A stretch of 64,000 bases of DNA from Squalus acanthias (Eukaryota), in the NCBI GenBank assembly GCA_030390025.1, contig CM059448.1, forward strand, positions 17,050,001-17,114,000. The letters run 5' to 3'. The notes below the pieces were generated by a model. It worked only from the letters and a program-made list of their open reading frames with translations. It had not been told where the DNA came from and searched no databases. The position numbers and the translations under genes are program-made. Positions 1-64,000 of the stretch are shown here, in pieces (positions within the stretch are counted from its first letter, which is position 1; the number at the start of each line of letters is the position of its first letter).

Positions 1-514
1 ATGAAAAGGGAGGGTAGATTGAAGGGGAAGTTGTTACTAGAGCCTCATTCCACACCTCTTGGTGGCGAGCTGAAGAGCAGTACCAAGGAGTGGATAAATC
101 CATGCACTACTGCTAGCCAAAAAGACAGCTTGGAGACCTGCTCTCAGCCCTCTATCAAACACCATCGAATTCTTCTCTTCCACTGGGGACGTGCCTAACT
201 TCTGCTCAGTGCCTCCCTGACTCTCCGTAACAACAGGTCTAGGGTAAGGAATTCAAAGAGTGAAAAATCACAGGGACAGTCCTAGCACTCCACAATACAG
301 GGCAGCTTCAACACAACGTACCATCCTGTCCACTTTACCAGATGCTTTTATTAATGTCAGATATTAACTTTATTTTTTTAAAGATTTTGTTATCTATATC
401 AGGTCTCTTATCTGAAGTTATTGTACAGATATATTAAAATCATGTAAACAGAGAGTTGCATTCCCATATCACTAAGATGTATTGAAACCTTTTTGTGTAC
501 TTTCCCGTTCACAG

Positions 515-604
515 AAGCTCATCCTATCGGAGACCTCCATCTTTGATGTTCTTCCCAATTTCTTCTATCATAGTAACCAGGTGGTGAGAATGGCGGCATT
601 AGAG
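515..604 (+). CDS. ACACA: ACACA coding exon (central domain), [30 protein letters not shown]
   Basis: ttcacag acceptor, GAG|gttagt donor, 90 nt, phase 0-0; peptide matches vertebrate ACC1 as recalled. Confidence 0.96.
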
Positions 605-1129
605 GTTAGTCTTGCACAGTTCGTCAGCAGATGGTGCGCCTCTGTTTCAGTCTAGTGTCTGATGCTTATATAGCTGGATATCTGAGAATTTTGTTAAAGA
701 AGGTCAGTTTGTGTTTATAGGGTCACCTTTGCACTACCGGCTGCACCAATAGAAAAGTATCCAAAGCTACGTGTAACATTTCCCTTCCAATTTTCTCCCC
801 TACTTCCTGAAGGCCTTGTCCCATGCTGGGGTACTGTGTCCAGGGTGTTAGCAGCCCTCTGAATGGCCATTGTTCTTGTGTGAGGTTACATGATGAGTGT
901 GGATGGCCAATTTGACCTTGGGGAGTGCCCCCGATTCTGTTTATAGCTGACCGCCACATATGCATATTTTGCAGAATCAAGCAGGACTGAGAACCCTGGC
1001 TGATTATCTCCTCCCCAGCCCAGAAGCACTGAGGGCAGCTGTAGTGCCTCAAATGCCCCTAAAGCCGGCTGGAGTGATGCGCCTTCTGATTTTTTTTCTC
1101 TTTTGACCTCTGCTTGGTTCCCTTCCCTC

Positions 1130-1432
1130 CTCAGAAATAGACAGTTTCCTAGAAGTAAAGGGAATTAAGGGTTACGGGGAGCGGGTAGGAATTTGGACAT
1201 GAGTCTGGGTTCGGATCGGTCATGGCCCTGTGGGTAGCGTAGCGGGCCCAGGGGCCGTGTAGCCTGATCCTGCTCCTATTTCATGTGCCCAGTTCTGTTA
1301 GGTTCAGGAGATGGTTCTGTGATAGTAGATTGGCGGTTAGGATCAGATCAGCCATGATCTTATTGAATGGCGGAGCAGGCTCGAGGGGCCAATTGGCCTA
1401 CTCCTGCTCCTATTTCTTATGTTCTTATGTTC
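1130..1432 (+). mobile_element. Two adjacent CR1-type LINE 3' ends
   Basis: gatcagccatgatcttattgaatggcggagcaggctcgagggg...ctcctatttcttatgttcttatgttct tail; a more diverged similar 3' end at about 1130-1290. Confidence 0.75.
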
Positions 1433-1949
1433 TCTCCCTCCACTCTCCTCTTTCCCAAGTGACATAGTAAAGACTGTGACTCTCTGCCACATATCGGTGT
1501 GCTGCACGCCATGTCCCACCATGTTGGTACTCCAGTCATGAGTATCATTAAGTTTAAAGTAGAAGACGCTCCAAGAAACACCAAGTGGATGTTGCACAAA
1601 TGGTGATATTTGTTTTCTCTGGTATCTAAGGACTCTTCACAAAAATTGGTCAGCGGGTAATTGGTGATTTCTAACCTGTCACATGTGTGCCAGAGGTGTC
1701 TGGATAGAGACACGTTCCCCTGGAGAGAGGAAGAGAACTGCAGAAAATTTGTTGTCATAATACCATGTCAAGTGCAGCATCTTGAATGTAGGCCATTATT
1801 TCATGATTTCAGTGCACATCCAGTCATGCAAACTCTTTTTAGGGAAAAAGGTGAGGCAGTGATTAGGATGTGTTTAGATTACCCAATGTTTGTAAGCAAA
1901 TGAACAGAACTAGATAATGGGAAAGGCAGCATCTGTGAGAGAGAAATAG

Positions 1950-1986
1950 AGTTAACGTTTCAGGTCGATGACCCTTCGTCAGAACT
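1950..1986 (-). ncRNA. Minimal type I hammerhead ribozyme-like motif in Penelope terminal repeat
   Basis: Reverse complement reads AGUU-CUGACGA-A-GGGUC-AUC-GACCU-GAAACGUU-AACU. Confidence 0.7.
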
Positions 1987-2792
1987 GGAAAAAGCTGGAG
2001 ATGGAACAGGTTTTTAAGTAAGTGTAGGGGCAGGGAGAAGGGGGGAGTGGAGGAAAGAACAAAAGGGAAGGTCTGTGATGGGATGGAAGGCAGGAGAGAT
2101 TAAGAGAGAAAAGGGATGATGGTGCAAGGCAAAAGGAGATGGTAATGGGACAAGTTAAGAAACAAAAGATGGCTCTCGATGAAGTGTAAATGGCGTTGGC
2201 AGAATGAAAGACAGCTGCCATGTGAGAAAAAAAATGGGAAAAAAAGATTGGGGTAGGGGTTATGGTCTGAAATTGTTGAACTCGATGTTGAGTCTAGAAG
2301 GCTGTAAAGTGCCTAATCGAAAGATGAGGTGCTGTTCCTCGAGCTTACGTTGAGCTTCATTGGAACAGTGTAAGAGACCAAGGACAGAGAGGTCAGAGGA
2401 AGTGGAGCGGAGAATTAAAGTGACAGGCGACCGGAAGCTCGGTCACCCTTACGGACTGAGCGGAGGTGTTCCACAAAGCGGTCACCCAATCTGCATTTGG
2501 TCTCCCAATGTAGAGGAGACCGCATCGTGAGCAGTGAATAAAGTATACTAAATTTCAAGAAGTACAAGTAAATCGCTGTTTCACCTGGAAGGAGTGTTTG
2601 GGGCCCTGGACAGTGGGAAGTGACGATGCCACCTTCCATACTAGTGCCTCCGACAGATCTTTCTTTTTCCTCAACCGAGGATTGCCCTCTACTGTGGTTG
2701 ACATGGCCCTTGACCGTGTCCGTTCTATTTCCCTCCCCCCTTTCCCGGCCCCTACACCTGCTTAAAAACCTGTTCCATCTCCAGCTTTTTCC

Positions 2793-2829
2793 AGTTCTGA
2801 CGAAGGGTCATCGACCTGAAATGTTAACT
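2793..2829 (+). ncRNA. Minimal hammerhead ribozyme-like motif, helix III CpG-decayed (GAAAUGUU)
   Basis: agtt-CTGACGA-a-gggtc-atc-gacct-GAAAtgtt-aact. Confidence 0.6.
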
Positions 2830-3068
2830 CTGTTTCTCTCTCCACAGATGCTGCCTGACCTGCTGAGTATTTCCAGCATTTTCTGTTTTTATTTCAGATT
2901 TCCAGCATTCGCAGTATTTTGCTTTTGTATTCGATAATAGGGAAAGTTGGTTTTAAAAAAACAAAACCAAAAATACATTTATTTGTTATAAAGTGACCAT
3001 ATTGCCTCTTCTGCACAATGACTAACAGATTGGCAGTTTGATGACATGATTTCACTGTTTTTGTGCAG

Positions 3069-3187
3069 GTCTATGTTAGAAGAGCCTACATTGCATATGA
3101 GTTGAACAGTGTTCAACACCGCCAGCTCCAGGATGGAACCTGCATTGTAGAGTTTCAGTTCATGTTGCCAACATCCCATCCCAACAG
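3069..3187 (+). CDS. ACACA: ACACA coding exon, [39 protein letters not shown](R)
   Basis: ttgtgcag acceptor, AG|gtaact donor, 119 nt, phase 0-2. Confidence 0.97.
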
Positions 3188-4554
3188 GTAACTAACTCCC
3201 TCGGTATTTGTGTGCTAGGAGGGAAGGTCTGGATAAGACTAGATGCAGGGGTCAATATATGGAGTTTTGAGCATATCGGAGAATCATGGATATGTCTTTG
3301 AATGGAATATTGCAATGCATTTCCCAATATGCATAGCCAATGGGCAAAGCCAAAATCAGTATATATCTCTTCCGTGACAGAGAAATATATGTCTGCACAG
3401 TATCTAGTTTGGTGGATGGTAAGGAGGCAACCTAATTGGGTGAGATATTTATGCAATTCAAATATTGTTAAACTTCTGAGTAAACCGCCTAATTTATTGA
3501 CTTGGTTCCATCCAATTCACTTTTCGGACCTTGACAGTAAAACGGGGCAAATGGAAAAGTTGTCACCAGCCAACAATTCGCCAAACATAGTCCCTTTGTA
3601 TGTGCATCCTTGGAAATGGGTGGAAAACAGGCAGAAGAAAGTGGAGTAACTCGCATTGTCACAAAGTACTCGTTTCTGCTTGGCCACCCATGATTTTCAT
3701 GGTGACCGATCTCAGCAGGGCTGGAGGATTTGTCAGTCAAATAATTGCAGGTATTGACCAGCCAGCATTCGGTACCCTTCCTCCGTGGATTGTCTAGATG
3801 CACCTTTTTGAAGCTGTTTTCTTTTTTTTTTAAATAAACATGCTACTGATGAATGCGCTGATTACTGTGTTTAATGGGATCTAAAATCCTGTCTTTAGTT
3901 CAACGCCAACATGGTTTTACTCTGTCAGAATGAACTTGTCATATTTGCAACGACCATGCCTGAATTTAAATGTGCTTGTTTCGATAGAAAATGTTGGGTT
4001 TCTGAGGGTGATTAAATTTACTTTCATTTTTCTTGTAATGAAACACTGTTCAACAATCATAACTGTACAGTACAAAATCTATGTGTTGGCATAATGACAG
4101 CAATCTAGTTGATGATGGGAAGGAGAAAGTATCCCGTACCTTGCACAATTCAATTCTGGTGCAACTTTGAAATTATCAGCATTTCAGTTTTCTATCCTTG
4201 CCTTCAGCCTTTTTCACTTTTCCCATCTCTCTAAATGATAATGGAAATTGCAGCCGTGTGGCACCCACACGAGGGTGATGCAGAGAAACTGCGGCTCGGC
4301 CTGGAATTGGGAAAGTGCCTGTATCTCTGGTATATAGCAGCAGAATCGAGTCCATCATTACTTTCCTTCACTTAATATGATTTTGTCACTGGAATGCCTT
4401 TAATATGTTACATAAATGCAGTCAGTCTGTGTGTCTCTCTCGCTCCTTTTTTTTCCTCTCATTTCCTCTCTCTTGCCTCTCTTTCTCACTGGGATTTTTT
4501 TGCCAGTTTAAATTTTTTTTTAATGTATCATTCTTTTTATGCTCCTTGCCTCAA

Positions 4555-5110
4555 TTTGCTCCCATTCTCTCCTGAAAACACTGACTCAAGGTAGAATATG
4601 CTTCCACATTATCTCACTCAAATGGTCATTCCTGTGTGAACCTGTACTGTGAGCGTGTCGGCAGTGTTCCCGCTAAGCCGCGTGGCCGCGCAGTTGTCTG
4701 CCGGTCCTGCACAGCCCGGGACCGGCTTTTCCAATATGAAATTCTGCGCATGCGCGAAACGTTGGGCCGCGCGGCCTGCTAAAGGGACCGCGTACCCAAA
4801 TTTAAAATTAGGGGGAACATTGCGTGTCGGCAGGTTATTTGACTGGGTGGGTGTGAAGGGCATCATAGCCATAGCCCAAATCCTCTGTCATCCAATCCGG
4901 TCTTCGCCCAATGTCCACAGATGTGCACTTTGCAACGTGGTCACAGGATAACAACCAGGGCTTAGGCACCTTGGTTGCTTTTCTCTCCTCTCTCTAGCCA
5001 TGGGCGCTGACGCTAATTGGAGCTCCCATAATTCCACCCCTGGTTGACATCCGCACCTTCCTGGTCTGTGTGCATCAGTTCTACAATGGACAGTGTATTT
5101 GCCACCTCAG
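4555..5110 (-). mobile_element. Old unnamed SINE-like repeat (family X), interrupted by the hAT MITE
   Basis: Reverse-complement similarity to plus-strand copies at 17915 and 43410; sequence resumes after the MITE. Confidence 0.6.
4662..4822 (+). mobile_element. hAT-type MITE with perfect 8-bp TSD
   Basis: TIRs cagtgttcccgctaa / ttagggggaacattg; TSD cgtgtcgg at 4654-4661 and 4823-4830; CpG-rich. Confidence 0.85.
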
Positions 5111-7171
5111 TTTATTACCGTCCTTTATCGTTCATGTAACTTGGAGTAACTGCTGAGAGTGGTTCAGCAGTGGCATCCTTCACCAGTGAGAAATGGTCAC
5201 TTAAGTCTCGCAGGCCCGATTTAAAAGACCGATGGAACTTAAATATGAATTTTACAGAGCTTAGCCTTTTAATAAAGGAGATAGCATGCCGCTTAGAATC
5301 AGATATAACTTGAGGCCCATCAGATTCAGTGATCTTCATGGTATTTCACTAGCATGGGGTGTATTAATATGATTGTATAATTGTGGTAAAACAATCTTCA
5401 AACTGTTCTGCAGAAAAAAAAATAGCAGAATACATATCTTTAACAATAAGTACTAACTGTGTAAATCTATTATATGCTGAAACCTAGAGAAAGCTATGTG
5501 GTGTAATTTGTTTTGCCAGAGCATGCCCAATGCAACAATATCACTTTAAATGTTAATGGCAATAAGGTTTACATAAGCGAAATGCATCAATTCTCACCTT
5601 ATTATGCTTCGTCTCCTGATTTATAAAACTGTGGCCTGCACTGGCACCAAATCATGACTTGATTTAAACGCCACTATTAGCATGCGTCTTGCTTGTGTTT
5701 TTTTTTCCCCACATGGAAATCTTGAAGGAGTGAGAGCCACTTCTGTCAGATGAAATGTTTCAGATGCAAAGGCTTGAATGCTGTGAAAATAAAAATGAAA
5801 TGAAATTCTCTGAGCTGATGGTAAGGGCTAAGAGAAATTGTGATTGCATGCGTATGAGGATCAATCATAACTGGAGGGAGTGTGCGGGCTGCCGTTGTGC
5901 GTTTGCATTCACTGGAGCAGACTGAGATGCGCTGGTTACAGGCGCCTTTTATACTGGATCATAGTAACCATATAGAATCCAAGACAATTCGATTTTGAAT
6001 GATTACAGATTATGTCCTTGTTGTGTAGGTAATTGGCTGCATTTAATTCTGTATTAATTAAAAGAACCAAAAATATCAAAAATAGATTTGGTTTAAAAAA
6101 AAAATGAGATTCAATCTAAAATGCTGCGATAATATATGTTCAAATGTTGTGACGCTTAATCTCGCAAAGAAACTTATTTAACCAAACTGTGTGTGTGTGT
6201 ATGTGTCTGTTTTCTCCTGCTATCTTGTGTGCCTGAAAGTATTTAGGATTTACTTACACGCTCTCATTAATTTATCTTCTATACCTCTGAGGTCCCACCT
6301 AAAAAGCCTCTTTTTTCAGATTAAAGGGTTCTAGCTTATTTTGTTTCTTGAGAGTTCATACCTCCAGCTGTGGGAGTCAGCCTGTTGCCTGTAGTGGCTA
6401 CACCCTTATCCCAGCCATGGTAGGTGGATTTGAATGGTAGGAAGGAAGCCCTGGGACTTGAAGCTTTGGCCACCTGCTTACAAGGCAACTACTAAAACGG
6501 CTGCACTAAAGGCCATTGTAAAAAGGTCAGCTTCTTAATTTTGAAAGCTATTGTGCCATATAGACTGATTGTCACTGTGCTACTCAAAATAAGGCCCCAG
6601 GCAATTCACTGCCCCTTCACCTGGGCCCTTCAGGAGCACCATGTGTCTCTAGGTCTGCATTCTTAACTCACTAGTACAAACAGAGAGTTAGTGTATCTTT
6701 GGGGGAGGGGGGGTGGAAAGTCAGGTGAGGAAGGCTGTGTAGTAGATTTTTGTTCTTACATTTTTTGCATACCCAGTGTGACGTGACTCAGCCCACTCTA
6801 ATAATTAAACAAAATTAAAATAAAATACTTTTTGGTAGAATTTTTCTTGTGAATAATGGCTTATGCCATCAGCCTGAACAATATAAAGCTCCATTGCTTT
6901 TGCACTGGGGAAGCTGAATGTGTACCTTTTTAAAGCAGGTCTGTACCTGTTGCAGCAGCTACAAGTCCAAGATATTCAGAGATACAGTATTTGTGTGTGC
7001 GCATGTGCATAAAATTGCTTGCTCTCTAATTGATGTATAACATTTAGAATAATGAATTTTCAATTCCACCCCCCAGTTTGCTGATATCAATGTGAACTGT
7101 AATTGCAATCAGTAATTACAATCCTCTGTTTATCCTTCTTCACTAACCTGTCAGTAATTATTTGATTTCAG

Positions 7172-7195
7172 AGGGAACATCCCTACACTTAACAG
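7172..7195 (+). CDS. ACACA: ACACA 24-nt microexon, (R)GNIPTLN(R)
   Basis: CACTAAC branch point 7141-7147, tttcag acceptor, AG|gtactg donor, phase 2-2; matches the 8-residue alternatively spliced segment before Ser1200/1201 of mammalian ACC1. Confidence 0.95.
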
Positions 7196-9974
7196 GTACT
7201 GTACAATCATTTATGTTTTAATTTTACATAATTCAATTGTATGTTTTTATAAATTAATTTAATTTGGAATTGAATTACTAACCTGAAGAAGGGAAGGAGA
7301 TTTCAGCTGTGCAGAATGGGATTAAGATTTTGTTATACCCATATATAACACACAAGGGAAATCTTCCCTTATAGTTGCTCTACCATTTGCCTTCCCTAAG
7401 GTTTTGGCCTTCATTGCTGCACGTTGGTTTCTGCACTGACTCCCATCAGCCTCTTGCCAGGTGCTTTGTGATTTCTGGGATTTATCAGTGGATCTTTATT
7501 AAATAATGTGCTTCATCATGTCTTTCAGACTTAATCAGCCTCCACTTTCCTCTGTCACATGGGCACTGAGTGTAAACCTGGAAGGAGTTTGCACCAGCTT
7601 GTGTCCAAGGGGTGGTCACGTTCCTCAAGAGAGTCCCAGTGTACTGATTGCGCACCTTATCTTCTGCATGGGCCACACTCTCAGTTATGAGCATGATGTG
7701 TAGAACATGCTATTTCTTGGAAGCTCTGCATCCCTCCCTCTGCTCCCAGTCTCTCTCAAAACAGACTTTTAATTCACCAGTTTTAAAATAAGATGATTGC
7801 TGGGCAAATCCACACAAAACTAGACTGTTCAGCTGAAAATTGTGCGAGTGATTACTCTAGTTATAGTAGAAGTCCATTTAGAATTGGGCATCTAATAATG
7901 AGTAAGCAGTTCTGGGTCACAGACCTGGGTAGGGGGAGAAGGTAGTGACAAAACCAGCCTCCTTCAGTTAATGATCTGGCTCCTGTATCTTTTACTGACT
8001 AAACTCGCTGTTTAATATACCTAGTTGGTCTCTAATTAGTGACTGGATTTGTGCTGTTAAATGTGAAGATACACGTGAGGGGGATTTTAATTCCTGTCAC
8101 TCTGCAGGAGGCAGTTAAAATGGAGCGGGGAATTTACCCGCTGGCCTTCCACCCAGATCCCGCCGACTGATTTTAAATTGCAGGTGCCGAGGACATGCGC
8201 CTGCAGCCAGTGGGGTCCTTTAAATATGCAGATCGGGTCCTGATGATGTCACCGGGACCTGACTGCCATTTTAACGTTGGCCTGAGCGGGGAGGCGACTG
8301 CAGCCTTCTCGACAGGCTGAAGCTAGGAGGAGGAGGAGGATCAGTAGGGGAAGAGGCCCCACCAGCTAAGTTTATTTCTTTCCTTTGTGGGGCCCAGAAG
8401 AGCAGGACCTTGTATACAAGGATATGAGATTTTTTAACCTCCAACTAGTTTCTGAACACTGTCTGAGGTCTCATCCTTTTTACTGAGACGTTAAACAGAG
8501 GGCCCATCTGCCACTTTTGGTGGTTCAGATGGACATTAGAGATCTCATGGCTTCATTTGGTCGTCATCGTTTTGTCCATCAGGTATATATGATGATGTCT
8601 GCAAGATTGGTATCTGCCCTCTAGTTCCAAGATGCATGTTTGGAATGGGGGCGGTTGTGTAAACTTCAACTTGCTACCTGCACCTGTAGGGGACTTTCCA
8701 GTATTGGACCCACCTCTCCTCTAGGGTTGGGTGTATTGACTGAGCTAACAAGCCTAAAATATATCCATGTACACATTTACCATGAAAATTTGGTCAGTGA
8801 CCAAGGAATAGGTCAGAAAAATGCAGGCAATTCTCGCAAGTATCATTACATTTCCTGAACAGTGCGACTGTGCTTAAGGATAAGGAATGCATCTTTTTTT
8901 TTAGTTTAAAAACAATATACTTTTGTTTTCTTGCAAAAAAGATTTTCCCCTCCTAGTTTACTGTTTACAGTCAAAGATTCTGCTGTGAACAATGTGATTT
9001 TTGTCAGGACACCCCTTTTAAAGGTAGTCAATCTAACACAGTCTGTTCTGCTATCTACAGCGAGGTGGGTCTCACTCACCTGACCAGGGTGTGAAATGAC
9101 ATATTACTGGCAGTCAGGAGGAGTAGTTGGGGCAGTGGGTGTGTTACCCACAGAAAGCCCAGTATTCGGTAAATCCATTTACATCTGTAGCAAAAACCAG
9201 CAGTAAAATGGCATTGATGATAAATATTTGAACAAGGGTGTATACAGCTTGGCCTGGATCAGAAAATAGGCTCAATAACTTATGTCACGGATCCATTCCC
9301 ATTTACCATTTGAAGTGGGCCTGGGACATTAATTTGAAATGAACGATTTATTGCATAAATGCACACTGAGTTATTGTTAATGTCCGGGATCGCAGGGTTA
9401 TTTGTAATAGGCTGTCTGTTCCTGAGTGTCTTAAGAGAAAATATTTTTGTTTCTTATTCCAAATCAGTAGTTTTGAGCCAGGGTTACTATTACTGGAAGT
9501 TGAAGATCCAGGAATCCAGCTTTCCCTATGAGCCATATTTCAGCATCCTCTACACTATGTTGAAGAATATGATCACTTTCAAATTTCTAATTAAAAATAG
9601 ATATTAACCTGATTAGCCATGAATAAAACTGAAATACTGGTGTGTCCCTACTAGATTGCCTGATCCTTTATTTGAAAACCCACTAGATTCCCTGATTCTT
9701 TAACAGATAATCATCTGGTTCACCCGAGAGTCTAAAGCAAATTTATTTCTGTTCCTCAGTATTTCCAGTGTAAGTACGATCTGCTGAACTGGATATGATT
9801 ACCTGCATAAACCACTTCATAATTTGGGTTTCGGATTGTATTTTATTTACCTGTTATCCTGGTTGACCTGACCGATGGGCCAGCCGAGCAGGCCTTTGTG
9901 AAATTTAACCTTTTAAAAAGAAATAAAGTACTCCAAATTTTTAACTTCCTGACATCCCTCAGAAATAGCAACTT

Positions 9975-10340
9975 GAGTGCCTCCAATGGTCCAGTTCACA
10001 AGGCCATTGTATACTGCGTGACCTGAGCTGAAAGACCCCAGTTTGAATTGCTGAAATCTCAACTGGGGAGGGAGCAGGGATGCTACAGCTGACTAGGGAG
10101 GGGAAAATGAGCCAGATTTTTCCTGCCCTGTTCACAATCTAGTGACCCTGGAAAGAGCACTGTGGGAACATTTGATATGGTTTGGAAGTGAGGCCTTCCA
10201 GTGTCAAATAGCCTGATACTCCCTATCTAGGCTTGCATGTGAAGAATGGCACCAGGACAAATAGTGGGGCAGTACATGTGGAACTGTACCTCACTTGTGA
10301 GTTAGTGCCTTGGGGATGGCGATTGGGGGGGGGGGAAAGA
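9975..10340 (+). mobile_element. Family X SINE-like repeat
   Basis: Shared blocks gactagggaggggaaaatgagccag, aatagcctg, tgtgaagaatggc, gtggaactgtacc. Confidence 0.6.
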
Positions 10341-11479
10341 AATAACTGAACTGCAGAAATTTGAATGTTTGCACTATGGGACTGTGATGTGAAACTGATC
10401 TACTTAATTATATGCAGTTCCAATTTAACGAGTGAAGGAGTCACACACTACATGATCAGGTAGAGTGGGACCTGGGACCTTCCTGCTCTTTATGGCTCAG
10501 TGTAGAGCTGAGGTGCCCATTAAAATTGAATCAATTTTACCTGCACAAGTGATTTCATTTATTGTGCTGGGAAACACCTTGTCCCTGGTTACATTAAACA
10601 TTCCAGAAAAATGACTCAAGACGTGCTCCAAATACAGAGCATCTGTATGGAATGAAACCTAACTGTGGAATGAAACCTAACTGGACAAGTAATTCATGTG
10701 GCATTTTACCAGCTAGCTGCAGTAATATGGAACTTTTCAACTCTTCTGGGAAAAACTTTATTCTGTCTTGTTGAATTTAGGATATTCAAAATTTTAATAT
10801 TGAAGGAGGAATAGTCTTCATTTTGATCTGGGTGGTAAGGCCTGGATTCACAGATTGAAATTTGCTTTTGGTTGTATATTAATGTCTGAAGATCTATATT
10901 TACATACCCGGCCCCGAGGGCCCAGCGAGGTCCCGGCTTCGCAGGTCAGTACGGTTCCAGCACCAAAGTTTCGTAAAGACATCCTACCCAGCAAATAAAA
11001 ATACAAATAAATGAAAAGAAGGGCAAAAAGAGACCTTTGGAGTTGTCGGGCCCAATCCATTGAGTCAACGGTGCAACCTTGCACACTGTTCACCCACCCG
11101 CTAGCAATACTATACTCCTGGGAGAAGTTAAAACCTGTGGCCAACTCGGGGAAAATTGGGAAATTTACAACTTTTTTTTTTAGGGCAGTCAACCAAGCTC
11201 CAGCGGACTGCAGTGTTCATAACTCATTATAATCACGACTAGCTATTAACTTATCCCCATGAAATGGAAATGCTCTCCTCTCCGCAACTTGTCAAGCTCC
11301 CTACATGAGGGTGATGGGGGATGTGAGTCTTAGTACAGGTAAGGGCACGAGACCTGTAGGTCATGAGTGGTAGAAATATGGAGGTCAGCAAGGGAGATAA
11401 CCAGCCACAAGGTGCTAAAAGTGTGGATTAGGATTTTGGAAGTGGAGCAGGAAAGGTAAGGCGGAGGGGGTTATGTTGT

Positions 11480-11795
11480 GGAGGTAAAGGAAAATTGTCT
11501 TGGGGATGAATTGGATGTGGGGTAAAGAGCGGAGCTTTAATGGAGCAACATGCCAAGGTTTGACATCTCTGGGCTAAGCCTAAAATGGCAGCTGGGGAGA
11601 GATGAAATGGATGTTGGAGGTGCTTGGTTACTGTGGGAGTGAAAGTGGATGATTTTGGTTTTGTCGATATTAAGCTGGATGACATTTTGGTTCCATGCAA
11701 TCTTAATGTTGGGTATGCAGTTGGAAATGGTGGCAGCAGCCATGGAGGAAGATGGTGAGGTAGAGCTGGATTTCATCAGTAAATGTGCACCCCTC
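11480..11795 (-). mobile_element. Degenerate L2 LINE RT fragment
   Basis: ORF 11537..11827(-) contains SNCIPNIKIAWNQNVIQLNIDKTK, an L2 RT QLNxxKT motif. Confidence 0.65.
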
Positions 11796-11799
11796 TTCA

Positions 11800-12380
11800 T
11801 AGAAGGAGACAAGGAATTATAGCCCAATTAGTCTCATTTCTGTTATTGGTAAACTACAAAAAATTACTAAGTACTTGGAGAAATGTATGTCAGCACAGAT
11901 TTCCTTAGGGTTAGTCAAGCATGACCAGCCTTTTAGATTTCTTTGAGGAATGCAGTGGAAGTGGTTTATATGGATTTTCAAAAAATATTTGATAAGGTAC
12001 CACTGATAGACTTGTAGCAAAAATAATGGTGTGTGGAATAAAGGGGAAATGTGGCTAAATGCTGAAGTGATTGGAGTCAGAAAGCAGGAGACGTGATTGG
12101 AGTCAGAAAGCAAAGGCTTGGGGGTAAAAGGAAGTTTCCTGGACCAGAAAGATGGAGTTAGTGGTGTTCCACAGGGATCTGTGTTGGAATGACTTATTAC
12201 TGTGTACATAAATAATCTGGACTTTGGGAATGAGAAATTTGCTGATTACCCCAAATTGGAGGATATGGCAAATTGTAGTAGGGATTGAAAAAACCCACAG
12301 GAGACTTGGATAGGCTAGCATTTTGGGACTGGGGGAGAATATGTCTAGTTCTCATTGGTGAGGTAATGGGAAGGCTGTTT
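11800..12380 (+). mobile_element. Degenerate CR1 LINE RT fragment
   Basis: gtttatatggattttcaaaaaatatttgataaggtaccac (VYMDFQKxFDKVP), agtggtgttccacagggatctgtgttgg (SGVPQGSVLG), aaatttgctgat (KFAD). Confidence 0.8.
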
Positions 12381-13149
12381 AGGAACTGTAGAAATATCCT
12401 GTAGTATTCAGGTGGTTTAATGCTGGTACCTGGTGTGAATTGATCTGACAGCAACAGTGATTAGACTTTCTAATCTGACTTCACTGGTATATAAGACTGA
12501 AGCTGCCCAGAAGCTGTGGGAACCTGGTTGTCCTCCGGGTCAACGCTTACCCACATGGAGGGAGTGAAACTTCTGTCTACCTGGGCTACTCTCTCGGACC
12601 TCGCTGTGGTTAGTCTTAGGCTGGCGATGGTAGAGCTCTGGGAACATGGTCTCTCTGAGCTCTCGGTCAGGAAATGGTGCAGAGTAGGGGAAGGGAGGAA
12701 TCAAAAAAGTGGGGTGTGGGGAAGTGGAGAGAGCATAGGTCACCTAACAATGGAGAGTTAGGGAAGAAGCTGTGTTATACAAATACATTTTTTTTGGTGG
12801 TTTGGAATTCTCACTTGGCCTGTTAATCATAAAGGATCCCTGCTTCTTGCTTGCTTTGTATAAAAGCTGCTGCAGAGACTTGTATGATGAAGGGGTTGAC
12901 TTGCTGTGTAATATAAGTAACAAACTCATTGACAAATCATATGAAATTCCTTTGTCTACTATTAAACGTTAACTGACATGGGTCCTTTCATATGAATGTA
13001 TTTACTTGTTTGTTACTAATATTGCACAATATTGCTTCAACTCATAAACGTCTTATTGCACTGACGGGACTACAGGGCTTCTTTCTGTAACACTGCAGTG
13101 AATTGCCACTCCCCTGGTCCTAATTGTTCATCTTTATGTTCCAACCCAG

Positions 13150-13293
13150 AATGTCTTTCTCGTCGAACTTGAACCATTATGGGATGTTCCATGTCGCCAG
13201 TGTGAGTGATGTGCTGCTCGACACTGCTTTCACTCCCCCGTGCCAGCGTATGGGGGCAATGGTCGCCTTCCGCACCTTTGAAGACTTCGCCAG
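13150..13293 (+). CDS. ACACA: ACACA coding exon, (R)[47 protein letters not shown](R); regulatory phosphosite loop
   Basis: cccag acceptor, AG|gtaaga donor, 144 nt, phase 2-2; RMSF and [10 protein letters not shown] motifs correspond to mammalian Ser1200/Ser1215 sites. Confidence 0.97.
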
Positions 13294-13982
13294 GTAAGAT
13301 TGTCAGCACTTTTTATATTTTTAAAGCTTCAACTTCTAAACTTTTCTATCTGTGAGGAACACAGTGGCATTAAAATTATCTTATTGGGGATGAGATTGCA
13401 AAGTCCATTTATATATAAAAAAAAAAAAAAAAAAAAATTTTTTTTTTTTTAAAATTGGTGCCTGAGTCATCTGCAGATTTGAATTGCTGGCTTTTTTGAT
13501 GTTTTACAAGAACCACTCTCCTTGTTGTGAGTTACTGCTACAAACCCTTATCCTTCCACTATGTGGTTGGGGCAGGTTTGTACTGTGGGTCTTTGCTCTC
13601 TAGGAACCAAGTTCAGACTGCCCAAATTTGTAGGACCTTTCCAGCCAACAGACAGTAGAGGTTCCATCTCATTAGTTTGGTCGAGTTTGAACCCAAATCC
13701 CTGAGGTCAAAGGCCAGCATCTAATCTGCTGCACTATCCATTCTCCCACCGCTTCCTCTTTTAACTAAATATAGAGATTACCCGGCAGTAAACATTTTGA
13801 TCATGGGAATCAGCCGACCTTAACTACCAAAAAAAGAATGAAATCAGTCAGGACCCTGTAGCAATTCAAGGCTGCAGAGGTTAAGCGAGTGTTGAACTGT
13901 TCAGGCTTTGTTTCCATGAGGTTCATGATGTAATTTGAACTCTTCGATGTATGATTATCTTGTAACACACTTCAGTGTGCAA

Positions 13983-14140
13983 GCCAGCATGCGGGTGAGG
14001 GGCTGCAGCCTGCGGACTGGAGGGGGTTCAGGGGCTGTAGCCTGTGGGTCAGGGGCAGCAGCCTATGGACTAGCCTGTGGGTCAAGGGCTGCAGCCTGTA
14101 GACTGGCGTGCGGGTGAGGTGCTGCAGTCTGTGAACTGAA
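13983..14140. repeat. Degenerate GC-rich minisatellite
   Basis: Repeated units of gggtcaggggctgcagcctg(c/t)ggact, about 21-33 bp each. Confidence 0.7.
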
Positions 14141-14244
14141 CATGCTTTGTGTGTAAAATTTTCTAAGTGTCAGCTTCTCTCTGTTTGTTTGAATTTTTGA
14201 ATCCTGGAACATGTGAACAATTCTATCTACTTCTGTACTTTCAG

Positions 14245-14347
14245 AAACTTTCAGGATGTGACGAGCTGCTTTTCTGACTCCCCACCTGCAAGCCCCACCT
14301 TTCCTGAATCAGGACATGCCTCGTTGTATGATGAAGATGATAACAAG
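14245..14347 (+). CDS. ACACA: ACACA coding exon, (R)NFQDVTSCFSDSPPASPTFPESGHASLYDEDDNK
   Basis: ctttcag acceptor, AAG|gtaagt donor, 103 nt, phase 2-0; contains DSPPxSPTF. Confidence 0.96.
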
Positions 14348-14510
14348 GTAAGTAACACAGGCTCTGGACTACAGACATAAAGAGCATCAGATAGCTAATG
14401 GGCCAAACTCCAAATGCCTAACGTCCTAGTTAGAGCCTACATGAACAAGGGTGGTGCAGTGGTGAGAATAAACTCTGGCCATTGAATAGCACACTTATTT
14501 CGGACTCTTT

Positions 14511-15193
14511 GGGCTGGATTTTGATACTGGGGCGGGTTGGGGTCGTGTCATCCACTTTTCGTGTTATCCACCCGACTGCAATTGGATGTGGGGGATTGAT
14601 GCCATTTTCACCTAATTGGGCAATTGAGTTCCAGCATGTGGGAACCCATGAGCCAATTAGTGTTTTCAGTCTGAAAGTCGCCTCTGATGATGTCATCATT
14701 ACTGCTGCATTGAAGGTCTTCAGAGACTGCCTGGCCTTTGCTGTGAGAGGACCTGGATGCAAAATGAGAGTGAGAGACTTTGCTGTGAGAGGACCTGAAG
14801 GCAAAATGAGCAGCAGCAGCCGTAAGTCTGCTCCCAGATATTTTTCCTACTACTACTACTCCGTTGTAATAGTGGACCTGCAGCTGATAGTCAGCTTTCG
14901 AAATGTGCTCTCGCCAGGTTTCACAATCGTGGTTCAGAACATGCGTGCTTCACGTAGAACAAGGGTTAAAATCACAACGGCCTTTCAAAATGGCATTCTA
15001 CAGCCAATTTAGTGCTTGTTAAGGGCCTTAACAGCCTATCCCGCCTCTTAAAGGCGGGACGGAGTCGGGACCAGCAGACACGATTTAATGAAAATTGCGT
15101 GGAGGCGGACTTGTGCCCGCCCGCCAGTTTTCGCAATTTTAACCCCCTACCCGCCTCCAAACCCGCCTCCACTGGTCAATGAAAATCCAGCCC
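14511..15193. mobile_element. Non-autonomous PIF/Harbinger-like element
   Basis: Perfect 12-bp TIR gggctggatttt / aaaatccagccc, ttt on both flanks; internal ~42-bp tandem duplication near 14736-14812. Confidence 0.75.
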
Positions 15194-15316
15194 TTTAAAT
15201 CAGTATTAAGTAAAAGGCGTTCGATAAATGAGTATCTAAAAACATTTGTGTGTAGGATCAAGAAGACAATGGATAAAGGCGCCCTCCAATTCTTTTGACT
15301 CATTAACTGTGGATGG

Positions 15317-15785
15317 CAACAACAACTTGTATTTATAAAGTGCCTTTAACGTAGTAAAACGTCCCAAGGCGCTGCACAGGAGTATTTTGAGACACAAAAT
15401 TTGACACCGATCCACAAGGATAAATTAGGGCAGGTGACCAAAAGCTTGGTCAAAGAGGTAGGTTTTAAGGAGCATCTTAAAGGAGGAAAGAGAGGTAGCG
15501 AGGCGGAGAGGTTTAGGCAGGGAATTCCAGAGCTTAGGGCTAAGGCAACAGAAGGCACGGCCACCAATGGTTGAGCGATTATAATCAGGGATGCTCGAGG
15601 GCAGAATTAGAGGAGCGCATAGGCCATGGAGGGATTTGAAAACAAGGATGAGAATTTTGAAATCGAGGCACTGCTTAACCGGGAGCCAATGTAGGTCAGC
15701 GAGCACAGGGGAGATGGGCGAATGGGACTTGGTGCAAGTTAGGACACGGGCAGCCGAGTTTTGGATGACCTCAAGTTTACGTGGG
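15317..15785 (-). mobile_element. L2 LINE 3' end
   Basis: ORF 15425..15706(-) LADLHWLPVKQCLDFKILILVFKSLHGL...LWNSLP...FKMLLKTYLF; (caa)n tail. Confidence 0.88.
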
Positions 15786-16014
15786 GTTATATGCTGCAGT
15801 TTTCCTGCTTATCATAAACATTACATACAAGTTATATTCCAAGTTTTAGTATGTTCCATAAAACTAGACTGGTGGATACATTTCCTGCTCATTTAGGGGG
15901 TTGAAAATAGGGGTGTGTAAGAGTTATACATCAAATTTGATGGCCTTTTGGCATGGATTTGCAGTGCAGATGTTGAATAAGAATTAATATTTTGGAGAGT
16001 TCACAGTAAAATCA

Positions 16015-16255
16015 AATTTGGATGGCACTGAGTGAAAGTAGTTTAGAGTGCTGCCCTTTCACCCTTGATGACTTGAGTTCCAACCCAGTTTGGATAGATG
16101 GGCTGAAAGTCTCCACTCTGGTTGTTAACAGTCACAGTAAAATGTTTCATGGGCTCTCTGTACCCAGCTGCCAGTGCATGCAATCCACACCACAACATGG
16201 CCAATAGTTTGGCACTAATTGGCATTATGTAAGCAAATTGGCTCATAGCCATTGA
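16015..16255 (+). mobile_element. LF-SINE-like fragment
   Basis: tRNA-like head (ccctttcaccc...gagttccaaccc) and ttggcactaattggca block recalled from LF-SINE; shares gatgggctgaaagtctcc with the copy near 62272. Confidence 0.55.
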
Positions 16256-17635
16256 GGTTGATGGTGTTGGAAATGGAAAAGTTGCAGTGATGCAGTAGGA
16301 GATGCTCCTCCTGAGTAAGGTTTTTGCGACAGATTAGGGGGAGCGCTGCAGTGTATATAACTTGTGGTGTAACTGACCTGAAAGTGCTTGGTACAGAAAC
16401 TGCACCCAAAAAGAATAACCTTCCATTTTCCATCACTCATCTATCACCTTCATGAATGCACTTTCTTTGCAGCTGTATAAAGAGCCCTCTACATTGTGTA
16501 AAACCTGCTGTATACTTGACTTGATAGTGCCTGGTGCAAATGCCAAGTCCAGAGAGCAATAATTTTCCATTCCCATCACCTTTAATGATGAACCTTACTT
16601 CCGCCTCCCTCCTCCCCACAGTTCCTGTTTTGGGGCAGGAAGTCTTCACTCTGGAGGGTTTGAGTCTGAACTGATGGCAGGCGTCCAGACTAGAAAGGAG
16701 AAAACATTGGAGGGGGGCGGTGGTTGGGGTGGAAGCAAGAACAAATGAACAATCTTGGAGACTATTTCAATTGTGTGAGAAAAAAAAATCAGTCTTAAGA
16801 GGAAAATGATCTTTATGGTAGGTGAAAATGGGGCATCTTGAAAATCCTCATGAAAAAGCACAAGGCAAAATCCTTTGTCATCAGCAGTAACACTTAAAGC
16901 CTGATTGCTCGCTGTTGAAATAAATTGAAAGCTTTTCCTAGCTGCACTGGACGTGTGGAAGAGCTTCAAGCAGCTGAAGCTCCTACCACTGCTCATGTGA
17001 CTAGTGTCTGGTGCTTGATGTTTTTTCTACATGTGCCATTTTATAAAGCCAAAAGAATCTCCAAAATGAACTAAATGATGCACAAGACCACGCACTCCTA
17101 ACAGTTCTGTTTCCATGGCATCTTTTTAGACTCCGGCTTCCTGTTTTCCTGATTTTTGTAAGATTTTGGAATAGTACCCTGGGATATATGTGCCTGTGTT
17201 GAGAATTCCATCTCTCTGATCTGTAGATGAGTCTTGCTGATATAGGCTCAAGATACTCGAGGATTGAAGTAAGTCTGGAAAAGACCCTTTTGACTTGGAG
17301 GCAACTACCTCTATGAACCATTAGGAAATAGTATTGCGGGTAACAATGATGGTTATTAGGACCTGGAGCGTGTCTCCTTTGTTTAGTTCTGAATGTTACA
17401 CTTCTCATTTAGCCATTCACATGACTGTATCGCAGAAAACAAACAGACTTATGTGTGGCCTTGTTCTCTTTTGCGATAATATATGTGCGTTAACGGGGTT
17501 TCCTCCACGCTTCTGGCGAAGTTACAGTGGCAGCAGCTCCGAGGAAATTCCTGGCCTGCATATTTCCATAGTTTGCCGTGGCATTGTTTAAACCTAGTCT
17601 AATTACTCTTTCCGCCCCGCTTTTTAAATTTACAG

Positions 17636-17743
17636 AGTATGAGAGACGAACCCATTCATATCCTCAATGTGGCGATCAAGATTGATAATGACACTGATGA
17701 CGATCGCCTCGTGACGATGTTCGGAGAGTTCATGCACTCCATG
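17636..17743 (+). CDS. ACACA: ACACA coding exon, SMRDEPIHILNVAIKIDNDTDDDRLVTMFGEFMHSM
   Basis: tttacag acceptor, ATG|gtgagt donor, 108 nt, phase 0-0; EPIHILNVAIK motif. Confidence 0.95.
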
Positions 17744-17914
17744 GTGAGTACAAATGTACAATCCCTTTCATTATCGTTATGCTAGAATATAGGGTTGTTA
17801 CAAAGGCATATCAGAACAGTCTGCTTGCCCATGACTCTCATGTTGTCTTTAGGAAAAATAAGTGATGACTTTTTCACCAGTAACATTTGATAGTAGCTTT
17901 ATAATGTGCTGACC

Positions 17915-18310
17915 ACTCCCCTAATGGTTCACTTTGTAAATACACAATCCAGTGTAGGACTGGGCCATACACACCACGAAGGTCCCAGATTCGACCGCTG
18001 GTCTGTGCTCAATTAGTTGATCTCCGCTGCAGCAGCCGTTGGACTACCCTAATAGGCTTCAGTTCCCTGGGCTATAAAATCCATGATGGCTCCCACCCGT
18101 TACTCAGTGACAGCTGCTGGAGAGTGCGTGCATGTTTGGACATCAGGTGAGGACAAGATTGAGTTCCACTGTGATGTCCCAATGGCTGAATAGCCTGCCA
18201 ATACGCGCTGTCTTGACCCATGTGTAAAGAAGAATGACCACTTGATACCAGGGGGTGGCCAGTGCCCATCGAACCTTACCTTCGTACCTTCAAGAGAGGA
18301 GGGATAAATT
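17915..18310 (+). mobile_element. Family X SINE-like repeat, near full length
   Basis: Head gaaggtcccagattcgacc (B-box-like) and the same internal blocks as other copies. Confidence 0.65.
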
Positions 18311-19083
18311 TGGTGTGGAAGGGTATTAGAAAGTTTTGTTGATGCAGCACATTGTGAGGTGAAGTGATCGGAGATGGGTTTATGCCTCCGTGAGGTTGTC
18401 CAAGGAAATGCCCTGAGCAGACTAAGGTATGGGAATGCAAGGATGGCAAATGAGAGGTTGAGACCTAGTCTACTTTCCTACACTTCCTATACTCGGTGAG
18501 CTCAAAATATTGCAGAGGACTATAGGCAGGTCACCCTCAGTCAAGGAATAGTGGAAAGTAGTGAGTAGCAGGGGATCTTCTAAAATATTAGAACTTGGAG
18601 TTTAATATTTATAATTGTATCTTAGAGGTTGATTACATGAAAAAGGAACAGGCTTGTTGGCCCTCGTGGCCTTTTCCTTATCCATAAAATAAATGTTCTT
18701 GTGTTGCTAAACCTGTGTTGTGACCAAATATAGAGAAACAAGTGTTTGGGCAAGACATCTGAGAGATTCATGGATGAACATTTTCACCTGGCCAGTGTCC
18801 TATAAGGAGAGTCCCTAATATGAGGCAGGCTAATCAGTTCCATTCTTTTTTTGACAAAGTGAATTTCAGTGTTTGGATGACATTTTGCATGATTAGGTCA
18901 TTTATGTTACGCGAACAGCGAACTTCCTACAGGATTTATGACTTGTCAAGGTCCAAGAAATAAATAAAAAAGGAGCCTAGCTGAAAAATAGTAACAATGT
19001 TTTAGAACAAAACCCTAATTAATCATTGTTTATTATTAATAGAAAACTTCCTCCGTGTTGCAAGAGGTTTCAATACAACATTG

Positions 19084-19498
19084 GGTACGGTAATGTCGTG
19101 GTTGTTACTGGGCTAATAATCCGAAGAGTTCAAATCCCACCAGGGCAGTTTGAGAATTCAAATTAGTTTAAAAAAAAAATAATAATTTGGAAATGAAAAG
19201 CTGGTATCAGTAAAAGTGACCATAGAGCTGTCGGATTGTTGTAACAACCCACCTGGTTCACCCATGTCCTTTTTAGGGAAGGGAACCTGCCATCCTTATC
19301 TGGTCTGACCTATGTGACTCTGGTCCCACACCAATCTGGTCTACTCTTAACTGCCCTCTGCAGTGGCCTAGCAATCCACTCTGTTGTACCAAACCTGCAG
19401 CAGTTCAAAAATGTGGCCCAGTACCACTTTCTCAAGGCAACTGGGATAGGCAATAAATGCCGGCCTTGCCAGCTGTGCCCATATCCCAAGAATGAATG
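19084..19498 (+). mobile_element. tRNA-derived SINE with LINE-like 3' tail
   Basis: B-box-like gagttcaaatccc; tail ggcaataaatgccggccttgccagc...atcccaagaatgaat. Confidence 0.6.
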
Positions 19499-20444
19499 GG
19501 GGAGAAAAAATATATATTTAAATTTACACTTTAATGTAGTGAAACTTCACAAAGCGTTGGATCAAAATTGGGAGGAGAGTTGAGGAGGTGATCAAAGGTG
19601 TGGTCAAAGAGATAGAGGTGGCATTTGAAGATAGGAAGAGATGCAGAGAGGTTTAGAAGGCACACGCGCAATAGGCTAGACCCTGAAGAGTGGAAGGTGT
19701 GAGCTGGGACACCGAGCAGGAGAAGATCACAGACCTAGGGTGCAGTGAGGCAACAGACGAATCTCTAAATGACGATTTAGTCTGAAAGCAATGCACTGGG
19801 GATGGGAAGCCAGTGGAGGTCAGCGAGGATGAGGTGATCGGTGAATGGGACTCCGAATAGGATAGGGTGTCAGCAGTGAAGCGTTAAAAGTTTACGGTGA
19901 ATTTACACTGCATTCTGCAATGTAGCTCTAGGATTGGCTGGCTTGTGTCATGGGTCCAGCCTGGCCAGCCAACTGCTGCTAGTAATGGCAGGGGAAATTT
20001 GTGTATTGGGGCCAGCCGCCCATGTGGACATTGAACGAATGTGTTCTATCCTGAAAGCACCATTCTTGCTGGTATACAGTTTCATGTGTGCTGGCAGCCC
20101 TCTTGTACCTTGTTCAGGTGCCCATTTTTCATGTGTCAACCTAGACAGCAGGTGTGGCTAGATTATTCAACTGGTGAGGGCATGGCATCTGAGCCCAATG
20201 CTGTTGTCATCCAATATCCAAATACAAGCATTTTCTAGCAAGAGTCACAGAATTGGAGTAACCACCTCTCCCACCCCCAACTGAGATCTATTAACTCAGC
20301 GTTGATCGGGGAACTGGATCTGGAACCTTTTGTGGCTTAGAACTACACCAGGTGATGCCTTTGCCCACCTGTTGCTGTATGGCACACATACTGCAAAGAA
20401 TGGCTGAGAAACTTCATGATATGGTTTTTTTTTTCTTCTTCTAG

Positions 20445-20501
20445 AGATCAATTCTGTTCGACCACGGTATCCGCCGCCTGACCTTCCTTGTGGCTCAGAA
20501 G
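20445..20501 (+). CDS. ACACA: ACACA coding exon, RSILFDHGIRRLTFLVAQK
   Basis: long pyrimidine tract then ctag, AAG|gtaaag donor, 57 nt; GIRRLTF motif. Confidence 0.96.
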
Positions 20502-21547
20502 GTAAAGTCTCTTCACTCTCATCAAACTATTCCCATCTATTTCCAACAAACATAAATCAATTACAAAATGGCTTGCATAGAAACTGTGCAATTTAATTGA
20601 TTAAACCGTTGACCAGCTAATTTAGTGGATTCCTTAATCCAAATCCATTTGTAATAATGGGATATAAATGTAGTCATTTCTATGTAATTTGCCTTAAAGC
20701 GGCTCTGCCCTATATTTTTTTTACATGCTGTGCTGTTAATCAGTAATGTAAAATAATCTTGCATGAAAGGAAATGATAGAACGTGGGGAAAAAATTCAAA
20801 AAATAATTTCTATATTTCAAAAAAATCCATTCTGATTAAACTCATCAAAGTTGAGGCTTTGATCATCATTTTTTATCTTTATCGCTGGTTCTTTCTGTGC
20901 CCTGATTGCCTCTTTCGCAGTACAAACAAAGAAAAGTTTTTTTTTGCACTCGCTCTAGCGCAGCCGACTGTCTCAGTTTCTCTCCCTCTCCCCCACAACC
21001 CCTGCCCCATTACAAAGAACATCGTAACATCTATTTTTAAAACATTTTTTAATTCCTTCTCATTCCCAAACTCGATCATCACAAACTAAAAGTGGCTCGT
21101 AGTTATCACAAATCCATCTCTCTCAAATCCCTACCTTCTAGTCGTCCATAGAGCACATGATTTGTTGTGGTGTGGCACCCCACTCATTTTTCACACTCCC
21201 TGCCTGTAGCGTGACTTGTCTCCAAGTGCCACAGTTTTGCATAAAAAGTTCTGGATCTGAGTGGTAAGAAATCCCTTGCTGCAACAGATAACTTGTCCTA
21301 GCCGCCTGTCGGCACAGCTTTTCTAATGCAACAGCAGTAAAAAGAAATGTGAAAATCCACCAAATATTAAAATGTCATTCTTAGTCCGAATGATACATTT
21401 TACTAGCACTTGTCAAAATGTTAAGAGTTTTTAAAATGTGGGATTTATGGGGCAGAGCAGATTTAATATTTAATTATTGTTTGATAATTGAGTTTTGATT
21501 CTCCTACTAACAGCTTGTCCACTTTCTCTTTTCATTTTATCCTGAAG

Positions 21548-21592
21548 GATTTCCGGAAACAGTGCAATTATGAGGTGGATCGAAGATTCCAT
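21548..21592 (+). CDS. ACACA: ACACA 45-nt exon, DFRKQCNYEVDRRFH (likely cassette exon)
   Basis: TACTAAC at 21505-21511, pyrimidine tract, ctgaag acceptor, CAT|gtaagt donor, phase 0-0; near-identical to recalled human DFRKQVNYEVDRRFH. Confidence 0.94.
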
Positions 21593-22209
21593 GTAAGTAG
21601 CCAAGAATTATGGAATGGTTACTTGAGCATATTCTCCTCCCTTCGTTAATGTTAATGAAAAAATCGGCCTAATATTAGCTAAGGGAAGAAAATATACCCA
21701 TCTACCAGTTATGCTTGCATGTTCAGTCTGTTCTCATCGGCTGTTAAATGTGACCATCTGTATGAGGTGTTGGGTTTTTAGGACTAAATAATCACGGACT
21801 GAACAAAAGTTGCCCACTTATAACTGTGCCACTATAGAAATGGTCCTAAAAGCCTAATGGATTGGAGTCTTCAAAAATTTTCGGAGTAAAATATTTTATG
21901 AAAGGCTGATCTTTAAATGACTCTACTGTGATTTTATAAATTAATTAAAATTTGCCCTGGTTTCATTCGCAGTTCAGACCATTATCTATTACACCTCGCC
22001 TGATAAAGTGAGCAGTTGTCCTTCTTACAGGCTTATCCCTGTGCGAGTGGCTGCCAGAGCTTGCCCTCAGATTTTTGCCTCCCTCCCAGTGAGTGAATGA
22101 GTTTTTGTTTGGCATCTCTTGCTTGACAGTATGAACCTGAGCTGCAGCTCTTGTGGATAGTGAGTCGTGGGAATGAAGCAACATCCTAATGTTCCATGGT
22201 ATGGCACAT

Positions 22210-22482
22210 AGAAAGAAAGAACAAAGGATAAATATTAGCCAGGACACTGGGGATAACTCCCTTGCTGTTCTTTGAAATAGTGCCATGGGATCTTTTACGT
22301 CCACCTGAGAGAGCAGACGGGGCCTCAATTCAACGTCTCATCCGAAAGACACTGCACTTCCGACCGTGCAGTGCACAGTGAGTGTCGGCCTAGATTTTTG
22401 TGCTCAAGTGTCTGGAGTGGGACTTGAACCCATAACCTTCTGACTCAGAGGCGAGAGTGCTATCAACTGAGCCACAGCTGAC
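22210..22482 (-). mobile_element. SacSINE1-type DeuSINE, internally deleted
   Basis: Minus strand: tggctcagttg A box, ggttcaagtccc B box, Deu-domain core, (gaaa)n tail. Confidence 0.8.
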
Positions 22483-24019
22483 GCTACTATTGAAATCCTT
22501 GGGTTACTTAGCCTGTTCCTGGTGCTGATATATTTTGTTTCAGCTTTAAATCGGGGTATTTTTCCACAGTTCGTCAATCCTGGGCAATTAGGGTCTCTTT
22601 TGGTTTCTTTTTAATGATCTACATTAAAATGTCAAGCTATCAAAGCATGTTGTTTTTTGATTGTGATTTTTCTATCCCTTTCCACGTTGCCTGGTCTTTT
22701 TACAACACAAAAGTAGCAGTGAATTTGTGCACCGCTACCCAGAGTTTAATGGGCCAAAATTGCGCTGTGTGATATCTTCTCATGAAATTTCTTTGTCTAC
22801 TATTTTAACAACCGTGTTGAGCAGTTTACTTACAACTTGTGACAGAGGAGTGTCACATGAACATGGTGGAATGCATTCATTCCTAATTTTGCATAACGCA
22901 CTTTTAACTATTTAATGTGCTATATTTCACTTTGTCTCACTTGCATGGAGGAGAGACCCAACCAGGCTGGGTATTCCAGTTAGTGTCAGGCACAAGTGGC
23001 CCAGTGGGTGGAATTAGAGTGTTCCTAATGCCAATGTGTAGCTGTGTTCTTACCAGCTCGAGAATTTGTCTTCTGTTCATTAGATTAATTTTGAATGGAT
23101 TCTCCGTGAGAATGTAAAATGCAGATGCAATTTCTTTCTCTCTTGATGCACTTTTTTTCATTAACAAATAAAACAATCCACAGATACCATACTTACTAAT
23201 TTTATTTACTGTCTCTGTAATAAGCACCACAGGGAAGTGGGCAGGGGGTGCATAGCTGGTCCAATAATTATGTAATCTCTCTTCTTATCAGCCATTTAAC
23301 CTGATTATCAATGTAATAACAAGCTAAAATTATTTATTTTTTTTTGCTCGTTTTCAAATTTCCTGAGTTCCAGGGTGTCTTGAGCAGTTAAATTAAGCAC
23401 ATTATTATGATTGTCTAAGTAATGGCTGACTGCTCTCCCACAGCAGGGGCTAATGACCTCCATTGGCACTGCTGGATATTCAGGTTCAATTTGATGTAAC
23501 TGGTATTGACTTGAGGGGGGTAAAAAAGAAAAGCCTTTCCCCAAAACAGACATTAGGTAGCACTGATTTCAGTTTTTACGCAGCAGTACCTTTATATGGC
23601 AATGATATTTTCCTGGAAATTGGCAGTTCAGCCATTAAATATATCTCAGCCATTACCCCAACAATTGCGTCAGCCTAGTTGCATTTGCAAAGCAATAATG
23701 CCAGGTCTGAAGGGAGAAATAAACCTTTAAAAGCTGCTTTTTTTTTTATTGTTCTGGAGGAAGCAAAACTATGTTAATGAATTTCTTTTTATGGCTGCTG
23801 GAGCAATCTTTCTTTCTCCAGAAATACTATCAGTGGCTTGATCCAGTGTAATTCTGTGGGTGCTAAATGTGATTTATTATGTTCTTTTCGGTGCTTGATG
23901 CCTCTGGTTTTTTTTTTTTTTACTGTCCTCTTGTACGTCTGCGTGTTGGTCACAGACGCTTAACGTGGAATTTTAAAGGTATATATTTTTTTTCTCCTGT
24001 CACCCCTCTTTTTACACAG

Positions 24020-24061
24020 AGAGAATTCCCAAAGTTCTTCACTTTCCGATCAAGAGACAAG
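24020..24061 (+). CDS. ACACA: ACACA coding exon, REFPKFFTFRSRDK
   Basis: tacacag acceptor, AAG|gtaagg donor, 42 nt, phase 0-0. Confidence 0.96.
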
Positions 24062-24089
24062 GTAAGGCACACAGCAGAATTGAACTTCA

Positions 24090-24372
24090 TATCATATATC
24101 ATATAGAATCTTACAGTACAGAAGGGAGGCCATTTGGCCCATCGTATCTGTGTCGGCTCTTTGAAAGAGCTGTCCAATTAGTCCCACTCCTCTGCTCCTT
24201 CCCCATAGCTCTGCAAATTTTGCCTTTTCAAGTAGTTATCCAATTCGCTTTTGAACGTTACTATTGAATCTGCTTCCACCACTCTTTAACGCCGTGCATT
24301 CCAGACCACAACAACTTGCTGCGTAAAAAAAAAAAAATTACTCCTCATCTTCCTCTGGTTCTTTTGCCAAGT
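24090..24372 (-). mobile_element. CR1-type LINE 3' end
   Basis: atcatatagaatcttacagtacagaagggaggccatttggcccatcg...; starts about 30 nt after an exon. Confidence 0.75.
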
Positions 24373-24729
24373 CTACTTGATGCAGTTTTTTTTTGCTTTC
24401 AGATCAGCAATGCAATAGATGGTTTTTAAAAACAGGGGGCCTTGTATTTGATTAGATCAGAATTTATTGAAAATGCAGGGTAAAATCTACCCACTGAATC
24501 AGTTTGGCACGTACCTTCAGCACTGGCAGGCTCTCATCAGTGAAGTGGAATATGAACAGTTTAAATGATTTCGTATTGATCCTCTAAAAGAAATGAAAGG
24601 AGAAAAACCTTGCATTTACACAGTGCCTTTCACGACCGTAAGAAATCCCAAAGTGCTCCACGGCCGATTAAGTACTTTTTGAAGTATAGTCACTAATATA
24701 ATGTATGGAAACGAGGCGGGAAGTGAGGA

Positions 24730-25068
24730 ATAAAAACAGAAAATGCTGGAAATCCTCAGCGGGTCAGACAGTATCTGTGGAGAGAGGAACCGAGTTAACG
24801 TTTCAGGTCGATGACCTTCCATCAGAACTGGAAAAAGTTAGAGATGTAACCAGTTTTAAGCAAGTACAGGAAAGCGGGGAGGGGAGGAAAGAACAGGGTG
24901 GAAGGCAGGAGTGATTAAATGACGAAAGGGATGATGGTGCAAGGCAAAAGGGGTGGTAATGGGACAAGTAAAGAAACAAAAGATGGGTCTGGAGGAGCTG
25001 AAAATGACAAAAGCAGCATCATTACCAGCAACTGCTGTCCGAAAAAATGGGAGCAATGGTTATGATCT
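24730..25068 (-). mobile_element. Penelope-like 3' terminal fragment with hammerhead-like core (CUGAUGG variant) and perfect 10-bp TSD
   Basis: Homologous to 1926-2270; core at 24793-24828; gaagtgagga at 24720-24729 and 25069-25078. Confidence 0.85.
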
Positions 25069-26005
25069 GAAGTGAGGAGTTTGAGGTAAATCTCAGCGAT
25101 TGCCTGGTGTGGGGAAGGAACAAGTAGCAGCTGCACATAATGGATGGTTTGGAATGACTAGCACAGAATGGATTTGATCCTATGGCTGTCGAGCCCGCAC
25201 AAGCCTCGCACAGTTAGGACAGACTTTAGGAGTTTCTGAATATTCTTGGGCAGCCTCTCTTACCCTGTCAGTTCATTCTTGCTTCTAGTTGAAAGGTACA
25301 AATGGTAACAGATTACAAAACCGTCCTGCCTCTGTGCATTGTGGATCATTTTTGTGACCAGTTTGTTGGGTGAGGGGTTCCTTTTACCTTTTTGTCTGTT
25401 GATCTGTTCCCCCCCTCCCCACCCCCTCACTCGTCCTTCTATCCAGAAGGTTCTGACTGATGCTGGGGAAGGGTTATTCTTAATGTGTGAGCCTTGGCAG
25501 TAAGTCTTGCCAAGTTATTCAACCAATGGTAGGGTCGAACTATCTTTGCTGGGAATCGGTATGCATAATTCTAGCAGCGGCTGCTGGACACTGAGCAGGA
25601 ACGGAAAGCCCGCTTGATATTTCCCTTCCCACCTCACTCAGCTGGGGGTGCTGAGGCCAATTGGTTGATCAGATAACTTGGCAGAGAGCAAAAATTGTAC
25701 TTGGGGCCTTCATGGTCTATATAACTCCTACTCGGTTAACCAGCTGAACTGTCTGTAGTGCGGGCTGGGATTTTTTTCTTTAGAGCCCTTCAGACATTTC
25801 TTGAAAACTATCCAACTAAATGAAAATTTATTTTTGTATGAAATGTCACAGCAAACCTCACTAGTTTGCAAGAATGTTTTAAAAAGCACAGACCGCACAC
25901 AATTTAATGACTGTGGTGCTACATTTTCCGGCGCTGGATGCTCATGTTTCTCTGTTTCAGTATTAATCATTCTTTCTTTGTTATCCTCCACATTCCGCAG
26001 GCCAT

Positions 26006-26401
26006 AAAAAAGAAAGAAAGACTTGCATTTATATAGCGCCTTTCACGACCTCAGGATGTCCCAAAGTGCTTTACAGCCAATGAAGTGCTTTTGAAGTGTA
26101 GTCACTGTTATAATTGGCGGCAGCCAATTTTGCGCACAGCAAGCTCCCACAAACAGCAATGTGATAATGACCAGATAATCTTCGAAATAGTGTCATGGGA
26201 TCTTTTACGTCTACCTGAGAGAGCAAACGGGGCCTCGGTTTAACGTCTCATCTGAAAGACGGCACCTCCGACAGTGCAGCACTCCCTCAGCACTGCACTG
26301 GAGTGTCGGCCTAGATTTTTGTGCTCAAGTCTCTGGAGTGAGACTTGAACCCACAACCTTCTGACTTGAGCGAGAGTGCTACCAACTGAGCCACAGCTGT
26401 C
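26006..26401 (-). mobile_element. SacSINE1-type DeuSINE
   Basis: aagaaagaaagacttgcatttatatagcgcc tail, Deu core, tRNA head. Confidence 0.85.
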
Positions 26402-27829
26402 AGGGTGAGGGGGTGGAAGAGATCACTGTTTGTTTCAGATACTTTTAATGTCATGGCACACCACATGTAAGCCTACTCCCTCTGTTCCTTTCTCCGATAT
26501 CTAGCGGGAGTTGGTGCTGCTGCTCCTCTGTATGCAGGAAAGCAGTTTTGGCACAACTTTGCCAGCAATTTGTTGTGTGTAATGGTAATTTTCTTTTAAG
26601 CTCCAAGTTGGCTGGATCAGCTTCATTGTTCTTGAAGATTTAGCTGAAATTTGCAATTTTCCATCTAGGAAGTGTTGATAATAAACATGCATATTAATCA
26701 GAAATCAAGTGGTCAACAGCCTTTGCCCTCTTCCTGGTTTCATCAATACACACAATATTTTCAAAAGTTAATACTAAATGTCTTCCCTGCACCCCTCCAC
26801 CTGAAAAGAACGAAATGCTTAATAATGATACGGTTGGCATATTTCTCTTTCCAAGTATCTCCAGTAGTTTTGAAAACTTATTTTAAGACCTCAATTGGGA
26901 TGAAATTGCGCAAGGAGGGGGTGGGTGGCCGGGGGGGGGGAGATAAGTGACTGAAAGAGTGGCCACTGATGGTGGAGCGAGGAAGGCGGGATCAGCAGTA
27001 ATTTAGTGTTGGAGAAGCAGAAGGTGCAGGTGGGATGTGCGTCTGGAATCTTATTCCGAAACGAGCAAGAATATCACAGAATACAATTCCTAGGCAGTTT
27101 GGATTGTAGGATATTTGTGTTGCAGCATAAATACCACGGCGTAGAGAAAAGGATATGGAATAACAGATCCATTATTTGAAAACATGTCATTTGTAAACAC
27201 GTTTATGAATTCAAAACTAACACACATTGGTTTATAAGGTTAGAACGCACAGCACGGGAATAACATAAAACCTCCGAGCGTTCTATGAGTCTAGATTTGA
27301 GTTGATGAGATGTAATGTCCTAGCATAAAATAAGCTCTATCAAATGGCACAGTGGGGTGCGTAAGGGCAATTGAGTCCTTTTATTTTGTGAAATAGATTT
27401 TTCTGTATTAAGGCTTGTGCGTTAAACCCTGCGTTGTAAATAAATTATGAGGTGTAAACTTAGCCACCCAGTTCATGCTGTTAGTTTTAGTGCGGAATTA
27501 ATGACAAGGGTTTGTAGCAGAATGTGAAGCTTTTATTTAAAGCAGGTTGTCCTGAGGATGCGATGTGTTAACTTAGATTCGTTGCAGCTTCATATGTTGA
27601 CTTATTTGTGGCTGGTGGAATTAGATTTCATATCAGACTGGTGGTGATTGAACTTTTAGAAAATTCTATGATGTTTGTTAGAATTTGAAAATATCTTGGC
27701 AGATAATATGACGACTCGTTCAGTTTAAAACACTTTCTGGTCCCTCTATCTCTCAATCACACTTACAGTAAAGAATTATACTAGCTCAGTCTTTGTGCAA
27801 CTCCGATTCAATTTCATTTGTTTTTCCAG

Positions 27830-28045
27830 TTTCAGGAAGACAGGATTTACCGACATCTGGAGCCCGCCCTGGCTTTCCAGCTGGAGCTGAATCGAATGCG
27901 GAATTTTGACCTCACTGCAATGCCATGCGCCAATCACAAAATGCACCTGTATTTAGGCGCAGCCAAGGTGGAGGCTGGGATTGAGGTGACCGACTATAGA
28001 TTCTTTGTACGAGCCATTATTCGGCACTCGGACTTGGTCACCAAG
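27830..28045 (+). CDS. ACACA: ACACA coding exon, [26 protein letters not shown]...[12 protein letters not shown]
   Basis: tttttccag acceptor, AAG|gtgagt donor, 216 nt; ORF 27818..28096 contains the hallmark [13 protein letters not shown]. Confidence 0.98.
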
Positions 28046-28060
28046 GTGAGTCAGCCTGCG

Positions 28061-30262
28061 ACAGCAACTTGCATTTATAAAGCACCTTTAACGTAGAAAA
28101 ACGACCCAACGTAAGGAATACATGAAGGCCGAGCCAAAAAATAAGAGATTCGCAGGGGTGACAAAAGGTCTGGTCGGAGAGGTGGGTTTTGAAGGAGTGG
28201 GGAGGTGGAGAGATTGTGGGGGTGGGGTGCGCGGTGGTGGAGCGGAGATTAGGGAGGGAATCCAAGAGTATGGGGCCTAGGAGGCTGAAAGCATGGCTTT
28301 TGTGAGGGCTGTGGGGGGCGCGGTGATGCTGCACCAGAGACACAGGAACTGCGAGTTCTGGGGAGGTTTTGTAGGGGTGGAGGAGGTTGCTGAATATGGC
28401 AGGTGTAAGGCCATGAAGCGATTTAAACACGGGGATGAGAGTTTCAAATTTTAGGCATGGTTGGATTGGGGGCCAACTTAGGTCAGCAAGAGCAGGGGTG
28501 ATGAGTGAGCAGGTTTTGGTGTAGGACAGGATACAGACGGTAGAGTTTCAGATCAGCTGAAGTTTACGGCAGGTGGAAGATGGGGAGCCAGCTGCAGATC
28601 ATTGGAGTAGTCTAGCCTGACAAAAGGCATGGAGGAGGGTTTCGGCAGCAGATGGGCTGAGGTGGGGGGGCGGGGCGGGGTCTGTTACGGAGGGGAAAGT
28701 CTTTGTGATGGAGAGGATATGGGATTGGAAACTCCGCACAGGATCGAATTGGATGCTGAGATTGCGAACAGAGTGATTCAGCCTTGAGACAGTGACCAAA
28801 AAAGGGGAATGGAATCCGTGCTGAGGGCACGGAGTTTATGGTGGGGAATGAAAACAATGGCTTTCACCTTCCCAATGTTTAACTGGAAGAAATTGCAGCT
28901 CGTACAAGACTGGATATCGGACAAGCAGTATGACAACACCGAAGCAGTGGAGGAGTTGAGTGAGGTGGTGGAGATGTGTGGGTGTTGGCAGTATACATAT
29001 GAAAGATGGCCCCATGTCTGAATCCCTCCCTCCACCCCCCCGCCCCCCGGAGCAGCGTGTAGAGGAGGAAAAGGAGGGGGGCCAAGGATAGACTGGTGAT
29101 AGTGCGGGGACAGGAAGAGACACCATTGCTAGAGATACTCTGGCTAAAGTCACATTGGTAAGATTGGAATACAGCAGGGGTAGTCCCACTGAATTGGACA
29201 ATGGAGGAGAGTAGTGAAGTCAACTGTGCCAAAGGCTGCAAAGAGGAACAGTGCACCACGGTCACAGTCACCGGGGATGTCATTTTCTGACTTTGGTTAG
29301 GGGCATTTTAATGCTGTGGCAGAGGCAGAAATCTGACTGGAGAGGTTCAGACGGGGAGTTTCAGGAAAGATGGGTACAGATTTGGGAGTTAACAGCTTAT
29401 TCAAGGACTTTGGGGAGGAAAGGCAGATTGGAGATGGGGCAGTATTTTGCAAGGGCAGAGAAGTCAAAAGGGTTTTTTAAGGGGTGGGGGTGATAGTTTT
29501 GAAAGGCAGGAGGACGTTGCCTGAGCATAGGGAACCATTTACAATGTCCGCTAGCATGGGGGCCAGGTGGGAATGGGGTCAAGGGAGCAGGAGGTGGGTC
29601 TCGTGGATGAGATTAGGTCAGATGGAGCATAAAGGGAGATGAGAGAGAAACTGTAGGGGAGATGTGGTTTCGGAGCTGGGGTGGGAAGTTGGGAACCAGC
29701 AGAGACAGCTGAGTGGATAGTCTCAACCTGAGTGACCAATCCATGTTGGAGATGAGGGTGGAAGGGGATAGGGATTTAAGGAGACAGTTGGTGGTGGGGA
29801 AAAAAGATGCTGGGGGTTATCTTTGCTCTCCAGGGTGATCCTGGAGTAGTGGGTGATTTTGGCACAGGAGAGTGAGGCCTAATAACATTTGGTGTGGTCC
29901 AGCCCGATCTGGCGATGGATGGTTAAGCCATTTGTGCACCAGATACGCTCAAGTCTGCGCCACTTGAACTTGAGGGAGCAAATACGATGGCCATATCGGG
30001 GGAATGGCTGAGATGGGAGAGTTAAGATTTTGCAGCGGACAAGGACGTCAAAGGTGGAGGTGAGGGAGTGGTTGAATAAATTGACAACTGCAAAGATATC
30101 GTGGGGAATTGTTGGGAGTTTGGAAGTGAAGTTGTAAGTGACTTGGAGAGTTCCCCTCCCCCCACTCCCCAAGGATGGATGCAGAAGGAAGTGGGGTTAC
30201 ATGGGGGTGGTATCGGGACGTGGTGTTGAAGGATCGTAGGAGATGGCCACGTCAGTGAATTA
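28061..30262 (-). mobile_element. L2 LINE ORF2 remnant, about 2.2 kb, frameshifted
   Basis: Minus-strand ORFs FKSLHGLTP, CLSDIQS..FFQLNIGK, YCPISNLPFLPKVLE, PTSCSLDPIPT; starts 15 nt after an exon donor. Confidence 0.88.
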
Positions 30263-31025
30263 GCCGAGAAGGGCCTCAAATCCTCAGTGTAGTTTTGACC
30301 ATTTAATCTTGGAATAAACCTGATGTGCTTCTCCAATAGAAATCACATTGAGTTATTTTGTGTGCTATAATACTGAACAGCACTCTACTATGTTAATGTA
30401 CCTCCCAAGTCATTTTTTTATTTTACTGCATTTTAATGTAATTTTTGATGGTCTATTTCACTTAATATGATTTTTCACGTAATTTGAAAAACCTCCTAGA
30501 AAAGTTGAACAAGCATAAAACTGCGAGCAGGTAGCGCATTAATTAAAAGTCCTGTGATGCTTTAAGCAATATGATTCCAAATGGCACAAACCTGTATTTG
30601 AGGGCGGCTGCTTTTTGATTTAAATAAGTTTTTTTTTATAGCCAATGATTAAAAATGACCTTAGTTTTGTTTTTAAAAATTCGACTGGTTTAATTATTTT
30701 CACAGTTAATTGAGAAAAATATTGCTCTGTGCCGACTTTGTTCTTACTGTTTTCTTTATTCTGTTTAACTGTGTCTAACGTATGGGATTTTAATTGAATT
30801 TGTTTCTCTTTAATTTTCTATTTTCCATGGGGAGCTCGTCCCTTTTTTATTGCCAATTTTCTCCACTCCTTTTCTGAAGGATTCAATTCCTTGATGGGAT
30901 ACGGCTACACAGATGCCAGTTACATTCTCACATTTAATCGAGTGGACCTTATTTTTCGAGTGTGGGCCTCAACACTGAGTATCACGAGGACATTTCACCA
31001 CAAGGGCACCATAGCCAAACCTGAT

Positions 31026-31323
31026 GGCAACACGGTGGCATAGTGGTTAGCACTGTTGCCTCACAGCGCCAGGGACTCGGGTTACTGTCTGTGTGGAGTT
31101 TGCACATTCTCCCCGTGTCTGCGTGGGTTTCCTCCGGGTGCTCCGGTTTCCTCCCACAGTCCAAAGATGTGCGGGTTAGGTTGATTTGGCTATGATAAAT
31201 TGACCCTTAGTGTTAGGGGGGATTAAATACGTGGGGTTACGGGGATAGGGTGGGATATGTGTCGGTGCAGGCTCGATGGGCCGAAATGGCCTCTATCTGC
31301 ACTGTGGGGATTCTGTGATGCTA
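31026..31323 (+). mobile_element. HE1-type V-SINE inserted in a family X copy
   Basis: Head ggtggcatagtggttagcactg, V-domain tgtgtggagtttgcacattctccccgtgtctgcgtgggtttcctccgggtgctccggtttcctcccac, CR1-like tail gatgggccgaaatggcct. Confidence 0.88.
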
Positions 31324-32545
31324 TCCTCCCCGCTGTCCACATGCGTACTTCTATCAGGGGTTGCTGGATAGGATTCGGGAGAGGGAATCCTGGCTGATTT
31401 TTATCCGACCTGTTGAAGTCCCCTCTTCCAGATGAGATTAGCTAACTCCGCTCGGGCCAGGAAGCGATTGTTGGGCTCAGCTACTCATTGGATAAAAGTG
31501 CTGAACCATTGGGGAGAATCTGCTTCCCTTTCTTTTTCTCCCCCATTATTCTTCATCCATCTGGCCTGACACTCAAAAGAACATGTCCTCGCGAACAATA
31601 TTCTTGTAATTAGCCACTAGGAGATGCCTTTTGATCTCCTCTGCTCTCTTGACTTACCCGCCTTCCCCCATGCAACTACTGAGGTGAGGTACAGTCGTCA
31701 CTCCGTGCTATCCTGCTCAGCAGAGCTCAGATTGGGAGTAGAATGGAGCAAAGTTTGAACCAACACCAGTCCTTATTCTAGGGCATTGCATGTTAATCAC
31801 ATCATGTCACCACTCATTTCATCCCAACTGTCAATTCTTGACAAGGTAGGAACCTTCTGAGGGGAGGGTAGAAGCGCATATCTGGAGGGGAAGCTTTGTT
31901 TCACGTGCTGCTTGTGACCTGAAAGTGCTTTACGCTCTTCCATTCTTTATAACTGTTGACCTCCATGTTGAAGCACCATAAATATACAAAAGAAAATTCT
32001 TTAGACAAAACTCCACAGCAGCTCGAACTTGGCATGGACCTTTCAGAAGTTGCTAACATGCCAAAGGAAACAATTCCATCATTGTGCCAGATCCGTTGTA
32101 ATGTGTGCAAATGTTGCAAAAACATTGCAAACGTGATCTTAAATCAACTGCATTTGCAGCTTTGTCAATCTGGAATCAAAATAGCGGAGCCAACACAAGT
32201 GCCAGCAGCTACAGCCATTTACTTTTAGCCATCGGTAGCGCTTTCCCATCCGAGGCACCCAAGGGCAACTACCTCCCAAAGGGAGCTTGGCATCAATAGC
32301 ATTGGTGCGAGTCATTTACAATAAGGATAAAAAGACCATAAATTTCATGTTCCATTGATGCTGTGGAGGACGAATAGATGGTGTTGGTGAACTGTTAATT
32401 GTTCTAGTCTGAGCTTTCTTATGTGAGGCATTCAGACTATTTTAGATGTTATGTGGTCTAAGATGTAGTTTTAGATTTTTTAAAAATTAGTTATTTTAGT
32501 AAAACGGTCAAAGACCTTTTACACTGATATTAATCTTGTCTGTAG

Positions 32546-32701
32546 GAAGCCTCCTTTGAGTATCTGCAGAATGAGGGAGAACGTTTGCTGCTGGAGGCTA
32601 TGGATGAGCTGGAAGTGGCATTTAACAACACGAATGTTCGAACAGACTGCAACCATATCTTCCTCAACTTTGTTCCCACTGTCATCATGGATCCTTCGAA
32701 G
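32546..32701 (+). CDS. ACACA: ACACA coding exon, [52 protein letters not shown]
   Basis: tctgtag acceptor, AAG|gtaggc donor, 156 nt. Confidence 0.98.
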
Positions 32702-33391
32702 GTAGGCACTGTCTTTGAATTTCTCTTGACAAAGTGAAGAAGTAAATCACAATCTGAATCTCTGGTGGTTTGTGGTATGATTTGGTGGTTTGTAGTGCAC
32801 TGGTTTACTAATGGTGCTGTGCCATAACCCAGTAGTGCACACGTGTCCAACCAGCTACTAAAACCATGGCAATGGGTGTCTTTTATGATCTCTGAAAGTA
32901 CAGTTATGATCTCAGCCAGGCAGTAGTTGGGATGCATCAATGGCCTCAACATGCATGGGCTAGATGAAAACATTAAGCAGAGATCCCGGTTCATATTGCG
33001 GTCCATAACCACCCCAGCCCTTGCAGGAAGGTGCCAGTTTTGGGTGAGGACAGGATTCAGCCCTGCAGTCAAATAGACTTGTCAACGCTTACTGTCCAGG
33101 TTCACAATTTAATAATGGTCACTCGGGCATGGTAACTAGAGGCCTGCTGGGACCATGGAATCCTACTCGAGCACAAGCCACTGTCTTCAGGAGATGGAGA
33201 GAGAAAATTCGGAGGGGGCAGATTGAAGGCATTTCTGAGAGAGTGTAGAATCTGATTATAACATTGTTTGATGCAGCTGGTATGTTTCTAACTTGCGTTG
33301 GGGGGCAGGTACGTGTTGGCATAGTGGCTATTTTCAGTAATCCTGCGATGGATGAGGGTCCTGAGCGTTCTGTTTCTGTTCCTTCCTCCAG

Positions 33392-33595
33392 ATAGAAGAG
33401 TCTGTACGCAGCATGGTGATGCGTTATGGCAGTCGTCTCTGGAAGCTCCGCGTGCTGCAGGCCGAGTTGAAAATAAATATTCGCTTGACGCCCACTGGGA
33501 AGGCCATTCCAATCAGGCTCTTCCTGACCAACGAGTCAGGTTACTACTTGGATATCAGTCTGTACAAGGAGGTGACGAACTCCAGGACTGGACAG
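33392..33595 (+). CDS. ACACA: ACACA coding exon, [27 protein letters not shown]...[11 protein letters not shown]
   Basis: cctccag acceptor, CAG|gtacga donor, 204 nt; overlaps ORF 33413..33616. Confidence 0.98.
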
Positions 33596-33869
33596 GTACG
33601 AGAAGTTAACGACTAACTCGCTTAAATAATGGAAGTGAGAGTCTTGTTTTCTGAAACTTGTTGAAAAACTGCTGCAAAGAAAGATATAGATAAATACCAC
33701 TTTTGTGGAATTGGGGTGTACCTCCTGCATGGCAGGATGTCTGTCCATCAACCCTGGCCATTTTTCTGACCTTGGAGTCATTTACCTAACTTTGGTGAGA
33801 AGTCAGGCTGGAATTAGGTTGGAGATTGGCTGCGGGAGAGCTGTGTTGCCCAAGCCTGTGCAGGAGTGG

Positions 33870-35465
33870 GGGAAGTGAAAAATGGGAAGGGTTAGGGTGC
33901 GGGACTAAAGGCAGAATCAAAGGGAAGGGAGTTGAGCAGGTGTTTAACAGCAAGGAGGGAAGTGGCATGGTGGATGGAACTAGGCAGGGAGTTCCAGAGG
34001 GCTGGAGCAGAGTGGCTGAACAAGCAGCCACCAATGGTGAAGTGGAGGGAGCAGGAGACAGAAGCCCAGTGTTAGAAGAGCAGACGGTGCGTGTGGGAAC
34101 ATTAAGCAAGGGAAGATCACTAAGGTAAGGTGAGGCAAGGCCATTGAATGATTTGAGAAAAAGGATGAGAATTTTGAAGTCGGCTCGTTGGGACACTGAG
34201 AGCCGTTGAGCTTGGATAGAATGAGGTTGATGGGAGTACAGGACTGGGTGTGGATGAGGTAGGTGGGCTGCAGAATTTTGAATGTGCTGAAACTTGTGGG
34301 GAATTGAGGCAGGGATGGTGGCAAGGAGAGTATTAGGGAAGTCGAGCCTCAAAGTGGTGGTGGAGGGGACTTGGGCAGAAGGGAAAAGGAAGGGGTGGAA
34401 ACTAAGAAAGCAGTCCTGGTTTTAGATTACATGTGGGGAAGGATGCCGAGCTCAGTTGAGCAGTATGCCATGATTTCACACCTTTTGATTTAGCATGATG
34501 TGGCAGCCGGGGAGGCTGATGGAGTCAGGGAACGTATAAGTGATGGCGGTTGCCAAAAGGGGAGGGCTTTGGCTTCGCTAATGTCAAGCTGGAGGAAATG
34601 TTGACTCAACTGGGTCTTGATGACAGTCGGGCAGTAGGAGTGTAGCAACAGCTACTGGTTGAGTGAGACAGAGTTATAAACCTGGGTTTGTTTCATCAGC
34701 ACACATCTGTGCTTTCGGATAATGTTGCATGTAGATGGTGAAGAGGAGAGACCTGTGGGGTACACCAGAGTTGACTGTGCAGGAGAAGCTGTTGGAGGCC
34801 ATGTAGTACCTGCATTCCAACAGGTATAAGTGGAACCAGGAGAGATCAGTGCCATGGCGGTGGACTGAAAAAGAAAGATGGAGGAAGGTGGAATGGAATG
34901 GTGTTGGAAGCAGAGAAGGCTAGAGAGATAAGGAAAGATGGAGAGCCTTGGCTGCAGTTACACAAAATGTCATTTGTGACTTTAACCACTGCAGTTTCAG
35001 ACTGGGCAGGGCAAAAACCAGATTGCAGTAAGGAGAGGTGGGAGTGTAGTTGCATTTCGAGTTGTTTAGAATTGTTTCTGATAGAATAGTGCACAGTTTT
35101 GGCCAAAGAGAGAAGTGATGGTACAGTTTGAGGTGATTCAGTTAGATCTGGCAATGAACAATCAGGCTGTTTAAATGGCAAGGGCATTTGAACTTGTGGC
35201 CTGTGGATCAGAGGCCATTGATGTAGCTATTATACCAGGTGAAGTGGCGAGGCCGAGAGCCTGCCCTAGATCTGAGGGGGAAAGAGCGTTGACAGTGAAA
35301 GCACGATGGTTGTGGAAAAGAACAACAGAGGCATTGGTGACAACACAGGTGGCAAGCAGAAGAGCAGAATTTGAGCGAATGCTCTGGAGTGTGGAGTATA
35401 GTGTTTCTTCCCAAGAGTGGAAGATGACAGTGGAAGGTTAGTGGCAGGCTGAGTGGAAGACCATC
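33870..35465 (-). mobile_element. Older L2 LINE ORF2 remnant
   Basis: Minus-strand ORFs KFQHIQNSAAHL, RADFKILILFLKSFNGLASPYLSDL, LQSGFCPAQSETAVVKVTNDIL. Confidence 0.85.
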
Positions 35466-37162
35466 AGGTTAAACCCGAGCCTTTCTGCACAATGTACCAG
35501 AACATCAATCAATGCTGCCCTCGCCCCACACGCCCACATTGTAAATGTGTTATGGTAGCATTCCAATCCCCCGACCACTGATGGAGTAATTGTCATCCCC
35601 TCTGTATAAAAATATGCATTTTACTTTTCTCTTTAAACCAACCTGGTATCCATCATTTTAATTTCTGAATATTTGAGAAACTGGAAGATTCTATGCTGGA
35701 GAAAAAAAAAGTTGAATTCTGCTTTTTGTAATTTGCAGCCTGACCTTTTCTTTGATATTCTTCTGATTGAGTTTATGGTAATGAAATTACTGAGCGTACG
35801 TCCAACAGCCACAGCGGGGGGAGATGGGGGCAAAAGGAGTGATTTAATCTTCTGCGTTCTCTTAGTGGTACCTGCTATTCTTAACCACAGTTGCCGTGGC
35901 TCTTTGTACAGCTTGATTACATTAACTCATATCACAATGGCTCCAAGGCAAGCCCTTTCTTGTCAGTAAATAATGCCACGACTTGTTTTTTTTTCCCCCC
36001 TTGTAATTGTGCGGAATAAGACTTTTTTTTCATGGTGGAAACTTTCATTTTCATTATGTATTGTAAATGACAAAAGAGGTCAGAGAAATGACTACTAGGT
36101 AATACAGTGGAAGAGGAGATTAGAATGTTTGTGTGGGTAACCTCTGGTAGCCTTTGGAAAGATTCCTCGGAGACCACTCGTATGCATGATTGATTGCTTT
36201 CGAGGCCGGCTGTTGATGAAAGATACCAGCAGCAACAACAGCAATGGATTATGGCAGGGATGCCTATCGTGGCTCCTTCAGAGACACACCGCTAATCCCC
36301 AACATGCAACACGCGGCAACTTATCACAGTTTGCTTCGGTGCACGCTCAAGAAAAGCCCATGGTCCGGACTCTCAAAGGAACAGAATGAGAAAAAACAAA
36401 CCGTGGTGAAATCTGACAAAAAAGCCGAACCTGCTGAAAATATACAGCAAGTTGATTAGCATAAGGATGCGTAGGTCTTTTGTAGACTGAATTCTGTTGA
36501 AGGGTTGTAAAGGAAGGGTTAACCTGTCTTTCCCTTTCAGAAGCTGTTCGAATTCTTGTGCACACTTCCACACATTCTGTTTTGAAAGCAGAATTATATT
36601 GTTGCTCTTTCAAGCACGATTAGGTAAAAATGGTCCTATTTCTATAGAATAGTGGCAAAAAATGGCCAGTAACTCTGTTGCACAGGCATATATAATGTAC
36701 TACAGGAGTCTTTAACTAAAGAAAGAGTAGAATGTGCTGCCTTAATTTCTTAATGCAGTCACCTAAATAAAGCTGGATAATTTCTGAATCTCCATGTATT
36801 CAGAGTACAGCAACAGCAAATGACTAGTTTTAATCTGGCTAATATCTGACTAATAATTGCAGTGCTCCAATTAACATGTTTCCAGCAACGTTCAGTTTAG
36901 ACTTTCCAGAATGTAAAGTAACTTGTGAAGTTGAAGCTGGTTTGTGTTTGAGAATGTCACTCCAGAAGAATGGGAAGGCATATTCCCTCGGCTCCTCCAC
37001 AAAAAGGTGCCGTCATTACCCTCGATAATAATGTTACTTCATGTTCAAAAGTCTTTTAAAAGCACTGACAGAGCTTCTGTTCAGGGTATGGGAGCTGACA
37101 TATTTATAAAACAGATGACTGGCGATAAAGAATCTTTCACCTTTTCTGTCTTCTGATAACAG

Positions 37163-37318
37163 ATCATGTTTCAGGCCTATGGGGATAAACAGGGACCATT
37201 ACACGGAATGCTGATCAACACACCCTATGTTACCAAAGACTTATTGCAGTCCAAAAGGTTTCAAGCCCAGTCCCTTGGAACAACATACGTGTACGACTTG
37301 CCTGAAATGTTCCGACAG
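37163..37318 (+). CDS. ACACA: ACACA coding exon, [52 protein letters not shown]
   Basis: taacag acceptor, CAG|gtaaac donor, 156 nt; overlaps ORF 37166..37354. Confidence 0.98.
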
Positions 37319-38294
37319 GTAAACCCGGCACTTGGAATGCTGTTGTTTTTGTGATGGTGGCTTTATTGTGCGATGTAGGTTTGAGCTGAAACTGTTTGTG
37401 TACTGAATCTCTGGAAGTGCATTACAGGAGTTGCCATTGAATCGAGGTGTTTAGGTGACAACAGCAGGTTTTTAAAAATGTTATCTGAACCGTGAGATGA
37501 TTATTATGGCCCAAATTTTACCCCCTGGTGTCAATTATTTATTTGTTTTAATAATTTCCTATTTTTGCTCTGTCTATGTACTTTTTGTTCAATTTGTATT
37601 TTAAAATGACGGACCTTCACACCATGTTGATTTGTAATGAGGATCTTTGAAGGGTGGTTTCTTTGTGATGAGATATCTACATCGGACCTGACTATTGATT
37701 CAGGGATAGACTGTCTTCAGTTTGATTATATGTTGGTTAAAAGGAAACTATTTGATGGTTTAGGGTTCTACTTAATTGTCACATAATTTCCTCTAATGGA
37801 CATGACCGTATTATTGAATGAGTAACTGAACCAGATAGACCAGGAGGGTCCCTGCTCCATGCCAAGTGAATCCAGCCGGGACAGTGGTAGAGGCACTGCA
37901 ATTGGCAATCGCGTCCCTGTGTTAGAGAGGGGGGCGGGTGGGATATTCTCCAAAGATCCCTGTTTCTGATCACTTTCCAGAGACCCTTACTGAAAGTGCT
38001 TATTTGTGGACACGGGTGAGGACAGGATCAAGCTCGACTGTGAAGCACTCCTTCTTCTCTTTCCCTGCCCCCCCCCCCCCAACACCCCAGAACCCCAAAA
38101 AACACTGAATGGCACTGCCTATCAAGGCTCACATAAGAATAATAGCTATTTTGGGGAATTGCTGTAGAGCATATCCTCCATGGAATTGTACCAGTGCAAG
38201 AAGCCGATGTGTCCAGGATTGGGGAAAATTGGTAATGGGGGCGATTCTAAATGTTATCAAAGTACAGACATATCTTTATGTTTCTCAGTCCTGC

Positions 38295-38770
38295 ATAGAA
38301 TTATAGAAGTTTCCAGCACAGAAGGAGGCCACTTGGCTCATCGTGTCTGTGCTCGCCCTTTGCTTGAACAATCCGAAACTAATCTCAAAGCCCTGCCCTC
38401 TATCCACAGTCCTGCAAATTCCTCTGCTTCAAATATTTATCGAATTTTCCCTTAAATGATTAATTGGTCTCTCCCTGAACCACGCCACGTAGCAAAGCAT
38501 TCCAAGCTCCAACAACACTGTGTAAAGACATTTTTCCTAATCTCCTCACTCTCTGTGACAATTTTAAATGGATGATCACTGGCTCCCTAACTGAGGACAT
38601 GTTCTTTCCCTATTCACTCTGTCAAAGCCCTTCATAATTTTAATAACCTCTACTGTATCTCTTGGCCATCTCTGACCCAGTGAAAACAGTTTCCTCATAA
38701 CTGTTGTTTCCCATCTCGCGCATCATCCTGATGAACCTATGCTGTATACTCTCCGTGGCCACCATGTAGA
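38295..38770 (-). mobile_element. CR1-type LINE 3' fragment
   Basis: catagaattatagaagtttccagcacagaaggaggccacttggctcatcg... tail similar to the 24090 copy. Confidence 0.7.
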
Positions 38771-38896
38771 AATTTGCAAACTTAAAAAATTCTAGTTCAA
38801 GATAGTCTGGGAGGAGATGCTAAGCGTGGAGCCCCTCTGGAGGTGACATTGTGAAGGTCTATTCCACTGATCCCTTAAATGTGATTGGCTCCCCGG

Positions 38897-39047
38897 CAAT
38901 GTTTCCCCTATGGTGCGCAGCCGCACACCAATCGCAAGGTCCTGCGCAGGCTGCTCACCAGCGCTGCTGCTGGAAGAGATATGGTGGCGGCCGCGCAACA
39001 AATTTAAAGGGCCCGGGCAGGAAACAAAAAAATTAGAGGGAACGTTG
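38897..39047 (+). mobile_element. hAT-type MITE, same family as 4662
   Basis: caatgtttccccta...ttagagggaacgttg; flanks ctccccgg / ctccctag (6/8, CpG decay). Confidence 0.78.
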
Positions 39048-39068
39048 CTCCCTAGTCAAAAAGTCGTC

Positions 39069-39843
39069 GGAGCAGAACTTCATGTCGTCGTCTTAAGGGT
39101 ATTTTGTTTCTGTCCCATTTTCGCTCCCTTTCTTGCCTACCGCGCCTGCCGTTGTGCTTCGGGCCCACGAGGACTTCGGCTCCTGGGCCTCCTGCAGCTG
39201 CTGGCGTGCAGTGCTTGTGTATTCCAGGGGCGCAGTTAGTTTGAAGCGTCCCCTGGGATCACGTGGGCCATGGAGAGCCAATCGGAGCAGGGCATTTTCA
39301 TTCATAGATTTGACAGGAAGACCTGTCAAATCTATGAATAGAGATCAGCCCCAAAACCACACTTAAACTTCAAATACATTTTTTTTTAAAATCACATTTT
39401 TAAAATAACTAAGTTACAAAAATTAACTACTTTAAACACAAATTAAAATGTTTGAAAAAATTAATTATACTTTTTAACGGTGCTAAAAATAAACTTACCT
39501 TTCTTTAAAGTATCTAAAAAAGATAAACCTGTTTGAAAAAATGTTTAACTTGTAATTAATTAACCACTTACCTTGTTAAAAACCGGCCTTGCGCCTGCCG
39601 GTTTTTACAAGTGCAGCTTCTCCATACTTACCTTCCCGGAGAAACCTGAAAAAAACCCGAAGTTCGCTGCGTGCGCGCTGCCTCTACCGCGCACGCGTTC
39701 GACTTCTGAACCCCTCCCTTCAGGGGAACGGCAGTTCCGGTTTCCCGCGCATGCGCAGTGCATGCGTGAAACCGGCACTTCAGGTGGCCTTGCGGGTGAG
39801 TACACAGCGCGTACTCACCCGACAACAGCCGAATTTCTGGCCC
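39069..39843. mobile_element. Probable non-autonomous Harbinger-like element with internal 18-bp hairpin
   Basis: Right end gaatttctggccc, weak left end ggagcagaacttc (10/13); GC-rich arms around an AT-rich core. Confidence 0.5.
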
Positions 39844-39983
39844 AATATCTTTACGATATATAGCACTATATAACCGTTCCTTAGAATGCACCTATACGTT
39901 ATTTAAATATTTATGTATAACAGCTCACCTCTCTTTCATGTGTAACTTTAAATAATTCTTTTTGTTATTGATTTTTTTTAAAG

Positions 39984-40124
39984 TCTTTAATCAAACTATG
40001 GACCTCTATGGAAGTGCAGGCCTATTTACCCGCCCCGCCCGCAGAGCTGCTGACATTCATCGAGCTGGTACTGGACAGTCAAGGTCAGCTGGTACAGCTG
40101 AACAGGCTTCCCGGTGGCAACGAG
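39984..40124 (+). CDS. ACACA: ACACA coding exon, [47 protein letters not shown]
   Basis: tttttaaag acceptor, GAG|gtaagt donor, 141 nt; [17 protein letters not shown] motif at the start of the CT region. Confidence 0.95.
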
Positions 40125-40649
40125 GTAAGTGTAAAGAAACTGGAAAGTACGCTGTAGCCGTAGTCCTGTTATTTATCTAACTTGGCCAAATGACGAGCCC
40201 ACGGCCACTTCGCCAAGAAATGGCTGAGCACAAGTTGGTCGCCGCGGTTGCAGTTATAACGAGCAGTGACTGAACTTCAGAAAGTTGCTCTTCGTTTGCA
40301 AAGTGCTTTGGGACATCCTTAAAATGTTAAAGGAGCTATAAAAATGCAAGTTTTTTTTATTTAATGGTACGGAAAGGTAATGCTACCTGCGTTTGATCAC
40401 AATTTGTATTATTTGCCTTTGACTGCCACATTGGCCTATATAACAACAGTGACTACAGTTCAAAACTACTTTATTGTCCGCGAGGTGCTTTGGAACATCT
40501 TGAAGATGTGAAAGGCACTTATAAAAAGGCAAGTTTTCTGCTTACTGCCAGTTTTATTGAAATGCATTTTTTGTGACACAAGAATTTATATAAATTCAGA
40601 GGGTTTTAATTTACTCTCTGCACCTTAACCCCATCAGTTCTTCTCGTAT

Positions 40650-40779
40650 AAAAACAAAATACTGCGGATGCTGGAAATCTGAAATAAAAACAGAAAATGC
40701 TGGAAATACTCAGCAGGTCAGGCAGCATCTGTGGAGAGAGAAACAGAGTTAACGTTTCGGGTCAATGACCTTTCGTCAG
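40650..40779 (-). mobile_element. Solo Penelope terminal repeat starting at the hammerhead core
   Basis: Minus strand CUGACGA-A-AGGUC-AUU-GACCC-GAAACGUU-AACU then the full terminal repeat; flanks tcagttcttctcgtat / tcagttcccctcatat. Confidence 0.82.
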
Positions 40780-40983
40780 TTCCCCTCATATTCCTGTTTG
40801 CATAATTTACTTGGTGATTGTTAACTAGTTTACTTTTAAATGGTTTTGTTGAAATGGCACGAGCAGCAATTTAATGGGGCATATTAACTAGCATTCTAAA
40901 AAGTACCACAGGTTTAAAAACATCAAATCCAGTGGGTTTTCTCTGTTGCCCAGCGAGCTAGGGTATTAAAATTACTCTGCTGG

Positions 40984-41140
40984 CAATGTTCTTGTTGAGC
41001 TGCGAGGTCGCGCAGCGCTCTGGAGGTCCCGCGCAGGCCAGTCACCGGCTTTTGAATAGAAAAATTGCACAATTTGAATGGGCCGCACAGCCCGTTAAAG
41101 GGGCTGCGCACCCCCCCCTATAAAATTACAGGGAATATCG
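40984..41140 (+). mobile_element. hAT-type MITE, same family as 4662
   Basis: caatgttc...ttacagggaatatcg; flanks tctgctgg / tctgctag (7/8). Confidence 0.75.
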
Positions 41141-42956
41141 TCTGCTAGCATGCTGAAGGTGCTGATTCTTTGCTGGGGCCTGGTTCCACAGATGCCTGAA
41201 ACCCTCCAGTACCTCACCCAGGTAAATCTTCATGTGTGAGCCCTGATAATGAGTGTTATTTAGCAAGCTGTTCACCCAGGGGTGGGGAAATGCATGACCA
41301 GACCAATCCTGTTCTCGCCTGACATTCGCAAATATACATTTCCAGCAGAGTTTCCCCTGCCAAGCCCAGGGCACTGAGGCAAATTTTTATGCCCCCCAGT
41401 GATGCCCTGGCTGACACCAGTTAACTCAGCACAGACCACCTATCAAACCTGGGACGATCAGTACCACACCTGGGTGATAGCAAAGTTTTGCATTTATGGT
41501 CACGAAAGAAAGAATGGAAGAACTTGCATTTATATAGTGCCTTTCACAACCTCCGGACGTCCCAAAGTGCTTTCCAGCCAATTAAGAACTTTTGGGTGGG
41601 GGTTAGATGAGAGGAGTAGTATTTGGGCGTTGCGGGACCCTGAGAATATTATCAAATGGGGATTTGGTAGGATTTGCTTTGCTGGAAGAATGAGAGCAAA
41701 TAGGCCAAATAATCTTGTGAAAGACTGTCATTGAAAAAGCATTGGAGGCATCGCTGAAATTATATCCCCATCGGCAGTGGATTTACAGGAGGCCCACCCC
41801 AATCCTACCCCTCCTGCTTACCATGATCTCGATCCTTTTTTGTATTGGGGCAAAATTATAATTTCTAAATGCCGAGTTTTATTTACAATGGTTCCTAAAA
41901 GGATTTGCTTCACTGCTTGTGGCTCAGGCACAGTTGGGCAGCATTGCAAAATTTAGGCTTAATTTTTATTTTCTTGTTGTAATATATAAGAAACTAGTAA
42001 CTTAGTTTAAGGTTTTTAAATCTTAGCTGCACAACATAATTTTCCAATAGTTTCCTCAAACTCTCGACCCTTTTTGTGTGTGTGTGTGTATCCCCTTAAG
42101 TACTTCTTTAATATTAATCCCATGTCCAAGTGCAGTCTGCATTGTGAAGGACTAAACCCAGCCGCACAATTTCCATTCTGTGCTGCAGTTGATGAAAACT
42201 GAGAAAATGGACAATTCCCAAAGGAGCGGGGCTTGCTCCTGGTTGAAATTACCAGCCGCGCCGCGCTGCCTGGACTTGAGCATGTACTGTTTGCTCTGTC
42301 TGGAGCTGTACAAACGGTATATAATGCAGCTCTGTAACATCTCAACAACTCCAAAATAGGATTTGGTGTTCTAATTAAAGAGAAAGGCTCTAGGTGGAAA
42401 GAACTCATTTATAAAATAGAGTTTAGTTTATGCCGCCGGTGAAGTAATTAATGAGTAGAGCAGCGTTTTTTGATAGAAAAATCAGAAGGGGGGGAAAAAA
42501 AAAGTGCAAGTTTAACCCTTCGAAGGTTGCAGGGCTTTATGTATCATTGATGAGGAAAAAACAGAAATATTGTACAAAACAATATTACAAGCGCAGTTAG
42601 ATTGAACATGTACTTGATATTAGTTACAAATGTGTCTGTATGAAATTCCTTTGCGCACTAGTTTAATGATGGTGTTGACCTGTTTATTTTAAATGGGTTC
42701 CACTTTTCTTAAAATAGTGGTCAGAGGCATTTTGTACAAATACATTCATTATTAATATGGCACAAGGCAATTTCAATCTATATGAGAATTGTACCCCTGT
42801 TAGGCTGATCACTGTTTACAGGGCAAGCAGAACGAGGAGTCCCTTTAGCCAGAAACACAAATGAGCAGGTTGTCTTAACACTATATTCAACACCTGTCTC
42901 CTTTCTATGCTGTTACTTAGTTTTAACCAGTTTTTATTTCCTCCGTAATAAAGATT

Positions 42957-43393
42957 AAAGAAAGAAAGAACTTGCATTTACGTAGAGCCTTTCGCGCCCT
43001 CCGGACACCTTCACATTCAATTAAGTACAATTACGTGTGGTCATTGTTGTTATGTAGGCAGCCAAGGATAGGTTCCACAAATAGCAATAAGATAAATGAC
43101 CAGATAGTCTAATTTTTGGTGGTGGTTGTTGAGAGATGAATGTTGGCCAAGACACCAGAAAAATTCACGCTGTTCTTCAAATAGTGCCGTGGGATCTTTT
43201 GCATCCACCTGAACAGGTAGACGGGATCTTGGTTTAAAGTCTCATCTGAAAGTCAACATCTCTGACAATGCAGCACTTGCTTAGTACTGTGCTAAAGGGT
43301 CAGCCTAGATTATATGCTTAAATCCTGCAGTGGGACTTGAATCCATGACCTCCTGACTCCGACCTGAGGGTGCTGCCTCTGAGCCAAGCTGAC
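42957..43393 (-). mobile_element. DeuSINE, diverged full-length copy
   Basis: (gaaa)n tail, Deu core, gtgggacttgaatcc B box on the minus strand. Confidence 0.8.
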
Positions 43394-43409
43394 CTCTGGT
43401 ATCTCGGTT

Positions 43410-43775
43410 ATTGAACGTGCTGTTTAGTTGGTAAGCATAGACGAGGAAGCTCCTAGGATCGACCTGAGTCTGTGTCGCGTTAGCTGGTCTGAACTAGGGT
43501 AGCAGTAAGGGTGCTGTGATTGGCTTCAGTGCCCCTAGGGTAGGGAAGGGGAAATCGGCCAGGGTTTCCGTTTCTGCCTTCTGGAAAGTGTACATGTTTT
43601 GGATGAAGGCCGAGAATAAGACCGTGCTCGATTGTGGTGCCCTCCCATGGTCAAGTAGCCTGCTCGCACTCATTGTCTCTGCTCACAAATAAAGAATGGC
43701 CACTTGGGTGAGGTACCAGAAAGTGGCTGGACCTTGTGATACCGTAACCCAACTTGCGATCGTGCTTTGAAGTGT
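43410..43775 (+). mobile_element. Family X SINE-like repeat
   Basis: ggaagctcctaggatcgacc..gttagctggtctg..ttggcttcagtgcccctaggg..aagaatggccacttgggtgaggtacc. Confidence 0.65.
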
Positions 43776-44039
43776 GTGTGTATATATATTTTGTCTGCAT
43801 CTATATGCCTGCTGCAGCTAATCTGCTCCTTGGCTTCTGAATAACCAGCCACAGGGTGATCGAAGAGAACTGTGCTGGTTGGTTTGTTGTTTGCTTTTAT
43901 TAATTCATTTATTTTTCCCTCCCTGGTTGGGGAACTGCATCCCCTTCCTTGCCAATCCTGCTGAGATCAGGACTTTTGTCTGAGAGAATTGCAGGCATCA
44001 TTTCCAGTCCCTGTGGCACAGTCCTTTGAAAACAACAAT

Positions 44040-44696
44040 GGGCTGGATTTTGCTCTCTGGCCAGCCGTTCATTACACTTGCAATTGCCCACAGACTTTCT
44101 ATGGGATTTTGCATTGGAACTTGCTGTAAATTAGAGAGCCAAACAGCACAGTGTTCTCTACAGGGAATGTGGGACCTGTGTGTATCTCCTTAACCAATCA
44201 GATGGGAGAATCGTTAATGAGCAGTGCAGAGTCTGAACCAGGAAGTGTGCGTGAGAATATTTAATTCAGTGTAAAATCTGGTACAGAAAGTGAAATAAAA
44301 AGAGGGAAAGGAAGATCGGATTGAGAGAGAGATGAAAGAAAAAGTTGAAAAAAAAATTAACTTTAATTTTTTTTTTAAATCTCTGATTAAAATCTGAAGG
44401 AATGAGACCCCACACTTACAAAAGTTAATTTTCAGTGCCAGAGAGGTTGTTTGGCAGTGGGTATGAATCACGTAAGGGCAACAACCTCACGCGCTTCATG
44501 TGTTTCAATGGTGCGTCTCTGGGCGAGATACCATTCCTGCACAGCTTCTGGAGGAGCAGGTCAACTTGGTCAGCAGCGTCCTGATTTCCGCGTTTAGTCG
44601 CACATGTGCGGTCGCCGGAAGTGGCTGTCCGATTTACACTTCAGTAACGGTGAACGCTGTTAGCCGCACTAATATTTGTACAGCAAAATCCGGCCC
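44040..44696. mobile_element. Non-autonomous PIF/Harbinger-like element with 3-bp TSD
   Basis: TIR gggctggattttgct / agcaaaatccggccc (14/15); aat on both flanks. Confidence 0.8.
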
Positions 44697-44812
44697 AATA
44701 TGTTGCAGCACGAGACCACGTGGGTAAAATAACCTCTTGCAATTTGGATTTGAATGGGTGATATTTGAACTGGATCTTTACGTACCACCAGGTCCAGATA
44801 TACACACAACTA

Positions 44813-45194
44813 TTACATTGTTCCAATGAAGCTGAACGTAAGCTCGAGGAACAGCACCTCATCTTTCGATTAGGCACTTTACAGCCTTCTGGACTCAACA
44901 TCGAGTTCAACAATTTCAAACTATAACCCCTGCCCCCATTTTTCATGCTGTATGATTTTGCCATCCCCATTTGCAACATTTTATCTTTCCTGCCTCTTAC
45001 ATAAGCACAGTATGTTCCTTCAATTCCTTCCTTCCTTCCCCCCCCCCCCCCATGTTTCTGCACCTGCTTAATATCTGTTACATCTCCAGCTTTTTCCAGT
45101 TCTGATGAAGGGTCCCAGACCTGAAACGTTAACTCTGTTTCTCTCTCCACGGATGCTGCCTGGCCTGCTGAGTGTTTCCAGCATTTTCTGTTTT
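44813..45194 (+). mobile_element. Penelope-like 3' end (GIY-YIG C-terminus plus terminal repeat) with 14-bp TSD
   Basis: HCSNEAERKLEEQHLIFRLGTLQPSGLNIEFNNFKL*; tatacaca(c/t)aacta at 44799-44812 and 45195-45208. Confidence 0.88.
45098..45134 (+). ncRNA. Minimal hammerhead ribozyme-like motif, intact core, sense to the ACACA pre-mRNA
   Basis: agtt-CTGATGA-a-gggtc-cca-gacct-GAAACGTT-aact. Confidence 0.7.
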
Positions 45195-45641
45195 TATACA
45201 CATAACTAGTTTGCCAAGAAATGTGTACTTTGGGTCTGGATTATGCTTATTGGTGGGGAGGGGAGAGAGTCAGCTGGAAATATTTGTCCCTTAGTTTGTT
45301 GAATCACTCATGCTGAAATTGAATGTAATGAAAGAAAATCTGATCTTTTGCAAGAGGTTAATAATGTTGGAAAGATGATTGATATGTGCTGGACTGACCA
45401 TATTCAGAGATCTGCTGAGCAATGAAATAATCTGAGGCCTTTTCTGCTGGATCAGGCCTGCATAGAAAGTGCTGTCATGCCTGGACCAAGTGCTAGGAGT
45501 TGGGAAGTGATTTGGTACATTGGAGTTTGGATCAAGACGGTGTTTATCTACTTTAATATTAGTTAGTATTGAAATACTTTAAGTTGTAATGAACATCATT
45601 ATTATAATAGTTATTTGGAACTCCCTGGTGGATCAGTTGTT

Positions 45642-46104
45642 AAGAAAGAAAAAGGTAGAAAGACTTTCATTTATATAGCTCCTTTCACGACCACCGGATG
45701 TCCCAAAGCGCTTTACAGCCAATGAAGTACTTTTTGGAGTGTAGTCACTGTTGTAATGTAGGAAATGCGGCGGCCAATTTGCGCACAGCAAGCTGCCACA
45801 AACCGCAATGTGATAATGACCAGATAATCTGTTTTAGTGAAGTTGATTGAGGGATAAATATTGGCCAGGTCATTGGGGATAACTCCCCTGCTCCTCTTCG
45901 AAATAGTGGCATAGCATCTTTTACGTCCACCTGAGAGGGCAGATGGGGCCTTGGTTTAACGGCTCATCCAAAAGACGGCACCTCCAACAGTGCAGCACTC
46001 CCTCAGTACTGCACTGTAGTTTCCGCCTAGATGTTTGTGCTCATGTCTCTGGCGTGGGACTTGAACTCACAACCTTCTGACTCCGAGGCTGAGCCACAGC
46101 TGAC
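45642..46104 (-). mobile_element. SacSINE1-type DeuSINE, near full length, inserted in the head of a family X copy
   Basis: Complete tail, Deu core and tRNA head; host head ctccctggtggatcagttgtt resumes as actgctgagagtggaactgagccatacag. Confidence 0.85.
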
Positions 46105-46239
46105 ACTGCTGAGAGTGGAACTGAGCCATACAGGCCAACACGATTCTCTGTACCAGGTTACATGATCTCCATTGCAGATGTTGTTACCCCTCGGGTAAGG
46201 AAAGGAGTACTGCTGAAAGTGCACACATATGATTGTGGT

Positions 46240-47028
46240 CGTTGTCTTCTTAGGCAGTCCCTCGGAACCGAGGATGACTTGCTTCCACACTAAAAATGAG
46301 TTCTCAGGTGACTGATGAGTCCAATGCAGGACCTACAGTCTCTGTCACAGGTGGGGCAGACGGTAGTTGAAGGGGTGGGTGGGTGGGGGTGCTTGGGTTG
46401 ACGTGCGCTCCTTCCGCTGTTTGCGCTTGGCTTCCGCTTGCTCCTGACGAAGAGACTCGAGGTTTTCGGCGACTTCCCAGATGCTTCTCCACTTTGTGCG
46501 GTCTTGGGCCAGGGATTCCCAGGTGTCGGTGGGGATGTTGCACTTTTTCAAGGAGGCTTTGAGGGTGTCCTTGAAGCATTTTCTCTGCCCCCCCTGGGGC
46601 TCTCTTGCCGTGTCAGAGCTCCGAGTAGAGCGCTTGTTTTGGGAGTCTTGTATCGGGCATGCGGACGATGTGGCCCGTCCATCGGAGCTGATCGAGCGTG
46701 GTCAAAGCTTCGATGCTGGGGATGTTGGACTGAGCGAGAACACTGACGTTGGTGCGCCTATCCTGCCAATGGATTTGCAGGATCTTGTGGAGGCAGCGTT
46801 GGTGGTACCTCTCCAGTGCTTTAAGGTGCCTGCTGTACATGGTCCATGTCTCTGAAGCATACAGGAGGGCGGGTATCACTACTGCTCTGTAGACCATGCG
46901 CTTGGTGCTGGGTTTGAGGTCCTGGTCTTCAAACACTCTCTTCCTCAGGCGACCGAAGGCTGCACTGGCACACTGAAGGTGGTGTTGGACTTTGTCATCG
47001 ACGTCTGCCCTTGTTGACGGTGACTTGT
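46240..47028 (-). mobile_element. RTE-clade LINE 3' end with 10-bp TSD
   Basis: ORF 46613..46936(-) VYRAVVIPALLYASETWT...LRWTGHIVRMPDTRLPKQALYSEL, then KKCNIPTDTWESLAQDR; tgattgtggt at 46230-46239 and 47029-47038. Confidence 0.9.
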
Positions 47029-47884
47029 TGATTGTGGTGGGGGTACAGGATTGGACTTGGTTGTAACATGTGAATACTCAGTCTAGGCTCACATAAAGAG
47101 CAGCCACTTGAGTGAGGCTCTGAACGGCAGGCAGTGCCCAGAGAACTGCACAAGCCAGCATCTTCAGAAAAAGGGGGAAGAATCCATTTTATCTGCCAAA
47201 CGGTTGCAGGAGCAACATTTTGAAAGCAGCACCCCCATCAGTTAGGCCATTGCACCTTACATTTAGTAGCAAGTTAACCTACTTTTTATCTTTTTGACGG
47301 ATCATGGTTCATAAAGCTGCTGATACAGTAGTATTATATTTGATCAGATTTTATTTTGTCGGGGTAAATTATCCTCTGGGGACCCTCATTTGGGCACCTG
47401 ACCGACTTATCCTGAAGTGCTGAAGAGAAGCAGCCAGAAGACCCTGTGGTCCAAAGATGGCTTGGGGAGGAGGGGCTGTAAAGAGAAAGGACATTTGCCT
47501 GCTTAATAGGGCTGTCCCTGGGATCCATGGGGATGCTTCATTCCACAGGGGTCTGGGGCAAGCGCTCATGCCAGGTTTCCGAAGATGTCCCTCTTCTGAG
47601 CTGCCCAGCAGTCGGCAGTGGAGGAAAGTGAGCCCCTCGCGCCTCATTGCCGCTGTGATGCTAGGCCTGAGCCTATGCCAGATTCATGCCAGCGATGTAA
47701 CTTTGGGAAGAGCCGGGAAATCCTGGAGTAGTGCACTGAAGGTGACGATATGACGTAACTGGTCTCCAGTCCACCCCCTCCTGGTCTCCTGCACCAGGGA
47801 ACTAAATACAACGAATAAGAACATTCACCCTATTGTGTTGCTGTAACATGGTAAGTGATGACCATTAACTTTAAAAACATCAAG

Positions 47885-48325
47885 TAAAAATGAAAGAACG
47901 TGCAATTATAAAATCAATTATTACGTCCTCTTGACATCATAAAATGCTATATAACCAATTAATTACTTTAAGTCCAGGTAGTTATGTAGGGGGGGAAAAA
48001 AGCAGCCAATTAGAGCCTGGCAAGGTCCCACAAACTGGAAATGAAATGAAATGAGCAGTCAATCTGTTTCTTCTGCTGTGGTGTTGGTTGAGTCAGCAAT
48101 GTTGGCCAGGCCACTGAAAGAACTTCCTCCTCTTTTTTGAATAGTGAGATTTTTTTACATCCACCTGAACAGAAAGACAGGGCCTCGGTTTAATGTCACA
48201 TCCGAAAGACATCACCTCTGACAGTGCAGCACTTCCTTGGTTCTGCACTCCAGTATCAATTTAGATTATGTGCTCACATCCTGGAGTGGGGCTTGAACTC
48301 ACGACCTTCTGACTTTAGAAACACG
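47885..48325 (-). mobile_element. DeuSINE, diverged copy
   Basis: Deu core catccacctgaacag..gggcctcggtttaatgtc..ccgaaagac and B box. Confidence 0.75.
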
Positions 48326-49094
48326 GGCTAAAGTAGACCAATATTAAAGAATACAGCCCCTTCAGATGCTGAGTATGGCCCCTGAGGGGTGGCGGGTTTG
48401 CACCTTTGTCCAGTAGAATTCAAGATCACCATTTTCAGTTTTGAACAAAAACATGACCAAGGAGAATGAATTTGGTGACATTGGGCAGTGCAAAATTGAA
48501 CTTTTGTTTTTTCTTGAGTGGGCGTGCAGTATTGTATCGAATCTTATATGATTTAAGATAACAAATTGAATTTTAAAGCCTACTGTAGTTTCTTTGTTGT
48601 ACTGGTAACCGGTGAAACTAAATGATTATCAATAATCATTTAGAATAATTATTGTCATTTTTCTTTTGGGTTGAAAGGGACGACAGAGTTCATTTCTGTG
48701 ACTAAAACACTTTTTTTTTAAGGGTTGAATTAGAATAATTTTGCCACACCGACTATGTACTGAGGCTAAGAAGAAATGTGCTCCTTTAATGTATTTCTGC
48801 TGAAATCCTATTGTGACACAAAACAAACTAAATCCTGCAGGATTTGTGAAGATCCCATTGTAACTGTTAAACCTCCACTGGCTATCTTCTGGAGTCTTCT
48901 CTAATCCTTTATGATTTACACTTTGTTTGGGATACAGTAGGATTTTTATACTCTTGATTTTCCATCATTATTTAGACACAAGATTGCCGACTGAAGTAAG
49001 ATTTCTGCAGAAGCACGTTGTGCAGTGAAAAAGGCTTTATTTGGGGAAATTCTATATTTTATGACCACAATAATGTGACCATTGAACACTGTTC

Positions 49095-49512
49095 CCTGCA
49101 GCCTCCTTCTGAAAACATTGACTGTTGGTGGGATATGCTGCTGGCAGCTCCCAGTGCCTTGTCCCTGTGGCCAGTCTTCATATTTGAGCCGAGACCATGT
49201 GAGTCTAGTGGGCTATTATTGTTCCATAGGAGGCATCACTGTTGATGTCAATCCTGTCCTCACCGGGTGGCCAAACGATGGGCACTTTCCAGCAGGGGTT
49301 GCTGGGTGGTGCTCGAGAGAACAAACCCTGGATGAGTTTCTAGCCCCCTGCCTGGACCTGGGATGCTGAGGTCAACTGTGGTGCCCAAAGATCTGCCCTG
49401 GCTGAGATCAGTTGGTTCAGCAAAGGCCAGGGACTGAACTGGAAACCTTCCTGGTCTGTACGACGCATTTACACACTGGGCAGTGCATTTACCAACTGAG
49501 CCACCAGGGGAG
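49095..49512 (-). mobile_element. Family X SINE-like repeat with well preserved head
   Basis: Minus strand tggtggctcagttggtaaatgcactgcccagtgtg...cagaccaggaaggtttccagttcagtccc (A box, then B-box-like). Confidence 0.65.
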
Positions 49513-50309
49513 GTTGTTTAAGATAGTTTCCTTAAATATGTTTGGGTGTGATATCTTCCCTGATTAGATTTCAGTAAATAAACGAACAGTATGCGCAGTG
49601 GTGGGGATGAGACTTGTTTAATATGGCCATGGGTACTTGCTGCTGTGGCAGCAAACTATGTTGCTGCAGTGCAAGAGGTCTTGAGAGCACATGAGGGTAA
49701 ATTCAGCAAGGCCCAGCTCCAGGTGCAGAGATGGAAGATGGCAGTGCAGAGTTGAGTCGTAGTGTTCAAGCTCACTCACTGTTCTGCATTCCTGTTTGGA
49801 GCGGTTCCATAGCAAGAGTCTTGCCTCGCTGAATTTACCCTATTTTAATCACAGGAGGTTGTGGAGCTATTTTATAAAAAGTATTCCCAGCTCTCAAAGG
49901 GTTAGCGTTACCAGTTATCCTATTGTGGGATTTAGTTTTGTGGAATACTGTTTTCCAGACAGGCTATAGAACCAGTGGGGAAGATTTTGTCTTTCTTTTT
50001 TGTAGCAAAATCGTACCTGTACGTCTAACGGTAAGCTCACAGTTTCACAACAAATAACAAGTAGAGGAAACCTTGCCCCAAATGAGAACTGTCAGTGGGG
50101 CAACTGACTTTCATGACATTATTTCAAAATGCGCTTTTGAACAGCCACATATTCTTGCCATGTAATTTGGAGGGATTTGCAATTTATCTTGCTCGGCTCT
50201 GTAATGCTTGCTCCAAAGTCATTAATAGACTCCGAGAGTCAGGTACGTTGGTAACGGTGCTGATAACGTGTCACTATCTGATTTCCTATCGACTAATAAA
50301 AAGCGCTAT

Positions 50310-50692
50310 ATGATTTGCAATTTTCAGGATGTGCCAAAGCGCCCAATGAATTACTTTTTTTAATTGAAGTGTAGTCACTGTTGGTATGTAGACAGACAAC
50401 TTGTGCACAGCAAGGTACCACAAACAACAAATGAGGTGCATGAACAGTTGACTGTTTTTGGTGGCGTTGGTTGAAAGAGAACTATTGGCCCAGACATCGG
50501 GAGAACCGTATCCCTTCGCAAAGTGCCATGTCTGTCTGAACAGGCAGTCAGGGCTTTAGTCCAAAAGATGGCATCTCTGACAGTGTAGCACTCCTTCAGC
50601 ACTAGATTATGTGCCTAAGTCCTGGAATGGGGCTTGAACCCACGATCTTCTGAATCTGAAGTGAGAGTGCCACCACTCAGCCAGGCTGGCAC
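50310..50692 (-). mobile_element. DeuSINE, diverged copy
   Basis: tgaagtgtagtcactgttg block, Deu core, ggggcttgaaccc B box. Confidence 0.75.
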
Positions 50693-51004
50693 TTGCTATT
50701 AAATTTCTGTTTTTAATTCAGTCAGTAAATCTATTCCTACATATTTTCTTGTCAGTTATTGTTTGCTGACTAAACTTAGGGGACAGAGATTAAACGCTGA
50801 GGTCACATTTTAATCATCGATTTTATTGTGTAACAGATTTATGTAGTTTTTTTGATACAACAGGAATATAATTAGTACAACGGTCTCTGATTTCCTGGAA
50901 GAGACAATCTTTTTGTAGACTAAGGTCTCACAACTGACTATATTAACTTGTTAATTAATTTTTTTTTCTAGAAATCACAAAGGGAAGCAGTGGCTGGGTG
51001 TAAG

Positions 51005-52508
51005 AGCGTCCTTGGACTAGATCTAGTTATGAGTAATGAAATAGATCAAGTAGATGAATTAAAAGTGGATGAGCACCTCTGGAGTAGTGACCATAATATT
51101 GTAAGAATTAAGGTCAAAATAGACAGGAGAAAAGTTAGTACAAAAACAAGGGCTCCAAATTGGAGTAGGACAGATTTTAGAAAGACGGAGATTGAGCTAG
51201 CTGAGGTGAGTTGGAAAGATAAATTGGCAGGCAGGACTGTAGATCAACAATGGGATATTTTCAAAATGGAGATTGCAAAGATGTAGAATAAATATATGCC
51301 ATTCAAAAAAAAAGACTACTTCCAGTTTCAGAATGCTGTGGATAAATAGAGGTTAGAAACAAACTGAAATTGAAGAAAAGGGCATATATGGCTTATAGAT
51401 ATGATAAGAGCAAACATGAGAAAATAAGGAAACCGGTTAAGAAAGGCATAAGGAAACCACTAAGGCAGTATGAGGAGAGAATCTTAAAAATATAAAAACA
51501 GTAAAGTATTCTACAAAAATGTCAGTAAAAAGAGAATTGTTAGACTGACTTGGGACCCATGAGATGGGACCCATGAGTTGAAGATAGTGAGATAGTAGAG
51601 GCTGTGGAAATTGACTGGAATACTTAACAAGTGCTTTGCTTTAGTGTTTACAAAAATGAAGGGTATTGGGGAGGAAATGGTTCAGTGAGATGAGATGTAT
51701 AATAAATAAAAGGAAAGTGTTCGAGAAGTTAGTTAAACTAAATGAGAACAAAGTTCGGGGACTTGATGGGATACATCCAAGGATCCTGAGGGAAATAGGG
51801 GAGACCCTAGAAATTATATTTTAGGCTACTATTGAGAGTCGATGTGTGCAAGAGGACTGAAGAATGTAATGCCCGTTTTCAAAAAGGGAGGCAGGGCTAG
51901 TCTGGGTGATTACAGTCCAGTTTAACATCTGTGGTAGGGAACTGTTGGGAATCTTTAATTAAAGACAAAATTACTAAATATCTAGATGGAAAGAAAATAA
52001 TTAGAAGCAACCAACACCGATTTCAGAAAGGAAGATCATGCTTGACAAACCCGATAGCGCTCTTTGAGGAGGTGATAGACATGGTGAAGGGGGGAAATGC
52101 AGTGGAAGTGGTGTACATGTACTTTCAAAAAGCCGTGACAAAATACCTCACACGAGATTACTGGAGAAGATTGGAAGGAATGGTTCAAGGGAGGGTAGCA
52201 AATTGGATTAAAAATTTGTTAGAAGTGAGAAAAGAGAGCAAAATTAAGAGCAGTTTGTCAGAGTGGTTGGAAGTGGATAGCTGTGTCCCGTAGCGTTCTA
52301 TTCTGGGACCACTTCTGTTCACTGTGCACATTAATGGTTTGGATATAGGGCTAGAGATGTGTCCAAATTTATAAACAATACTAAAATAGGATGCATAGTA
52401 AACCATTCTGATGAAGAATAAAGGAAGCTGTAAGGGAATACCTGCAAGTTGAAATTCAAATTCAGTAAATGTGAGGTGGGGAATGTTGATTTAAAAAAAT
52501 AAAATAAT
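51005..52508 (+). mobile_element. CR1 LINE ORF2 remnant (endonuclease end and RT); 3' end resumes at about 54575-54712
   Basis: LDLVMSN..EHLWSSDHNIV, GLDGIHPRILRE, QHRFQKGRSCLTN, VVYMYFQKA. Confidence 0.88.
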
Positions 52509-54574
52509 GGGCTGGAAATTGCTGCAATGGCGAATTTGGCGGCTAATTGGACTTTTATGCTTATCATTGATATTGCACGATATTTGCGCTGCAAATTGCT
52601 GGAACGTCAATCCAGTAACGGCGCAGCGCTGTCAATGTTGCATCTGGGACCTCGTAGACGTCCTATGAGGACCTCTCCGAGGAGCTGCACATCTGACGGC
52701 TGGGCCTCTTCAAGGATGCCATTGCGCATCTTGGCCTACTTTATTAAGATTTGCAGACTCGCTTCACTGCCACAACTCCTCTGTGGCAATTAAATTGTAG
52801 ACAACCCTCACTTTTTTTTTTATGGCTCCGGATCCTTCCAGGCTGCCACTGGGATCCGTGCATCATTAACCAGGGAGCTGTCGGCGCGTGCATCGGGCAG
52901 GTGACGGACACCCACTTTCATAGAGCAGCCGAACTCATTCACTTCGGCATCAGCCCCAGGCGGCAGAGCCGGAGTCTTCTACAAGATAGTTGGATTCACC
53001 AGGGTGCAGGCTGCCATGGTGGCAGGCATGTGGAAGCAGTTCTATTCCCAGGATATCTATTCCTCTGTGGTATCTACACTCGTCAATGCAAGGGGCATCA
53101 GAGGGCAGCTTCTGTAGCAGCTCCTCATTGACTGATCCACTGCAGTGGCAGCACCTCCGTCTTTGGATCATAGCAGGACCTTGCCAGGAATCCTCAGCCG
53201 TGTGAAGAAGTCTGAACCTATGGAATAGTCTTATTTCCTGACTTACTTTAATGTTCAGAAATAACAAATCATGAGACGAGTGCCCAGTGTATTTCAAAGC
53301 AAACATTTCTTTTATTGCAAGCTAAAGGGGTGGAAGGTTGGAGTACAAGAACATAAGAAATAGGAGCAGGATTAGGCCATATAGCCCTTCGAGCCTGCTC
53401 CGCCATTCAATAAGATCATGGCTGATCTTCGACCTCAACTCCACTTTCCCGCCTGAACCCCATATCGCTTGATTCCCTTAAGTCCACAAGTCTATCGATC
53501 TCGGCCTTGAATATATTCAACGACTGAGCATCCACAGCCCTCTGAGGTAGAGAATTCTAAATAATCACAACCCTCTAAGCGAAGAGATTTCTCCTCCTCT
53601 CAGTCCGAAATTGCCGACCCCTTATCATGAGACGATGCCCCCTAGTTCTAGACTCTCCAGCCAGGGGAAATAGCCTTTCAGCATCTACCCTGTCGAGCCC
53701 TCTCAGAATCTTACATGTTTCAATGAGATCACCTCTCATTCTTCTAAACTCCAGAGAGGATAGGCCCATTCTATAAGGTTGTCAGTTAAGGAGTGTGTGG
53801 CATTTGTGATGGGAGAGGTGAATTAAAAGGTGTGTGTGTGTGTTGGGATTAAAGAGTGGAGGAAGGTGTTTTGAGAGTGCTGTTTTAACAGGGTGAAGCA
53901 TGTGATGGTGGTTAGGGAGGAAAGGGGGAATGTGGCGACATGCTACCCTTGCCTGCCCTTGTGAAGTGTTTTCACTTCTTTCTGCACTGTTGATCAGTGC
54001 TGGCACGAGTGAGTTGGGAGCCAGTGCCAACTCCTTGCAGGCGGCACGACTGATATTGGTGTCCGGCTTCGTGAAAGAAAGACCGAGGAGTGCGAGGCGC
54101 CTGTCTTATACCTCTTGGAGAAGGGATTGGAGGTCTTCATCAGAAAAGCAGGTTGTGCCTCTTCTGCCTGCTGTCCTAGCGTGGTACCCAGTGCGCACAG
54201 CTGGCACCTAAGTGGCCACGGTGGTGCCAATCTGGACTGCTGCTGTGGGTAAGAATTGTTGTCGAGTGATTATGTGGAAATCCCCAGTAAAACCACTTGT
54301 CACCTGCTTGCCTCACCATCAGACGGTGTTTTGCTGCTGCCAGGAGTCTGCAGAGTGTTTTTAAAGAGTTATGCCGTTGTACGTATGCTTCCGGGGAGGG
54401 AAGGATTGAAGGTGGAGGTGTCGGCAACTTACACAGTTTCTACACTCTAAGTTACACCAGAGCTGCGCCAAGAATATTTAAATTAACTTACCCCAGGAAA
54501 CTTGCGTGTGGCTCCCTCTGCTGGTGAATGGCTTAACTTGCCAGCGTTACTGTCATTGAAGAAACTCCGGGCTC
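52509..54574. mobile_element. Degenerate Harbinger DNA transposon with convergent HARBI1-like transposase (+) and Myb/SANT-like (-) remnants
   Basis: Plus ~52800-53035: GSGSFQAATG / DPCIINQGAVGACIGQVTDTHFHRAAELIHF / FYKIVGFTRVQAA; minus ~53945-54160: FSDEDLQSLLQEV*DRRLALLG...AACKELA.../QQCRKK; imperfect TIRs (15/23). Confidence 0.72.
53345..53774 (-). mobile_element. Young CR1 3' end inserted in the Harbinger fossil
   Basis: ORF 53575..53769(-) LGLSSLEFRRMRGDLIETCKILRGLDRVDAERLFP-like; aagaacataagaaatagg tail; aaggttg on both flanks. Confidence 0.9.
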
Positions 54575-54774
54575 ATGTCAACATTTAAGAATAGGGTAGA
54601 TAAATGGTTGATGTAACGGTGAATAATGGGAACAGAGCGGGCACATGGGATTAGAACTACTGCTCGTATGGAGAATAAACTCCAACACGGATTGCTTGGG
54701 CTGATTCTATGAACCGGGGCAGGTTTCTAAGCTACGTTAGTGCGCCTTGACCGCTATTTATACCAAACCCTTGA

Positions 54775-54916
54775 GGGCAATTTTAATCTAACCCAGCGGG
54801 CAGGAAACTGACGGGATTGAAGTCAACGGAAAGTAAAATCAAATGGGGTGCGAAACGGACAGCCGATCTGATCCCATCAGTTTCCCCACTGAGTGGGTTG
54901 AGGTTTAAAATGACCC
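54775..54916. mobile_element. Fold-back MITE-like element
   Basis: gggcaattttaatctaaccc..ggaaactgacgggat pairs imperfectly with atcccatcagtttcc..gggttgaggtttaaaatgaccc. Confidence 0.6.
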
Positions 54917-55427
54917 GCTTTGTGTTGACGTGAAATAGTTTCAGCTTCGCATCGACACAAACTTGTGTAACTGGGGAAGTTGTCCAATTCAGAGTTTGGC
55001 AAGTGATGCAAGAGCTCCCTGTCGGGAGCGCAATGTCATAAAATTGTTCCATATATACGCTTTGAGTTAACAAATAATACCGGGGACCCGAGATCCCACT
55101 TTTAATGAAAAACTTGATCTGTCGTTCTCTTTAATTAATGACCCACTAACAAAAGTACGTTCTGAGAAATTGCGTGTTCCAAAGCTGCGCATTTGCTAGT
55201 GGACCTTTTTTAATTACAGAGAAAGATGGGCATTCACCTGCTTTTCATTATAAAAGGAAATTTTGGCCCTTGAGCATTTAATCCTGGCTAATTCTAAAGC
55301 ATGGTGTTAAAACTGGAGCAGATTGTTTCTGATTGCTTTGTGCAATCTATGCTGCTGTTGCAATGTTTGTGTGCTGGTGCTTGGCAAAACCTTTACTTTT
55401 TATCTCTGTGGTTAGTGTGGAGAAGAG

Positions 55428-55546
55428 CAATGTTCCCTTTACGTTGCGCTCTGCAGCTCCCGCGCGGCCGGCTCACTGGTACTGTGAACGGGCCGCGCAG
55501 CCCCTTAAAGGGGCTGTGCACCCAAAAAGAATTAAATTGAACATTG
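55428..55546 (+). mobile_element. hAT-type MITE, same family as 4662
   Basis: caatgttccc...gaacattg; flanks gagaagag / gagaggag (7/8). Confidence 0.75.
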
Positions 55547-56110
55547 GAGAGGAGGTAGGTTTTTCATGCTGCTCATGTGGGGGGGAAACTTTGGAAAGCA
55601 CAGCCTCTACTTTCTGTACCCTTTCCAGTCACGGTTTTGACTGTGGAGCCGATTTGCCTCTGCTTTGTGCCTAGGAAATGTTCAGTTCATGGGCGCAAAG
55701 CAGAGGGAAAAGGGACAGAGACCCAATGTCACGGGTCTTCAACCTCTTCATCTTGTCCTGCAATTTCTGCTGACCTCTGCAAACACAAGCTCAAGTTGTT
55801 TAAACCTGCTCCTAACTAGAACTTAGGCAAAATAAAATCAGGGCCTATTTGTTTGCTGTTGGTGCTAGTGGCATCAATTGGTTCTGAATTAACATCCAAT
55901 TTCTTTCAAAGAGCTTTGTTTTTTTTTACCATATTACAGGACAGGCGAAGGGATTTAAGGAGGGAATTTCAGCGAATGGGACATAGGTGGCTGAAGGCAT
56001 GACTGCCAGTTGTGGGGTGAAGGGAAAGGCTTATGCACCAGGGGTCAGGGTTAGAGGAACAGGGAGGGTTGGGGAAGCCGTTACAGAGATGGGGAGGGAT
56101 AGATTTAAAC

Positions 56111-56387
56111 CAGGGGCGGTGTTAGGACTGCAACCCGGCAACTGCATGGGGTCCTGAGCCTGTTGGGGATCCCAGACAGTGAAAGGACATCTTCAAAATA
56201 GTAATAGCTGATCATTTTGTTAACTTTTTATATTGTCTGTTGTTAAACATGCCTTTTTCATGATTGTACGTGTGTGGATTTGCCACCAGATTATGTAGGC
56301 AGTATTTAGTATCATTGCCCAGTAAAATGTAGGGGCCCCAAACCAAACCTTTGCACAGGACACCTCACAAGGCAAACGCTGCTCCTG
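56111..56387. mobile_element. Second hAT-like MITE family
   Basis: caggggcggtgtt / aacgctgctcctg imperfect TIRs; flanks atttaaac / attaaac. Confidence 0.5.
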
Positions 56388-57258
56388 ATTAAACGCTACC
56401 ACGTTGTACTTGTGTGCTGGGAATTTTTGGTAGATTTGTCAGGGGATGATTATTGCTGAAAATCTGTCTACTAGCCAAGGGGCAAGTCCCATTGAAATGA
56501 ATGAGAAGGGCAGGAGACGGTTAAATACTTTGATATCTGACCATGTATTTTCCAGGTGCCATTTTCTATTGTTTCCTCTAGGTGGCACATCATCCCACTA
56601 AAGATTGAATTGCCTGCAGTTTAACTTCCTTTTTTTTTAGGAGGTCGGTGGGGGGGGGATTTAACTACAAAGTAGCTGCTTCAGCCGCATTGAAAAACAC
56701 AAGCAGTATTCCCATTTACACATGCCCCGTCAGTTGTCTTTGCTTCTTGATTTGAATAGATGCATTTTTTCTTTTATTTTTCTGAAGACTTGCACCTGTT
56801 AAAGCTGCCACTTTGGATCGAAGTATTTCAGGCACATTTAAAAATTGTGTTATTAAGTCCATAAGCAGATTTAAATTTTCTGAAAAATACAGACCTTAGT
56901 TTTAAAACATTTTTTCAGGGTTTGCTGCAAAAATTTACTAAAGAGGAAGTCTAGTCACTAGTCAGTGTGAGTTTACAAACAACTAGTGTTCAAGTTGCTG
57001 TGTCCCACAATAACAATTCCTATTTTTAAATTTTAATGAGAATTTTTCCACTTACTGAACATCTTATTCTGACTGCAATCCATTTGCAAGAATTTTTATT
57101 CCTCTTTTTTCCTTCAGTTATCTCCCCTTTCCTCCTCTCCTGAAGGCCCTGACTTCTTGCTGAAGTTTGGTCACTCTCCAGTACCTCATCCAAGGAGCCA
57201 TCCTTCATGTGTGATTTTAGATGGGCAGTGTCAACAGGTAATCCAACTGTGGAGGATA

Positions 57259-58350
57259 CGACAACAACTTACATTTATATAGCGTCTTTAACATAGCAAA
57301 ATGTCCCAAGTGGCTTAACCAGAGCGATATTAATAAAATTTTTGGCACCAAGCCACAGGAAGGCGAGATCAGGCCTTGATCAAAGAGGTAGGTTTTAAGG
57401 AGCATCTTAAAGGAGGAGGGAGAGGTTTGAGGAGGAAATTCTACAGCTATGGGCCAAGGCAGCTGAAAGCATGGCCACCAATGGTGGAGCAATAAAATTG
57501 GGGATGTGCAAGATGCCAGAATTGGAGGAGCGCAGAGATCTCGAAGGCTTGTAGGGCTGGAGGAGGTTACAGAGATGGGGCAGGGCGAGGTCATGGAGGG
57601 AATTGAAAACCAGGATGAGGATTTTAAAATTGAGGCGTTGTCAGACTGGGAGCCAGTGTCGGCCAGCAAGCACAGGGGTGATCACGGGTGAACGGGACTT
57701 GGTGCGAGTTAAGATACAAGCAGTAGAGTTTTGGATGAGCCCGCGTTTATGTAGGGTGGAATATGGGAGGCCGGCCAGGAGAGCATTGCAATAGTCAAGT
57801 CCAGAGGTAATAAAGGCACGGATGATTGTTTCAGCAGCAGATGAGCTGAGGCGGGGGCGGAGTCAGGTGATGTTACGGCGTTGGAAATGGGCAGTCTTGG
57901 TGATGGAGCGGATATGTGGTCGGGAGCTCATCTCGGGGTCAAACACGAAACCAAGATTGCGAACGGTCTGGCTGCCAGGGATGGAATCGGTGGTCAGGGA
58001 ACGGAGTTGCGGATCAAAGGCAATGGCTTCTGTATTCCCAGCGTTTAGTTGGAGGAAATTTCTGCTCATCCAATACTGGATGCCGGACAAGCAGTGTGAC
58101 CAATCAGAGTCCGTGGAGGAGTCAAGAGAGGTGGTTGAGATGGAGCTGAGTGTTGTCCGCGTACATGTAGAACCTGATATTGTATTTTTGGATGATGTTG
58201 CCGAGGGGCAGCAGATAGATGAGAAATAGAAGGGAGCCAAGGATAGATCCTTGAATGGAACCGGGCAAGGGTAGTTCCACCCAGCTGGACGACGAAGGAG
58301 AGGCTTTGGAAGAGGATGGTGTGGTCAACTGTGTCGAAGGCTGCAGAAAA
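57259..58350 (-). mobile_element. L2 LINE 3' portion inserted in a family X copy
   Basis: Minus ORFs SAAFDTVDHTIL, QGSILGSLLFLIYLLPLG..FYMYADNTQL, WMSRNFLQLNAGNTEAI; (caa)n tail. Confidence 0.9.
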
Positions 58351-58887
58351 GACGGTCGAGTCCAATCCTATCTTGGTATCCTTAGCTATTTCCTGCCCAC
58401 AGCCCTTCCAGCAGTGGTCGGTGAATAACGATCAGGCATAAGAACCTTGCTCAATTTTTCCTCCCATTAACTTAGAGGTGTTGGGCCAATTGTAGTATCT
58501 CTGCCATCGGCCAAGATCAGTTAATTCAGCGCAGGTTGGAGATCAAACCTGGTTCTTCCTGGCCTGTGTGGCTCAGCTGAGTAGTGCCATCAGCTGAGAC
58601 ATTTTAAAGATTTAATATCGATGTCCACAATTGGGCATTTTGGCAACAATTGTCCATTTTGCACTGCTAGTCGCTGGGTGGGGATCTCACTGGAATATGG
58701 AGATCAGCATCACTGTACTTGTAAACTCAATGTGTAGTCCTGGGGTTTGGTCTCCTCTTGTTGTTTCACTCAAATTCTTGTCAGCCACCGACCGTATCTG
58801 GTTGAAGGAGTGAGCGGATGACCTGCCCCAAGGCTTCTGCCATAAGCTACTGCTGCCAGTCTTTGTGAGAGCAGACTGGAGACCTTA

Positions 58888-60610
58888 GCCGTGATTTTGC
58901 CGACCGAGGCGGGGTCGTTGTAACAGTCCCAGTCCCAGTCCCAGCCCGCTGCCTACTGCAGCCCGCACTCTCCAAGTGATTTTACATTAATAGGGCTTGT
59001 TAAGCCCGCCCTGCGAGGTTTCCAGCCAATTAAAAGGAAGCGGGTCTGATGTCATTTGATGACGCGTCATCAGCCGGTTTCCTTAAAGGGGCCATGTCCA
59101 AATTGATTTTGATCGTTCTACTGTCAGTGTTCTGCAGCATTGAGGTGCTGCAGAACACAGACAAGCGGTGCACGGCTGCACCCAGGCTCTCCCATGACTC
59201 TCCATATGCTTATGGAGGGACTCACGGCATGCAGGGAGGTTCTCGACACCTCCCCAGGAGATCAACGCAGCCTGGTTGCACATTGCACAGGAGGACACAC
59301 GCAGGGATGTGGTCAGGAGGACCAGGCTGCAGTGGTGCAAACCTTTCAATGATCTCAGTAGATCACAAAAAGTTACTGCAAAGCCACACTCAACCTCATC
59401 CTGCTGTGCCTCTGATCACATCCCCATCACTCTGTCTTCCCTACCCTATTCCTGCACATCTTTACTCACAACAACTTACCTTGCACCTCCACCCATCCCT
59501 CTCTGTCTACATTATCACTTCCCCATTTCACTAGCCACCCCTCACACTCACCGTCATCCTACTGCAATCATACCAACTAACAACACACAAAGGTAGGCAC
59601 TTGGGTGGTTTAGCCAATGTTTATGTGAAGTTTCTGGTAATGTGCTGTCAAACATTGAAACCTTTATTTTCAGCACTTTGCGTTCTTGGACAGATTTGTG
59701 TGCACCTTTGGAAGTGGCTTAGTGAGTTGCAGTGAATGGTGAGACGTAAGGGTACCCCCCCCCCCCCCCCCACCCCGCAATGGTGATGAGTGTGAAAGGA
59801 ATGGCTTGGACATTGTAGGGATGCTTTATGGTGTTGGTGTGGGGTGGTGCCAACCTGGCGCGTCATGTGGCATCCAGGGTGTACTGCGCCAAGGTGAGGC
59901 CATCCCTGGCCTCCTGGGCAGCGATGTGGTCGGGTGCTGATGCTGCACAGGACACGGCATCAGTTGATTGCGGAGAAGGCTGCTGGTGGTGGTGTTGCTG
60001 CTGGTGATAGTGTTGGGGCTGATCTTGGTGGGATTCTGAGGACCAAGGTGAGATATTTTCAAGGGTAATGATGCTGATGGAATAGATGGCAGGTTGAGGT
60101 TGAGATGACAGAAGCGATCTGTCAATGGTGAGAGAGGTTGTTCCAATGAGGTAACACTGGATAGAGAGTTGGCTCCAAACACTTGCAAGCTGCAGAAAGC
60201 TCAATCTGTCTTCCAGATGCAGAAACCAACAGTTTCTGAGCTATGAAAGTGAAGAGCTGTAACATGGGATCTTTATACAACGTTGGCAGCTGTCAGGTCA
60301 TGGGATAATTCAATGCTGAATCCACTTACGCCAGGGTGAGCTGACTTGTTCCCCGAGCAGCGGGTAACCTGTGGGGGAGCACGTAAAATTGAAATGTAGG
60401 CTTAAAATAAGTTAATTGGATGTTAACAACCCATTTAATGATGTGAATTGCTTCCCCCGCCGCTTGGTGTCTGGTCTGTTCAGCGCCGACAGACCCGACA
60501 CCTGGGAGACTCGCGTGGAGGCAGGTTCCCTACCCGCTGTCAATCTTTGCTATTTTGACAGCTGACCTGCCTCCGAACCCGCCCTCTGAGCGCCGGCAAA
60601 ATTCAGCCCC
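58888..60610 (+). mobile_element. Harbinger-derived element with Myb/SANT-like remnant
   Basis: Ends gccgtgattttgccg / cggcaaaattcagcccc, tta on both flanks; frameshifted AAPRLSHDS..LMEGLTACREVL..HIAQEDTRRDVVRRTRLQWCKPFNDL at ~59170-59365. Confidence 0.7.
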
Positions 60611-60839
60611 TTATCTCTGATTCTCACTGCCTTCTCTGTGGAGCATACTGTTGCCTCTATTTGACACCTGCACTGCATGGCCATTACAGGCTTTTTTTTT
60701 AAAAAAAAGAACTTGACATAATGCATTGCAATACCATATTTTGTAAGTGCCGTATTTTAAGATCCAAGTGTAATGGGCATTCATAGCTTTAATTTTGGAG
60801 AATTTTTTTAAAAGTCTGCTGGACCAACAAAACCCAAGT

Positions 60840-61260
60840 GTCAGCTTTGTTCATTTGATCGCAGTTATGTCTCTGATTCAGAAGGTTGTAGGTTCAAACA
60901 CTCTCCAGGACTTGAGCACATAATCCAGGATGACACTTCAGTGCAGCAGTGAGGGAACATTGCCAATTTGTGGATGAGATGTAAAATCAAGGGTCCCATC
61001 TGCCTGTTAAGATGGATGTACACGATCGCATGACACTACTTGAAAAGCAGAGAATTCCCCATGCATATTGGTCAACATTCCTCCCTTAACGTCAACCACC
61101 ACCATCAGAAACACAATAGCTGGTCATTTATCTCAATTGCCATTTGTGGCATCTTCCTGCCATGATTGCCGACCTAACTGTGACTATAACTGCGAAGCAA
61201 TTCATTGTGAAATGCTTTAAGATGTGATTAGGCACTATATAAATGCATGTTTTATTCTTT
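60840..61260 (+). mobile_element. DeuSINE, old copy, sense orientation
   Basis: tcagaaggttgtaggttcaaac head, Deu core, ggcactatataaatgcatg tail; ends about 95 nt before an exon. Confidence 0.75.
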
Positions 61261-61353
61261 AGGCACATTCTAATATTTGTTTTCATAATGTCCAGAACAT
61301 TCGACATTCCGCCTTGCTGACCTCAGTTTGTTTGGGATTTTATTTTTGTTTAG

Positions 61354-61623
61354 ATTGGTATGGTGGCCTGGAAGATGCATCTGAAGTCACCAGAATGCCC
61401 AGACGGCCGTGACGTCATTGTCATAAGCAACGACATCACTCACAAGATTGGGTCCTTTGGGCCGCAGGAGGACCTCTTGTTCCTGAGAGCCTCGGAGCTT
61501 GCCAGAACCAAAGGCATCCCACGCATTTACATTGCAGCAAACAGTGGAGCAAGGATCGGATTGGCAGAAGAAATCCGACACATGTTCCATGTAGCCTGGG
61601 AAGACCCTGCTGATCCATACAAG
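61354..61623 (+). CDS. ACACA: ACACA coding exon, carboxyltransferase N-lobe, [20 protein letters not shown]...[12 protein letters not shown]...DPADPYK
   Basis: tgtttag acceptor, AAG|gtaaac donor, 270 nt; NDIT..IGSFG and NSGARIG motifs. Confidence 0.98.
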
Positions 61624-62224
61624 GTAAACACTGGCTCCGAATGGATAATTATGGGTAATTGCTGATAATTACTGTTTCAGTTGGCTCATCTTAATCATGC
61701 TGTCCAAATAAATGAATTTCCGATTAGCCATCAGCTTCAACGAATTGAATCCTTGCTAAAGTAAATCCGCAGTACAGATGGTGATATTTTCCCAGTTCTG
61801 GTTACTACGCATAGCCCTGCTTTACGTGTGTTTACTGCCCGCTGTTTTGATCGGATATTCAGAGGTTTTTGTTTTTTAAAGACTCTTTTAAAAAGGCCCT
61901 TTTAGGATCCAGCGACGTTGGGGAGTGCTGCTTTAATGCTTCAGCAAGGCTGAAAATCAAAACTGCACACCAGCACCTAAGTGAAACTGTTTGTCTTGCC
62001 TATGCATTCGCACAGACCTTCAATCTAAGTGGCTGCTTAAGTAGAGCCTGTGGAACTGGCCAAGCATTTCTTAAAATTTAAGTGCTGCATTAGTCCTGCA
62101 AAATCTAACACCCTAAGCCCTTTTTTTTTTTTACTTTTTGTGATCTTAAGAATTGATGGATTTGAGAATCTTTGTGGGATAATGAGTCAGTGGCTGTTAT
62201 TTTTCATGGGATTATGAATTTGGC

Positions 62225-62345
62225 CCCAGTTCTTGTACCTGTGGTACCTGGGTTTGAATATGGCCTGGACTGATGGGCTGAAAGTCTCCTTTCTGACCAC
62301 TGTAAAGGCCTCATGTGAAATTAGTTTGGATAATCTCGACCCAGT
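62225..62345 (+). mobile_element. LF-SINE-like fragment
   Basis: gggtttgaat B-box-like, gatgggctgaaagtctcc, ggcctcatgtgaaattagtttgg resembling recalled LF-SINE ggcctatgtgaaatgagttgg. Confidence 0.5.
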
Positions 62346-63599
62346 ATCTATTGAATGGAGGTCTACATCAGAAAATTGTCCATAATATTACAGTACACTG
62401 AATGGCAATGTCGCAGAGAGACCATAAGGATAGCTGATGTGCGAAACAGAAATATCTCCGTGATGTACCCGACATTAAAGAACTGTCATTTTGGTGCTGC
62501 ATCTGATCTGCACTACATCAGAGCTGGGAGTAATCAATGTGACATAAGATGCCAAAAGAATTCCAATATTTCAACACTAATGTCTTTCGCTTTGAACATA
62601 AAACCTCTTTAAAATTAAAAGACCAGGATCCTGTGAATATACCCTGCACACTCGTGTATAAGACAACTCCAAATTCCATCCAACCCCCCCCCCCCCCCCC
62701 CCCCCACCGGCCAAAAAAAAAATCCATAGCCATTGTATAAGAGTTAATATTACAACCTTCCCAGCCATCAAAATTGTCACCTTCATTGGTGCCACAATAC
62801 ATTTTCTCTGTTTCTTTTCACCCAGCACACTCCTATCCGCTGTGATGTTTAAAAGGAAGCTTTCCCTGCTGACTTCAGTCCTGATGCACGCTGTTGATTT
62901 TAAATCTCTGCTGCCTCTATCTGTCCTGCTGAGCTGACTCGGATTGTAAATCAGAAGTGGGAGCTTGGACTGGACTCCGGAGGGAAAGTTGCCATTTAAA
63001 TATATCATCGTGCTGGAAGAAAGAACAGAGCGGAGCAGCAGTTGATAGGAATGCTGCTGGGTTGACATGTATAAGATGTACCCCATCTCCACTTTTAACC
63101 GTTATTCATGGGTATATACAGTAGATGTTGACTCACTGCCTCCCACATTATGACTGATTACGTTTACATTTCCAAACAGCTATGATTTATTTCAAAAGTC
63201 TGTTGTTCCTGTTTGATATTTTCTTGGGATAATTTCCTGGGATATCTGACTGGATGTTTTGATGAAGGTTGTTAGAATCCGCTCCCCCACCCCGTGGTAC
63301 TACCATTTGAGTAAATATTGACTCCGAAACCATTCCACTGAGCTCAACAAACATATCTGCCTTTTAACCTGGGCACCTACAGTAAATGTTGCATTTAACT
63401 ACTTCAGAAGCCCGACAGTAACATCAATACTCGTTCAACATTCAATGGAAAAAAAACGGATGACATCTGTTTTTGTAAGGAGCAGCTTTGCAGCTTAGAG
63501 GCTGCTCTGCCGTCATGAACATGGGCTGCAAGAGCCTGGGCTGGGTTAGAACGTTCTGTTGCCATGTTCAGATGCACTCATTGTCCTGTACATTCACAG

Positions 63600-63697
63600 G
63601 GATACAAGTACCTGTACCTCACACCTCAGGACTATAAGAAGGTCAGTGCACTGAACTCTGTGCACTGTGAACATGTTGAGGATGGAGGAGAGTCAAG
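63600..63697 (+). CDS. ACACA: ACACA coding exon, [32 protein letters not shown](R)
   Basis: ttcacag acceptor, AG|gtatgt donor, 98 nt, phase 0-2; gene continues beyond the window. Confidence 0.97.
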
Positions 63698-64000
63698 GTA
63701 TGTAATAAGCAGCATGTGGCATTGTAGTCGCTAAGCCTGCATTGACGCGTAATGTTTGGTAAAAGCGTGAAATTTTTCCACTTGAACTGTGAAAAAGCAT
63801 CCAGTACAATTTAGATGATGCTCCTCCAAATGTGGATAGTGTCTGGAGAGAGTATTTTGAGCTGTGTAGGGGATGAAGTACTGTTGGTTGCAGATCTGTC
63901 TCTTATTGATGGGAGTAATTTGAGATGCTGAATTAAGACCATCACAACAGTGGATTGTATAATCGAAGAGTGTTAGCCATATTGTGCCTCTTGCTAGAGC

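Follow-up and report, generated by a model that had tools for sequence, protein, structure and literature searches.

A minimal hammerhead-ribozyme motif of a Penelope-type retrotransposon in an ACACA intron of the shark Squalus acanthias, probably carried as a neutral passenger

The ACACA Locus and Its Motifs

The window analyzed is a stretch of 64,000 nucleotides from Squalus acanthias (GCA_030390025.1, contig CM059448.1, forward-strand positions 17,050,001 to 17,114,000), to which all coordinates without a locus or contig label refer. A tblastn search with vertebrate acetyl-CoA carboxylases identified 14 exons on the + strand between positions 491 and 63716. Since the exons show higher identities to ACC1 than to ACC2 (88–90% to ACC1 proteins versus 39% to skate ACC2 in the case of exon 13148–13294), the gene is best assigned to ACACA (ACC1). 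Chimaera ACC1 was among the matches, and ACACA extends over at least G000:C25:16966322-17205148. The motif starting at 45098 had been described in the initial annotation as a sense copy in an ACACA intron; the exons on the + strand and the intron surrounding the motif (Table 1) bear this out, and the motif should thus be included in any full-length ACACA pre-mRNA. In the DNA contigs of two other organisms (G and H), a joint to the opposite strand at 44765–44804 suggests that a small inversion, relative to the S. acanthias genome, lies just left of the insertion carrying the motif.

Five motif stretches had been annotated, all of which are present at those coordinates and on those strands: the relaxed core pattern occurs five times in the window, versus a mean of 0.06 and a maximum of 1 in 300 shuffles. 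The full motif, claimed for all five, exists only at 1950 (−) and 45098 (+). The copy at 24793 (−) has a substitution in the core, that at 40747 (−) begins at C3 and has a mismatched A-C pair where helix II starts, and that at 2793 (+) has an altered palindrome. The palindrome in the latter, said to be lost, does read AUGU, but it is only weakened, pairing via two G.U wobbles at a cost of about 4 kcal/mol (+2.6 kcal/mol for AUGU versus −1.7 kcal/mol for ACGU in a forced 4-bp duplex). AUGU and the loop AUU are both CpG-type changes, and since 10 of 43 young copies of the family carry a CpG-type palindrome change, the 2793 copy is typical. The motifs at 1950 (−) and 2793 (+) lie in stretches 94% alike, which most likely are the two arms of one head-to-head insertion and not independent copies.

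Table 1. Positions of the gene, repeat and motif features in the window, with the loci of the second family.
Feature	Position	Strand	Remarks
Host ACACA intron (GT..AG), 21.2 kb	40125..61353	+	coding exons end at 40124 and start at 61354
5'-truncated Penelope-type insertion, 388 bp	44810..45197	+	carries the 45098 motif
Pyrimidine-rich tract	45068..45099	+	73% C/T over 30 nt, ending CAG at helix I; candidate sequence similar to a 3' splice site
Minimal type I hammerhead motif	45098..45134	+	intact
Helix I, 5' strand AGUU	45098-45101	+	
Core CUGAUGA	45102-45108	+	
Extra A	45109	+	
Helix II GGGUC/GACCU	45110-45122	+	loop CCA; G.U closing pair
GAAA	45123-45126	+	
Palindrome ACGU	45126-45129	+	
Helix I, 3' strand AACU	45131-45134	+	predicted cut directly before, after 45130
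Antisense arm of probable head-to-head insertion	1924..2376	-	intact motif 1950-1986
Sense arm of the same probable insertion	2731..2929	+	motif 2793-2829 with AUGU; 37-nt tail 2893-2929
Older antisense copy	24716..25006	-	motif 24793-24829; core A9 to G (CUGAUGG)
Antisense copy in the intron of the 45098 copy	40647..40779	-	core present; helix I 5' strand missing
Second-family loci	L056, L065, L073, L075, L092, L095, L102, L111, L125, L138, L142, L144, L151, L026		

Hammerhead Identity of the Motif

The minimal type I hammerhead anatomy initially proposed for the 45098 copy was recovered in every part: CUGAUGA, GAAA and GUU supply the core CUGANGA...GAAA...UH, helix I is 4 bp long (AGUU/AACU), helix II consists of five pairs, and the palindrome lacks a loop 3 (ACGU here, AGCU in a second family). 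The cut predicted at 45130/45131, between GUU and AACU, had also been read correctly. The extra A at 45109 is an A in 43 of 43 young copies, and an extra letter is present in all 40 hits of a general hammerhead descriptor.

These features are those of the minimal hammerheads (min-HHR) described in metazoan Penelope-like elements (PLEs) by Cervera and De la Pena (2014; PMC4209133): type I, a 4-bp helix I, an extra nucleotide between 9 and 10.1, palindromic 15.1–16.1 without a loop 3, presence in the two terminal repeats, solitary truncated copies by the thousand, and close pairs on opposite strands. The shark motif differs from that description in that its 5-bp helix II closes with A-U or G.U and not with G10.1-C11.1. 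Among the 43 young copies the closing pair is A-U in 26, G.U in 14, G-C in 1 and another combination in 2; the 45098 copy has G.U and thus lacks G10.1-C11.1, which is a recurrent min-HHR feature lying outside the search descriptor.

A search with Rfam models, proposed as a check on the motif, yielded nine matches even at E<=10, none of them to a hammerhead family. The general descriptor gave 40 hits in 1.37 Mb versus 0 in each of three shuffles, 18 belonging to the Neptune-like family that carries the 45098 motif and 22 to a second family (Table 1). The latter, often found as opposite-strand pairs, has other helices (helix I CAC/GTG or TAC/GTA; helix II GGAGC/GCTCC with G-C closing), the palindrome AGCT and the triplet CUU around the same core and extra A, which supports the hammerhead reading.

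The non-CpG changes shared among source subfamilies of the first family are absent from the 10 core sites and the 8 helix I sites, versus 11 of 30 sites affected upstream and 5 of 57 sites downstream, and those within the motif preserve pairing (A or G opposite U; U or C at the position of cleavage). The ribozyme core thus seems to be constrained only between source elements. Judging from its sequence, the 45098 motif is a genuine min-HHR sequence of the class described in 2014.

Carrier Element and Copy Number

The motifs had been assigned to terminal repeats of Penelope-like elements, and the carrier does prove to be of the Penelope type. The insertion at 44810–45197 consists of the ORF's last 37 codons, from its endonuclease end, followed by the terminal repeat, is 93–97% identical to the best-scoring copies of the family and stops short of the 37-nt tail of the element. 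A 1004-aa open frame is present in about 35 of the 119 scored matches (counted by eye). At three loci fetched from the genome, tandem 3.2-kb units are 99.9% alike, and a fourth locus shows an inverted arrangement; each terminal repeat carries one motif, so that three motifs flank the 1004-aa frames of a tandem locus. The family looks recently active, given the 1004-aa frames, the near-identity of the tandem units and the many exact core matches.

In the element protein, RVT_1 (residues 527–654, E 2.6e-5) and GIY-YIG (906–976, E 2.6e-4) were detected, both just under the Pfam cut-offs, together with the motifs YIDD and YIGET; a comparison of the ORF with the PDB gave 0 matches. RT and EN are separated by a linker that reads CTRRRCNTC at residue 870, which fits CX2-5CxxC. 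The single ORF with RT and GIY-YIG and this linker point to an EN+ PLE of the Neptune/Nematis type. The EN+ Neptune elements described by Craig et al. (2021; PMC8557442) similarly have a single ORF with an RT, a zinc-finger-like linker and GIY-YIG at the C-terminus, and tandem as well as inverted terminal repeats; the shark element is tentatively placed with Neptune and not with Nematis, based on the linker together with the reported occurrence of Neptune in vertebrates.

Another close counterpart, reported by Frangieh et al. (2024; PMC11167929), is Poseidon_Ac (PAc) of Anolis carolinensis, in which the ribozyme likewise overlaps the 5' end of the ORF and which has two end points with an optional tail of 30–40 nt. 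In the shark, the ends of the family copies cluster at reference positions 162–170 and 193–199, i.e., before and after the 37-nt tail. PAc differs in belonging to the Penelope/Poseidon clade, whereas the shark element has the Neptune/Nematis CX2-5CxxC linker, and its start codon follows G8, whereas the in-frame AUG of the shark element lies within the core and exists only with U at position 7. The AUG-to-cut distance of 26 nt equals the Anolis figure, which was taken as a coincidence, the AUG lying elsewhere in the motif.

The open frame spans the whole motif (L043:1707-4718; window 2572–2937 and 45052–45197), and all the subfamily variants of loop II observed (xxC+GA, xxA+GA) retain an arginine codon; a dual constraint of coding and RNA structure on loop II is possible. 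Among the young copies in the fetched gene regions, 15 of 53 have their 5' end at the 5' edge of the motif (reference 58–67), beside an acceptor-like AG. This cluster may mark the 5' end of the element RNA or a splice junction; in Drosophila virilis, an intron end at helix I has been described (PMC4209133), with which the acceptor-like tract of the shark (Table 1) can be compared.

Genome-wide, 50,040 places match a pattern with a fixed core and a free helix II, versus 1 for the reversed control, so that the family numbers at least 50,000 copies in the S. acanthias genome, which is a lower bound. A tighter pattern gave 12,735 matches, and the youngest subfamily, with the triplet GUC, has 3,270 exact copies. 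The coelacanth and Xenopus are credited with min-HHR counts of 4,000 and 9,000, in that order (PMC4209133), versus at least 50,040 in the shark, the counting methods being different.

The cleavage triplet GTT is also a repeated insertion site of non-autonomous DNA transposons with 12-bp TIRs and 3-bp target duplications, which we take to be PIF/Harbinger-like. There are 665 such matches, with GCC/GGC/CCC ends in 89 of the 100 matches listed; among the 14 insertions fetched (L183-L196), the 5' half of the motif resumes beyond the transposon in 8 and the GTT duplication is perfect in 4. The general flank preference of these transposons resembles the ribozyme GTT site, and one of them is present in unrelated sequence at 44040–44696, just upstream of the 45098 insertion.

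Orientation and Decay of the Inserted Copies

Orientation was scored in 1,274,478 bases, delimited by exons, from 19 genes, namely ACACA, its paralogue on C13, and the myosin and ITPR/RYR genes; a search with ANF_receptor gave no usable gene intervals. Loci found via core patterns (L001-L022, L042-L046) were excluded from the unbiased counts, and 12 of 99 family hits, lying outside the gene bounds, were dropped. The remaining hits comprise 43 sense and 44 antisense copies, and those of the second family 11 and 11 (counted by eye). The sense-versus-antisense count of intact cores called for in the initial annotation was therefore carried out on these 19 genes: strictly intact motifs are sense in seven cases and antisense in three (p=0.34; 95% interval of the sense share 0.35–0.93), or six and two without ACACA, with no sense depletion. 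Taken together, the three comparisons exclude strong selection against intact sense copies, and mild selection in either direction is compatible with this small sample. An intact sense copy occurs in 6 of the 19 genes, so that the presence of one in ACACA, singled out as noteworthy, is commonplace; nothing sets the ACACA copy apart from its family.

Decay was analyzed in the 43 of 99 hits with a bit score of at least 110 and with core and flank covered. Non-CpG changes amount to 17/430 (4.0%) in the core and 84/2367 (3.5%) in the downstream flank (p=0.67); CpG changes found in four or more copies were binned as shared, and CpG rates are not meaningful in this analysis. The excess conservation of the core over the flanking repeat, on which the initial annotation had made its reading depend, is thus absent among inserted copies. 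Since 10 of 37 young intragenic copies are still strictly intact at 3–4% divergence, chance survival of the motif must be common.

The 3' junction of the 45098 insertion is common to DNA contigs of three other organisms (G, H, and I; two studies), which end 30–32 letters inside the repeat, and at the 5' end one contig extends 30 letters into the insertion. The flanks differ by about 4–5%. The shared junction indicates that the insertion predates the split from these organisms and, together with the flank differences, that the 45098 copy is not very young.

Predicted Folding

The folds are equilibrium predictions. In the bare 37-mer, the probability is 0.98–0.99 for helix II and roughly one half for helix I; once 30 nt of the natural flank are added, it drops to about 0 for helix I, and GAAA is drawn into a competing hairpin. 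A helix III between two molecules contributes −1.7 kcal/mol; for a dimer, folding with a single active site gives −10.4 versus −19.3 at the dimer minimum, about 9 kcal/mol apart. When 4.6 kb of the intron were folded, 45102–45139 paired with 40779–40742 except in the loop, covering the core and the cut site. The predicted duplex between 45102–45197 and the antisense copy 40647–40779, 4.3 kb upstream, has an energy of −172 kcal/mol, although over such a distance pairing may be delayed, or proteins may prevent it. Of the 37 young intragenic copies, 20 have a partner on the opposite strand within 5 kb.

The 45098 copy had been predicted to be inactive alone because its helix I is only about 4 bp long. 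Inactivity does seem likely, but this length is normal for the class (4–5 bp), and cleavage is predicted to be hindered more by the missing helix III, by competing structures and by pairing with the antisense copy. In the ACACA paralogue, one intron holds an intact sense copy belonging to the youngest, GUC-bearing subfamily (L059:1155; G000:C13 about 87321095); it has no antisense partner within 28 kb and is a better candidate than the 45098 copy for cleavage in a host intron.

Discussion

The most probable reading, to which we give a probability of about 0.85, is that the 45098 motif is a minimal hammerhead in a truncated copy of a Penelope-type element, carried as a neutral, non-cleaving passenger. 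The ribozyme would be kept up only in source elements, in which the tandem 3.2-kb units would bring two motif copies and the element protein onto one RNA. A single copy stranded in an intron would have no partner for helix III, is predicted to adopt an alternative fold and to pair with the antisense copy of the same intron, and in this case also has no tail, the probable binding site of the element protein. With no partner, misfolding, antisense pairing and no tail, any cleavage would likely be too slow to disturb splicing. Against this reading stand the intact state of a copy that is not very young, the lean of intact copies toward sense (seven versus three, not significant) and the probable existence of partners in trans.

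Published data on related ribozymes can be set beside this reading. Monomers of min-HHRs are reported not to cleave, and dimers to cleave weakly (PMC4209133). The PAc ribozyme of Anolis is described as requiring the element protein and as dispensable for insertion in vitro, and the account given of it includes no RNA-seq ends at the cut site (PMC11167929). Slow intronic ribozymes are said to have no effect on splicing (Fong, 2009, as cited in PMC10919898), and one of nine Xenopus retrozyme dimers is described as having cleaved.

It is rather unlikely that the motif does not work even in the source elements and is a relic retained by the overlapping reading frame, which would be compatible with the passenger reading. 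The 1004-aa frame does pass through the motif, 40 of 43 copies have A-U or G.U as the closing pair of helix II, versus the G-C described as highly conserved in the class (PMC4209133), and no recurrent two-sided compensatory change was found within the family (one copy has G-C). Against a relic stands the second family, which shares the core and extra A while having another palindrome (AGCU) and other helices I and II (40 descriptor hits versus 0 in three shuffles), and the shared subfamily changes of the first family spare the core and helix I and keep the pairing.

We consider it improbable that sense intronic copies are completed in trans by the element protein, the element RNA or both, and occasionally cut host pre-mRNAs. 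The Anolis ribozyme is reported to cleave only with the element protein (PMC11167929), the shark family looks recently active, its youngest subfamily having the GUC triplet in 3,270 exact copies, and the 45098 core is intact. Putative RNA contigs of related organisms span the repeat and the start of the ORF, and the apparent abundance of family RNA in putative RNA runs of these organisms suggests that partners in trans probably exist. Arguing against cleavage in trans, intact sense copies are not depleted, helix III is weak and the one-site dimer lies far above its predicted minimum, the 45098 copy has no tail, and 169 copies genome-wide, versus 50,040 cores, show a three-letter break immediately ahead of the cut. 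Three of the five such breaks inspected are inversions and two are plain junctions. In a genome-wide search for fossils of cleaved templates, i.e., copies starting at the cut site, no sharp or large peak was found, both controls being confounded, by 2-nt slippage deletions (832) and DNA-transposon insertions (665), respectively. Protein-assisted or trans cleavage at 45098 is unlikely to matter. Broader still is the proposal that the element protein switches on thousands of sense intronic hammerheads in trans and cuts host pre-mRNAs such as that of ACACA, which we regard as highly unlikely; if it were true, the protein of a retrotransposon would be a genome-wide trigger of intron cutting, and protein-assisted cleavage of host introns in trans would give transposons a new means of influencing the expression of host genes.

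In two head-to-head insertions (L178:530-730, L179:509-715), the four helix I letters form the junction overlap, and one arm starts at the predicted cut; about a fifth of the 100 cut-site matches listed show this signature. Snap-back of the cDNA through helix I would explain such junctions without cleavage.

A domesticated ribozyme or splice element tuning the splicing of ACACA, perhaps via the acceptor-like tract, is very unlikely: the insertion junctions common to three other organisms, the pyrimidine tract and AG overlapping helix I, and the conserved hammerheads described in amniotes (RECK, CTCL/C10orf118 and DTNB; PMC6155905), likewise in sense in introns of protein-coding genes, speak for it, but the 45098 copy is a typical one, 93–97% identical to others and without the loop contacts or helix III of canonical hammerheads, the acceptor-like tract is element sequence present in every longer copy, and no GT..AG joint ending at helix I was found among the matches listed from contigs of related organisms. 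The RECK-type ribozymes differ in being conserved across species and in having tertiary contacts (PMC6155905), whereas the shark copy is one of tens of thousands that are decaying and has no helix III.

Our literature search found no paper on Penelope minimal hammerheads in sharks; a 2026 preprint on hammerhead retrozymes includes a survey of PLEs with one chondrichthyan among 31 vertebrates, as far as its account goes. The stranded copy in ACACA and its relatives add a shark family to the class described in 2014, and intact sense copies of this family appear to be tolerated in introns. With its near-identical tandem source elements, GUC and GUU variants, a closing pair other than G-C, and tens of thousands of copies available for statistics, the family should be useful for studying the role of Penelope ribozymes in vivo.
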